Shown here piece by piece: positions 1 to 64,000 of a DNA stretch of 64,000 nucleotides. This stretch comes from Antedon mediterranea. Taxonomy: Eukaryota; Animalia; Echinodermata. The position numbers were made by a program, and so were the translations under genes. The stretch spans positions 10,726,001-10,790,000 of the forward strand of contig NC_092672.1 of assembly GCF_964355755.1 (NCBI RefSeq), in the 5' to 3' direction. The notes beneath the pieces were generated by a model. That model saw nothing but the letters and a program-made list of their open reading frames with translations. It did not search any database and was not told the DNA's origin. The first letter of the stretch is position 1, and each line of letters starts with the position of its first letter.

Positions 1-1027
1 AGTTTAATATAATTTACATATTGTTACTGTTCATTATATTTGCATAAATTTACATAATTTAAATATATCTTTCGAGGCCTCTTGTTGTTGAACTTTTTTA
101 GTAAGAGTAGTAGTGTAATGGCAAGCAGTTTGTCATCTTTGAAATGCATGGAATTCAAATTTGTTAATTATCATTTCATTTTTTATTTATGAATTATTAA
201 AAAAAAAATATATCCACATTCAATGGAAATACCAACATATTTTATGTCAATATACCCTCATAATTATCATACAGAATAAACTAGACTTCAATAAAGGTAA
301 AAAATGGCTATTGGCCAATTATTAAACATGATTTCTGGCTTAGAGGCCTATGAACCCAAGCTCACATAAAAATTTGACTTTATCCAAGTACTGTACTACA
401 CCTGCAATCAGAATAACAAACTGCTTGACATTAAAAGAATATACGTACGCGTTTGATTCATTCATATTGAGGGCAGCATATTACAAATTTATTTCATGCA
501 AAAAAAATAAAAAATTATGAAAATATCGGCTCATTATGAACAACAAAGCTAAAGAGTTGGAATTAAATTGGAAATTGTTAATATTTAACTGATTTCAGTT
601 AAAAAATCATTTACAAATGCATAATGAATAAATTACATACAGTTTTAGAATATCTATTGAATATCAGATATGAATATCATTTGTGACAACATTATCAAAA
701 TATAATTTCAGTACATTAATGCTGTTAATTATAAAGTTAAATTAATTTCAAATCCATATGCAGTTCCTATTTGCAATACACAACTGGACACAGCATGTAA
801 AAAGAACGCAAAAAAACAACAAAACTAAACTATAAATTAAACAAAATTGTTACTACCAATTAAAACAAATACAAGTTTGAAGACAGTATTTTTATTTTAT
901 GAAAACAAACGTTATCGAATTTTTGAATTTCATATTTTCCATTTTTATACCTCAAATGGCAAGAATTAAGGTTGTTGGAAATAGCATTGAACTTTGTATG
1001 AAGAAATTGGTGAATTAAAACCAAATT

Positions 1028-1224
1028 AAACTAGTTTTATATACTGTAAAAAAAGTAGTATAAACTAGTTTAGACTAGTTTTATATAAAGTGGTAAAAAC
1101 TAGTTTAAACTAGTTTTATGCACAGTAAACAAGCAGTAAACTAGTTTATATAAAACTAGTATACAGTACATACAACTAGTTTAAACTAGTTTATACTGCT
1201 TTTTTACAATATATAAAACTAGTT
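1028..1224. repeat. Palindromic element built from about 11 AAACTAGTTT (ACTAGT) units
   Basis: Outer ~50-bp arms are reverse complements; multiple internal ACTAGT palindromes. Confidence 0.7.
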
Positions 1225-2579
1225 GATTGTTAGTTATAATTAGTTTGACGATACTGTCAACAAACTATTCACAATACTATTACTATTACTACCAACTAGC
1301 AGACAACCATTTTGTTAAAATACAAAACTAATACTTAATGGATTATACCACTTTAATTTAAGGGAAGATATGAATTTCATTTGAGGTTAAATTTACCCAA
1401 AAAGACAATACATTCATTGCACATTTAACTACCAACCAACCCCAGTAGATATAAATAATCCTGTAACACTACCCTTTAGATGTCATTACTTAATGCCACT
1501 GCTTAATACAGGTATTTAAAAACAATTATATACTTCACAACAATTGTACCATTGTAAAAGGGGTGCTAGCACTTTTCTGCCGCTCCTCGAAACTTTGGCC
1601 CGACAGTACAGTTCATCATCATCATTTTATTAACATCCAATGACTTCCCTATATTTGAGTTAAACAGCAAAATGAAATAAAAAGTAAAAAAAAAAAATTA
1701 TATAAAAACAAAACAGAAAATGAATTTTTTTGCAGGAATGTATATAAAAAATTGGAACTAAAATTAAATTTACAATTAAGGGCAAGCCAAAAAGTAAACT
1801 AATCCTCCCTATCATTTGAACAGTCTCATAGCCAAAATCTATAATACAGTGTCAATATCTCTGCAACCCTAAACATGATACAAGCAACACATGTGATGCA
1901 GAAAATCTGGTGCAAATTATGCAGGCCAAAGAGAATTTCATTTAATTTTCCTGAATAGAGTAAGGGTTTGGCAAAATTCTATATCTCAAATTTATATCTA
2001 AAATTAATCATAAAAACCTAATATAATTAAAAGAATTGAGCCTACATAACCTAGCATGATTGTACACAAATAATTCTCTACTCGTGCAAATATTTAAATC
2101 TAACATGAACCCGATGAACCATGCAATACAAATGAAAAATAATTGAAACTGATATGAGAATAAGGAAGACACCAATTAACTATAAGAATCATGACATTAG
2201 AAATATTACAGTAGTTTTAGCTAATTTTATTTTAATTTATTATGGACATTATTATTATAACATGATTACTTTTATTATTATTTTAGATTTTAAATAATGT
2301 AATGGGGTGCCAGTTCTTGTAGGTCATGAACGAGGCCTATATATTTACACAAAAAAAGAATTCTGTATGACTGACTAAACTTAAGTAAGCTCAAGAAAAG
2401 TTCAGAATTAAATAGGGTAATTTATTGCGTTGTACAAAATTATATAAATAAATAAAATTCCAAATAAATAAATAAAAAAGTAAAATAAATAATATCTCTA
2501 TGATTGAACCAAAGAACACAGGCCAGGCTGTCTAAGTGCTTTCATGAATATTCATGACCTACAAATTTGGCACCCACTT

Positions 2580-2796
2580 AGGGCCTTCACACCTGCTACG
2601 GTTCCAAAGCCGCAAATAAAATCGCCTCTCGAGGATTCATTTCTACGATGTGCCACACCAGTTATGTGCCAATCTTTTTACTCAATAGGCACATGCATAG
2701 CCGCGAGCCGTGAAAATCCAACAGTCACAAATGCTGTACACGCAATCTGACACGAATATGAACTGGAGCTGGACCGGAGTAGGTGTGAAAGACCCT
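2580..2796. mobile_element. MITE (AGGG.C.TTCACACCT..TCCGGT/CCA TIR)
   Basis: Imperfect inverted ends; a related terminus GGATCTTTCACACCTG occurs at about 19060. Confidence 0.55.
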
Positions 2797-5471
2797 ATAC
2801 AGGTGCTTCTATAAAAATATGTTAATGACGGTTTAGAAATGAAACACATTTCTAAAATCAAAAATAATAACTAGTAAATAATAAGAAAGAAGAAAAACAT
2901 GATGCAATAAATATTTTAAAAAATGAAATTAAAACATAATGCTGTATAAAAAACAAATAATAAATCAGTTTTATGTGTTAATTGTGATTTTATAGTAAAT
3001 ACTGGGTTAAACAAATCAAAATTATCTTTGACCCTAACTGGTCAATTTGTGATAGACTCCATGCAGCAACGTGTATACCATCATGCAAAGCAAGCCATCA
3101 TGCAACATCGACCAAGCTTCCATAGCAACTTGCTTTACAAAGTTTTACTTAAATCATGACTTTGAATAATGCATTTTTGTAGGTCATAAAGTTGCTATAA
3201 AAACTTGGCTATTGATAATTAGCAAACCATTATATATAGTCTTGATTGGTCAAGCCAGTCTTCATTCTCAGTTGGAATAGGAGAACATAACTCGATAAAT
3301 ATAGGGTTGGATTATGAAAGTGGAAGAAATACTGTATCAAACACAGATATAAATATATTTTATTTAAATAATGTAAAGTTTTGCATAGCAATTTAGATAA
3401 TGTTCTTTTTAAACAATTGATTTTATATTTAATTTAATTTTCTAAAAATTGCTATGATTTCAATTATATGATTTCTGAACATTAATTTATTATAGTTATT
3501 TCTCAAAAATGAATAATTACCAAGAAAGTGTTCACAAAAGTATCCAAAAGTCACTCAGAGATAGAAGGGTCAATGAGGTCGTGGAACAAGCCAATGAAAC
3601 ATTGAAATCATGCATGGCCGAGAATTACATGGATTTACGTTGATTGTATTTACCGGTAAACATGTTTCTTTGAAATTTTTGGTAAACGTTGGTTGAAAGT
3701 TGCCGGGCTGGAGAAAAGTCAAAGACGAAATAAAAATATAAATTTGTTTGCCTTTACAAAAAAATACATAGCCAAGACTGATATTAAAAACACAACATTA
3801 GCATCATACTAGGTTTATATGGACAGATTTGTTTAAATAAATATTCTGATTTTAAAAATCTTAGAATCATTGCCAGGGGCCAAGATATTTTGAACAGGGG
3901 AGTAAATTAATAGTAGGTAAAAAATAGATACCTCATGCTTGATTGGTAACATTGGGAGATTTTGTTTTCGTGACGCGCCACCTAACAGGCAGTTGTCGAG
4001 TCATTCAACGCAAAAATATGAGTATGCGAAAAATTACCATTTACCCGACACTTACTTCATAATCGAGTGGAGAGTTTGTACAAACATAATCTCCTAAATG
4101 TTACATGAACTCGCATTCCAGTAGCAACTTACAGTCGGTAAGACACAAACAAAGTTTTTCTTTTTCAAAGAAATAATAAGGGCATATACGCAGGCTAAAA
4201 AAATGCACTTTACAAAAATTTAAGTAAAATAGGAAATGGGAAAAATGTTAAATGAAAAAGCTTGTAATGTAAGTAAAAGTTTTTAGTTGGGTCTTTGCAA
4301 TTGGTATGGGATTCCTCAATATTTGATCTGTCAAAGCAAAAGCTCTAGCTAGACATTCTAGAATCTGAAAATAACATGTTTTTCACTTTGTGCCTTCCAT
4401 ACTTATATGTGGCGCATTTAGAAACTGTGCATTTAGCACATGAAAAATAATGTTGCTACTGGAATATTGTGGTTTGAGAAAATAAAATTATAAGCAGTGC
4501 CTTATATTCTGTACAAACCATATGAAATGAACAGTACAGGTCATTCTATATTGATAAAAATGTAATCAATATAAAATTTAAAAAAAAAACATTTTAAAAA
4601 GTCATTGGACATTCTAAAGCGAACTTTTAATATTAGGTTACTGTTTGATTTTATAACTATTAATTTTAATATTTTTGAGGTGGCTATTATAATTCTAATC
4701 AAATTTATAAAATATTTGCTTTATGTTTTTCTGGATTCTCAAAACAATAATTGGAAATAAGTTAATATTTGTGTTACTTTTTCTTGTTTTTTATCCTTTA
4801 AATTTAAATTGTATGAATTTCAAATAAAATGAAACATTTGAGAGAAAAAATAATAAATTTTGTCTACTGCTAATTCACAGAAATAATATGTTCTATCTAT
4901 TTCAAATATTATTATCACTGTCAATGGGTTTGTGTCTATATTGTTGCCTTTTAAACACATTTTTAGAAAATGTGTAAATCTATAACAAAAAAGTTGGTAG
5001 TATAGTAGTAGTAGTATTAACATTACAAGATATCAAAACATTCTAAAAATTGAAAAATTTCAGTTATATAACAAAATATAAAAAAAATGTACAAATGTAT
5101 ACATCTTATTATTCATATCAAAACTTACATCCAACTTAATTCTTAAGTTATTAAATTCCAGATAAAGAAACGTCTTAAAAATACAAAATATTGCATTGAA
5201 TGGTAACGTATTATTTACAACCTAAAGTAATTAATTACATAATAATGTACTGTTTACAATATAAATATATAGATCAATTATATACCAAAGATTCCAAGAA
5301 GCAAGCAAAGCAAGTGTTTGAAAAGACACTTTGGAATTCAATATTTGCGAAAAAAATTAAAAAAGCATTACGAATTTCAAAAGCTCAAAAAAGCTAGCCC
5401 TCATGAATCATTGAATAATTACAACGCCCTCTATAGTATAAACATAGAGGGCGTTTAAAGGAGCATTTGAA

Positions 5472-5933
5472 TCAAACGGATGATTGGAAGACAATGCAAC
5501 TTTCAGAACGTTCCAAAACATTACCAGTTGTCGTAGCACCATCGTTATCAGAAGACAGATCATCCAAATGCGATATAGCACCAAGAGAGAATGCTCGCTG
5601 CGGCTGGTACGCCACAACTTCCATGACATCATGCAATCTATGTGCTACATCTACATTTGCGATTGCCCTCTGGGCACGATAACTACCATGGTTGTTTGAT
5701 CGAAATTTACCCGGCGGAGAACCGGTAAGAAACGTCTTTAGTGGCAAGTCCTCCTCCTCATCGTCTTCATCATTGTTATTATTACAAGCATCGGTTCGTG
5801 GTCGACCGGTCACCGGCATCATGCGATCATTGTCGTCCCACCAGAAGTCGGGACTGGACGTGGAAGATAATGAGGATAGATGCGCCAGACGGGAACAGCA
5901 GAGAAAAGTGCAACAACAAGAGGTTACTGGTAG
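5472..5933 (-). CDS. Putative stop-codon readthrough extension of Kv-beta, 153 codons (LPVTSCCCTFLCCSR...ESCIVFQSSV*)
   Basis: In frame directly after TGA-CTA. Includes ORF-track entry 5472..5822 plus 37 upstream open codons. Coding-like base composition persists to the second stop and then drops to AT-rich UTR. Confidence 0.7.
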   Translation of the reverse strand, partial: LPVTSCCCTFLCCSRLAHLSSLSSTSSPDFWWDDNDRMMPVTGRPRTDACNNNNDEDDEEEDLPLKTFLTGSPPGKFRSNNHGSYRAQRAIANVDVAHRLHDVMEVVAYQPQRAFSLGAISHLDDLSSDNDGATTTGNVLERSESCIVFQSSV

Positions 5934-6107
5934 TCATAACATTGTACCTGAATTATGCGCCTCACGTCCGTGAGACGATAGAGATTGCATGTCAGTTGGG
6001 ATACCACTCGGTTGCCGTGACATCCCTGTCCGACCATCTTTCATCGGTTTGTTTCCAAGAATTTTGTCAATCTCTAACATCATGTTTGGTGTTAATTTCT
6101 TGATAAC
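5934..6107 (-). CDS. KCNAB: Kv-beta last coding exon up to the first stop: [57 protein letters not shown]
   Basis: caag acceptor at 6108; [10 protein letters not shown] matches the Kv-beta C-terminus; TGA at 5936-5934. Confidence 0.93.
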   Translation of the reverse strand, partial: VIKKLTPNMMLEIDKILGNKPMKDGRTGMSRQPSGIPTDMQSLSSHGREAHNSGTML

Positions 6108-9100
6108 CTTGGGTTAAGAAAAACAACCAATTGTTAGAATCCTTTCTCAGGAATAATTGAGCCAAGTAGTGCCGAATAATTGCCTATGCCTATTTTTGGA
6201 CCAATATTCACCTATAGGAATAGTTCCTTTATGAATTTAGGTTAGGCCATTTTCTTGTAAACCATAAACTATTGAAAGTTATTTAGCCTAGGAAGGACAA
6301 CTTCTAATTACCATTAGAACGGAATAGTTATGAACCAATTGAGATGAAATAAAGCAGTTAAGGAAAGAATGAACATAATCATTTGGAACATTCCCAACAT
6401 GTCTCCAAGGATTAGAAAATTAATCAGTATTCTATCAGTAATCCCACTGACAGGGGTTATTTTGTGAACAATTTCAACGAAGCAATTCCCCGTACTCGTC
6501 TTGAATGGTTTATAGTCCTTATCTGAAAAGACTTCACCACCAGAACTAGGAGCGAGTCAGCGTCAAACCCATGCCTTAGTTATAGTAAATGGCGGCCCTG
6601 TCTTAATTTGACTTGCTGAATAATAAACAAAATCAAAAAACATAAATATAATTCAAAACTAAACATTTAAATAAGTAGGCTAAAAGCATCCACTAAACCT
6701 GCTCTGTAGTACTTGCTGATTTCCGTTATTTTTTCTTAACCGAGATTAATTAACAAAGTCAAGTACCGTATCGTTATGCCACGTAGTACACAGCCACGAG
6801 CCAATTACGAATGATAATCAGGTTACAGTACAAGGTGTTAAGTTTCAAAATTGAGATGCAAATTGATTCCAGGAAATTTCAGAAGAAATTTGAGAACTAA
6901 GTTTTTCCCTCAAGGTAGTGAAGAAGGATATTAAACGTTATTCCCTCAAGGTAGTGGAGAAGTTTAATAACCATTTGCCTTAGTTATCTTACTTCTTTGT
7001 TCTATGTTCTTTTTCTTTTTTTTATATCAATTCTGTTTACAGTCATCAAATAATTCACCACAGCTGAAATAATTTAATCTATGCTTTCCTGTTTATTGAT
7101 GTCCCTAATTTGGGTTCCTATTGTTCCTTATTATTTTTGCTGGTAGACACTGTGTATCAAGAATGTGTATATCTTAACATAGATTCTAAGTACTGTATAT
7201 TCCTTTGTTCATATACTAATTGATATGCTAATTTAGTGTCCAAGCTTATGTATGTGGGTTGCATTTAATTGGTTTTAGTATTACAGTTTATTTTTAATTT
7301 GGTTTTATCGAACTTCCGTTTTATCTGAGTATTATCTGTTTTAATCTAGTCTATCTTTATTTTTATACTCATATTTTTTTATATTGTATGTTTAATTGTT
7401 TTAAGGATGCACCATTATTATGTGTGCCGCTGTTCAAAAAGCGTTTTCCAAATAAATTATTATTATTATACAAATCCTAAACTATAGGTAAACATGCATA
7501 GTTCTATAAATGTAAAACTTATTCAAAGCCAGATTTCAACTAGGTGAATTTATATTTTCATCTACTTTTTGTGACGTGATGTGCAACAAGTTAGAACTTA
7601 GAAATGTTTAATTTCCACGAGTATAATTGTCTTGTGGAAAACAGAATATAAACATTTATTATTTGTTCTATGATACACCTACTTTTATTTAATTTCTTCA
7701 TCATAAATCATTGACGAATGCTAGGCTAGAAAGAAAAAAAAGGTAGTGCTTCAACTTTAGACGCGGAGTAGAACAGCTATATATGGCACGCACAACAAAT
7801 TGTTTTCCAACGCGATAAGTCAACGACGTCACAAAAATGTTCAAACATTTTCACAGAAAGCTGAAAGTGCATTTAAACATTAAAAATTATCATTATAAGA
7901 TATATAGTGGGGTTCCTAATAGCTAAAAAAAAAAGGGACGATACTTCAAATTTGTTTAGAAGCATGACATTTGGTATGGCAAATTGTATAAAAAATGTTC
8001 AACTAACTGTGGAGCCCCACTAATAATTTTTTCATTAGGTAGAGCTACTAATTTCAAATGACACGCAGCGCATTATCAAATGGCAAGAATACAATCAGGT
8101 GTGTTATAATACAAATTACATCATAGCTAAAATTAAAATAAACTACAAAAAAAAAAAAAAAAAAAATATCCTAGGGTCTAAACATGTACATTTTCTTGTG
8201 AAAATTAATTTTTTTTTTTTTCAAAGGTTAAAATTTGATGGTCCAAAAGTTGATTTCTGACAATTATCATAGCATCAACATGATTGAACCGTCTGTGGTG
8301 GTTGTTGCTGAAACATACTGCACCTGCCTGCACACAATAACGATTTGGCTGATACATTTTTTATTAGGGCTACCCACCCATTCCTCTGTCTTATCAAGTA
8401 ATGTCTAATGCACAGATCGGGTTATATGCAATTATAGTACACTTTTAAAATTTAATTTATGTTTGTTTTAATAATTACATACACCAATATGGTACACCAC
8501 CTGTCTCCCTATATTTATACATAGTTAATAATAGCAGTGATCTCAAATATCACATCAAAAAGCCACAATTAGCTTTAAGTAAATAAAATGTCATTAATAT
8601 TGATTGCTATCAGATAATGTTATCATAATAGAATTTCTTACTCGTAAAGCCTGGATATTTTCATAGAGTTGATTAGCGTTGGAAGCCCCTAGGATGACTG
8701 AGTTTACTTGTTCATTCTTGAGTAACCACGCTTAAGAAAAAAGAAAGATGATTAGTTTAAAATTTAAATGTCGATAATGATTATGAAACTGTTGAAACAA
8801 AGAGCAGTGTATAGGCAATCAAATAAAAAAAAAATACACATTACAAAAACATGAAGTTTGTAGTGGAGTTGTAGCTTAGTGGTTAACATGCTTGCCTTCC
8901 AATAAGGTTTTTAGATAAGGTCCAACAATCGGCTTAAAACAGATAAGATAAAACATACCAATTGCAAGCTGTGGTAAAGTGCATCCTATACGATTTGCAA
9001 TGATGGCAATCTCTCTCAGTTTACTTTGCTGTCGTCGACCCTCATCACTTAAAATTCGTTCTTTTAACCATCCATACCCCTATTCAAAAAATTGTATTAA

Positions 9101-12100
9101 TTAATTTTTTTTGACACACCAAGGAAGAGGTCACAACTATTTTCACAGCCACCTATTAAAAAAAAATTGTTATATTATTTATTTCTAGCTTTAAAGCTCA
9201 GGTACAGGCATGAATTTTAAATATAATATTTGGTTAATTGTACATAAATCAAATATTTGTAACAGAAATGAAGATGAAAAAACATGAATTTCCCTTAATA
9301 TGGTCAAATACAAAATTTGGCAAAATTCTTCCATAAAAACCAGTAGTTAGGTAGGTAACCTATGGTAATAACATGTCTGGTGACTCCCTAGAAGGTGAAA
9401 AAAGATGGTGGATATACGGTGGATAATTTTTGCTATAGCATGAAAATAAAAATCTGAAGTTGAATAAAAATACCAGATATGTAATATTCAAGTTAAATTA
9501 CCTATATTTAGTCATCTGATAACATTTTTTACCACACCATTTAGTTTTCATAGCTTTTTAAAATGCCTCTCTATTTACAAAATTTGTGTACAAAAGACCC
9601 CACTGATAAGAAAGTGCTTATTTTCAACAAGCTCATGTAACACAAATAAAATCTCAAAAATTATGAAACATAGGGGAAACTATATAGATCGATAATTATT
9701 GGAATGTATGATCAATAAACAATTTTTGCCTGCGCCTGGCCTTTAAAATTGTATTACTTAAAATGTTAATTATTTAATAGAACATTTCCTCAATAGCTAA
9801 TAATGTTTTTTTTGTGTCCACTCTACCTTTCAAGTAATCAACTTTTGTACGCACATAAGTGGTGGGAACAATGTTAATGATATACAACTATAGTATATAA
9901 CAAAGTGATATTAATAAAAAAAAAATGCAATAAAGCTCATTAGAATAATATCAGCTAATAGAAATGTAATTTATCCATTGTAAATTTGATAATACTGTTC
10001 ACGATACCTCATATATTGTAAAAACATTTTTGAGTCGATAATAAAAAACAATACTCTCGCAGGTAGTTAAATAGAAAACGATACTAAGTATTTTGTCATT
10101 CAGTCAGTATGTCTACACCTCATGGTTATTAACAAGATATAAGTTTTTTTTTAAAACATGATCTTCTTGTATAGTAAATGGTTAACCAAAGCATTGCTTA
10201 TGAAATTGGCTCGGTGTCATTGTTATGCTTGAACTGTAGCATATTTTATTGATTTTCCTCGGTTTTGGTTTTTCCCTCAACACAATATTTTAAATACTGT
10301 AGGTTAAAAAAATTGGTGCATTTTGGCAAAATTATTTTTTCTATGCTATGGTTGTATCATTAGGTTCTCATTGCCTTGTCCTTCAGATGGGATGTAAAGC
10401 CAGTGTCCTACAATGCATGACAAAGAACTTGGTGTGCTGGTCATGGTAGATGATGTCATGGGTCTGTAGAATGCCTAATCTGATTTTTCCCAATTGAGTA
10501 TGAAAAAGATTAATTTACATTTATTTAAGAATAATTTTGCTTTAATTTCAATTCAATTTAACTTTATTTAACCATGACCCAGATCAACATATAGTTGTAC
10601 AATTTCAACAATGTTTTAATATCACAATAAAGATATTTAAGATGCGCCCTGAGCGGTTAAGACAGGGGCGCCGCCGTCAACCATAGCTATACAATCGGCA
10701 CTGGTTCAAGTCACTCCTCGACCATTGTTCTGGTGGTAGAATAGGTCTTCTTGGATAAGGACTTAAAACTGGAGGTCCAGTGTACACATCTGGCTTGTGT
10801 GCACTTTGAAGAACCCAGTACATCTTTCGGAAGAGTAGGGAGTTATCCGGTGTACTGGTCCATTCAGCCCCAGATAAACGAGCGCCGTATGGTGGCAGCA
10901 CTCGACACGAAGGGACCCTTAGGGGAGTAAAAAGTTGCGGTATATGTCGTCACACCTGTGCATAATTCAGCCCAGTAGGCTACAAGTCACAGGTTATTCT
11001 CCCATTTACATTTACCTAATGTACAACAATAACATACAGTATAACCAGGGAGTTGAAATTACAACTTCCTGATATAACATTATATTTTTTCCAACTCAGT
11101 AAAAAAAACATCCAGTTCAGTTTGGCTGGTTAAAATGTTTTTTTGCAATCGTATTCTAGTAATTCAGTGTATACTATTGGTACTAAAAACTACAGTGGCG
11201 TGAGAGGCATGTAGTATGCCATTTGATTTAATTCAAGTCTGATACAAACAGTAATTCAAAATAGAGAAACTTAAAAAACATGCAATATAGTAGAATTGAT
11301 AGTGAAAAAAATATAATAAAAGTATAGATTTAATAGTCATTTTTATAGGAATTGGACATTTTCAATAAAGAATTTCTCATATCCTTGAGAAAGCAATTTT
11401 TAAAAGAAATGTCACACTATGAATAAGAGATTACTTGAATTTATTCATTTTAATGATAAAACAGCAGTATATTATACAGCAGATTTATACAGTAAGCCAA
11501 ATATAAATTGCAATGTTGTGTATAACAACAGCAGTACACACTTTTTTTCCCTGCCTATATCTTCTCAGTTTTTCCTGATTTGTTTATTTAATTGTTTTGT
11601 TGATTTGATTGGAAATAAAATAATCAGAATATTTGATTAGACTAATTAATTGTTTTAATGTGAAATTGATAATTAATTTACTTATGTTATAAATATCCTC
11701 TCTCTCTCTCCCCTCCAAACGTTTTCCGTCATTCGGACATTACGCTTTCCACGATTTCTTTCCATATTTTCTCTTTTTGGCAGAATGGTGCCAAAGTCTA
11801 TATTTTTTCTTTTAAATCGGTTTTTCAATTCGGTTTATACAGTACAGTATATCTTTTGATCTTCCTGGTGATCTTTTTATTATTTTTCAGTTTCCTTCAT
11901 TGCATATCTTTCGGTAGTTTAATTATGTGTCCATACCATTTTAATCTTCTTCGTTTAATTATTTTACTCCATCTTGTTTTGTTATTATTATTAGTAATCT
12001 TTTGGCTTTCAGTGAAAAAGTCACCCATTTTTTTAGTATTTTGCCTAAAATAAAACACACAATTAGACTCCTAGTATGCTGAAGTTTAATTTCATAATTA

Positions 12101-15100
12101 CTTTTCACCTGGAACATGCTACAGTGAAAAATCACTGTCACTCCTTCCTCGTAAAACCATTATTTTATAATATATATAAAAGATTATTTTGTAACATTCA
12201 TTCTTCTTCACAGCTATTGGAACGAACTCATTATCATAAACATCATTGTAAATTTTGAAGAAGTTTAAAACAAGGGAGAGATAGAGATTGAGATATAGCT
12301 ATAGTAAAATCTTTGTGTTAATTACTGTAGATGAATGTACATGAATTTGAAATCAGAAATTAACCTAGTATGTCTGTGTCTACGTGTTGTGTCGTAATTA
12401 CAATATTGACTTGCAGATTTCAAGATTATAATATCATCATTTGAGCTTTAATATTAGATTTCAGCTTGTCATGCATTGCTTGAGATTGATGTTCATTATG
12501 CCAGACAGGTGGAAAATTAGAAAAATAATGAAAAAGTCTCCTAGACATGCAACCAATTCTAGACATTATTCATTTTATGGATTTACAACAGTTTTTTAGT
12601 TATTATCATTGTTCAAATTCCTTCACTATAAACTATATGCATATTGTATAATATTCATAATCAATTTTGGAGTTAAACATAATTATTTAATAGGTTAAAA
12701 CAACTGTGGAAAGGTCATGTCATGATCTTGTACATTAATACACATTTTGATTTAAAATTGAAATGTATTTATAATTTTGTAGATAATACTGTATTTTATT
12801 CATTAGTCAATATTACACCATATTTATATTAATACAGTACACAGTTAGCAAACTACAATATCATATGTATGCCCTCTTGGGCTCCAAAATTGTCCCATTG
12901 ATAAAGCTGGTGTTTATTATCGTAGTTTATTGATAAAGAGTTTGTAATTATTTATGCTTGAGCCCTTTGCATCGTAAGTAGCCTATATCATTCCGCAATG
13001 TCATGCTTGGTAGAGGGCTGTACACATATGAGAAGTCTACCAATACAAGAAAAATATACAGAAGGGCATATAGTCTGAAAGTGGAGGCAACAATTTTAGA
13101 AAAGCTAAATTTGTTCCCTCCAATTTTCAGTTGAGGAGAGTATCTGGTTATAAGCCACTAATATTTAATAATAATTTTCTATTTGTAATATTGTCTTTAA
13201 TAGTACATACCCACCATAATCTTTTAAAAATGTATACATCTGTGGACTGTGTCAATCATGGTATCTGTGATAGCGTTGTCTGCCCTTTTTCACAATGATG
13301 TTGACACCTTATTTTACTTGTTAAAACCATTTTAATCTTTTGATTCGTGTAAATCTTCATTTTGATGTGTTTTATTGTATAGTTTTTATATGTATCTCCT
13401 AAGGGAGGTGAATAAATTTGAATTTGAAGTGAATAACTTTTTCACTGTAATTTACCTTGAGAGCAGCTCTTGAACCTAATGGTATCCCATCATCATATTT
13501 GCCGGTCAATATTCCACTAGCCAAAGGTGACCATGTGATGGTTCCTAACCCTGCAAAATAAATAAATTTTACTTTTTTGACTATATATTACTGATGGTTA
13601 TTCAGACAACCAAAATTGGAGGTTTATTTTAATTGGAGAGGTCTTGATTGTAAAGACTTGAAATAACAATGTGTTATATTTAATATTAAACACCTGTTTG
13701 GTTTTTGTAATTTAATAATTGTAAACAAATTGTTCAACAAATCATAACAATAGTGATTTACACTGATGAAATAAATGGAAAAAGAAAATATGAATTGATA
13801 AAAACCTATTTTTCTGTTAATATCTGGCAAGTATTTTTCCACTTTGTCTCTGTTGAAAAAATGATACTCTGCTTGTTCTAAAGTGGGTGGAATTAAGTTA
13901 AACTGCCTGGCAACTGAGTAAGCCTCCATCACTTCCATGTTACTCCATCGTGATGATCCCCAATACATAGCCATTCCATTATTTATACAATAAGTGAATG
14001 CTCTAACTATTTCTATCGAAGAAAAAGAAATAAAAAAACTGCAAAACTCGAAGACCAGTAAGGTCTGCTTCATAATTTTAGGTTAAAGACAGCCATAGAC
14101 AATCCATGGACAATCTAACAACAGGATGCTAAGCTCCGGAGATCAAAGGGTTTATCTGTGGCTGCGACAATTTTAGTTCCACATCCCTTTGTAGACACTG
14201 CATGCCGTAGAATATGTACTGTACACAGTAAAGTACTGTTGGTAATTGTAGAAGCCAGACATAGGATTAAAGAACTGTTGAGAGTTCCTATCTTGGCAAG
14301 GCGAGCTCAGTGTCCTGTTGTTAGATTGGCTTGATAGAACTGATTATGTCTCTAGTACATCATTCTTATGATAATTACGCTAATGTGTATATTTCGAGTA
14401 GGTTACGTATGTCAACGATCAGTATAACTTTCCGGCATGCGTATGTAGAACTTTTGAGTCATACAATGACATACATCAAATAATTTAGTACATGCACAAC
14501 ATTCACCATACTACAATGTATACCATTGTGTTTCAGCATTTTCTGAACTTACACAAAGCACACCCGTAACTTATTTGACGTGTCAACATTGGCATACAGT
14601 ATGTTGTAAGACCTGCTTCCATAAATTCCAGGTTCATCTCAGCTAGCAGTGTAAAAGGGTATTTAGATAATATTCTACAATAAACCATGCTATGCAAGTA
14701 TACCAGCATACTGTATATAAATACTATTTATATTGTTTCAAATTATAATTACCATCTGTATTAAATGTAATTCATATAACATTATCAAAACATTTTGTTG
14801 CCGTAGAAACTTAGATTTAGATTTGACATACAATAGAGAGGTCAAATTATGTTTATGATATTCATATAAATACTATTTTAAATATAACAATATGATTATC
14901 TGTATACACCAGAAAATCAATATATTTTATGCATTCATCCTTTGGCAATGTATGTGTATCTGGGCTAAAGAGACATAAACTGTTTATCAATATGATTGTT
15001 CGATTAACAATTTGCTTTGCAGACAAATTAGTTTCTTTTTGTTATCCTTTTTTGATTAAAAAAACTATAAGGCTTATAGTTTAATATACTTTTAGTATTC

Positions 15101-18100
15101 TTAAGCCAGGTAATTTATGATAAAGTGCTCAAGGCACTGGTGCGGAGCAAAGTATAAATAAATAAAGATGCTAGTTACAACATCAACATTTTATTACACA
15201 GACTGCCTGTTTCATGAATAGATAAAAATATCTCCCCAATCAAGTGCTAGACTATATTACTGTATAGAGTTGTCACTATAGGCATAAGATACTGTATCTG
15301 ACCAATTAGCACCAGGCTCTGCAAATTTGGAGTGAGCCAACCAAGTCTGAATGTGTGGCATGAGATATTCCTGGGTGTCGGATTGAAAGAGGGCGCAGTA
15401 ATTGCGTAAAGGGAAAAATGTGGAAGTGGTTATAAGAAATGAATTAATATAGATGTTTTACGAAGCAAGATTAGAATTTTACAGAAATAAGTAAATGTGA
15501 TACCACCACGTAAACATATCACTTCATAGTTTGGCTTCTTTGTCAATAGTTAATATATGTAAAGTGACTTGACGCATTCAAGTGTTAGAAGACGTTTAAG
15601 AAATCATGCATACGTGCAAAAAGCACTCAAATGGAACTAATGAATAAAGGAGCAATGACAAAGAATACAAAGGTAAATGGCAGAAATTTTAAGAATAAAT
15701 AATTTGATGGAATTTAAATACCATTAAAATTATGTTTTAAGCTCTATCTATCAACACTATCAAACTAGCTTGACAAAAAAGTGTGATGTGCCCAAATATG
15801 GTAGTGCTATGCCCAAATATGGTAGAAATATGAGATCATCATGTCCATATATGACCACATCAAATATTGTTGTCACATAAAGTTTGATAGTGTAGACAGA
15901 GATTAAAGCTATACTTCATGTTTGTCCTTTCAAACTGGATTCAATTTTGTTTCAAAATGAATGTAATATAATTCCTTGTCTAGACTATAGACTGTCCAAA
16001 CTAGTTTGACAAAAAAAAGTGTGATGTGTTCAAATATGGTGATGATATGACATCATCATGTCCATTTAAATGGGCACATCACATTTTTTTTTCTAGACTA
16101 TAGACTGTCCAAACTAGTTTGACAAAAAAAGTGTGATGTGCTCAAATATGGTGATGATATGATATCATCATGTCCATTTAAATGGGCACATCACATTTTC
16201 TTCTTTTTTTTATAAAGTTTGGTAAAAATGTATACAGAGCTTAATAAACAGTTTTGAATACAGAAGTCAATGTTTTAATATTTTCCATTATTTCTAGATT
16301 CTTCTGGTATTTAAGGGACCACCATGTCAAATTAATCTACTTTAGTTACTGCAGTAATTTTTTAACCTCTTCTTGTATTTATTTAGCAAGCTTTTTTTAA
16401 TAATCATTTATGCACTGTTTATTGCAGTAAAAAAATATAGTTACTGCAGTAACTTTGGTAGAAGGATTTTGACATGTTCCCTAAATGTTATATGCACAAG
16501 TTATTTTAGCTGTTTCCTTTCCATATATGCTACATGCTTGAAAAAATTATAAAAAACCTTAAGATATGGTGAGCCAAGGCAATCGAACAATAGAGCACTG
16601 AGCTCGCCTTTCCAAGATAGGAACTCATAACAGTCCTTTGATCTTATGTCTGGCTGCGACAAATGCCAACAGTACTGTACTGTGTACATATTATCAGCAG
16701 CGCACGCACGGTGACTGTGTTATGGGGCGTGGAACAGATCTTGTTGCAGCCACAGATAAACCCTTTGATCTCTGGAGCTCAGCATCCTGATGTTAGATTG
16801 CCTTGGGTGAACATAGATTGAATAAAACAGTGACTAAATTAAATATGTATGTTTACTATAAACAGCTAGAAAAAAATAATAATGGAACAATGACTTGACT
16901 TCACGTTTTCCTTTTTCTTCAGTAAATATTTGAAAAAAAAATAATCATATGTAGTGATTTAAAATGTTCAAATAAAAACAGGTCTTTGAAGTCTGGCATT
17001 TTTTAAAAATATTATATCACATATTTCTAACAAGATGATTTATCAACCGATTAATATTTGTGGTTGTTAGCTGAGTTTGTACAGCACACTTTGTGCATAA
17101 TCATATTTTCACCTATATTGTGAATAAATTAAGGTTCGCATAAATTATAAAGTATCTTTCTATGTTTACCTTCCATTGGCGTGTTTTGATCTGGACGATT
17201 TGCAAGAACCACATCTACGTAACTAAGCTGCAAGCGCTGCAGTGAGGCTGTTAGTCCTTCAATGATATGTTTTCTAGAGAGTCCTCTTTCTGTTTCTGAC
17301 CTGTTGAATATATCACATTTTAAATTATAAAATTACAACTCTTTAAAAGTGGTATTGATTCAAAGTTTTAAGATATATTGTTCCCCTGAAAAAAATATCT
17401 TTTTTAAATGATTTTGTTTAATATGCCATTTTAATGTCAATTAATCATAATTCACTTTAACAAATTTAAAGGAAAAAAGTAGTCAATTGGCTGCCAGCCA
17501 ATGGGTTTTTGGTTGAATTTAAACGTTATTTTTTCATTGTATTATAAAAACATACTTTTTTTTCTATGAAAGTGATTAACTTGATTAAAAATGGCCTATT
17601 CAAAGTCTGATTTTATTCATTCTCCATGTTTTTTTATACCTGTAGATCTTTAAGAGTAAAACATGATGTCCTACAATATCACAAGTATATATGTATGATT
17701 AAAATTCATGAATGAAAAATTATTTTAATTCCAATTCCCCTTGTGAATTGATTGTATAATTGAGAGAAAAAAAATCATTAATTGGTCAAATAATAAAAAT
17801 TCAGAAAACTTACTTTCCACCCCAAAATATTTTGGTTGTGACGACATAACTTGACCTTCGCCAATTTTTCTGCTTTAGAATTTTACCTAATACAATTTCT
17901 GCTCTGTAAAAAAAAGTGAAAAACATCTTTAGAAATTAAGATAAAAACATACTTATATTCAAATCATATAAAAAACAAATCTATAATATTCTTTTATGTA
18001 TGTAGCTATTGCTACTATGTGGTTGATATTTCAATTTATTCCAGACAACATAAAAATTAAAGTGTTGAATTATTGAATCCTATACTTGTGTATGTATAAT

Positions 18101-21100
18101 AATAATAATTTATTTGTATAAAACACTTTGTTATCAGTGGCACTCAACCATGTTGACAGTAAATAATATTTACAAAAAAATTACAAACAAATCTAAAGTA
18201 ACAGTTAATCACCATTACCAAAATTCTACTGTTTACTTTCATATGACACTTTATAAAAAAGGGAACCCCTAAACCTCTAGCTAAGGGCGTGAAGAATGTC
18301 CAGACAACTCCCCTTTGTCATTGATGCATCCAAGATGAATTTGCAATGCACAATCCTTTGTTTTTAAATCGATTCAGTAGGTCATCAATCAATTGGGGGA
18401 TGTCTTTTGCAACACTGTCAACGTACTTCACTGGTCTTCTTTCACTAGAAAGACAGTAGCCTCAAACAGATGTCGGAGATGACCAGTCCTGATCTTTTGA
18501 TCTATGCTGGGCGACTATCAATAATAATAAAATAATAATATTTTTGTATATTTCTATATTGCGACATTCCAACGATCATTGTTCATGGCGCTGTGGCTTA
18601 GATGTTGCGCTTTTCAATTACATGCTTTTTCCCTACGGGTCACAGTGCTGCCAATTGTAGCGCACCTTCGCTTGTCCACGGAAGTGGATGATCGTCTCGA
18701 AAGATGTACTAGGTTCTTTAAAGTCCACACAAGCATTTATGTACTGTACACTGGACCTACGGTTTATAATCATTATCCGAGAAGACAGAACCATCAAGCG
18801 AGTGAGCCTCAAACCTTGCTGATGTTTATGGCTATAGAATTAAGGTTCCACTCACTCACGTTCAACTAGTCTCACAGGAGCATGCTTCACTCAATAAACC
18901 CCATCTCATTTTAAATTGATTATGGTACCGTAATATTATAAATCTTTAAATATTGAACGAAATCAGATCGTCCTTGGCAATTAATAGACTAATTGGTGCA
19001 AAAATGCATGATAAATCGACAACACTTGGTAGAAACCTTGCTTTTAATCCACCTATTAAGGATCTTTCACACCTGTTTCGTCATGGTTCTGGTCCGGCGC
19101 CACCAAATCAACCGGAACGTCAATGTTTATGTTTTCCCGTGGCTCCATCACGGTTCCGGTCCGGCGCCATCAAACCAAAAGGAACGTCAATGTTTTGTTT
19201 TCACATGGCTACTCGCATATTGGTTGGTGCATAGTCGCGTGAAGCATCGTTAGATTTGATTTGCCGGAACTGTCAAAGACCATTTAAGGGGACACCTTCC
19301 CATGAAATGAATGAGGGACAATACATGGACTTGGGTAACCAAATTTAGACTTTTGGTTATCCTGCGGGCAATGTTATTTATTTTATTCTGCAATAAAAAC
19401 TGAAATTATTATATTTATTTTTATTTAATTTTAATTATCAGTGCTTTTTATAATAAAGAAGTTATTCTGGTCTTTAAATTGGGAAAATTTGGATTAGGCT
19501 CTAACACGGACTCACGGCAGCCAGCAGTACAGTGCCTACCATATACACACACCGGGAAACATAGTGTACCAAGTTCTTTAACATGCACTAATTTAATTAA
19601 TTTTGTGACAAAACACAATTCAAAAAGTTACAGGCTTAAATTATGGGCTACTGTATATTGATGACAATTATGATCATTGGAAATTACTTTCTCTCTTTTT
19701 AAAATTTTAAATGTATTATCTCGATTTAATAGAGAGACTACTGTATGTTTTCAATTATTATAAAATCTATAAACTTAGTGAGAAGGCAGGAAATGTAGAA
19801 AAACGAAGAGCTCTTGTAATGTGTAATACATTCCATTGGGCTTAGGTTAGCAAGATTAGTGACTAGAATTTTCACAACACCTAGTTAAAGGTATTGATCG
19901 AACTTGCAAGTGAATGAATTATTGAGATAAAGAGATGAACCTCGAAAGATAGGTGGATGCGAGATAATTAGGTTATGAATTATTGAAATGAAAAATCGTT
20001 TCAACCGTAAAAGATGAAAACAAACATTTGAATCACGTTCCTCTGATTCCTTCATGTTTAATATTAAATGTGGATTTTATTGTCATTCCAGTAGATCAAA
20101 GGAGTAGAGGAATGATATTTTTGATGCATGTATTTAAGAAAATGCAATAAATAACTCAAGCGTTAATGTGTCTATCGTGGCTCAGTCCTTTGAAATGTTT
20201 TTGAAAATAAAAAAAAAATCTAAAAAATATGTATATTCATGTGGTTCATTTGCATAAATACACAATCATTAATTTTAAAATTAAGAAGCATACTTTCCAC
20301 CAGCGTACACTTCAGCAGTATCAAAAAGATTAATCCCAGACTCATAAGCTAACGTGACCATTTCTTCAGCAACCTGCAATAAAACAAAACATTATATCAA
20401 TGCAGAGATTTGAAAGAAGTGCAAATAATTATATTAACAATACGGTGATACAGTCCTGTAGCCATCTCATGGAACATACAAGATGTGACAAGATAAGATA
20501 TTTGAGAAAATAATTTTGTTAAAAATGATCCCACGCACTTTACAATAATATTATATTGTACTTTTTATTTTAAATGAGCTAAACTTGAAACCTCCACCTT
20601 TAAACAACTTAAAACTTAGTTTTTATTAGCACGATAAATTGTAAAATAGCTTATCCATCCTGTAATTGGCTAATTACTCGCTGTTTAATGCATATGAAAT
20701 AACAAATTTAGAAGGACATTAGCATTAACAAAATCTGTGATAGTGAAAAATTATTCTAGAAATAAATGCATATTGTAATCGACTAAAAAATTTAAATGCA
20801 GATTATTTTTACATAAGTAATATTTGATTTTTAATATAAAGTTTATAATATTCATTTACATATCTATATCCGTTTCCTCACCCTAGAGTAAAAACCTGAA
20901 CTTCCGAAATGCTTTATCTGCTTTTATTTTAACTTATGAATTGAAAATATAATTAATTGTTATTTTAAGATCATAAGATTTATAGTTTTGATTCTTTGTA
21001 TACTACTATATATGGAGGATTGCAATTTCCCTTTATACTGGCCTGATCCAAACAACATTCTAAGCAAGGCCTTAAAGATCTTACGCCTCACAAACCACAA

Positions 21101-24100
21101 ATTCCTTGACATTACAATTTAATGACGCCTAAGAGTAGGAAAATAGTAGAATTCAAAAATTCAAATCCATCTGGGAGAGGCAGAATTATGTATTATGCAT
21201 ACTGTAATTATCCACAGGAGTCAAACTGTAAAAGGTAATTATACGAAATGAGGGTATAAGTACAGAGTTAAAGAACACGGACCATTTGAGATTGTTGATT
21301 ATATATATTTAAATTTTAATAAGGAAAGATTGCGAAACGTCTCATTATGATTCTGCTATTAAGGTATGGACGGTTTAATAAGGTTGAGCTGAGTCAGGTT
21401 GGGTTCACAGAGGGTTGTGAAAATAAAGAGGGGCCTTCTTTGTAAAGAGGAAGAAAGGAGAAACTGGTGAAGCAGAACACAAAGTAATAATGAGAAAAAC
21501 GTGTCATAAAAATATGCTGTTACATCTCAATTCGAAATTAATCTTGATGTAATTGCTGACTAATTGCTCATCAGAATACATGATGATAATCTTATTGATG
21601 AAGTGGTGTTGACAATAATGCTAATGATCATAGTTAGAAGGAATTTTGGGATATGGGTTATTTGAACAAGCACCGGGGAGGGGTCGGGGGGTGGTTGTAA
21701 TACTGTACTCTGTAGTATTACAACAACAAAAATCACTCAATAGTTTAAAAAGCTTCAAATTATATCGGTATACTATTGTTTTCTATTACAATTTTGTAAA
21801 ATCAGAAAAAAATATAATAAATTCATCATTAAAGTTCTTCACTGTCTGTTTGTGTTATGCATGTTTCCAATTTTCTGATTCATTGAATGCAACATCAAAT
21901 TATTTCATTCACATAGAAATTCAAGAGAGGAAGTGTAACATACACCAAATGCAATGAAACATTAATAGCTTATTTTAGAAATTTGAGAATATAATGTAGT
22001 AATAAAAATAATAATGCTGTTTCAATTTCATTGCATGAATGGATTCTAAAATGGATCTTAACAAGATATTCAGATCAAGGCTCTTGGATCGGAGTACATA
22101 GACAGTTATGGTCAGGAAAAAGTAGTCTAGGTTCTTAGTAAGAAAATTAATATTTTGGCACATATGGCGTTTCATACATATAATACTTGTGATCCTTTTC
22201 CAGACAAAAATCGAAAGGCCAACTGGTATATTAACTTAAAGAAAGGACAATAAATAAAGAGTTGGGGCAATAAGTCTAAGAAAAAAGGTGTGGGGTGATT
22301 AACTCATAATGAGATAATTATAGTGTAAGAATTAATAATGTAAACATTTGGTAAAAATAAACAAAACCTTTATGCTACATGTGTATGTGTGTATTCATTC
22401 ATTCAGTTACATAAAGTTTAGGCTTAATACCAGAAAGTTTTCCTTCAGTTGTAGAGTTGTGAACTCTGGAATAGCCTACCATATGTTAGTAAAAGCACAA
22501 GCTTAAATCAATTAAAGTCAATGCTTAATGATCATTGGACAATTCTCTTTATACAAGTTTACTTTTTCACACTTACTTATAAGAACATCCACCCAAACTC
22601 AAATATTATCATTAGGTATCTTTTTAATATAACAATCGTTAGAGAAGTACAATAATTTCCAAAAAAACTATTAAGTTATTACCTGGTCTGTCACCTGGCC
22701 ACCAAAAGTCACCCAAGTACCTGAAAAAAAAAAACATACTAGAAAAATCATTTTAAGTATGTATACATCATAGAATAATTGTTAGTGTAGCATAGCAAAA
22801 AGCTATACAAAACGACCTTATTGCTACACATTCTAAAATTGTGTAGCAAAAAACACAATACAAAAATATATTTCTGGACTCAAAAATCTGATTAGCAATG
22901 TTGTAAACAAAATGTTAAAATAAAATTTAAATAAATTAACACATTCAGTTTAATTTTATCTCATTAATTATCTCATGAAACCCGATGCTAAAATGTCTGT
23001 GAGGCATCGTACAGGTGAGCAGGTATTCACCGAGACCATAATAATAAAATATCAATTCCCTGTCTTCAATTCAACTTGATATATTATCTCAATCAAGATG
23101 GGATCCCCATGGGTGGATGTACTTGATATGCGGTTATCACTCACTTGGGTCCTACATAAATGAAATGGCTTCGGTTTATTAAATAACACAATGTACTTTA
23201 CTACATTATGCAACATATTTCATTAATGTATTTCTAGTTTCATTGTTTTCAAGAATGTGTGGATGGTAAAAAGTGATAAATATATTTTAAATATTTGTGA
23301 GTTTCTACATTAAGATGTGTTTACTAATAAAAAAGACTAAATCAACAAATAATTATATAATGAAACAATTTGCAACTTATTTGTTAATAAAAATTTGTAT
23401 TGGTTTAGAATGATATAATATAATATTGAAAAACACTCAACAGATGTCTAAACTTATGATAACAAGGATGGAACTATAAATACTGTATTGACTTATAAAT
23501 GGTAAATAAATGGAGTGTGTAAACTTCCAATCTCATAATGCTAAGAAAATTCTAGAAGCACCAATTTGAGACAGAGATTTCGACACTTTCTGTGTTGGAA
23601 AATAAGTAACATAGGAAACTCCTAAAGAATTGAGAAAAAAAAAGAGTAAGCGGAAGAGGGAGATTTAACATATCCCACTACCGCACATATACCATATATT
23701 AGGTTAATGTTTGCCGAACATTTTGGAAAAACTGATTATTTCTACCAGTACAAGAGTTATAGTAATCAACATATAATCCTTTTTTCACAAGGATAACGAT
23801 CGACGATAAATAGAAAAAGTACAACTCATGGCAAAAGGAGGCCTGGACGTCCTCGAACATCTTATTCTGCCTATGTTCAACATGTTGTAGTGTACACTAT
23901 GATGAAGGCATGATACAAGCTGAACAAATAGCCTCACTTGCCCAAGATCGAAGTGCTTGGAAAAGTCTTGTAATTGACTGTTCCACAGCATCATGATGTC
24001 ATTGTGATTGGACGTGTGAAAATATTATTTTCATCAAAGGAAGCATAGACGGTTATCCTATAGTTCTAGATTTCTTTTTGTTTTATGTTTGAAAAATGCA

Positions 24101-27100
24101 TATTTTTTATGTATTTATCGTCAATCGTCCTAGTGTAAATGGGCCTTATAGAGTCTTCAGTGATATTCTGTTTCTACAATTAAGATGTCAATTGTGATAA
24201 CTCATCTAATACAAATTCTAGATTCAGGATATTGAGAGATCTTTATCTTCTTTACCTAATACGTAATTTGCATATTGCTTGCAGAAAGATGCAGTTACCA
24301 TAGTGATACTAAGTTCACATCACGTATGACGTCATTGTACGATGATTATTATTAACGCCACAAACTACCGTAAAAGGGAGGAGCATTTCTTATGGATTCA
24401 TAAAGGTGTTAAATCCTATTTATACAGTAGGATTAGCCTTTACAAGGTGTTAATTATAATTTCTCACTATTCTACAGGATTATAGTAATAAAACTATATT
24501 CAGAAATACTTATACATTTCTCTGATGCTACTATACACAGTAAAATTATACAGTATTCTATAACAGCAGCATTAGACACTCAAGCCCTACAGCATAGGTA
24601 TGGCTTTTGGGTTCAGAAAGTTGTTTGTGGTATTAAGGCACACTCTAGCTTTCCTACCAAACACACTTTTTATGCCGTCTATTCTTTCCTCTTGAATGAA
24701 TGTATGTATATACTTTTACAATATGCTTCATAACTTGTTGTATATTGTCTTTTTATTTTATTTAAGCATCAAATTGATCAAGACAATATATCTTCCATTC
24801 TAATTTATACTGTAGCTGAAAGTTAGGTGCAATAAATACTTTTTTGTTACTTTTAAATAGACAAAACAAGTGAAAAAGTTTAAAATGGTTCTCAGTACAG
24901 GTAACAATGCACAGTTAAGGACGATTTCATTTAAACAGGCCAGTAAGTAATTTTCACTGATGAATAATGTACCACATTCCCTTTGTGGATCAACAGGTGT
25001 CTCTCTTAAATGCCAAAAAATCATATATTCAAGTTGATTTAAAAAAGTGAGCCTAAATTCTAATTGATTTCTGAACTAAAAAAAATGCATTGACAGTGTC
25101 TGGTAGTCCTATAAGTAATAATATAAAAAAGTCACACAAACTAATCAACTCAATGATCACTGTTATGTGTACAAGAAAAAAAAATGACACTCCAATTTGT
25201 TTCCTAAATGGAAGAAATTCAAGCATTTATTTTCTTAGCAGCAGAAAAAAGACTCAATCATGAAAATATAAGTAAAAAATGTTAATTATTTTATTATTGT
25301 AGACTGATGTTGCAGCAGGTGTACATTTCTGAACAGATTGCATACACTGTTTAGGATTAACATAAATTATGTTAATATTTTTTCCAGAAATAAAAAAGGC
25401 AATACATAAAACAGTGCTTACACTTTCGGAGTTTAATATGTCACATGCACATCAGTTAAGTTTGTTTTACTCAAGAATGAAATAACAGTCCCTCTTTAGC
25501 AGTTTGGAAAAAATGACAGATAACACACACAAAACTAGCTCTTATTAACTCCATGTTCTTCTTAGATTTTGCTGGTTAAAGAAATCATTATATTCTACTG
25601 AATGCAATGAGAAATAACGGAACAAAAATGCTTTTAAATGAGTGTTTCACGAAAAAAGAAGGGAGAATCAACTTTATCACTGTGTATCACCAGTTTTACA
25701 GAGGCCTCATGATAACTCGGTGGCTTGAATAGAGATTGTTCTATTTTCTTGTGAAAACCGCACCACTTTATTTCTTGTGACTTATATTGTACATCACTGT
25801 ATCAACTTTGCTTATTAAAAAGCATATAAAATTGTTCAATAAATAAATAAATGTATTATGCAACGGTAAATTATAATGTGCACAGCAATTCATGAATAAC
25901 CATTTTGCACATGAATACACAATCTCAAATGTCTAGAATTTTACAAGCCAGACAAAAACATACCTGAGATCTGTGTGAAATAATTAGAAAAAGTGAAATC
26001 ACTGAATCCATTGGGATTATTCAGTGAGGAACCTAGGCCTACTTGGGTTGTGTCAACAGCCACCATTAGATGCCTCAGACACAGCTCTGAAGTCCCCTTA
26101 ATATTATATGAGCTACGTGAATATTTAGTCTAGCAATGAAAGATATTAATGAAATTCTAGCATAGCGGATTCTTCCAACAGATTAAAAACTAAGCTTACA
26201 CATCCGTCACTCTGTCAGAGAGCATGGAGAAATAAATTGTGAGTTATGAGCTTTTGCTGACTCTCGGTTTACTTGATTTGTTTCTGTATAATGAGAAAAT
26301 AATTAAATGTTTTGTTGGATTTCATAGTTGATACCAAATGTACAGTAGTTATAGAGCTGGGTAACTCGTCATAAATCCCGCATTACATTCTCTCTAAAAT
26401 ATTTTGCTTCTTCCTTCTAGACAGTAACTTAATTTGCTGTTTAGCTCCTAGAGTAAAACTGTTTAACAGTCTAATACTTAGAACACCACGTGTAGCACAT
26501 GGCAGACATTAGGGACTTTATGAAACAGAACGGAAAGCCACAGGACGGTACTCATGAATAATTTATGCATGAGTTTTAACAAAGTGGGCAAAGCTTAGCG
26601 TGAAATTGAACTTCTAATTTAATTGTTTAAGGAAATAACATTTTCATTAGGTTGAAATGGCTGTGTTAAAACATCTTTACGCCATGGTTAAAAGGAATAC
26701 ATTTTGCTCGGCGTTTGAATGCAAGGCCCTACCTAGGAAGACTAGGCCTTGCTGTATCACCAGAGCCAAGCGATTCAGAAGGGCCCCGCGCCGCGAGACA
26801 GGGGATTTGAGGGAGAGAGATATTGCCGGTCATCATCTTTGCCCAAGGGTGCGTAACTTATAAAACGGCTATGTCGACTGTATATGATTTTACGCTCTAG
26901 CGAACACAGGATGTCCGTCGCTGTTAATACTCTAGAGTGGAATATTTTTAGTTAGTTACTTTTAGGAGTGGTTGATTATTAAGGGGCAGTATGCTAATTG
27001 GATTATTAATGTGAATAGTGCCTAGGGTAGGTGTGTGTGGTATACAGTGTTGTGCAACGTGTTTAGTAAGACTCATTTATAAAGTCTTTCAGATGTATCA

Positions 27101-30100
27101 AAACAATATCATCTTCAGTTCATTTGTATTATAGAAGGATAGGCTGCTTTTGTTACATATGTTGTAGTAAAATGTACGCATTTAATTGACTTGTATGGTC
27201 CTTGTTAGCGAGTCAATCATTATTCACTCAGGAAGTATTTACAATACATCACTTGTGAATGTTTATTACGACACGGTTTATTTTCAGATTCAGAGTGTAA
27301 TAAGCTGGGTAAATATCAAAGCCATACTTGATACAGTTTGAACGTGTGTGGGAATTTATAATTAAGCGTGGGTGCACAATTTTCTGCGTTTTACTGTGTA
27401 GTAATAAAATATGTTTCAAGTTTAAATTTATCAGGTTGCCTAAATGACCTACTGTACATTAAAACATTATTACTGTTCATGTTTAGACATAATCACAATA
27501 TAAATAAATTAATTAATGTTGTTTTATTATATAGAAAAACTTGTTCACTATTTAATTTGTTTTTACTCTACTCTACTCATGGTTTTATCAGGACTTTTTT
27601 GTATGATTCAATTTTTTGTCAATGTGAATGACTACATGTGACAAAAAAATGATCTATTCAGTAAAAAAAAAATCATGTTTTCAGTGGAACAGATATCTCA
27701 ACAGCACAATTCTTTCTGTTACGTAAAGACATCAAAAACTACTTGGGGCTATTTCTAGAAAACTTGTCTAGACTTCCTGCAACACCCATCTCTTGGCCTT
27801 GGCAAGTATGGATAACTCAAATACAAATCTCGTCAAAATATCGGCATCGACATACATCAAATATTCATGACTATCGAATGTGACGATTAAAAACTCATAC
27901 TGTAAGTATTCATCCTTATCCCAATTTCAGATTACGTAAGTAAAAAATAAACCCTAAAATGAGAGGATGATATTAAGTCTGTGCAAAAAAAAATACATGT
28001 TTTGACTTTTTGAAGAGGCATTATGTTATTTTGAACTGGGGCTGAAACCATAGTATGGAGGTTTAAATTATAAATATAATGTAATTGTGACTAAGCCTGA
28101 TTGTAGAATAAACACGAACAATACTGAGTAAATCTACTGATTTGAAGTGAACAGACAGTACAGAGCAACAACCATACACAAGGCTTGAAATGTATACAGT
28201 AGTAGTACAGTGGGATCAAACCACAGTGTGCAAGTTTAAATATGTATACCATAAATATACTATATTATATAACACCTATATAAATTCCTGTCATTTAATT
28301 GGACGAATGTGGGTCACATGGCGTGCAATAGTACGCACTATTCAACGATCGTTAAATAGTACTTTTTGAAACATTTTTGTGTACGAAAAAAAAACGTCTA
28401 GATGTTATATAAAACAAATAATGAATGTTTTGTATTCGTGTAATGGTACAAATAATGGCACTTGGTGAATGATGAAAGGTTATATCAACTCGGCTTTGCC
28501 TCGTTGATATAAACCTTTCATCATTCACCTCGTGCCATTATTTGTACCATTGCACTCATAAACATTCATTATTTGTATATTAGCAACTGAGCCTCCAGGG
28601 TTGGTAGTACAGTAGGACACAACAAAAACCGTAGAACAAGATTTTCAGATAGGTAACGAACATAAAGAGTAACTACACTACTGTACAACAGCAGTGAAAA
28701 GTGTATCCGACCAAAGACGTATCAATTAAAACTTGGTATGGATGATTATTTATACAGTATCTGTATATTTGTATATGCGACGAAGCTTATGTGGTAGAAG
28801 GATAAACACAAAGAATACCGTAGAACAAGATTTTCAGATAGGTAACGAACATAAAGAGTAACTAAACTACTGTACAACAGCAGTGAAAAGTGTATCCGAC
28901 CAAAGACGTATCAAGTAAAACTTGGTATGGATGATTATTTATACAGTATCTGTATTATTTGTATATGCGACGAAGCCTATGTGGTAGAAGGATAAACACA
29001 AAGAATACCGTAGAACAAGATTTTCAGATAGGTAACGAACATAAACAGCAACTAAACTACTGTACAAGAGCAGTGAAAAGTGTATGCGACTAAAGACGTA
29101 TCAAGTAAAACTTGGTATGGATGATTATTTATACAGTATCTGTATATTTGTATATGCGACGAAGCTTATGAAGGATAAACACAAAGAATACCGTAGAACA
29201 AGATTTTCAGATAGGTATTAGAACATCAACCACTGTACTACAAGGGGTATCAAGTAAGACTGGTATGGGGGATTATTTAACTGTATAATTATTATATAAA
29301 CACAAAGACTAAAGAACAGGATTTCAAATTGAAAATGAATGGACACTACAGTACATTAACAGAAACTATGACACAAGATATTGATGTTTCGAGGTTGAAT
29401 GGTTATCGGTAGAATTTCAAACCCTTTAGCCAGCAAACGTAGACAAAAAAGAAATAACCAGATACCAAGGCATATCATTCAATCAAGTTGCCGATTGATC
29501 TGATTAGAAAATTACGATCGACAAATTTTCACACCATGCCTGGCAGACAATCAGACTAACGACATCACTTTGCAAGACATTCTTGTCTTGCGAACGTGGA
29601 ATGCATATCGATTAGTGAATGTACCATTATGGATAATAAACTCGCAGCTTTGAAATAAGAAAATAAGAAAACAGGATTTTAAATTCACCATCTATAGGTT
29701 AACAACAATATGAGTTTTTTTTCGTATTTTCAAAGGAGAGGTTTGTCATCAGCAGAGAAGGTTAAGAATTATTTGTGCCTTAATTTATAAAAGTAATTTA
29801 TTACTTAATATGTATATAATTTGTACAATTTTTAAATATGTGTATCAAATACAGTATCTTTATGTCACATAACAATTCAAATAGGTCAAATCTGATTTAA
29901 AAAAATAATCAATAATAACATTTATCTTAAAATCTTTGGTATTTAATCAATTCAATGCATTTCAGTAAAACCATTTTTTAAATTAAAGCAAATCTTTTGA
30001 AATGATTGAACATTTCTAAATTTGTTTAACCAAGATTTTAGACTGCATTAACAACAAATATTCTGTCAAATTTACATTGACATATTTTGCAGCAAGTTTC

Positions 30101-33100
30101 TAAGCCTTTGCTGTAAGTAAAATCGATTATCGTACACACAAGCTTGAGGCTAGAATGCTACTAATTCAGAACAATTTAACATTTCTCTGAAAGTGTTTAC
30201 TGTATATAAATAATATTACTATAATTTTATTTTTATTACTATTGCTGTACGCTGCCAGCACTCCAAATGGTCATTAATAGTTTCCATATAGCCATTCATT
30301 TTTGGAAGCATTATCTTTAAACCAAAACATGAAAAATGAATCATACTTTGAATAGGAAATTTGTAGTAAATAGTAAGGTTATTCAAATTTGAGGCAAAAA
30401 TGGTAAAAAAGTTATTAATCAAAACTGGGTTTGTTGTGGAGGAACTGTAGATTCATGGGCAATGGTGGAGCATTAACATCATTGTACCGTTTAGTCGTGC
30501 GCCCCCACCTGGAATATTGTTCAGTCATTTTTAATTCAATTTCTTGTACACAATCTCAGCATATTTCTAATTTTCAGATCAAATTTATTAGATTCCTTAC
30601 TCGCACTTGTCCTAATTATAATGTTTCTCTTATTTCTCTTGAAAATCGTAGAGTTGTTTTTGATATGGTATTTTTATACAACTTTTTCAATTCTGTTTAT
30701 GATTATCCTCTTGCTTTGTTTAAGTTGAATATACCAACTCGTACTGGCAGCAAGTGTTTGCTTCACATTACTTGTGGTCGTGTTGAATGCACAAAACGAG
30801 GTATTTTTCAGCGGTTACCTAACACAAATAGGTTGCTTGTTACTTGTTTGGATATTGATTTATTTTATGATAGTTTAAATGTATTTAAGGGTAAAATTTT
30901 TTAATCTCTTTAATGTTCCGATCTCTGTTTATGTTATTGTTGCTTATTTGAATGTATTATTATAGTTTATTATGTTTAGATTCAACCTGTCAACTGAATA
31001 AAAAATATTAAAAAAAACATTAAAAACAATCAAGACAAAATAAAAAGTTATTTGACTTCCTGGAAATGGACTCCCAGTTGAGAATCCTTTTTCCATTTTT
31101 TCCTGATACTATTTTTCGCACAAAGTGAAAATTATTATGTCACATTACATTTTGTTCAGATAGACAATATAGTGTACTGTAACTTTAAAGCATGGGTTTT
31201 AGTTCCTTGGGTTAATAATAATAATAATAGTGATAAAGTGAAAATTATCAACCAACAACCACTGTCCTAATCTATAAAACTACAAGTGTACAATTTAATC
31301 TATTTTAAATAATGACATACACATTATTGAACTTACACTGCAGTATACAGGGATGTCACCAGCTTTTTGGGGTGCCGGTCGGCAAATTTCTCGGGGGGGG
31401 GGGGGGGGGGGGTTTGTCGTTATTTCAGCGAAACATAAAGAATTATGAAAATAAATAACAACAAATTGCGTCAGGTCTAGGCCTAACCTTGTACCACCGG
31501 GGAGTCGCCGTTATTATTCGCGAAAACAAAAAAACCCTCACGAAATGAATAGCAATAGATCGCGTCAGGCTTAGGCCTAGCCTTGTAGACACTACGACCA
31601 CTAGGCCTAGTCAAGGCTTATAGATAGATGCCCCAAAACCTGAATTCCACAAAAACGGGCGCTTCTTTATTTAGGCCTAATCCCTAATCAAATAATGTAG
31701 ATAAATTATTAGCCTAGACCTTACTACTTGTTGCTCGATATAATGTTCGTGTTCTTTTGCGCGAGAGTTTTTTAGCGTATTCGCGAATTCCGGATTTTTT
31801 GTTTCACAACTGTGCGGCAAGCATGTAGTGCATGGCCGGCAAGAACAGAGACACGTGTTTATGGGTTAACTGAAGTTCAGCAACCTGAAGTTATCCCAGG
31901 GACGTGTAATTATTGTACCATGCTCGGCGATCATAAACGAACGAACTTGCCCGGTCTCACTGAACCATGCGCATGTTTTTTTATTTTTTTTAATAGTTCG
32001 TAGAGTACAAAAATGTAAAACTAGTAACATAATATAATTAAAGCAGGGTGACAAAACATTCAGCAATTAAAAATGATTTTGTTTGGGTCTATGTAGTTAT
32101 ACATTTTTAATTACTGCGTACTTGTTTGTATTTTTAATCTGTGCAAAATAAAACGCTTGAATGGTCGCTATGTGAACTTTAAACTTGTACACTATGTGCT
32201 GTGTAGCACGTTGTTCGCCATGACTCACAAGCTGTAACAATGAATACCAGGGCAGGGTAGGCCTGGTAAAGTAACGTACGTAACCACGGAAACATTTGCT
32301 GTAGTCTTTTGTCTTATCTATATGAGGCTAGCTTGTCTGTTATTAACGATGTGCTAGGTAAAATGTTTTAGTACGAATTTTAGTTAGGCCTAGGCCTAAT
32401 ATAAATATCGAAATGATTAATAAATAATAGTGGTGGTCGGCAGCCTGTAAATCCTGGTCGGAAATGTTGAGTGCTGGTCGGGGTCGACCAGCGCCGACCA
32501 GCGTGGTGACATCCCTGAGTATAGTCTTAACATTAATATAATCATAAATAAAAAATATAATAAATAACAAACTTAATGTACTGTATACACATACTTAAAA
32601 TCATCACACGCATCATACATAGGCCCAATAAATATATGACAATTAAGTTTTAAATTTTAAAATTCATCAGTATTATTTTTATTAATTATTTAGACATTTT
32701 TGTTTTTACAAAAAGCTTGACAATTTACTGTGGTTGCTATATATCGGTTTTTAGATAGCAAACTATAAAAGCTCTGAAAAAAAGTCTGAAACTTTCAAAA
32801 TAAAATGCAAAGCTTATTGATTGATTCAAGTACAGGTTCACATTAGGACAAGTGAAACACACACTGGGTAATGAATGGCATAGTGACGATAACTCACCAA
32901 GAAATCAATTCTACAACCACTATAAGCAGTTTCAACGCATTTACTAAAGTAGATATGGAAAGTGTTATCAATAAATGTCATGTGATCAATTCGTTTCGGA
33001 AATACTAAATTTATCATGTAAACCTAAAAATGTGTACTAAAATGAAATTCATCAAGTATCAAGTAATCTCTTTAAAATTTATAATTTAAATATTTACTGT

Positions 33101-36100
33101 AATGTTGCTCTTTTTAAGGTATTTTAAACAGTGTATAGATAAAGCTACTGTACACTAAAGTTTAAATGAAAGAAAAAGACAAAATCTCACAATGCCTCAA
33201 TGAGTGAGGCATTGTCTGCATGGAAACAATCTCAGTTAACAGAAAAGGCCACAATGAGAGTAAAGTATTCATTAAGCCTACTTAGTATATATATATATAT
33301 ATATATATTATTTTATATCTTTGTTAATTTTGTGTTTTTAAAGTTTATTTTATTTACTGTTTGTATTGTTTGAGGGTCCCTAATGATCAGCTTATGCTGG
33401 ATGGATCACCCTCATAAAATATTGTTGAAATAAAATTTCGACGAAACATATTATTTTTTAAGTTTGGTTTAATGAAAATATTTGTCTATATTGCTAATTT
33501 CACACCACTCTATCAAAACAAGGCACTCCTACAAATGATCATAATTATCTAATTAGTTCTTTTATCTTTGGCCATCAACTCATCCAAACAGTCCTAAATG
33601 CTTTATCTGAGGTACATTTAGATTTTTCATAATAGTTGTATATTCAAGTTAAACAGATATCTGCCTTGCACAGACAAAGTGTTAGGTCAAAGAACAAATA
33701 ATTTTGAATTTGAAACAATTTGTGCAGAAATATATAATTGTATGTGTTTATTTAGTGCAGGTAAATTTCCTTCAGCATATTTTTTGCTGTGTTATTAATT
33801 ATTAATGCATACATATTAACAAGTATAGTATATTAATCTTGCATTGCATTAATATATAGCAATACACAGTTTTCACTCTGCATCAACACAATTAATATTT
33901 ATAATCAATTAAAAGAAAATGTGATCTTAGCTGTACTGAACAAGGTGCTAGTAAGAATAGCATCTCATTTGTAAGATGGGCCAATAAATAATATGACTGA
34001 TAAAAAAAACCCAAAAAATAGTTGCAATTTAAAAAAAGAATAGATCACCCTAAAGTTTTGGTTGGGCTGTACTGCACTTATTGCACGGTGTCACATACAG
34101 TAGAAGTTGTACTAACTATTATGCAAATTAACAGTGCTGGTGAATATGCAAATTATGTGGACACGGTGGACGAACAGGAGACCATCATCAGTGGGGTTTG
34201 TGAAAGCGAACTTGGCGGTTTTTATGAAGATAAAGGCAGTCGATATAAACTTAAAAACAACTGTAAGAGAAAAGCTTGGGAACCACAACTTGTTGATGTT
34301 CCTGTTTAATGTTGGCCCCGTGGAATATGAATGTAGTTTATAGCTATTGTTTGTAAGGATAGCTGACGTTCACCGGTTCCTGACTGAAATAAATTAGTGT
34401 TTTGGATTCTGTGGATTGTGGTACGTGTGTGAGATGATCGGCATGTATAAATACCACATATATCCGGTAGTGACCCCGAAGGTGGATTGGTGGGGTGGAA
34501 CGATTTTCGTTCAACATTGTTTTGACTCAACGTTTTTGTTAAAATGGCTTGTTTTTGTTGTGTACGTTGTAGTTGTCTGCCGGGAGAAGAAAACGTCAGA
34601 ACAGGTGTATTGCAGCTGATAATTCCGGAGAAGTGGAGGCTGGAGCTGAACAGTGTGGTGCGGAAGTCTTTCCATGGATCCAGCATTGTGGATTCTGGAC
34701 TGACTATGAGATTTGCTTGAGTATTGTTTTGCTAATAATTGCATTTTTTTTTTGTCTCTCATAGTGGGTTGGTTTAGGATCCCTGTATATCTAATCCATG
34801 CATAATTATAAGGCTGGGGTTTAAAAGGTGTTTTAATTAAATCTAATGTTGACCATCACCCGGTTATATTGTATTTCTTTATATGGTTTGTTACAGGACT
34901 GACGACGACCATTATTAATGTACACGGTGTCAATCATTGGAAAGCAATCACGTTGCTGTTAGATGCTTTACACAAAGAATATGGAAACATGTACTGTACA
35001 TCTTGTTGTTAATTAATGCTTTAGAATACAGTACTTACCTAATCCTAAGCATGATACCCTTAGCCCTGCCCTGCCTAGATTTCTGTAGAAAGAAAAAACA
35101 TTGAAAAGAATTTAAACCTCAAATAAACAATTGACTATAATACAGAAAAGGTAAATACTTCAAGGAACATGAGGGTGTGGTATTGTACAGTACTGTTGGT
35201 ATTTGTCGCAGCTAGCTAGACATAAGATCAAAGGACGAGTTTAGTTACATGTTTCTATCTTGGCAATGTGAGCTCAGTGGCCTGTTGTTAGATTCTTGGT
35301 TAATATCCAGCAGTGGATGACGATGACGACAAAGATAAGGTTGCACTGGTTTGTGGAGGAACCAAAATAAAATTAAGGGTGTTTAACAACTTAACCCGTA
35401 AGCACTCAGACTGCCTTTTTACATGTGCTACTAAACTGATACTGTTAAGTAAAATTCCTTTGAAAACACAGAGCAAAGAAACATAGCTTTCTGTTAGTTC
35501 AAGTCTGTTAGAATTTCAGTTGGTAAATTGTATAGAATTGAGATTTTGATCACGGATGTTATCTGTAATCAAACTTAAATTAAGAGGTAGTATGACAATC
35601 AATTTAAAGATAATATCAAGACAATAACAATTTTAGCAATAAATCATATTCTATTCTAGTGGTATATTTAATGAAGAACTTTTCTAAATGGATTTCAATT
35701 ATATAGAGAGACAGGTAAAAGTTAAGGCAAACTCGTCATACCATGAAGCCAGACGAGTTGTCTCGACTTGTAGGTGCTGTTTGAGTTGCAGCATGATGAG
35801 ACGAGTCGTCTTGAGATAGCATCAGGCATAGTTTTTAGGTCGTCGGGAGAACTTAAACATGTTTATTTTTTCCCCGACAAGACGACTTGACGTACGACGC
35901 TGTCTGAGTTGGCCTTTACTGTACTTTATTTAGTCAGTATGTCAGTATAGAAAACAGTCCATATCCATACATTCATTTCGTCATTCCCAGACGTATTTTT
36001 TTTTCATTTTGGCGCTAATTAAATAGGCAAGTTTAAATATATTGCCTCATATTATTTTGATATTTGAGAACATTTTTCAATGCATGAATAGCCTTAAATC

Positions 36101-39100
36101 CCAAAGGTAATCTCAAATAAAGACTGTATACTGACATAATTAGTTTATACACATAAATAAGTAATCTATCTCCAGATATTATACTTTATGACTTAAGTAG
36201 TTCAACAGTTTCAATGATTTTAATTATTATTTTTAATTAAGTGAGCATACTGTATGTATAACTATAATACCATTATTGTTTATTCAGTTTTTTTCATTTT
36301 TTTATCAATAATACTCAATAACGTTTTATTCACGTAGTTTGTACAATCTCTATGTATAATTATTAAAACATGATTTAATTAATTAAAATTGTTACATTTT
36401 ATTTTGTGTTATTGTAAAAAAAATGTAAATGTATAGCTTCATGATACAGATACTGTATAACAAATACAGTATAGCATTCTTCTTGCATTCTCTTTCAAAT
36501 ATGTTGTCCCTCTATATTGTAGGGCACCACTACTGTAAAACCTTTTTGCTGTTCCATTTCTATTCAGCTTTTACAATGTTTACTTATATTTATTTTTCAC
36601 GAGGGCATGAAATGGAATAAAATAAATATCAATAATTATGTATATACTTAATTTATTATAATTGTAAAAATGAAACATAATACATACTGTATTGAAAAAA
36701 AGCATAGAAATGAACAAAAACAACAATTTTGGTTGCAAAGAAATGAAATTACGTATTTTTACAATGTTACAATTTGTATCTGTATATGTACAGTGATAGT
36801 ACTGAAAAAATGGAAAAGAGATGAGTAACTCTCAAAAGACAAAAAAATATCAATAATTCACTGCATATCACTATACATTTACTGTGAGGTCTATAATAAA
36901 AAACCTATTGTTGTTTACATTATTTATCAATGTTAAAAATAGGTTTGAACTAGTGAAAGTACTGTAGTATTAAAAAAAGGTTTTAATTAAAATGTAATCA
37001 CTTTAATAGAAGGAGACTACGTAGATTGATCGGAGCTCACAACAATCGATAAATGGAGAATTTAAAACCCACGGTTCACTGACCCTGACGCCACACTGCA
37101 TGAATCGCATGATAATCAATCAGGTTTGATTATAGTGTAAGTGAACTATGAAAACTAATAATAATGTATTCATTTATATAACGCCAATTACAAATACATT
37201 TAAATGATGCTTTCACTTTATTAACACGGTTATTTTGATCAAACACGTATGGAAACATACTTTATTAATATTATGTTGCCGTCAGTAATCAGCACAGTTT
37301 GTGCTTTGACCTGGGTGGAGAGAGGCAAATGCAAATAAAATGTCTTTCCTAAGGATAAAAGCAATACGACGAGCATTGTGCTCAAAAGCCTAATCACGAG
37401 ATCAGAACTAAATAATGAACAATGGGTGAATTGTTTAATATCTAGATAGAGTCTCAGTATTTTGATTTCTTAAATTGTTCTGTACTGTGCGGTTTAGTAA
37501 AACACACAGACCTGTAAAACCATGGTCAGTTAATTTTTCAAAGAAATGTAAATATATGTTTAAATTGTTGATGGCCACAATAAACAAAAGGTTTACTGGC
37601 CCGGTGGCCCATTTAAAAGACTCATGGATAGTCCCTGATTGGTGTTTAAAAAATGGTTTATTAATGCATAGAGTGCTTTATTCCATGATGAATGTCATAA
37701 ATTTACACCTAAAATAAATATAAAATATTTTTTTCTGAACTATGATATTTAAAATGTATTACCTATATTGCATATCCATGGTGTTCTAGTAAAGTTCCTC
37801 TTCACAGCATCTGGTGAAGGAAGCCTACACCATCATTAACTGATCATGCTTTCTTTGCTGCAAAATAAAAATAAATAAATAAAATACACAAGTGCCGAAT
37901 TCATGAATTATCTCTCTAAAATGACAATATTACAGTCTGTATGGATTGATACATTATCAATGTTACTGTTTTAGATGCGATACCACACATGTGGCCTGAG
38001 ATTATAATGCATAAAACCATTGATTTTAATGCCCAGATGGTTATTTTATGTACAATAAAAAAGAAAATGCAAAAATGTATAGTATTTTTTTCTGTATAGT
38101 TTTGTTGTTTGGAATAGGGAATTTTTGACAGATTTGAATGGGATTCCTCGTACAAGAAATTAAAATTGGACTATAAATAAATAAGAAAGCTACAGTAATT
38201 ATGATAAATAAAACATGTGCTGTATACTAAGAAATGCCACATTAAGGGGAAAAAAGGATAAACACTATAAATGAAAAATGCTCATAATGACCATTCAAAC
38301 CAGCATACATTTATTTTATCTTAATCCAGTTGTTCGATTAGTTTCTTCAACAATACACACTAATCGAATCATGTAGATAAATAACCAAATGGTTTTAAAT
38401 AAAGAAAAAAAACTAGAGAAACCGGAACGAAGATGTATCCCTTGGGTGCCGTAACAACACGGAACTGTCATTCGCTCTCAACTAACAACCCGTTATAAAA
38501 AGCTTTGAAAGATATGTGTTAACATTTTTATATTTATTGTCGGTAAACTTAAGGAATTGCTTGATGAAGCACCATGCTAAACGGTAGGCCGATTTCAACA
38601 GTGTCTTTTGCGGCTCATCGTAAAACAAGTGCTAAAATGAGATCCAATCGTTACGATGGAGTTTATTTGGCTAGAAATTATAACTAATCAATTAGATTGC
38701 ATTATTTGACATCAGTGATAGTTTGTTGCGTATCATTGTTACTTGACCAGGTGAAAGGTGTGAATTAAGTTATGGATATTAATCAATACACCTAATCAAT
38801 TATTATAATTAGATGTTGTTATTTGTTTAATTAGCTATATCAAATTAAGCTACTGGTATTGGATAAACCTTTCATAGGCTTGCAAGCATTAGAATAATAT
38901 TGTGTTGTTGTTTTGTGCTTCAAAGCAGATGCAATTTTATCTTAACAAGACATTTGACTTAAAAATGTAAGTGTAAGAAACAAACAGTAAGCAACAGAAT
39001 CTTCCAAAGTATATCACAATTAAAATAAAATCAGGTTGATACCTTAAAAAGTAACCAACAAAAATTAACCATGATTTCTGGTAAGATTCCATTATTATCT

Positions 39101-42100
39101 TAACTTATAAGCAACCATTTACTATATCATGTCTGGAAGTTTTGCAATCCCACCTTGGGTCACGACAGGATCCCTTGCGGTACCCCGATGGTTTTATTTA
39201 AAACTTATCAGAATACAAATAGAAAATCTTCCCAGAAAAAACAAAATTTTGGAAAATAAGATGTCTTAATGTGCCAGCAGTGTGTGTGAGAGTTGACTGG
39301 TACATTAAAAAGAACAAAATAAAATTACTGTAACGACAATATATTCATGAGAATTCATAGAAACTTTCAATTAAACATTACAATTTGTGATTTATTGATC
39401 AATAATTCTTTTTTAGTGTTATCGGTACTTTGCTTAAGTTGTTTAGTTCAGGAACTCCCACTCATGGTAAAAATGAGATACAAAATATTGCAAGCAGTCA
39501 GCAACAAACAACGATATCATGATTTACCAGCACTACAGTACAAAATATAATTGCATTGGAAATATCATGAATGCACAAACATTTCGTTTAAAGTAATATC
39601 AGATATTTGTTATACTCTGGTCAAGTCGTGTGATTTTAGTTTATGATTCCGTCTCGTAAAGAATAAAAAGTTTGATCTAGTTTCATAAATAATGAATTCA
39701 AATTGCCTTTGCCTTTATTCAAAACCTCTGTTCATTTTATTATAACATTACTAAATATTCTATTTAAACATATCCAAGTGCATCTTTGTCATTTGATTGG
39801 TTGATTCCCTATCTTCATGCCTTGGACCAATGGCTTTACGTCCCATCCGAAGGATGAGGCAATGAGAGTAAAGCATCTTGTCTAGGGATACAGTTAGTAT
39901 GGTACAGAAAGGTTCGAATCCATCACATGCTAGTCCGATATATCATTACACCATTACTGGTTTTAGCTGATTTGCATACGCAAAGTAAAAATGCATCCTC
40001 ATCGCTACATTCAACACTGATGACAAGCATTCTCTTACATTTTGTTTCAAATTATTAAAATTTATTAAAAGAATAATCTAATATTTGTTTGAATTTAAAT
40101 AAAAATAATAAAAATACTTTTTACGTACACATATCTTCAAGTGCTGGTTTAGCTAAAAAAGACAAACAATAATATTTCATTGAATTGGCATCAATGAATC
40201 ATCTAAGAAAAAAATGCATTTATTAATCAAGATAATAATAAAAATTTGACAAATTTTAAAATTAGTCAGAGAAATTCATGAATAGGGTTGTCATGGATAT
40301 TAGTAATATCATAATAATTCTAAATAGAATTGGTTGAAATTTTAGCACAACAGATCTCAATCAAGATTATGTTTATCGATCAATACATAAAGAATTTACA
40401 ATTATGCAGAAAAACATTTCTGATAAAATTGTTATATTTAAGTTGATATTTACCTATAACTTGAGAAAAATATTTCTAATTTTAAACAGGAATTATACAG
40501 TTCATAAAAAAATGAAGTTATGCTTTTACTTGCAACTGTAAAATTATGGTAATGGTGTTTGGGTGTTTCTTAATTGGTTGGTTTGAAAGGGGTATTACAG
40601 CAAGGCACGTTTTTTTTTTTTTATTTTGATTCTTCAGCTTTCTCTTCAGTTCTAAAATATGGAAAGAACAACTTTAAAATTTGATTAATCTATTTATAGC
40701 AATAACGTAGTAGAATTTATAATTAAACATAAACAACATTTAAGATGTCATAAACACATTACTACAATGTTGAAGGTCACTAAATCTATATTTATGGATT
40801 AAAAAAAAAACACCCAACAAAATAAAGTAACAAAAAACCCAATAACAATAAAAACGTAGGTAATAATAGCTTGTTTCTGGATTTAACGGCCGCGACAATA
40901 CGCTCTCAATGATGTAATCTTCAGAGAGAAAATTGTTAATAAGTAACAATGACAACGAATAATATTGCGTGACGACTCAACGTCTACCAGATCTTTAATG
41001 TCATGCCACTTTACGAGTTGATTTATACTTTGTGCTGTTTCATTCATTAGTGAGAACACTTTTTTTTGGTTTGGCTCTGAATGAAATTGTTATAGTAAAT
41101 TCTATCATGGTCTTAAAGTTAGAAAATCAAAGATGTCTTGATACTAAACACACACATGAAATGTATCCTTGCCATTTGATTGGTCAATTTTTGTATCACA
41201 TGGTATTACTTCTATTGCACTGAAACAATTTTTTGCAATGCAAGGCTGGAGACTGATGGATTCTCTTGAACCACTCAATTCGTGTAGGCCATCAAAATGA
41301 GTATTTTGTTGCACCACCATAAGAAGTTTCTGTGTAGCAAAAAGTTTCTTTATCCAATAACAATATTGTGGTAAGCGTTAATGTCAGTCTACACTCCCAA
41401 GATTTTTCCAAGATAAGAAAATGATAGTGATTATACGAGTGAATCTGTTTCATTGAAGCATATTTTTATAGAAAATTTTAAACCAATTTAGCTTGATTAA
41501 TTTTTATTTTGCATTATTGCTTTTGAAAAACTCATTACAATCTACTTTTTGTACTAAAACACCAAAGCCACCTAACAGTTTTAGTTAAAAAGTCTGAAAT
41601 CAATTTCTAGAATTACTGTAAGATTGCTTGCTTGCCAGTTTTTGTCCACTCAGGCAAACAGACGCATATTGGAATGCCATCAACGTACAGACATTTGTGT
41701 TTACTCTAGAAAATAATTCTGGAATTTTTTCTTTATATTAAAATTTCAAAAACTGTAGGTTGCATTGAAGATTTATACTTCACTTAAGGAAATACCAATT
41801 TCTAAAAAGCTTACAAAATTGTATTTAAACTAGATGGTACGCTCGCTTTGCTCGCGTACCATCTAGGTCGTGCCCACATATGGTTATCGAATACATAGTA
41901 ATTTCAGCGTAAAAAAACTGGCGATTTCAAAATGTAGGCCTACGTACCGCATGACTATAAAACATTTATTTATGTATTTATGTAGTCAACCAAAATTAGC
42001 ACCGTGCGAATTACTTCCAAAAGAGAAACTTCTCACAAAATGAGTCCAAATGTTTAAACAAACCCAATTTGTATTTTGTATCTAACATTATTGAGGGTTG

Positions 42101-45100
42101 GGTTTTTTTTTTAATAGGCCTATAAATAACATAACACTAAATAGAGTAAAACATTTCCGATTTAATAACTGTTAAAATTGTCACTGTCATAGTCGATTGA
42201 AATAGTAAAGTACATGTAACGATACACCACCACGACGTTTATATTTTTTTTGTAATTATTAATTAATACAAACGTTGTGAAGCAACTGTCAGTAATAAAG
42301 TATTATATTATTATGTGTTTATAATCTAAAAGTAGGGGCTACCCACACTCACAGTAATAAAGTTTATTAGTATATTTGTTTATATTATAATAAACAGTAG
42401 GCCTACCAACGCACACAATAAGAAATTTGCGATTCAAATGGCTATCAAAAGTGGTTAATACCTATTTACAGTATTGTATAGCTTTACAATACTATTTATG
42501 TTTATTCTCAAAGGGCCCATAAATTGACCTACTTGTGTTAAATCATGGAGGTATGCAAGCATGGTTAAACCAAATAATTTGGAATGTTCCATTCATCGCA
42601 AATCAATACATTTGTATAAACGTATATTAAATCTATCAAAATAGTATTTTTTAAAGAAAATCGGCCTGTCTTCAACATTATGATACTCTACTCGAGCTGT
42701 TCAACCGGTTTTCAGCTATTAAAAGCAATTATCGTAGGAGGAGATAGGAAAATGCGAAGTATCCTCGTATTATTGTGTACAGGTATTTTTCATGAGGACA
42801 TCCATTAGACAGTGTATACCACGATCGGAAAACACCCCTATTTGGGGCAAATGGTTGAACCTAAATTCGTTTTAATCGTCAATAACTAATTATCTAACTA
42901 AATTTAATTAGTAAACAGGGTTACATCAGGTGGTTAAAATCAGTACCGAGATTATAACCAACTTTATATACCATCGAGTACACATTCTAGAAATAACACG
43001 CGATTTACCGAATTTTGCCCTTACGTAAATTTATATATAGATGATATGAAAGTGTACTTTAATATTGGAAACAATTACATAAACGTTTTTAAAGTTTCAA
43101 TATGAAAGTTCTGTGTACAAAAAATTAAAAAAACAAATTTTACCTGGTTAGATTCTATTGATTCAGGACAAAGTCAATTTTAGACAATTTGGATTTTTTA
43201 CAGAAACGTAAAAAAAAACAGTTTACGTACATACTGACCAAAAACTATCTGGATAGGAAACATAATCGAAGAACTCAAAAAATACAATACATCATTCGAA
43301 AAATTAATGACAAGCCTTTTGGATCACAGAAGTGAAACAGTCATGAAAATGATTAGCGTATGTGACGTCTACCTAAAGACGAATAGCGCAACAGATGATG
43401 ATGATGGCAATAAGGTAATAATGGTTGTCTTCACTTTTCGCAAACAAAAGAAAGAATTAATGACTAAAAGTAACAAGAAAAATGATGAGGAGGATCGGAA
43501 CCATTTTTACCGCTTCTATTCACAGCACTTTAAAGCCCACAAATGAAAAAATCACCCGAACAGAACTCAAAATATAGCTTTAGTGAAAATTGTGCCCAAC
43601 TATATTCTATCCTGTACTGTAAGTTTGATTAAAATACATATATCCGTACAGGTACAATAACTTTCCAACCAACATGTCAAAATTGTATTCTGAATAATCT
43701 TACAAAACAAGACATTAACATTTATTGATGCGAGAGGTTTGATTATTATATAATTGCTAATAAAATAATGTCATTAAATCTATTCCAATTTTATCACTAA
43801 TTACATAATTTGAAACTAGAATGTTACTTATATTTTCATGTCTTATAGTACACTGTAATGTAAGTATGACATGATCGGAAACAGTCCGTCCATTTTTAAA
43901 CATGTGTTGAGAAAAAAAACATGCATCGTAAATTAAGTAAATCGTAATACTCTGTGGTAACATGGACGAAGGATTATGTGAACGGAATAAAATACATTGA
44001 GTATGATGGATGACAATGTCGGGGTTGCTGCTCTTATGCAACAAAACGCTATTTAGATGTAAAGCAACAATGCAGAAAATATTTGCTACAGTCTGCCTGA
44101 TGCAGACAAATAGAGCACAACCAGAACATACATTACAGTATTTTGTAGGATAAAATAATATAAACTGTACAGAGAAAAACATGTTCAAATGTACATTTGG
44201 TGGTTGAGTGTCTTGTACACAATTTATCCTTTCTAATATTGTAAATTTGAGAACGTAATTATATCCTGTTCCCACCAGTTACCTATCATTATGTATTGAT
44301 CAGATTGTAATGAACAATATTATTTGAAATTTTATAATATTGAAGTCATTAAAATTGTAAAGAATTATAACATTATCACCTTTAAGTATAGGACAACCTA
44401 CAGTATGTACAAGACAGTTTTGTACCTACGGTGGCCCACAACTGTCACGCACACTATAACACAGAATCACACAATTAAAGAAGGAATTACACAATAAAAG
44501 AAGGAATCACACAATTAAAGAAGAAATCGCACAATTAAAGAAGAAATCGCATGCTGAATGCTGAAAGAGCCGAACGTAATGGTAAATGGGCCGAATAGAA
44601 ATGCGGCTAATGCTAAAAGAGCAGAACGTAATGGTAAAAGAGCCGAATAGAATTAAGTTTGCTGCCGGAGGCAGCTATGGCGTTCCATACGGACTACTGT
44701 ACTTTAATTGTGCGAGGTACTTTCGAATTTGTTGCGGACTTCTTTAATTGTGCGAGGTACTTTCAAATTTGTTGCGGACTTCTTTAATTGTGCGAGGTAC
44801 TTTCAAATTTGTTGCGGACTTCTTTAATTGTGCGAGGTACAGTACTTTCAAATTTGTTGCGGACTTCTTTAATTGTGCGAGGAGCTTTCGAATTTGTTGC
44901 GGACTTCTTTAATTGTGCGAGGAGCTTTCGAATTTGTTGCGGACTTCTTTAATTGTGCTTAGCTCAAGTTCTTTAATTGCGCGTTTCTTCTATTTTTGTG
45001 CATTTCGTTTTATATTTTCATGCTTTCTTTTGTTTATATGCGATTTCTTCTTTAATTGTGCGATTTCTTCTTTAATTGTGTAATTCCTTCTTTAATTGTG

Positions 45101-48100
45101 TGATTCTGTGTTATAGTGTGCGTGACAGTTGTGGGCCACCGTATGTACCTTATTTCCAGCAGTATTTGACACTCACTATGGTACTAAGACAATACTAAAT
45201 TTTGGTCATTCCTACCACTAAAAACACTACGATATGACAGGACTCCCAGCACTGAGATGACTTGTATTCATTGATTGCACATAAAGAAAAGGTATTAAAC
45301 ATTAAATTAAGATATTTTAGCCTATGAATGTCAATAGTACTTTTTTATGTCGTGCTCCAACAGTAACTTGATGTATAATTCTATTTTAGGATTTTTGGAC
45401 ACTGTAGAAATCTACATTTTACGAAAATGTCTTTGATGTTGGAAATAAAAGAACATGCCAAAGCTTCTAATATTACTGTACGCTCAATAACATGCTTTTT
45501 TGTATGACATAAAACATAGATATCATGTTCGAATTACCGGTGAATATATATATACAAAATAAGCCTGCAGGTAGTGATACAGTATGCATGAATTAATTAA
45601 TTTCTTGTTGGCAGTTAGTGGTGTGCATTGCACGATTGAGCACTGTACATATTTATATATGTTATTTTGTTGACACAGGCATTTCAACATCTAGGCTCAT
45701 AAAGTACTGTATACTGTAATGTGTCAAATTGCAGTGTGTTTTAAACATTTTTTTTCACACAGTTATGCAAGAAAATGCAATTATAAAGTGTTGGAAAAAA
45801 AGTGAGGTGGTTTACATTTTTACCAGTACTGCATTTCAAAATGCAAAAATAATTACTATTTTGAAAATTCTTTACAGTAAGGCTGTTATGTGATTTTTAC
45901 AAAACTTTGGTGAACCTGTATTAGTAAGAAATGAAGAATAATTTAAAAATCTTTGAAATTAAAAAATATTGAAATATGACTAAATAATAGAAATGCCACA
46001 CAATCACATGGCATCACATGGCATCACATGGCATCGCATGGCATCACATGGCATCACATGGCATCACATGGCATCACATGGCATCACATGGATAAACACA
46101 TTTGAGTTAAGTTAAGCTTTAATAATCACTGTCCAATAGGTGGTATTGTCCCTGATACAGGTAATATTTATTTGAATAAATGCCCAGCAGTATTTATTGT
46201 TCAGGAGGGTTTTTATGGGGGCAGGGAGGCATTTATTAATAATTGTATCAAAATGCTTGGTAAGTGATAGATCAATCAATGAATTCTACTACATAGAAAT
46301 GTGTACTGTATGCATAATAATAGCGGGGTGTTTATTGGAGGAAATGAAATGAATACCTTGGGCGTTTATTTCAAATGATGTTCTATGAGTACGAGGGAGG
46401 GTGGTTATTTAAAGCGGGAAGTTTATTCGAATAAATATGGTAGTGTATCTTTTAATAACTGTAATGGAAAACAGAAATCTGAAAATTTTGTTTATTGAGT
46501 AAATGTAATTAACAATCTGCTGAGGTTTGTTTATTATGTCAAATATAAATATCATAATTTTTTAATAACATCATTATGATTGCTATCCCTATGTAGTGAT
46601 TATTATTATTTGTTCTGCTATTTTAGATTGTAATGTACATTCAATGCAATTTACAATAAATAGCTGTGTACTGTAAGTTCAAAGAAATTGTATATTAAGT
46701 TAGTTACAGTTAACAAGATTATACAATTACAGGAGACAATACTTCAATTAGATTTGAACTCATCACTAGGATGATCATTCCAGCAAATACAACAATTTAT
46801 AGTGCTACAGTATTTTGTTTACACTAAGTCCAGGGAATAATTTCGCCAAAAAGCTATACAAAACAACCTTTTTGCTACAGATTTTTAAAATTGTGTAGCA
46901 AAAGGTACAATACAAAACTATGTTTCTTGACTCAAAAATCAGTTTGATTAGCAATAAACAAAATTTAAAAATTAAATTTTCCCCTGATGTCATACAGTAT
47001 TTTAGCATAGGACTGGTAACAGGTATGGTCTTATCAAAAGCATTCTGTCAAACATTGTGTAAATCCTTTAGTCTAGTGTGCAGTCTCAACAAGCACAGCC
47101 TCATCAAGCATGGTTTCATCAGCCATACAATATTCTTAAATACGGGTAGGGCCTTCTGCCCAAAAATCCTTTGCTATTTATAATAATAATATCAAATAAT
47201 AAATATTATACCCTTTGAGAAAAAGAGTTTAAAAATTGCAGAAAACTCATACTTAAACTATTAACCCATAAGAACTATTAGTATATTATGCATGACTAGT
47301 CATCAATAAACTAATGGATTGGAATACATTTACCTTTTGACTATTTCAGGACTAATATATGGAGAACAATTTATTTAATACTATGTACGGTATGATTTCT
47401 TAAAATAGTATGGCAATAATACATTATCGCATTAAATTATAATGAATAATAAAGTTGTGCATGTCATTATGTAGACAGGTTTGAAGGATAATCAGTAAGC
47501 ATGGATATATGTAGCATGTAATGCTATTTTGTACAGTACTGTACAGTGTAACAAGCATGGAAATGTGGCATGTAATGCTATTTTGTACAGTACTGTACAG
47601 TGTAACAAGCATGGAAATGTGGCATGTAATGCTATTTTGTACAGTACTGTACAGTGTAACAAGCATAAATGTGGCATGTAATGCTATTTTGTACAGTTAT
47701 TGTACAGTGTAACAAGCATGTATTTGTGGCATGTAATGCTATTTTGTACTGTACAGTATAACAAGCATGTATTTGTGGCATGTAATGCTATTTGGTACAG
47801 TACTGTACAGTATAACAAGCATGTATTTGTGGCATGTAATGCTATTTGGTACAGTACTGTACAGTGTAACAAGCATGTATTTGTGGCATGTAATGCTATT
47901 TTGTACTGTACAGTATAACAAGCATGTATTTGTGGCATGTAATGCTATTTGGTACAGTACTGTACAGTATAACAAGCATGTACTTGTGGCATGTAATGCT
48001 ATTTTGTACAGTTATTGTACAGTATAACAAGCATGTACTTGTGGCATGTAATGCTATTTGGTACAGTACTGTACAGTATAACAAGCATGTACTTGTGGCA

Positions 48101-49388
48101 TGTAATGCTATTTGGTACAGTACTGTACAGTGTAACAAGCATGTACTGTAATTGTGGTATGTAATGCTATTTTGTACTGTAAAGTGTAACAAACATGCAC
48201 ATTGTGGCATGTAATGCTCTTCTGTACAGTACAGTATTAAGCATAGTAAGCAAGTAATGCTACTCTCTATAGTAGTGTAGCAAGAGTGCAATTGTGTCAT
48301 GTAATGCATTTATGTACAGTACAGTGTAGCAAAAATCCACTTATGTACAGGACAGTGTAGCAAGCATAGACATGTGGCATGTAATGCTCTTCTGTACTGT
48401 ACAGTATTAAACATAGACATGTGGCATGTAATGCTACTCTCTATAGTACAGTGTAGCAAGCATGCACTTGTGTGACATGTAATGCATTTATGTACAGTAG
48501 TGTAGCAAACATGCACTTGTGGCATGTAATGCTACTTTATACTGTACAATACAGTGTAGCAAGCATACACCATTTGTTAATTACGCATTCACCTTTTAAA
48601 AATATAATAATCAAAATCAATACAATTTGTACTCATATCATACCCTTTCCACACCTGCACATCTACACACTTATGGCATTTAATGCTACTTTATACTGTA
48701 CAGTGTAGCAAGCATACACCATTTGTTAATTAGGTATCCACCTTTTACAAATATAATAATCAAAATACAATCTGTACTCATATTATACCCTTTGATGTAA
48801 TATTTCAACCCAACACCTCCTTCACATAAATTACTAACACTTTTTACATAGAAAATACATTGCTTAACATGTACAGTAAAAATGTTTTTAAAAACACAGC
48901 AGGGAATGCATTAGTAGGCCTACTGTACTATTGGCTTTATTCAAAAAATAAGTCTGTTATTTGCTATTCTAAATATTTTAATACATATAAAATTAATTTT
49001 TTAATTATGCGAACACAACAATTTAATAGTATACTATAATAAATTACAGTATACAGTTTTTTGGGAAAGGTGCACTTTTATTAAACATTTATTTAATCAA
49101 CATGAACTAATCAATGTGTAAAACACTTTAATATTATCGCAAAGCAATTTTTAATGAGCATTCATTTTTTCCTTCTTATTAAATAATCCTTCAATTTGAA
49201 TAGTATTCCACTTACCTGTAGAAGTTATTATCCAGTGCGATTAAGCCTACACGCGGAGATAAATATCTCTGCGTGTATTTATGTGAACGTGAGGAGCCGA
49301 ACGCAGGTAGACAAGAAATTCTGTGATGTGCCAGCTTCGTCAATCTCAATCCATGTCCTCTTTGCTGCGAAGAGTACATACAACACAT
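5934..49388 (-). CDS. KCNAB: Voltage-gated potassium channel subunit beta (Kv-beta; KCNAB/Hyperkinetic family, AKR6), whole multi-exon gene. About 413 aa with the 49.3 kb first exon, or 361 aa with the 37.8 kb start
   Basis: Hand-spliced exons, all GT-AG and phase-consistent: [49216-49388 or 37763-37779], 35039-35082, 22683-22720, 20294-20373, 17814-17903, 17170-17300, 13806-14012, 13456-13550, 8959-9079, 8642-8730, 5934-6107. Translation [25 protein letters not shown]...FDTAEVY...TTKIFWGG...ANRPD...YWGSSRW...[14 protein letters not shown]...[10 protein letters not shown] matches the Kv-beta core. The AKR catalytic D/Y/K/N residues are present. Confidence 0.97.
8642..8730 (-). CDS. KCNAB: Kv-beta exon (A)[29 protein letters not shown]
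   Basis: 89 nt, taag/GTAAGA. Confidence 0.96.
8959..9079 (-). CDS. KCNAB: Kv-beta exon [40 protein letters not shown]
   Basis: 121 nt, atag/GTATGT. Confidence 0.96.
10660..11015 (+). mobile_element. SINE with tRNA-like B box and a Meta/MESC-like central domain
   Basis: GGTTCAAGTC box, then GGATAAGGACTTAAAACTGGAGGTCC..GTGCACTTTGAAGAACCC; TTTACA-type tail. Second copy inverted at about 18560-18830. Confidence 0.6.
11697..12050 (-). mobile_element. RTE-like LINE 3' remnant
   Basis: Minus strand encodes [11 protein letters not shown] (RLxWxGH motif); ends in a (GA)n tail. Confidence 0.55.
13456..13550 (-). CDS. KCNAB: Kv-beta exon (G)[31 protein letters not shown]
   Basis: 95 nt, tgcag/GTAAAT; WSPL cofactor-binding motif. 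Confidence 0.96.
13806..14012 (-). CDS. KCNAB: Kv-beta exon [23 protein letters not shown]...[10 protein letters not shown](G)
   Basis: 207 nt inside ORF 13624..14073; atag acceptor, weak GTTTTT donor. Confidence 0.95.
14111..14328. mobile_element. MITE family A, about 220 bp (TIR CAATCTAACAACAGGA..GAGCTC)
   Basis: Terminal inverted repeats; other copies at 16580-16801 (opposite orientation) and 35170-35295 (partial). Confidence 0.75.
15738..16225. mobile_element. Cluster of palindromic MITE family B (AAGCTCTGTCTACACTATCAAAC-type TIR): one full copy plus a tandemly duplicated copy
   Basis: Core CAAACTAGTTTGACAAAAAAAGTGTGATGTGCCCAAATATGGT..CATCATGTCCAT..GGGCACATCAC occurs three times here and again at 63520-63655. 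Confidence 0.75.
16580..16801. mobile_element. MITE family A, inverted copy
   Basis: Reverse-complement match along its length to 14111-14328. Confidence 0.75.
17170..17300 (-). CDS. KCNAB: Kv-beta exon [43 protein letters not shown]
   Basis: 131 nt, aacag/GTAAAC; has the Kv-beta-specific Asn of ANRPD. Confidence 0.96.
17814..17903 (-). CDS. KCNAB: Kv-beta exon [29 protein letters not shown](K)
   Basis: 90 nt, tacag/GTAAGT; contains the catalytic Lys (TTK). Confidence 0.96.
18560..18830 (-). mobile_element. Second, inverted copy of the SINE at 10660-11015
   Basis: Reverse complement reads GTCTTCTCGGATAATGATTATAAACCGTAGGTCCAGTGTACA..GTGTGGACTTTAAAGAACCTAGTACATCTTTCG, matching 10745-10830. 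Confidence 0.6.
20294..20373 (-). CDS. KCNAB: Kv-beta exon [26 protein letters not shown](K)
   Basis: 80 nt, tgcag/GTATG; contains the catalytic DxxxxY. Confidence 0.96.
22420..22560 (+). mobile_element. CR1-type LINE extreme 3' remnant
   Basis: Degenerate [17 protein letters not shown] motif with a frameshift. Confidence 0.5.
22683..22720 (-). CDS. KCNAB: Kv-beta exon (G)[12 protein letters not shown]
   Basis: 38 nt, poly-T cag acceptor, GTAATA donor; NADPH-binding GTW motif. Confidence 0.95.
22795..22930 (+). repeat. Dispersed repeat fragment, second copy at 46845-46980
   Basis: AAAAGCTATACAAAAC.ACCTT.TTGCTACA.ATT.TAAAATTGTGTAGCAAAA..GACTCAAAAATC is shared by both loci. Confidence 0.7.
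28262..28580. mobile_element. Non-autonomous element with short asymmetric inverted repeat and a long terminal hairpin
   Basis: TTATATAACA..TGTTATATAA pair (28265 / 28403), followed by a ~160-nt imperfect palindrome centred on CTCGGCTTTGCCTCG. Related split copy at 61045-62150. Confidence 0.7.
28628..29220. repeat. Tandem repeat, about 190-bp unit, three copies plus a partial
   Basis: ACCGTAGAACAAGATTTTCAGATAGGTA recurs at about 28628, 28817, 29007 and 29190. Confidence 0.92.
30430..31020 (+). mobile_element. CR1-like LINE 3' fragment
   Basis: [31 protein letters not shown] motifs typical of the CR1 ORF2 C-terminus; AATAAA and A-rich tail near 31000. Confidence 0.8.
31348..32517. mobile_element. 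Non-autonomous hAT-like DNA transposon (CAGGG termini)
   Basis: 14-bp perfect TIR CAGGGATGTCACCA / TGGTGACATCCCTG; AGTATA directly repeated on both flanks. Confidence 0.8.
35039..35082 (-). CDS. KCNAB: Kv-beta first common exon (R)[14 protein letters not shown](G)
   Basis: 44-nt exon, ttctacag acceptor and GTAAGT donor; canonical Kv-beta motif. Confidence 0.95.
35722..35917. mobile_element. Small MITE with AAGGC.AACTC termini (Harbinger-like)
   Basis: TTAAGGCAAACTC ... GAGTTGGCCTTTA, with internal GACGA/TCGTC motifs. Confidence 0.5.
37763..37857 (-). CDS. KCNAB: Kv-beta alternative exon: 5'UTR plus short start MDMQY(R), coding part 37763-37779
   Basis: Acceptor ttttgcag at 37858. ACCATGG Kozak context with an in-frame TAG just upstream. 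ATG GAT ATG CAA TAT AG|GTAAT joins in phase to give MDMQYRNLG. Confidence 0.75.
39820..39940 (-). mobile_element. tRNA-derived SINE fragment (related piece at 10350-10440, + strand)
   Basis: Box-like GGTTCGAATCC, then CTCTCATTGCCTCATCCTTCGGATGGGACGTAAAGCCA on the minus strand, shared with 10365-10402. Confidence 0.5.
41830..43041 (-). mobile_element. Non-autonomous Helitron, copy 1 (1.2 kb)
   Basis: Minus strand reads A|TCTATATATAAATTTACG...CTAGATGGTACGCGAGCAAAGCGAGCGTACCATCTAG|T: 5' TC, 3' hairpin plus CTAG, inserted between A and T with no TSD. Ends shared with 57516-59890. Confidence 0.88.
44427..45143. mobile_element. MITE with long TIRs, TACGG termini and 6-bp TSD (IS3EU-like non-autonomous element)
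   Basis: TIR TACGGTGGCCCACAACTGTCACGCACACTATAACACAGAATCACACAATTAAAGAAG... at both ends. TGTACC directly repeated at 44421-44426 and 45144-45149. About six internal 39-bp tandem units at 44700-44960. Confidence 0.85.
46004..46091. repeat. 10-bp minisatellite (ATCACATGGC)n, about 9 copies
   Basis: Read directly. Confidence 0.95.
46160..46442. mobile_element. MITE family C, diverged copy
   Basis: Shares TIRs and the internal AATTGTATCAAAATGCTTGGTAA with 55939-56361. Confidence 0.65.
47495..48560. repeat. Minisatellite, 52-57-bp unit TGTGGCATGTAATGCTATTTTGTACAGTACTGTACAGTGTAACAAGCATGTATT, about 19 copies, degenerating rightwards
   Basis: Read directly; it explains the repetitive ORFs at 47424-48708. 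A further ~165-bp duplication follows at 48520-48792. Confidence 0.95.
49216..49388 (-). CDS. KCNAB: Kv-beta alternative first coding exon, long N-terminus [57 protein letters not shown](R)
   Basis: ATG at 49388 with an in-frame TAA two codons upstream. 57 codons plus AG, then a consensus donor AG|GTAAGT. Phase 2 joins exon 35082 to give FY-R-NLG, like vertebrate QFYRNLG. Confidence 0.8.
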
Positions 49389-50496
49389 TGATTACTTAAC
49401 TGGTTACGCTTCAACGAATCTAGTCAATAAACTGCCCATAATGAATATTAATATCTTAGACTCCGATATCCAGAAACCACTCACTATGCTATGCTTGATT
49501 GGGTGGAGTAAATAAATAAAATTTCCATGGGAATATGGTGTGTGGAGTTGATGCGCATAATTTGTGCGAATGGGCTTTGCTGAAGCATAAGCTCTTCATT
49601 ATGATTACACAGGTTGACTTGGCTGTGGCTATTTTATACAAGCTAAAAATAATACAATTATTCAGATGTTTTATAGACAAATGGATACGTAATCGTGTGG
49701 CATGTTTTGAACTAAAACTTTAATATTACTGTATTGTAATTAATAATTATTAATCAATATATTTTTACTAAAAAAAATATATCATTTTTAATGTAACAAA
49801 TTATGATAAAGAAACTCTTCATTAAAAAAAAAATGTAATTACAAGTCTCCAAACAATTCAACACACTTGTAATCAGAATATAATACTACAGTATATTTAT
49901 ATAATTTTAAATGGTAGCTCCAGGTTTAAAACATCTATTGTTTATTTATTTATTTATTTATTACCATCTTTACTGAGGGTAGTCTATCCAGTTGCTAATG
50001 GAACTGATCATTTAGGGCCCTCGATAAAACATACATACAGTAAAACACATAAAATATTCAATATTCAAATGACATAAAATAGGCCTAACAATTTACAATG
50101 GTTATATTGTGAAATATAAACATTGATAAAATAACCCAGTTATTTTTTAAGTCAGTAAAACCATGGAGAAATCAGTTCCTAACTGATTTCTCCATGGTAT
50201 AACATAATAACACGCAAGATAGTGTTCACCACTGATATTGTATCTATAGCAGAACACTCACTTTTTTTGGCAAAATAATACAAAGACTTCAAAAATAAAG
50301 GTACAGTAACTATAACTATACTGTATAGTTATTGCCAATTAGTCCAACTCTCCATACATATTGTATTAAAACTAAAAGAAAAATGACACAAAGGAAACAA
50401 TTTTCAAAAATACTATACAGCAGAATTGTATAAAAAATTAAGTTTCCATAAGCAAAATATTCCAAACCCGAAACATAGACAAAGAAATACCGGGAT

Positions 50497-51662
50497 TCAA
50501 TTCAATTCAATTCAATAGACATTTATTTACAAAATCTGAATACATACAGTAGGAAAACAAGAAACAAGATTGTACAGAATTATAAAAGTATATCAGAAAA
50601 TGAAGGCAAAAGCCCTGAAAGATGTTTGTAACATCTTGTGTTGGGCGAGCCTTAACACAAATAAAAAAGAAAAGAAATGCATTGAAGAAAATCATAATAA
50701 ATTTCATAATCTAAAATATGAATAACAGAAAAAAAATAAAAAATCTTTTGGTACTGCAGATCGAGACATGACCGATTAATAAATATTTAATAAGTAGAAA
50801 AGGTGTATTTTTTTAATTTTGAGAGAAGTATCTTAGGGAAGCAGATTTTGAAATGGAGGGTGGTAGGTTGTTCCATAGGGTGGGTCCAGAGTATCGAATG
50901 TTATGTTGGAAAGAATTTGTTCTATGGGAGGGTATAGATAATTTATTTTTAGTACGTGTGTGATGGGAATGATAGAAGGATTTGGAAGTAAATAGATAAC
51001 AAAGATGGTGAGGAAGGATGTTGTTTAAGGCAGAGTAGACAAAAATGGTTTGTTGAATTAAATTGATATCATTAAGTTTGATGAGATTAAGATTTAAAAA
51101 TAAATGAGAGGAATGGGAAAGCGGAGGCGCGCCAGATATAATTCTGATAGCCTTCTTTTGGAGGGTATGCAATTTATTAAGGTTTGTGGGGTATGTGTTG
51201 CACCAAACAATATTACAATAACCCAAATAGGGAAGAATCATAGAGCAATACAGGATGCGTAGGATATTAGGGGGTAAATATGAAGACAAACGAAAAATAA
51301 TACCAAGGCTTTTGGAAATTTTGTTTTCAGTTACACTAATATGTGTTTTCCACGTCAGGCCAGAGTCAAGATGGACTCTTAAGAATTTTGCTGATTGAAC
51401 AGAGGGGATGTTTATATTTTCAATGGTAATATTGTATAGAGATGGGTCAACATTTTTTAACTTCTGGGGAGTCCCAAACAGGATGAAGTTACATTTTGTA
51501 TGGTTTATAGAAAGTTTATTAGCAGCAAAGTATTGGGACAACATCTCTAGGTGGGAGTTGGTAGTATTAAACAGAGTTTGGATTTCAGGGTGAGAATAGG
51601 TGACAGTTGTGTCGTCAGCGTATAGGTAAAAATCAACTAACGGGGAAGAAAGATAGATATCG
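50497..51662 (-). mobile_element. 5'-truncated LINE (L2/CR1 group) reverse-transcriptase C-terminal fragment
   Basis: LYADD at 51625-51611 in frame with ORF 50813..51544 (..LYCSMILPYLGYCNIVW..LQKKAIRII..GPTLWNNLP). 3' AATAAA followed by a (TTGAA)n tail. Confidence 0.9.
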
Positions 51663-52504
51663 TGGGATGGTGACCGGCAGAAGATAGTTTATTACGTTAG
51701 CCTTTTATTACAAATTTATTTTCACTCTTTCAAACAACAAACGTCACTATATATATGTAATTAAAGAATAAGTTAATTTATTTCATTTTGTTTATTATTG
51801 TTTACCACTGTTACATTTTAACATTTTTAAATGCAGAATAAATTTGCAGTATTTATATGCCCGGTAAACCAAAATTAACCAACTAAAGACAGAGCTTGGC
51901 GAACTTGGTGGCCCCCTAGCACCCCATGGTTGCTCGGTTTGCTTACAAAGTACTCCAATATTATGAAATTGGTCCCAATTATATAACTCTGCACCCACCG
52001 AAAAAAAATACTGCATACGGCCCTGGTAGTACAACGAGGCTAGTGATAAAATTAATAATTTTAACTTACCGCGTAATGCTAAAATAAGGATCTTAAGTGT
52101 TTCCTTCTTTGCATACCTAAGTCTTGCTTATTCTATGCTATAAGTAGTAAAAAAAAGGATTTGTTAATGTCTAGTATTATCACTCTAATATCTTAATCTC
52201 AGTTATCTCACAATGCATGTAAAAATCACTTTCCATTAGAGAACTGGTGTCAACACACAACTGTAAAACATAGGCCCTAACCTTTTTAAAAAAATTGTAA
52301 AAACATAAATCTGGAAATCAAACCAACAACCATACAATCCCTGACCACATACAGTTAAATGCCAACAAACCAAACGAGTCTTAAAGCCACTTTCCCTAAT
52401 CTGATCTAATTTAAGGTCACAAACTACATTTTATGTCAATTTAAATACTATATTTTTTTGTCTTTAAATGGTCAAAATGTGAAATATAAGTTGATTCTAA
52501 TAAT

Positions 52505-53370
52505 TAAAAAGAATGGCCAGAGGACTGAAAAAAGGCAGTTTTTCTTCACTACCTATTAAAAAAGGAAACACTAGAGAATGTGCAAACAATTGTACAGTCT
52601 CACATGCAAGCAAGATCATGCTCCATATCATCGCAGCAAGATTAAGAAATAAACATGAAAATGAACTACCACCCGAACAATCTGGTTTTAGAAAAGGAAG
52701 AAATCAGATTGGAACTTTGAAGAACTTGATGGAGAAGAAAATAGAGTTCCAACAGCCTGTATTTCTATGTTTCATTGATTACAGTACTGTGTACAACCAT
52801 GGAGTAATCTTTACTCCATGTACAACATCCAAAATTATGGAAGATCATAGAGGAAATGGGTTTTTTCTACACATATGATTACCCTGGTCAGTCAGATCAG
52901 TGACCTGAGAGTGACAATAGTGTTTACAATAGGGAAAGGAGTTCACCAAGGATGTATCCTCTAACCATATCTATTCAATATTTATACAGAATACAGCATG
53001 CGGAATGCGCCCACCAATTTTAGATGCTTATGACATACTCTCCTTGCAAGATCCAGGATCTGATAGAAATAGTGAAGAACTTCAGTGAAGAATATGGTGT
53101 GACTGTTCCTCAATGTTAAAAAAAAACAAAAGTGATGGTGTGTACGCGAAAAGAAATGACCAACAAGTTCAAGCCGACGGTGAGGATATAGAGGTTGTCG
53201 ATCACTTCAACTTCCTAGGCTCAATGGTTTTGTGGGGAGAGGCTCTGTAAATGTGTTGAAACAAAACGACGTCTTGCTTTAGACAAGATCATCAGCCTTA
53301 ATACAAATATCTGAAAGGAACGAGGAATTTCTAGGAATACAAAAATTACAAAAAATTATGATTTCCCTGG
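52505..53370 (+). mobile_element. Degenerate RTE-clade LINE reverse-transcriptase fragment
   Basis: KKGNTRECAN..SHASKIML..LPPEQSGFRKGR..LCFIDYS and downstream GVHQGCIL..YLFNIY motifs, with frameshifts and stops. Confidence 0.85.
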
Positions 53371-53388
53371 TAGGAAGCTTGTTTGTTG

Positions 53389-54297
53389 GGATTAGGCCAA
53401 CTTCGGCCACAGACAATTTCGGCCACAGACAATAATACTACCATATCTATGGAACGCCCATAGTGCCATTGATAGGGGAACAATGAGACACGACATTGTA
53501 ATACAGGATTATCGATTTCATTGTGTTTTACTTTTGTTTTTTGTTTTTACACAGGAAAACACGGACACGGACAAACTTGGCAATTAATTAATAATGGAAA
53601 TAAAATACGAACACGTATTTTGTAGCTAGGTGGCATGATGAGATAAGAAACAAATATTTCAGAGTACAAAAAATACAATACGGTGAAAATTAAAATGTAT
53701 AGTTTTTACAAATAAACAAAATGAATTGAATTAGGCCTAAGTGATACTAATTGTATGCGCCAGGGTACAATAGAAATGATTTATAATATAAGAAACAAAG
53801 ATTTACTAAAGTGATAATGAAATGTTTTCAGTAAAGAATTATTAACGTCATGTACATTTTTCCTGATATTCCTCTTTGTTCCTTAGGTCACCTATTAAGC
53901 AATGGAAGGAAAAACGTTTTAATTAAATTTCTTTTTGTTTTTCTTAGCATTTCTTCTTTCATAGCCAAACTATTAATACGTCTGTACTAAGAGCAAACTA
54001 ATAAAATACAATTTACTCCATGATACAACTAAACTGGAAACAACAAATCTAATAAATGCAAATGCAAATTGTAGTGGAATAACGTTAAGAATGATAACAC
54101 TGTAATGTGTAGTAATAATAGGGCCTAGCTAGGCCTAGTCATAAAAATACTAGGCCTGTACAACAACAAAACATGAGATGCGATAACTAATAATTATTAA
54201 TAGCAAAAACAATAGCACGGTCTAATATATGCGTGAATGGCGCGCCATAGAAATATGTTGTGGCCGAAACTGTCTGTGGCCGAAACGGTCATATGCC
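53389..54297. mobile_element. MITE with GG..CC termini and 8-bp TSD (Merlin/MULE-like, superfamily uncertain)
   Basis: Imperfect TIRs with doubled TTCGGCCACA motif; GTTTGTTG at 53381-53388 and 54298-54305. Confidence 0.8.
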
Positions 54298-54739
54298 GTT
54301 TGTTGGTGGGCAAAATCAAATCCCTTTTGCTTGGCGCGCCTCTAAAACACAAACACTTGTACTAGACTACTAGTACTAGGCTAGTAGTATACTGTCAACG
54401 ACTTCTAGGCCTATTCAACGTTTTCTAAATATATTATGTACCTAGGCCTAGGCCTCCTAGCTAGCCTTTTTAGGCCTCTATAGTACTAGGCCTAGGCCTA
54501 GCCTAGGCCTAGTTATAATTAAATTAATTAAGATTGTGTGATAATATAATATACGCCTAAGACTCTATTTAAAAAGATCAACGTCATACACCACCACTAG
54601 ACTAGACTAGATTACGTTCATACAAACAAAGAGCGCGCACTCTTAATTTTGACCTAAATACTAGCTAGGCCTAGCCTAGGCCTAGGCCTAGTTTTTGTTT
54701 TACTCTCTCACTATATCTTTGGTATTGTATGTATACGTA

Positions 54740-55150
54740 AACAAACTTCATTCAAATTTGGCACCCTCACCTCCTCAACGTGGACGACGTATAAGCGTCA
54801 ACCACCGTCAAATGATTATCCTGAATAACTAATTTGCGTCACCTGTTACAGTTTTAGGCAAACATTAATTCATTTTCAATGTTGTATACAGTACTCTTTA
54901 CAATAGGTTCAAAGGACAATAAATGAAAATAAAATTAGAGATTCCTGCTGGCCACTACGTTTCTATCAAAAGAATTAGTTAACGGATGCTGACACTAGTT
55001 GACGCACGAGTTCTGTGACTTCTATCGGGCGCACTATTGACAATTGACGAGATATCATAATTTTTGCGGAGGAGACATCGCGACAAAAAAACTGATATAA
55101 TAAGTGAGGCATTTAACACACTTTCATCACATTTAGGGCGCTAATCGTAA
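54740..55150. promoter_or_regulatory. Putative bidirectional promoter and non-coding first exons shared by HPS3 (+) and Kv-beta (-)
   Basis: CpG-rich island between the divergent genes. Outward-facing donors: AG|GTGAGG on the minus strand (about 54770) and AA|GTGAGG on the plus strand (55104). Flanked both sides by TAGGCCTA clusters. Confidence 0.5.
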
Positions 55151-55938
55151 ACATTATAATTTTAGTAGAAAACATAGTAAATACATTTAAAAAAAACAAG
55201 CCTAGCTAGGCCTAGAGGTAGGCCTATAATATAATGTGGCTAGGCCTAGCGAATTACTGACATCCTACTACTACTAGGCCTAGCTAGTAGGCCTAGCGGT
55301 AGCTGGATGATTCGGCCCAGGAAGGACGATTCGGCCCCGGCCTATTTATTTAAAGCACGTACCCGTACATGTACTCAATATTTAAAAAAAAACGGTTGGT
55401 AGCTAAAATTATCAGACAAAATAGCCGCACGACTTTTATTTGTTGAGTGGAAGGAGGAAGAAAAGATATAATTAATGTACTTACTAGGCCTACTTATTAT
55501 TGTAAAGTAGTAATAACCTATAGTAGGGCCCTAACTAACTAGGCTGGATATCCTACTGTAGCTAGGCCTAGTTAGTAAATCCGTTAGTAATAATACACTC
55601 AATCCAATACCGGACATCTTTGGGCCTAAATATGTCTGGTTTTCTAGAAAATCTGGTATTCAGAATGTGCTTTTAATGGTAAAAAGGAATTTGGACGTCT
55701 GGTAATTGGGAAATTTTCAGTGAGTCCTGTATTGGGAGAGTTTACTGTAGTAATAATACTATAGTACAACTGCATGTGCTTTCACAGTTTCAAATTATGC
55801 AAAAAATAACATTTTGAATTTTATACTTTTTTGGGGATTTGGTTATAATTGGTTTGGCTTGGTATATAGGAGGACTTCCTTCTGGTTTATTATATTAAAG
55901 TATATAGTATTCCCCACCTCTAGTCAACCCTAGTCTTA

Positions 55939-56361
55939 ACCGTATTTATTTGAATAAACGCCCAAAAGCGTTTATTGATCAGGCAGGGCGGAGCTTGGTT
56001 TTATTCAAGGGAGCCGTTATTTTTTGGCTGTAAATGTAATATGATAACATGTTTGCATTTAATCAAATAAATACCCCCTAAATATGAAAAAAATGCAACA
56101 CAATTAATATCGAGAATTGTATCAAAATGCTTGGTAAATTTTAGATGGAATGTCAATCAATGTTCTGTATTCTACTACTACAGAAATAGAAATTTGTTGT
56201 AATACATGCGTTTATTTGAGGAAATAAATAAAGTCCAAGGGAATTTATTTGAGGTGGGGTGTTAATTCAAAATGATGTTCTATTGGGGAGGTGGGGGATG
56301 GAACAATTAATCAAGGGAGGCGTATAATCAAAGCGGGGCGTTTATTGGAATAAATACGGTA
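55939..56361. mobile_element. Tc1/pogo-like MITE family C (ACCGTATTTATT.GAATAAACGCC TIR)
   Basis: Inverted termini at 55939 and 56361; diverged copies at 46160-46442 and 60913-61040. Confidence 0.7.
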
Positions 56362-56541
56362 TTCCCCAAATTCCATACCCAGGCCTTTGTAAAACAAATT
56401 AAAATTTTTACACAAAACCAAATTTTTCATCACATAATATTTTCTTTTAGAAACAATACTTGCAAAGAAAAAAATGATGAAGAGAAGTTAAAAGGAGACA
56501 AAGAAATAAATTAAATCAAGTGATTGAAAAGAGAAAAAAAA

Positions 56542-56755
56542 ATGGTTCAGGTGTATTCGTGCCACCACTTTACCTCTCAGGAAGTGTTCACTTCTCAGTG
56601 CGAGCCCTTAGCGTCATGCTCGTCTGAAGAATTTGTCTTTGTTGCCACAGCTAGACAGACAGTGGAGGCGCATACTATGACAAAGAAAGGCTGCCCTCTA
56701 TTGTGCACTTTTAGTACAGTTGGCATTGTTACAGATTTAAATTACTGCAAAAGAG
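56542..56755 (+). CDS. HPS3: HPS3 first coding exon MVQVYSCHHFTSQ...LNYCKR(G)
   Basis: ATG at 56542; donor AG|GTAAT at 56756; probable acceptor tttcttttag at 56450, giving a short 5'UTR part. Confidence 0.92.
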
Positions 56756-59700
56756 GTAATAGTAAGAATTTACTATCATTATATTTCATTTTAAAGTACT
56801 GTAGTTTCTTTTTCGTGTTAACTTTTCAATCTATCAAAACCTACTATACATTCTTGAGTTTTAAAATCATTGCCAAAGGGACTGCCAAATTGTCATAGTT
56901 CAGAGCTGTTAGCCACCAATACAGTTGGTAAGGTTTCAAACTGACCACTTTTTGGAAGAAGCCTGTGATATTCCCATGGTCTGCATAGGGGATTGTACCC
57001 TCTTGTTGCGCCAATAACTGCCCCACCTTAATTCATGTGGCTGGCTATGGAACTGTCTAATCAGTCTAATCCTGATCATTATAACCAGCAGCATAACTCC
57101 ATTACAGTGCCATAGCAACAGGCATTAAAGTGGTGCAGTGCAGTGGTTGTAAAAAGAGGAAACAATCCCCTATGCAGGCCATGGGGTTGTCAAAAGGTCT
57201 TGTCAAAACGTGGTAAGGTTGAAACTTTACCAATCAGACAGGTGGCTTTGACTCTGCATTATAATTGCCATCATCACTATCTCTATGTATAATAGTCACC
57301 ATGTTTAACTACTCTTATCCAGTAATTATCATTGTCATCACTGTATTGTCATAATATATATCACCATATCTACAACAACTAACATCAGAAGAAGTCATCA
57401 CATCTTAACTGCTGTACTGTATGTTAACACAAACAGTAGGCCTCTTCTTAATGATCAATCATCACGACTACAGTACCACCACTGTCATCAGAGCAGCTTC
57501 ACATCATTACAACTACTAGATGGCACGCTCGCTTCGCTCGCGTACCATCTAGGGGTGCTCACAGATGGTTCTCGAATACAGTAGAATAGAATAGAGACAA
57601 CAAAACCAATACTGGATTCCATAAAGGACAATTAATTTATGTGGACTAAAGAAATTAGGGAAAAATGGAAATGTATGTACCGGGGAATTGGGCGGCACGT
57701 GGTGGTGGTGATGGAACCGCAGTAATAAAGTTGATTGTATTTATATAATATTATAAGAACCAAACTAAATAAATAGACCTAGACATTCTGCATTCAAGCT
57801 CCTATTCAGTGAAAAATTAAACTGTAGTCTACCTAAATATTTAGGGCAAATCATCGGTTGTGGTGGTTGAAATTCCTGTAAACATTTGTGTGAACCAAAC
57901 TGGGTCGAATTTCTGTCATGAGTTCTGATTTGTTGGCCTGTGATTTATGACGCCTAAGGGATCTATCTAGACTTATTTTTTAGAATAATGTACGTACCTG
58001 TCAGATACAATTGTCTTGTGTCGTATAATAAATAAGTACTGTAATAGTTACTGAAGTTACTATTACAATCTCGTCAATGAAAACACGAAAATGTATATGC
58101 ACTTACTTATGAAAACGTATACAGTATTATACTCAGTTGTTGAAACAGTAGGTTTAAAAAAGTTTCGTTTGTCTGTAAAATGATGTAATCAAGCTGTTTA
58201 CATGAGTCTTATTTATAAGCACATCAATAATAAAATAGTTTATCTATCCTGTAATTGGCGAGATTATGGTCGCTGTTGAATGAAATAAAGCCAATCGGTA
58301 TCATATTTGTACAGAAACGTTTTCGCGGCCGAAGGGTGTAACCTAAATTTGGACTAAAGAAATTAGGGAGAAATGGAAATGTATGTACCGGGGAATTGGG
58401 CGGCACGTGGTGGTGGTGATGGAACCGCAGTAATAAAGTTGATTGTATTTATATATTATAAGAACCAAACTAAATAAATAGACCTAGACATTCTGCGAAA
58501 TGGAAATCGGAAATTCAAGCTCCTATTCAGTGAAAAATTAAACTGTAGTCTACCTAAATATTTAGGGCAAATCATCGGTTGTGGTGGTTGAAATTCCTGT
58601 AAACATTTGTGTGAACCAAACTGGGTCGAATTTCTGTCATGAGTACTGATTTGTTGGCCTGTGATTTATGACGCCTAAGGGATCTATCTAGACTTATTTT
58701 TTAGAATAATGTACGTACCTGTCAGATACAATTGTCTTGTGTCGTATAATAAATAAGTACTGTAATAGTTACTGAAGTTACTATTACAATCTCGTCAATG
58801 AAAACACGAAAATGTATATGCACTTACTTATGAAAACGTATACAGTATTATACTCAGTTATTGAAACAGTAGGTTTAAAAAAGTTTCGTTTGTCTGTAAA
58901 ATGATGTAATCAAGCTGTTTACATGAGTCTTAATTTATAAGCACATCAATAATAAAATAGTTTATCTATCCTGTAATTGGCGAGATTATGGTCGCTGTTG
59001 AATGAAATAAAGCCAATCGGTATCATATTTGTACAGAAACGTTTTCGCGGCCGAAGGGTGTAACCTAAATTCGTTGTATTATCGTCAAGAACTAACTGTA
59101 ACTAAACTTACATAGAAAGTAGGGTATCATAAATTTGGCCTTAGCACTCGGGGGAGTGGCTAAGATGTCCGTGGGACTACTAAATATAAATTGTAATGAA
59201 CCTCGAGGGACATAAATAGGAATATTTCATGTTTCATTATCAATGTATAATAAATGGAAACTGTTTACCGATTCAAATAATATAAATTGGTTTTTAACAT
59301 TTTTCGAACCTATTGCAAGTTTATTCTCAAAGGGCCCATATATTTACCTACCGTATGTGTTAAACCAAGGGCTCATAAATTTACCTACAGTACTTGTGTT
59401 AAACCAAACTCTGGCAGACTGAGAGATTGGGATGTTCCATTCATCGCAAATCAATACATTTGTATAATCGTATATTAAATCTATCAAAATAGTATTTTTT
59501 AAAAGAAATCGGCCTGTCTTCAACATTATGATGGTGTACTCTAGCTGTTCAACCGGTTTTCAGCTATTAAAAACAATTATCGTAGGAGGAGATAGAAAAA
59601 TGCGAAGCCTCCTCGCATTTTTTTGGCGGGTATTTTTCAAGACGGACATTCATTAGACAGTGTATACCACGATCGGAAAACACCCCTATTTGGGGCAAAT

Positions 59701-62700
59701 CGTTGAACCTAAATTCGTTTTAATCGTCAATAACTAATTATCTAACTCAATTTAATTAGTAAACAGGGTTACATCAGGCGGTTAAAATCAGTACCGAAAG
59801 TACGAACCAACTTTACATACCATCGAGTGAAAATTCTAGAAGTAAGGCGCGATTTACCGAATTTTGCCCTTACGTAAATTTATATATAGATAATTATTAT
59901 CAGAATAATTTTCATCACATGACATGTTGCTACCACTACCATTGTTGTCTGAACAGACATCACCAATTAAAAACATCATCATCAAGTTAATAATTATTGT
60001 ATAGTACAATACTGTAAGTAAATTTAAAATTTTTGTTTCTAAATTTCTTTTCCATATTAGGCAATTTTGTTGCAGCATTAGAAAGTAAAAGCCTGAAACA
60101 AAAATTAGTCACATTTACAAGAGTCTACATGAACTGGGCTAGAAGCGCACCAGGTCAACCAGGTCGTGTCAGGGTCGCAGGTCACAGCTTACGAAATAAG
60201 AAACTTACAACAAAAGGAGATCAGTTTGAAGTAATTGAAATACCAACGTTTAAATCTCCAAACTCAATACATTGTTGCAATCTAACGGGTAACATTGCTA
60301 TTGGTGTCGACACAAGCGTTTGCCTGTTCCATTTACGTGAACAGGGAACCGACAAAGTATTTTATGACTTTGAGCATCTTATAAACATTGATATGGGATT
60401 TAAAATTTTAAACTCTGCTATATGTTGCAATTATTTAGCTTGTATCTCGCAAAATGAATTACACATTTTCAAAATTGATTTTAAATCCAACCGAACAAAC
60501 AATTTACAAAATGAGGAAGTTGAAATGGGCCAGAAATTAGACAGAATTACGTCGGCTGCTGGCAAAAGTAATTCATTTTTTGTTGAGGATGATGATTATG
60601 TTTCTTGGTCATTTAATGACGTAGAAAGCTATTCTAGTTTCCAAGATTCATGTGATCATAATCAAGGGTTTGAAACACTGCTGGCAGCTGTCAAACTGGA
60701 CAATTTATCAACCAACAAAACATGCTTACTGCCTAGTGTCAAACTGGAAGAGATGTATATCGATAGGTCTTCTGACCCAATGGAAGTGCTTGGGCCAATA
60801 AAAAAGGTTAAAGGTCATCCATTGAAGGTTGATTTACCAGGAAATCTAAGGTATTTTTCTTTTTCAAGCTGTTCATCTCATCTAATGTAATATGAAAATA
60901 GAAGTCTTTTATTACCGTATTTATTTGAATAAATTCCCCCTCGAATAAAGGTCTCTCCCCCCACCCACCCACCCATAGAACAGCATTTTGAATAAACGCC
61001 TCACAAATAGTTTATTTATTTCCTCGAATAAACGCCCCCACATCAAATGTTTATGAGTGTAATAGTACAAATAATGGCATGAGGTGAATGATGAAAGGTA
61101 ATATTTCAACAAGGCGAAGCAAAATGCCATTATTTGCACCATTACACGAATATATTACATAGCCTATGTAAATACGCGAACATGATTGGTTGAAACTGCA
61201 TCACATGACTTCCACTGCGAGGATCGTAAATCGTATATATCCTCGAGAACGATGATATTGACTGAGTAATTTTCGCGTAATTATCGTGTCCGTGTCACTA
61301 ATCATATAAATTCTCGAGTACGATGATATTGACTGTAATTTTCGTGTGGCAACACTCGCGTTTGCCGATAAATAAACACAAGTCATCTACTGGGTCTTGA
61401 ACTCGCGATGAAATTGTCACTCCATAACAAAACAACGCTTCATGCGCTGCGCCACGGAACTTGCTTGACGAAATTAGTCATCTAAACTATTTAAACTATG
61501 CAAACATAGCGCGCTCATTTATTTTTAGTCCTCCCTAGATGTGATGAAACACCGTTTGTGATTGGTTAATGCTCATAGTAGTAACGGGTACGCACTGAAC
61601 ATCTGGTGATTCGGCTCGAAAGAAGACGAATTATTATTTATTTGGCCTACCTGATAATATTAGTATTATTAATGTAGGCTTACTGATGGAAATTCTTCTG
61701 TTATTATTTAAACGACCTAGGCTAGTGAATATGTTAATGTCAAGGAATCATTAATTAGTAATTATCTGTATATTATTCTTTGAAAGGTAAGGTGTCTGGG
61801 CAGCTTGTTTACATACAATACAAAAAGGAGGCCTACCTAGCCTAGCTACCCGACCCAGCAGATATTCTACTTGTTGTTGGCTATGTAATATAACAGATAT
61901 CGCCTTTTATATCGGTAAAATATAAGATTAGACATCCCCTCGGGAATGATATTAAGTTCTTGGGAATTATATATTCCCTCGAACATAATTTCATTCCCTC
62001 AGGGATGTCTAATCTTATATTTAACCTCTAAGCAGTCAATATCTGTATAATAAAACATTCATTATTTGTTTTATATAACAACTCGTTGATATATAACCTT
62101 TGATCATTTACCTCATGTCATTATTTGTACCATTACACTCATAAACATTATTAGTAATTTCACCCAAAATAATAAGCCTCCCTGAATAATTTATACTTCC
62201 AACAGTTGATTAACTTTTTTTTGTTTTCTTAGTTTAGGTGATGACCAGAATGATGTTGTTTTAACAACGTTAGTTTATCGTCGGTTTGAGGCACCTGAAA
62301 ATAATGAGGACGCTTTACATTCACTTCAGTTTCAGTCAACTTTTTCTGGCAAAGGTATGATAAACTTACATGTGATTCACATATAAAATAATGTTTTTAA
62401 AAGTATCCAATTTAGAACTGTCTCAAGATAGGTCTATTATTTTAGGTAATCTTACATATTATGTAAGTAAAATATCGCTAAAATAATAATATGTTGTGGC
62501 AGCAGGCAAGTGTAAAAAATGGAGACTTCTTTCCTCTTTAACAATTTTCTCTTAAAATTTTAATATTCAAATGTACATGTATTTTAAAGTAAAGTACTTA
62601 GTCCTTAGATTTATTAGATTTATCCTTATATAAATGTGTGTACAGTATGTACAACAATATTCATGTTAGTAATTTTATGACTCAGAAGGGTCCAGGGGTC

Positions 62701-63917
62701 ATGAATTTCACATGCAACCCTCCACAAAATTACAGTCCTGATTCATTTTTTCTCTGCCACATATTTAATAATAGTTTATTTGATTTTTACAAGATATTTT
62801 GAAATGTGACTTTGGATGTCTGGGTTCCAATGTAGAACCTGTTGGATTATGCTGCTTTGTCTCAACACAGACCACAGGTGCCCTCTATGATGTGCATTCA
62901 AACGTTCAACTCATTGCCACCTATCCTTACACAGCAGACACGAAGCTAGCTGTAGTAGGGAGAGACATGATTCATGTTGTAACAAAGAACGGTCTAGAGA
63001 CATACACTTCACGATCGTTTGCTGCAGCAATACCAAACATTGAGACGATTGATGACATTGATAATGTAAGACTTTACATGGTTCAATCCTGACCTAGTGC
63101 CATGGTTGTTACTCTCAAATCTCTTTCTACTCTACTCCATAAGCCTCAAATTAGACTTATACCCTTTTCACATCTGCAAAATGTAACAAACCTAACCAGG
63201 TTTGCGTAGCCAAAGACAATTTTGTGGAAAAGCTTCCGTGATTTTACAGGGGTCCCTTGTGAAATCTCGGAAGAAAAAAACACAAAACAAGACACCTGTG
63301 TTTTGGTTCCGAGATGTTCCGAGTTCTTATTGCGTGCACATGTATTGCCCTGGTATTAACTGATCAATCATAGTAATCAAATAGCATGCAACTATTCTTT
63401 CCTCCCGAGATTTCACAAGGTTCGCGTATGCGTGTGTGAAAACATGTAATAAGTCGGGAAATCACACCTGGTTACAACTTGTTACAATTTATGTAGATTT
63501 GAAAATGATATTAGTGTATAATACATTGTCAAACTAGTTTGACTAAAAAAGTGTGATGTGCCCAAATATGGTAGTGATATGACATCATCATGACCATATA
63601 TGGGCACATCCCATTTGTTTATCACATAAAGTTTGATAGTATAGACAAAGCTTTAGCATGATATAGACGGTCCTACAAACTTTGCTTTATTGGTTTTAAA
63701 ATGTCAACTGACATAAACTTGTACCAAATACATAGAGCACTCTCGAATACTTGTACAAAAATACTAAATCATTAACCTCTTTAATTTGTTTTCAGACATG
63801 TCCACCTGCTTCGCAAGAACCCAGTTTGATCGGTCTTCGACCTTTCATTGGTATATTTGACATGGCAAAGTCCGACAACCATCTTATTATGTTATCAAAA
63901 GACTCACAAGCCACGAG
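56542..63917 (+). CDS. HPS3: Hermansky-Pudlak syndrome 3 protein homolog (BLOC-2 subunit), 5' part; gene continues beyond the window
   Basis: Exons 56542-56755, 60061-60850, 62233-62354, 62794-63065, 63796-63917, all GT-AG and in phase. MVQVYSCHHFTSQ..FSTVG..GNFVAALESK..RVYMNW..LVYRRF..LHSLQ..YPY..TCPP..FIG parallels HPS3 (MVQLYNLHPFGSQ..FSTLG..GDYLVAIEEK..RAYVNW..LLYRRF..LHSLQ..ACPP..FIG). Confidence 0.92.
57516..59890 (-). mobile_element. Non-autonomous Helitron, copy 2 (2.4 kb) with an internal ~710-bp tandem duplication
   Basis: Same TC...hairpin-CTAG ends and A|T target. About 600 bp at the 5' end closely match 42500-43041. Repeat units at 57642-58349 and 58350-59070. Confidence 0.88.
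60061..60850 (+). CDS. HPS3: HPS3 coding exon 2 (G)NFVAALESK...VDLPGNL
   Basis: Inside ORF 60033..60890; ttag acceptor, AG|GTATT donor. Confidence 0.92.
60913..62185. mobile_element. Nested repeat cluster: family C MITE, containing a hairpin element, containing a second hairpin element (61155-62050)
   Basis: See the nesting finding. The inner element has ATTACATAGCC/GGCTATGTAAT inverted repeats and a long hairpin at 61890-62048. Confidence 0.65.
62233..62354 (+). CDS. HPS3: HPS3 coding exon 3 (S)LGDDQNDVVLTTLVYRRFEAPENNEDALHSLQFQSTFSGK
   Basis: Poly-T ttag acceptor, GTATGA donor; YRRF and LHSLQ motifs. Confidence 0.9.
62794..63065 (+). CDS. HPS3: HPS3 coding exon 4 (D)ILKCDFG...ETIDDIDN
   Basis: Overlaps ORF 62799..63092; acaag acceptor, GTAAGA donor. 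Confidence 0.9.
63165..63500. mobile_element. Palindromic MITE in HPS3 intron
   Basis: TGTAACAA..TAACCAGGT / ACCTGGTTA..TTGTTACA ends; internal TGTGAAATCTCGG / CCGAGATTTCACA pair. Confidence 0.55.
63515..63655. mobile_element. MITE family B copy
   Basis: Matches 15740-15905. Confidence 0.7.
63796..63917 (+). CDS. HPS3: HPS3 coding exon 5 TCPPASQEPSLIGLRPFIGIFDMAKSDNHLIMLSKDSQAT
   Basis: ttcag acceptor, AG|GTGAC donor; CPP...FIG...HL motif. Confidence 0.88.
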
Positions 63918-64000
63918 GTGACATTATCGCATTCATATATACGATATGTTTACTGGAAAGACTTGCATGAAGTAGCCAACCCTCCAAAATATTGAAATAA

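Follow-up and report, generated by a model that had tools for sequence, protein, structure and literature searches.

Does the Kv-beta gene of the feather star Antedon mediterranea make only proteins that end at the annotated stop codon, or do ribosomes partly pass this stop and add a long tail to the protein? The question arises in a 64,000-nucleotide stretch of A. mediterranea DNA (the window), where the last Kv-beta codon is followed by TGA-CTA and then by a long open frame, and where an earlier note had proposed programmed readthrough. We consider partial readthrough of this UGA-CUA stop, giving rise to a minor isoform, the best explanation, with a probability of roughly 0.6.

The Kv-beta gene and its annotated end

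All 361 residues of the RefSeq protein XP_071944185.1 (P0121, A. mediterranea) map exactly to 11 exons on the minus strand of the window, from 37779 to 5937. These are exon 1 of the 361-aa isoform with its start codon (37763-37779), exon 2 (35082-35039), exon 3 (22720-22683), exon 4 (20373-20294), exon 5 (17903-17814), exon 6 (17300-17170), exon 7 (14012-13806), exon 8 (13550-13456), exon 9 (9079-8959), exon 10 (8730-8642) and the coding part of the last exon (5937-6107). The spliced coding sequence has 1083 nt, all 10 introns are GT-AG and the translation is identical to P0121. Residues 4-327 match solved Kv-beta2 structures (E 2.5e-165; 324 residues aligned), the aldo-keto reductase barrel is full-length in this structure-database match, and FDTAEVY and TTK, which we take to be the motifs of the catalytic Asp, Tyr and Lys, are identical to Kv-beta2 in the alignment. 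An internal exon is 100% identical to A. mediterranea proteins named Kv-beta2-like and, in the same test, 80% identical to the Kv-beta of Saccoglossus. The gene is a crinoid Kv-beta (KCNAB / AKR6), and from this identity its product would be expected to bind Kv1 channels as a tetramer.

There are two RefSeq isoforms, of 361 and 324 aa; both end at the first TGA, neither has a low-quality label, and we found no longer spliced RefSeq form. The last exon encodes the end of the aldo-keto reductase fold followed by a tail that ends in T-M-L, and the annotated stop lies 36 residues past the end-of-fold motif. When we fetched 124 proteins, 108 had this motif and 101 of the 108 stop 8 residues after it; hemichordate Kv-beta tails extend 60-71 residues past the fold as compared to 8 in vertebrates. 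Because the 36-residue crinoid tail is inside the range seen in relatives (8 to 71), the first stop looks like a normal end rather than a truncation of a conserved domain.

The annotated tail is basic and Ser-rich and contains S-G-I-P (~6008-5997, minus strand), which is not evident in the hemichordate tails and which presumably fits the SxIP pattern for EB1 binding. The hemichordate proteins P0003, P0122 and P0123 have Gly-rich tails that end in G-T-S-S-H, and the crinoid tail has S-S-H 11 residues upstream of its stop; this likeness may come from a shifted stop or from chance. Mammalian Kv-beta2 has been reported to interact with EB1 (PMC9317154).

The 5' end of the gene may also vary. A candidate alternative first exon at 49388-49216 (minus strand) has 57 codons, is basic, has a consensus phase-2 donor (CAG/GTAAGT) and ends in NFY, resembling the MQY of exon 1; with it, Kv-beta would have 413 aa, a form found in neither of the two RefSeq proteins. 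Another such candidate is at 59526-59348. Of the two readthrough isoform sizes given in the earlier note, 515 aa (361 + 154) agrees with the annotated exons and 567 aa requires the candidate first exon at 49388-49216.

Elsewhere in the window, two exons of HPS3 (Hermansky-Pudlak syndrome 3) are present at 60018-60887 and 62784-63089 on the plus strand (Pfam HPS3_N, E 5e-23 and 1e-12), opposite in strand to Kv-beta and upstream of it. Open frames at 51688-50816 (minus strand), 30419-30901 and 52504-52875 (both plus strand) look by eye like remnants of non-LTR retrotransposon reverse transcriptases, and a tandem repeat at 47430-48530 is seen as repeated translations in several frames. A let-7 Rfam match at 1100-1189 is false (37 bits against a cut-off of 53.5) and lies in an array of AT-rich palindromic units (1030-1200).

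The first stop and the open frame beyond it

The spliced frame ends GGT ACA ATG TTA TGA CTA CCA GTA, just as first read, and the P0121 mapping places the TGA at 5936-5934 on the minus strand. The frame then continues, also as described, through 153 sense codons (5933-5475) to a second TGA at 5474-5472, which is followed by T. The leaky context had been named as UGA-CUA(G); UGA-CUA is present (5936-5931), but the next base is C, so that the context is UGA-CUA-C and not UGA-CUAG, matching six of the seven bases of the leaky motif and including UGA-C. CTA is a rare triplet here, at ~1% (5 of 457 locally and 19 of 1470 downstream). UGA-CUA by itself led to 1.5% readthrough in mammalian reporters and required no 3' structure (PMC4132726), and readthrough was highest with G at +7, with 1.0-2.3% for UGA-CUA-G contexts and 0.6% for UGA-CUA-T (PMC4359377). 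AQP4, OPRL1, OPRK1, MAPK10, MDH1 and LDHB share UGA-CUA with the crinoid gene and need no 3' structure (PMC4132726), CACNA2D4 has UGA-CUA-T, and several of the vertebrate UGA-CUA genes encode neuronal membrane or signalling proteins. They differ from crinoid Kv-beta in having G at +7 in the UGA-CUAG genes, where the crinoid has C, and in the length of the extensions, which is ~28 residues in AQP4 and 13 in MAPK10 (PMC4132726) as compared to 153 codons. Since a conserved coding extension was present in just 4 of 23 human UGA-CUAG genes (PMC4132726), a leaky context is by itself insufficient.

We found no stem-loop after the first stop that was more stable than shuffled sequences in any of 4 windows (z 0.60 to –0.75); folding against shuffles gave no stable hairpin of the dfr/Hk type ~9 nt past the TGA, and the long-range RNA pairings predicted near this stop vary with the length of the segment that is folded. 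The first poly(A)-type hexamer downstream is at 4670 with none before it, so the extension is probably inside the mRNA. A hairpin is present past the second stop: at 5455-5423 (minus strand), beginning 17 nt after the TGA, 12 perfect pairs and 2 more form a structure of –20.9 kcal/mol that none of 200 shuffles equals in stability (z –5.57). This hairpin was first spotted as an inverted self-match; it might act as an element of the 3' UTR or stimulate readthrough of the second stop, past which the frame runs for 25 codons to a TAG.

To ask how often such a frame stays open by chance, we shuffled the 459 nt and found it open in 53 of 100,000 dinucleotide shuffles and 70 of 200,000 mononucleotide shuffles; the other two frames of the same 459 nt contain 6 and 16 stops. 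The chance is thus ~5e-4 per gene, and a few genes per genome could show the same. The window has six stop-free frames of at least 150 codons, and one of these, a 173-codon frame at 44278-43760 (minus strand) with many stops on the opposite strand, has no evident gene.

The composition of the extension is coding-like. Its GC content is 0.475, near the 0.427 of the last exon's coding part, whereas the 459 nt that follow have 0.246; of 637 overlapping 459-nt windows from introns and downstream sequence, none is as high. The best single GC step is at 5392 (5362-5449 within 2 log units), 25-110 nt past the second stop; log-likelihoods are –756.4 for the best step, –759.1 for a step at 5472 and –787.5 for the first stop, which is therefore ~31 log units worse. 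Thus coding-like GC does cross the first stop and drop later, as the earlier note had stated, with the best-fitting step at 5392, shortly past the second stop. GC by codon position is 0.54/0.48/0.41 in the extension, an order that the Kv-beta coding sequence shares.

We also scored the extension with a 3-periodic codon model (orders 0, 1 and 2) that was trained on 695 codons of Kv-beta and the neighbouring HPS3. The score is positive in frame 0 alone and strongly negative in the other two sense frames at all three orders; at order 1, frame 0 scores +12.0 and the others –19.8 and –31.3, and antisense and downstream frames are negative. Among 2000 stop-free simulated sequences, 27, 3 and 55 reach the observed score at orders 0, 1 and 2, respectively. 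The cumulative score drops until about codon 32, rises to about codon 142 and declines past the second stop. In a run of Asn, Asp and Glu (codons 51-62), all 12 codons have A as their second base and vary in the third. The distal ~120 codons of the extension show in-frame periodicity. In contrast, scores for the first 27 codons are –3.4 at order 0 and –3.8 at order 1; 0 and 1 of 24 left-out coding windows are as low, as are 18 and 17 of 160 stop-free non-coding windows. The onset of the signal, at about codons 32-42, is near a possible splice acceptor (5853) and an ATG (5822). The model is small, was trained on two globular proteins and marks down codons beginning with T, and thereby Cys- and Ser-rich stretches; the low score of the first 27 codons holds all the same, as modest evidence against readthrough. 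The first 80 nt past the stop have an exon-like GC content of 0.487, a value reached by 14 of 378 intron windows. The readthrough catalogue in PMC5100048 dropped candidates with such a late-onset signal if the onset coincided with a convincing splice site or an ATG that is conserved.

The protein that the extension would encode is hydrophilic, with a mean hydropathy of –0.48; 54% of its residues are disorder-promoting, and it has no membrane span. It begins with a Cys cluster (five Cys in eight residues, codons 6-13) and contains a Ser-rich stretch, the Asn/Asp/Glu run and three R-x-x-S/T sites before ending in S-S-V. We take the Cys cluster to fit a palmitoylation pattern, the R-x-x-S/T sites to fit a kinase-site pattern and S-S-V to fit the class I PDZ-ligand pattern, which the T-M-L of the short form presumably fits as well; an end of this type is expected by chance at ~3% from the composition of the tail. 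A single-sequence fold of the last exon plus extension, with W at the stop, has a mean pLDDT of 44 and is little informative, since it is poor even over a known helix.

Searches with the extension gave no Pfam family, no usable Atlas match (recognition 1395), no homolog among 17 candidate proteins of 84-268 aa, none at E<=0.1 among 1364 candidates of 371-2000 residues, which is a weak negative, and no confirmed hit among 566 pattern matches in metagenome contigs. The sole match among 1.84 billion representatives, P0124, is spurious: it consists of tandem repeats that each match the extension at 27% identity and 27.7 bits, and its E-value sums ten such weak matches. Among 229 matches to Kv-beta in metagenome DNA, 118 are relatives, and these were set aside as too distant for an animal Kv-beta, the best 80 having 35-52% identity.

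Alternatives to readthrough

A former long tail could have been lost to a nonsense change, private to this lineage or to this allele, with the extension left as an untranslated relic, which would account equally well for the continuity of the frame, its GC content and its periodicity. The TGA is one change away from several sense codons, and tail length does vary within the family (60-71 residues in hemichordates as compared to 8 in vertebrates). Against such a relic, CTA directly after the stop would be a coincidence of ~1%, the T-M-L at which the short form ends would itself fit a PDZ-type end, and the search of proteins of 371-2000 residues described above, a weak negative, turned up no tail-bearing protein; we consider a relic unlikely. 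A chance open frame in a GC-rich beginning of the 3' UTR, with at most a basal, unselected leak, is considerably less likely still. At 5e-4 per gene several genes per genome are expected to have such a frame, the window does hold one unexplained 173-codon frame and the extension has no homologs, but chance does not explain a periodicity that exceeds what stop avoidance produces, the codon-position pattern, the leaky context or a GC step that lies near the second stop and not near the first.

The late onset of the coding signal bears on two other possibilities. Alternative splicing could remove the stop, with the distal 126 codons entered through an acceptor whose first exon base is 5853 (5853-5875, minus strand, phase 2); here there is a pyrimidine tract with CAG, and the coding signal is absent upstream and present downstream. 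In a splice-site model built from the gene's own 10 introns, each of the 18 AG sites in the extension has a negative score, that of 5853 being –3.2; however, the real last-exon acceptor scores just –1.7 when left out, so the model separates poorly and 5853 may be a functional site. A phase-2 donor would be required, and no such site in the last exon scores above 0.8 (5941: –0.5), where real donors reach 3.2-10.3; the one good donor, at 5948 (5.0), does not join acceptor 5853 in frame. The earlier note had dismissed splicing because the only plausible intron shifts the frame, which is true for the best pair, 5948 with 5853, although in-frame GT-AG pairs do exist at weak sites. Among the 15 best in-frame pairs, the two with the highest scores leave out the last exon entirely and would thereby cost the protein the end of its fold. 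The would-be intron end, the 80 nt after the stop, also has a GC content (0.487) above that of 10 of the 10 real intron ends (0.17-0.36), and we found no duplicate last exon within the 64-kb window and no such RefSeq isoform. We therefore judge splicing into the distal frame to be quite unlikely. A 94-nt intron at 5947-5854 (minus strand; donor 5.0, acceptor –3.2) is possible in its own right; it would remove the first stop, shift the frame and yield a short alternative end of ~11 residues.

The periodic signal also climbs from about the ATG at 5822, where two in-frame ATG codons (5822-5817, minus strand; codons 38-39) could start a separate 116-aa frame used by reinitiation or from a second transcript, and the second ATG has an A at –3. 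If so, the shared frame with Kv-beta, the 37 open codons upstream and the TGA-CTA would all be coincidental, and the search among proteins of 84-268 residues gave no stand-alone counterpart; such a downstream gene product is very improbable. Least credible is that the TGA is an assembly error or a selenocysteine codon. An assembly error is unlikely, as the RefSeq models, which lie on a 39-Mb contig, stop here and carry no low-quality label. UGA is indeed the codon for selenocysteine, but none of the 4 Rfam matches obtained for positions 1-6200 at E 5 or below is a SECIS element, and a SECIS helix is found in 0 of 9 pattern hits in the 5.9 kb downstream that are inside the window.

Readthrough of the UGA-CUA stop, which we prefer, is thus favoured by the periodicity, by the lack of a SECIS match among these hits, by the lack of a good in-frame splice in the last exon and by a precedent in orthologs, and is weakened by the non-coding score of the first 27 codons. 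The extension would lie unspliced in the mRNA, and ribosomes would pass UGA-CUA part of the time and continue in frame for 153 codons. The near-cognate tRNAs for UGA are those for Trp, Cys or Arg, and one of them would probably be used at the stop. Because the base at +7 is C, a rate at the low end is expected unless a tissue factor raises it, and the rate would probably be low unless it is raised in neurons; several fly genes show more readthrough in neurons (PMC13278127). The product would have ~515 residues with a C-terminal tail predicted to be disordered. This tail would leave the enzyme core unaltered and add a Cys cluster of the palmitoylated kind, phosphorylation-type sites and an S-S-V end. 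Since Kv-beta functions in channel trafficking and clustering (PMC9317154), the tail may, as its motifs suggest, alter the anchoring or clustering of Kv1 channel complexes. At 1% readthrough, ~4% of four-subunit complexes would have one long tail.

Readthrough in insect Kv-beta and its meaning for the crinoid gene

The earlier note knew of no Kv-beta that is extended by readthrough; however, the Kv-beta genes of Drosophila and Anopheles are already catalogued as such. Hyperkinetic (Hk, FBgn0263220) is the Drosophila Kv-beta ortholog (PMC9317154, PMC12043502). The catalogue lists Hk-RD with 49 codons after TGA-C and Anopheles gambiae AGAP010067 with 45 codons after TGA-C and an RNA structure, classed together as an 'Ancient', stop-orthologous pair (PMC5100048 Supplemental Data S1). 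The FlyBase isoforms Hk-PL and Hk-PM have an extension of 47 aa and, by a second readthrough, another of 291 aa (PMC4528330 supplement), Hk is listed in tier 1 in a 2026 preprint (PMC13278127 supplement), and the Hk stem-loop gave a reporter a 4-5 fold boost relative to the dfr element (PMC13170385).

Hk and AGAP010067 resemble crinoid Kv-beta in that the gene is the same and the stop is TGA-C. In contrast, the fly context is TGA-CAA and the crinoid context TGA-CTA, and the first extensions are 49 codons in the fly and 45 in the mosquito, with a second of 291 aa in the fly, as compared to a single extension of 153 codons in the crinoid. Hk has a stimulating stem-loop and the crinoid gene has none after the first stop. 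The stop is 12 residues past the fold in fly Hk and 36 in the crinoid, these two tails do not align by eye, and 21 residues of the Hk extension compared by eye have no evident likeness to the crinoid extension. The Hk case is based on conservation across multiple genomes and on ribosome data, whereas the crinoid case is based on one sequence. We regard crinoid Kv-beta as a candidate for readthrough in the same gene as in the fly, which would work in a like way but may or may not go back to the same event.

An argument from the abundance of readthrough in insects, on which the earlier note had drawn, does not carry over to this gene. Abundant readthrough has been reported only in Pancrustacea and is rare elsewhere; the host here is an echinoderm, outside that clade, so insect abundance does not raise the prior. 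At the level of titles and abstracts, we found in the literature no report of readthrough in vertebrate KCNAB, no readthrough gene in an echinoderm nuclear genome (few subscription papers being covered), nothing on echinoderm Kv-beta among papers on invertebrate UGA-CUA readthrough and no paper that treats Hyperkinetic readthrough as its subject.

That readthrough of Kv-beta is bilaterian-wide, either inherited from an ancestor that flies and echinoderms share or re-evolved in the same gene, is a doubtful but consequential idea. If it is true, a tailed Kv-beta isoform would be a long-standing and unstudied part of Kv1 control that vertebrates have lost or that has been missed in them, and the crinoid gene might, like fly Hk, be read through twice, by virtue of the hairpin past its second stop. 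Should the extension not be retained in relatives, it would be one more unverified long 3' frame. Readthrough of Kv-beta is itself known; what is new is an echinoderm candidate in the gene that is read through in fly and mosquito, outside the readthrough-rich clade and with a longer tail. Current research on sleep and redox sensing gives Hyperkinetic a central place. Because we found no paper devoted to its readthrough, a tailed isoform in a second phylum would be a reason to study this tail. The crinoid candidate bears on whether single readthrough events are far older than their expansion in insects or arise repeatedly in the same neuronal genes.
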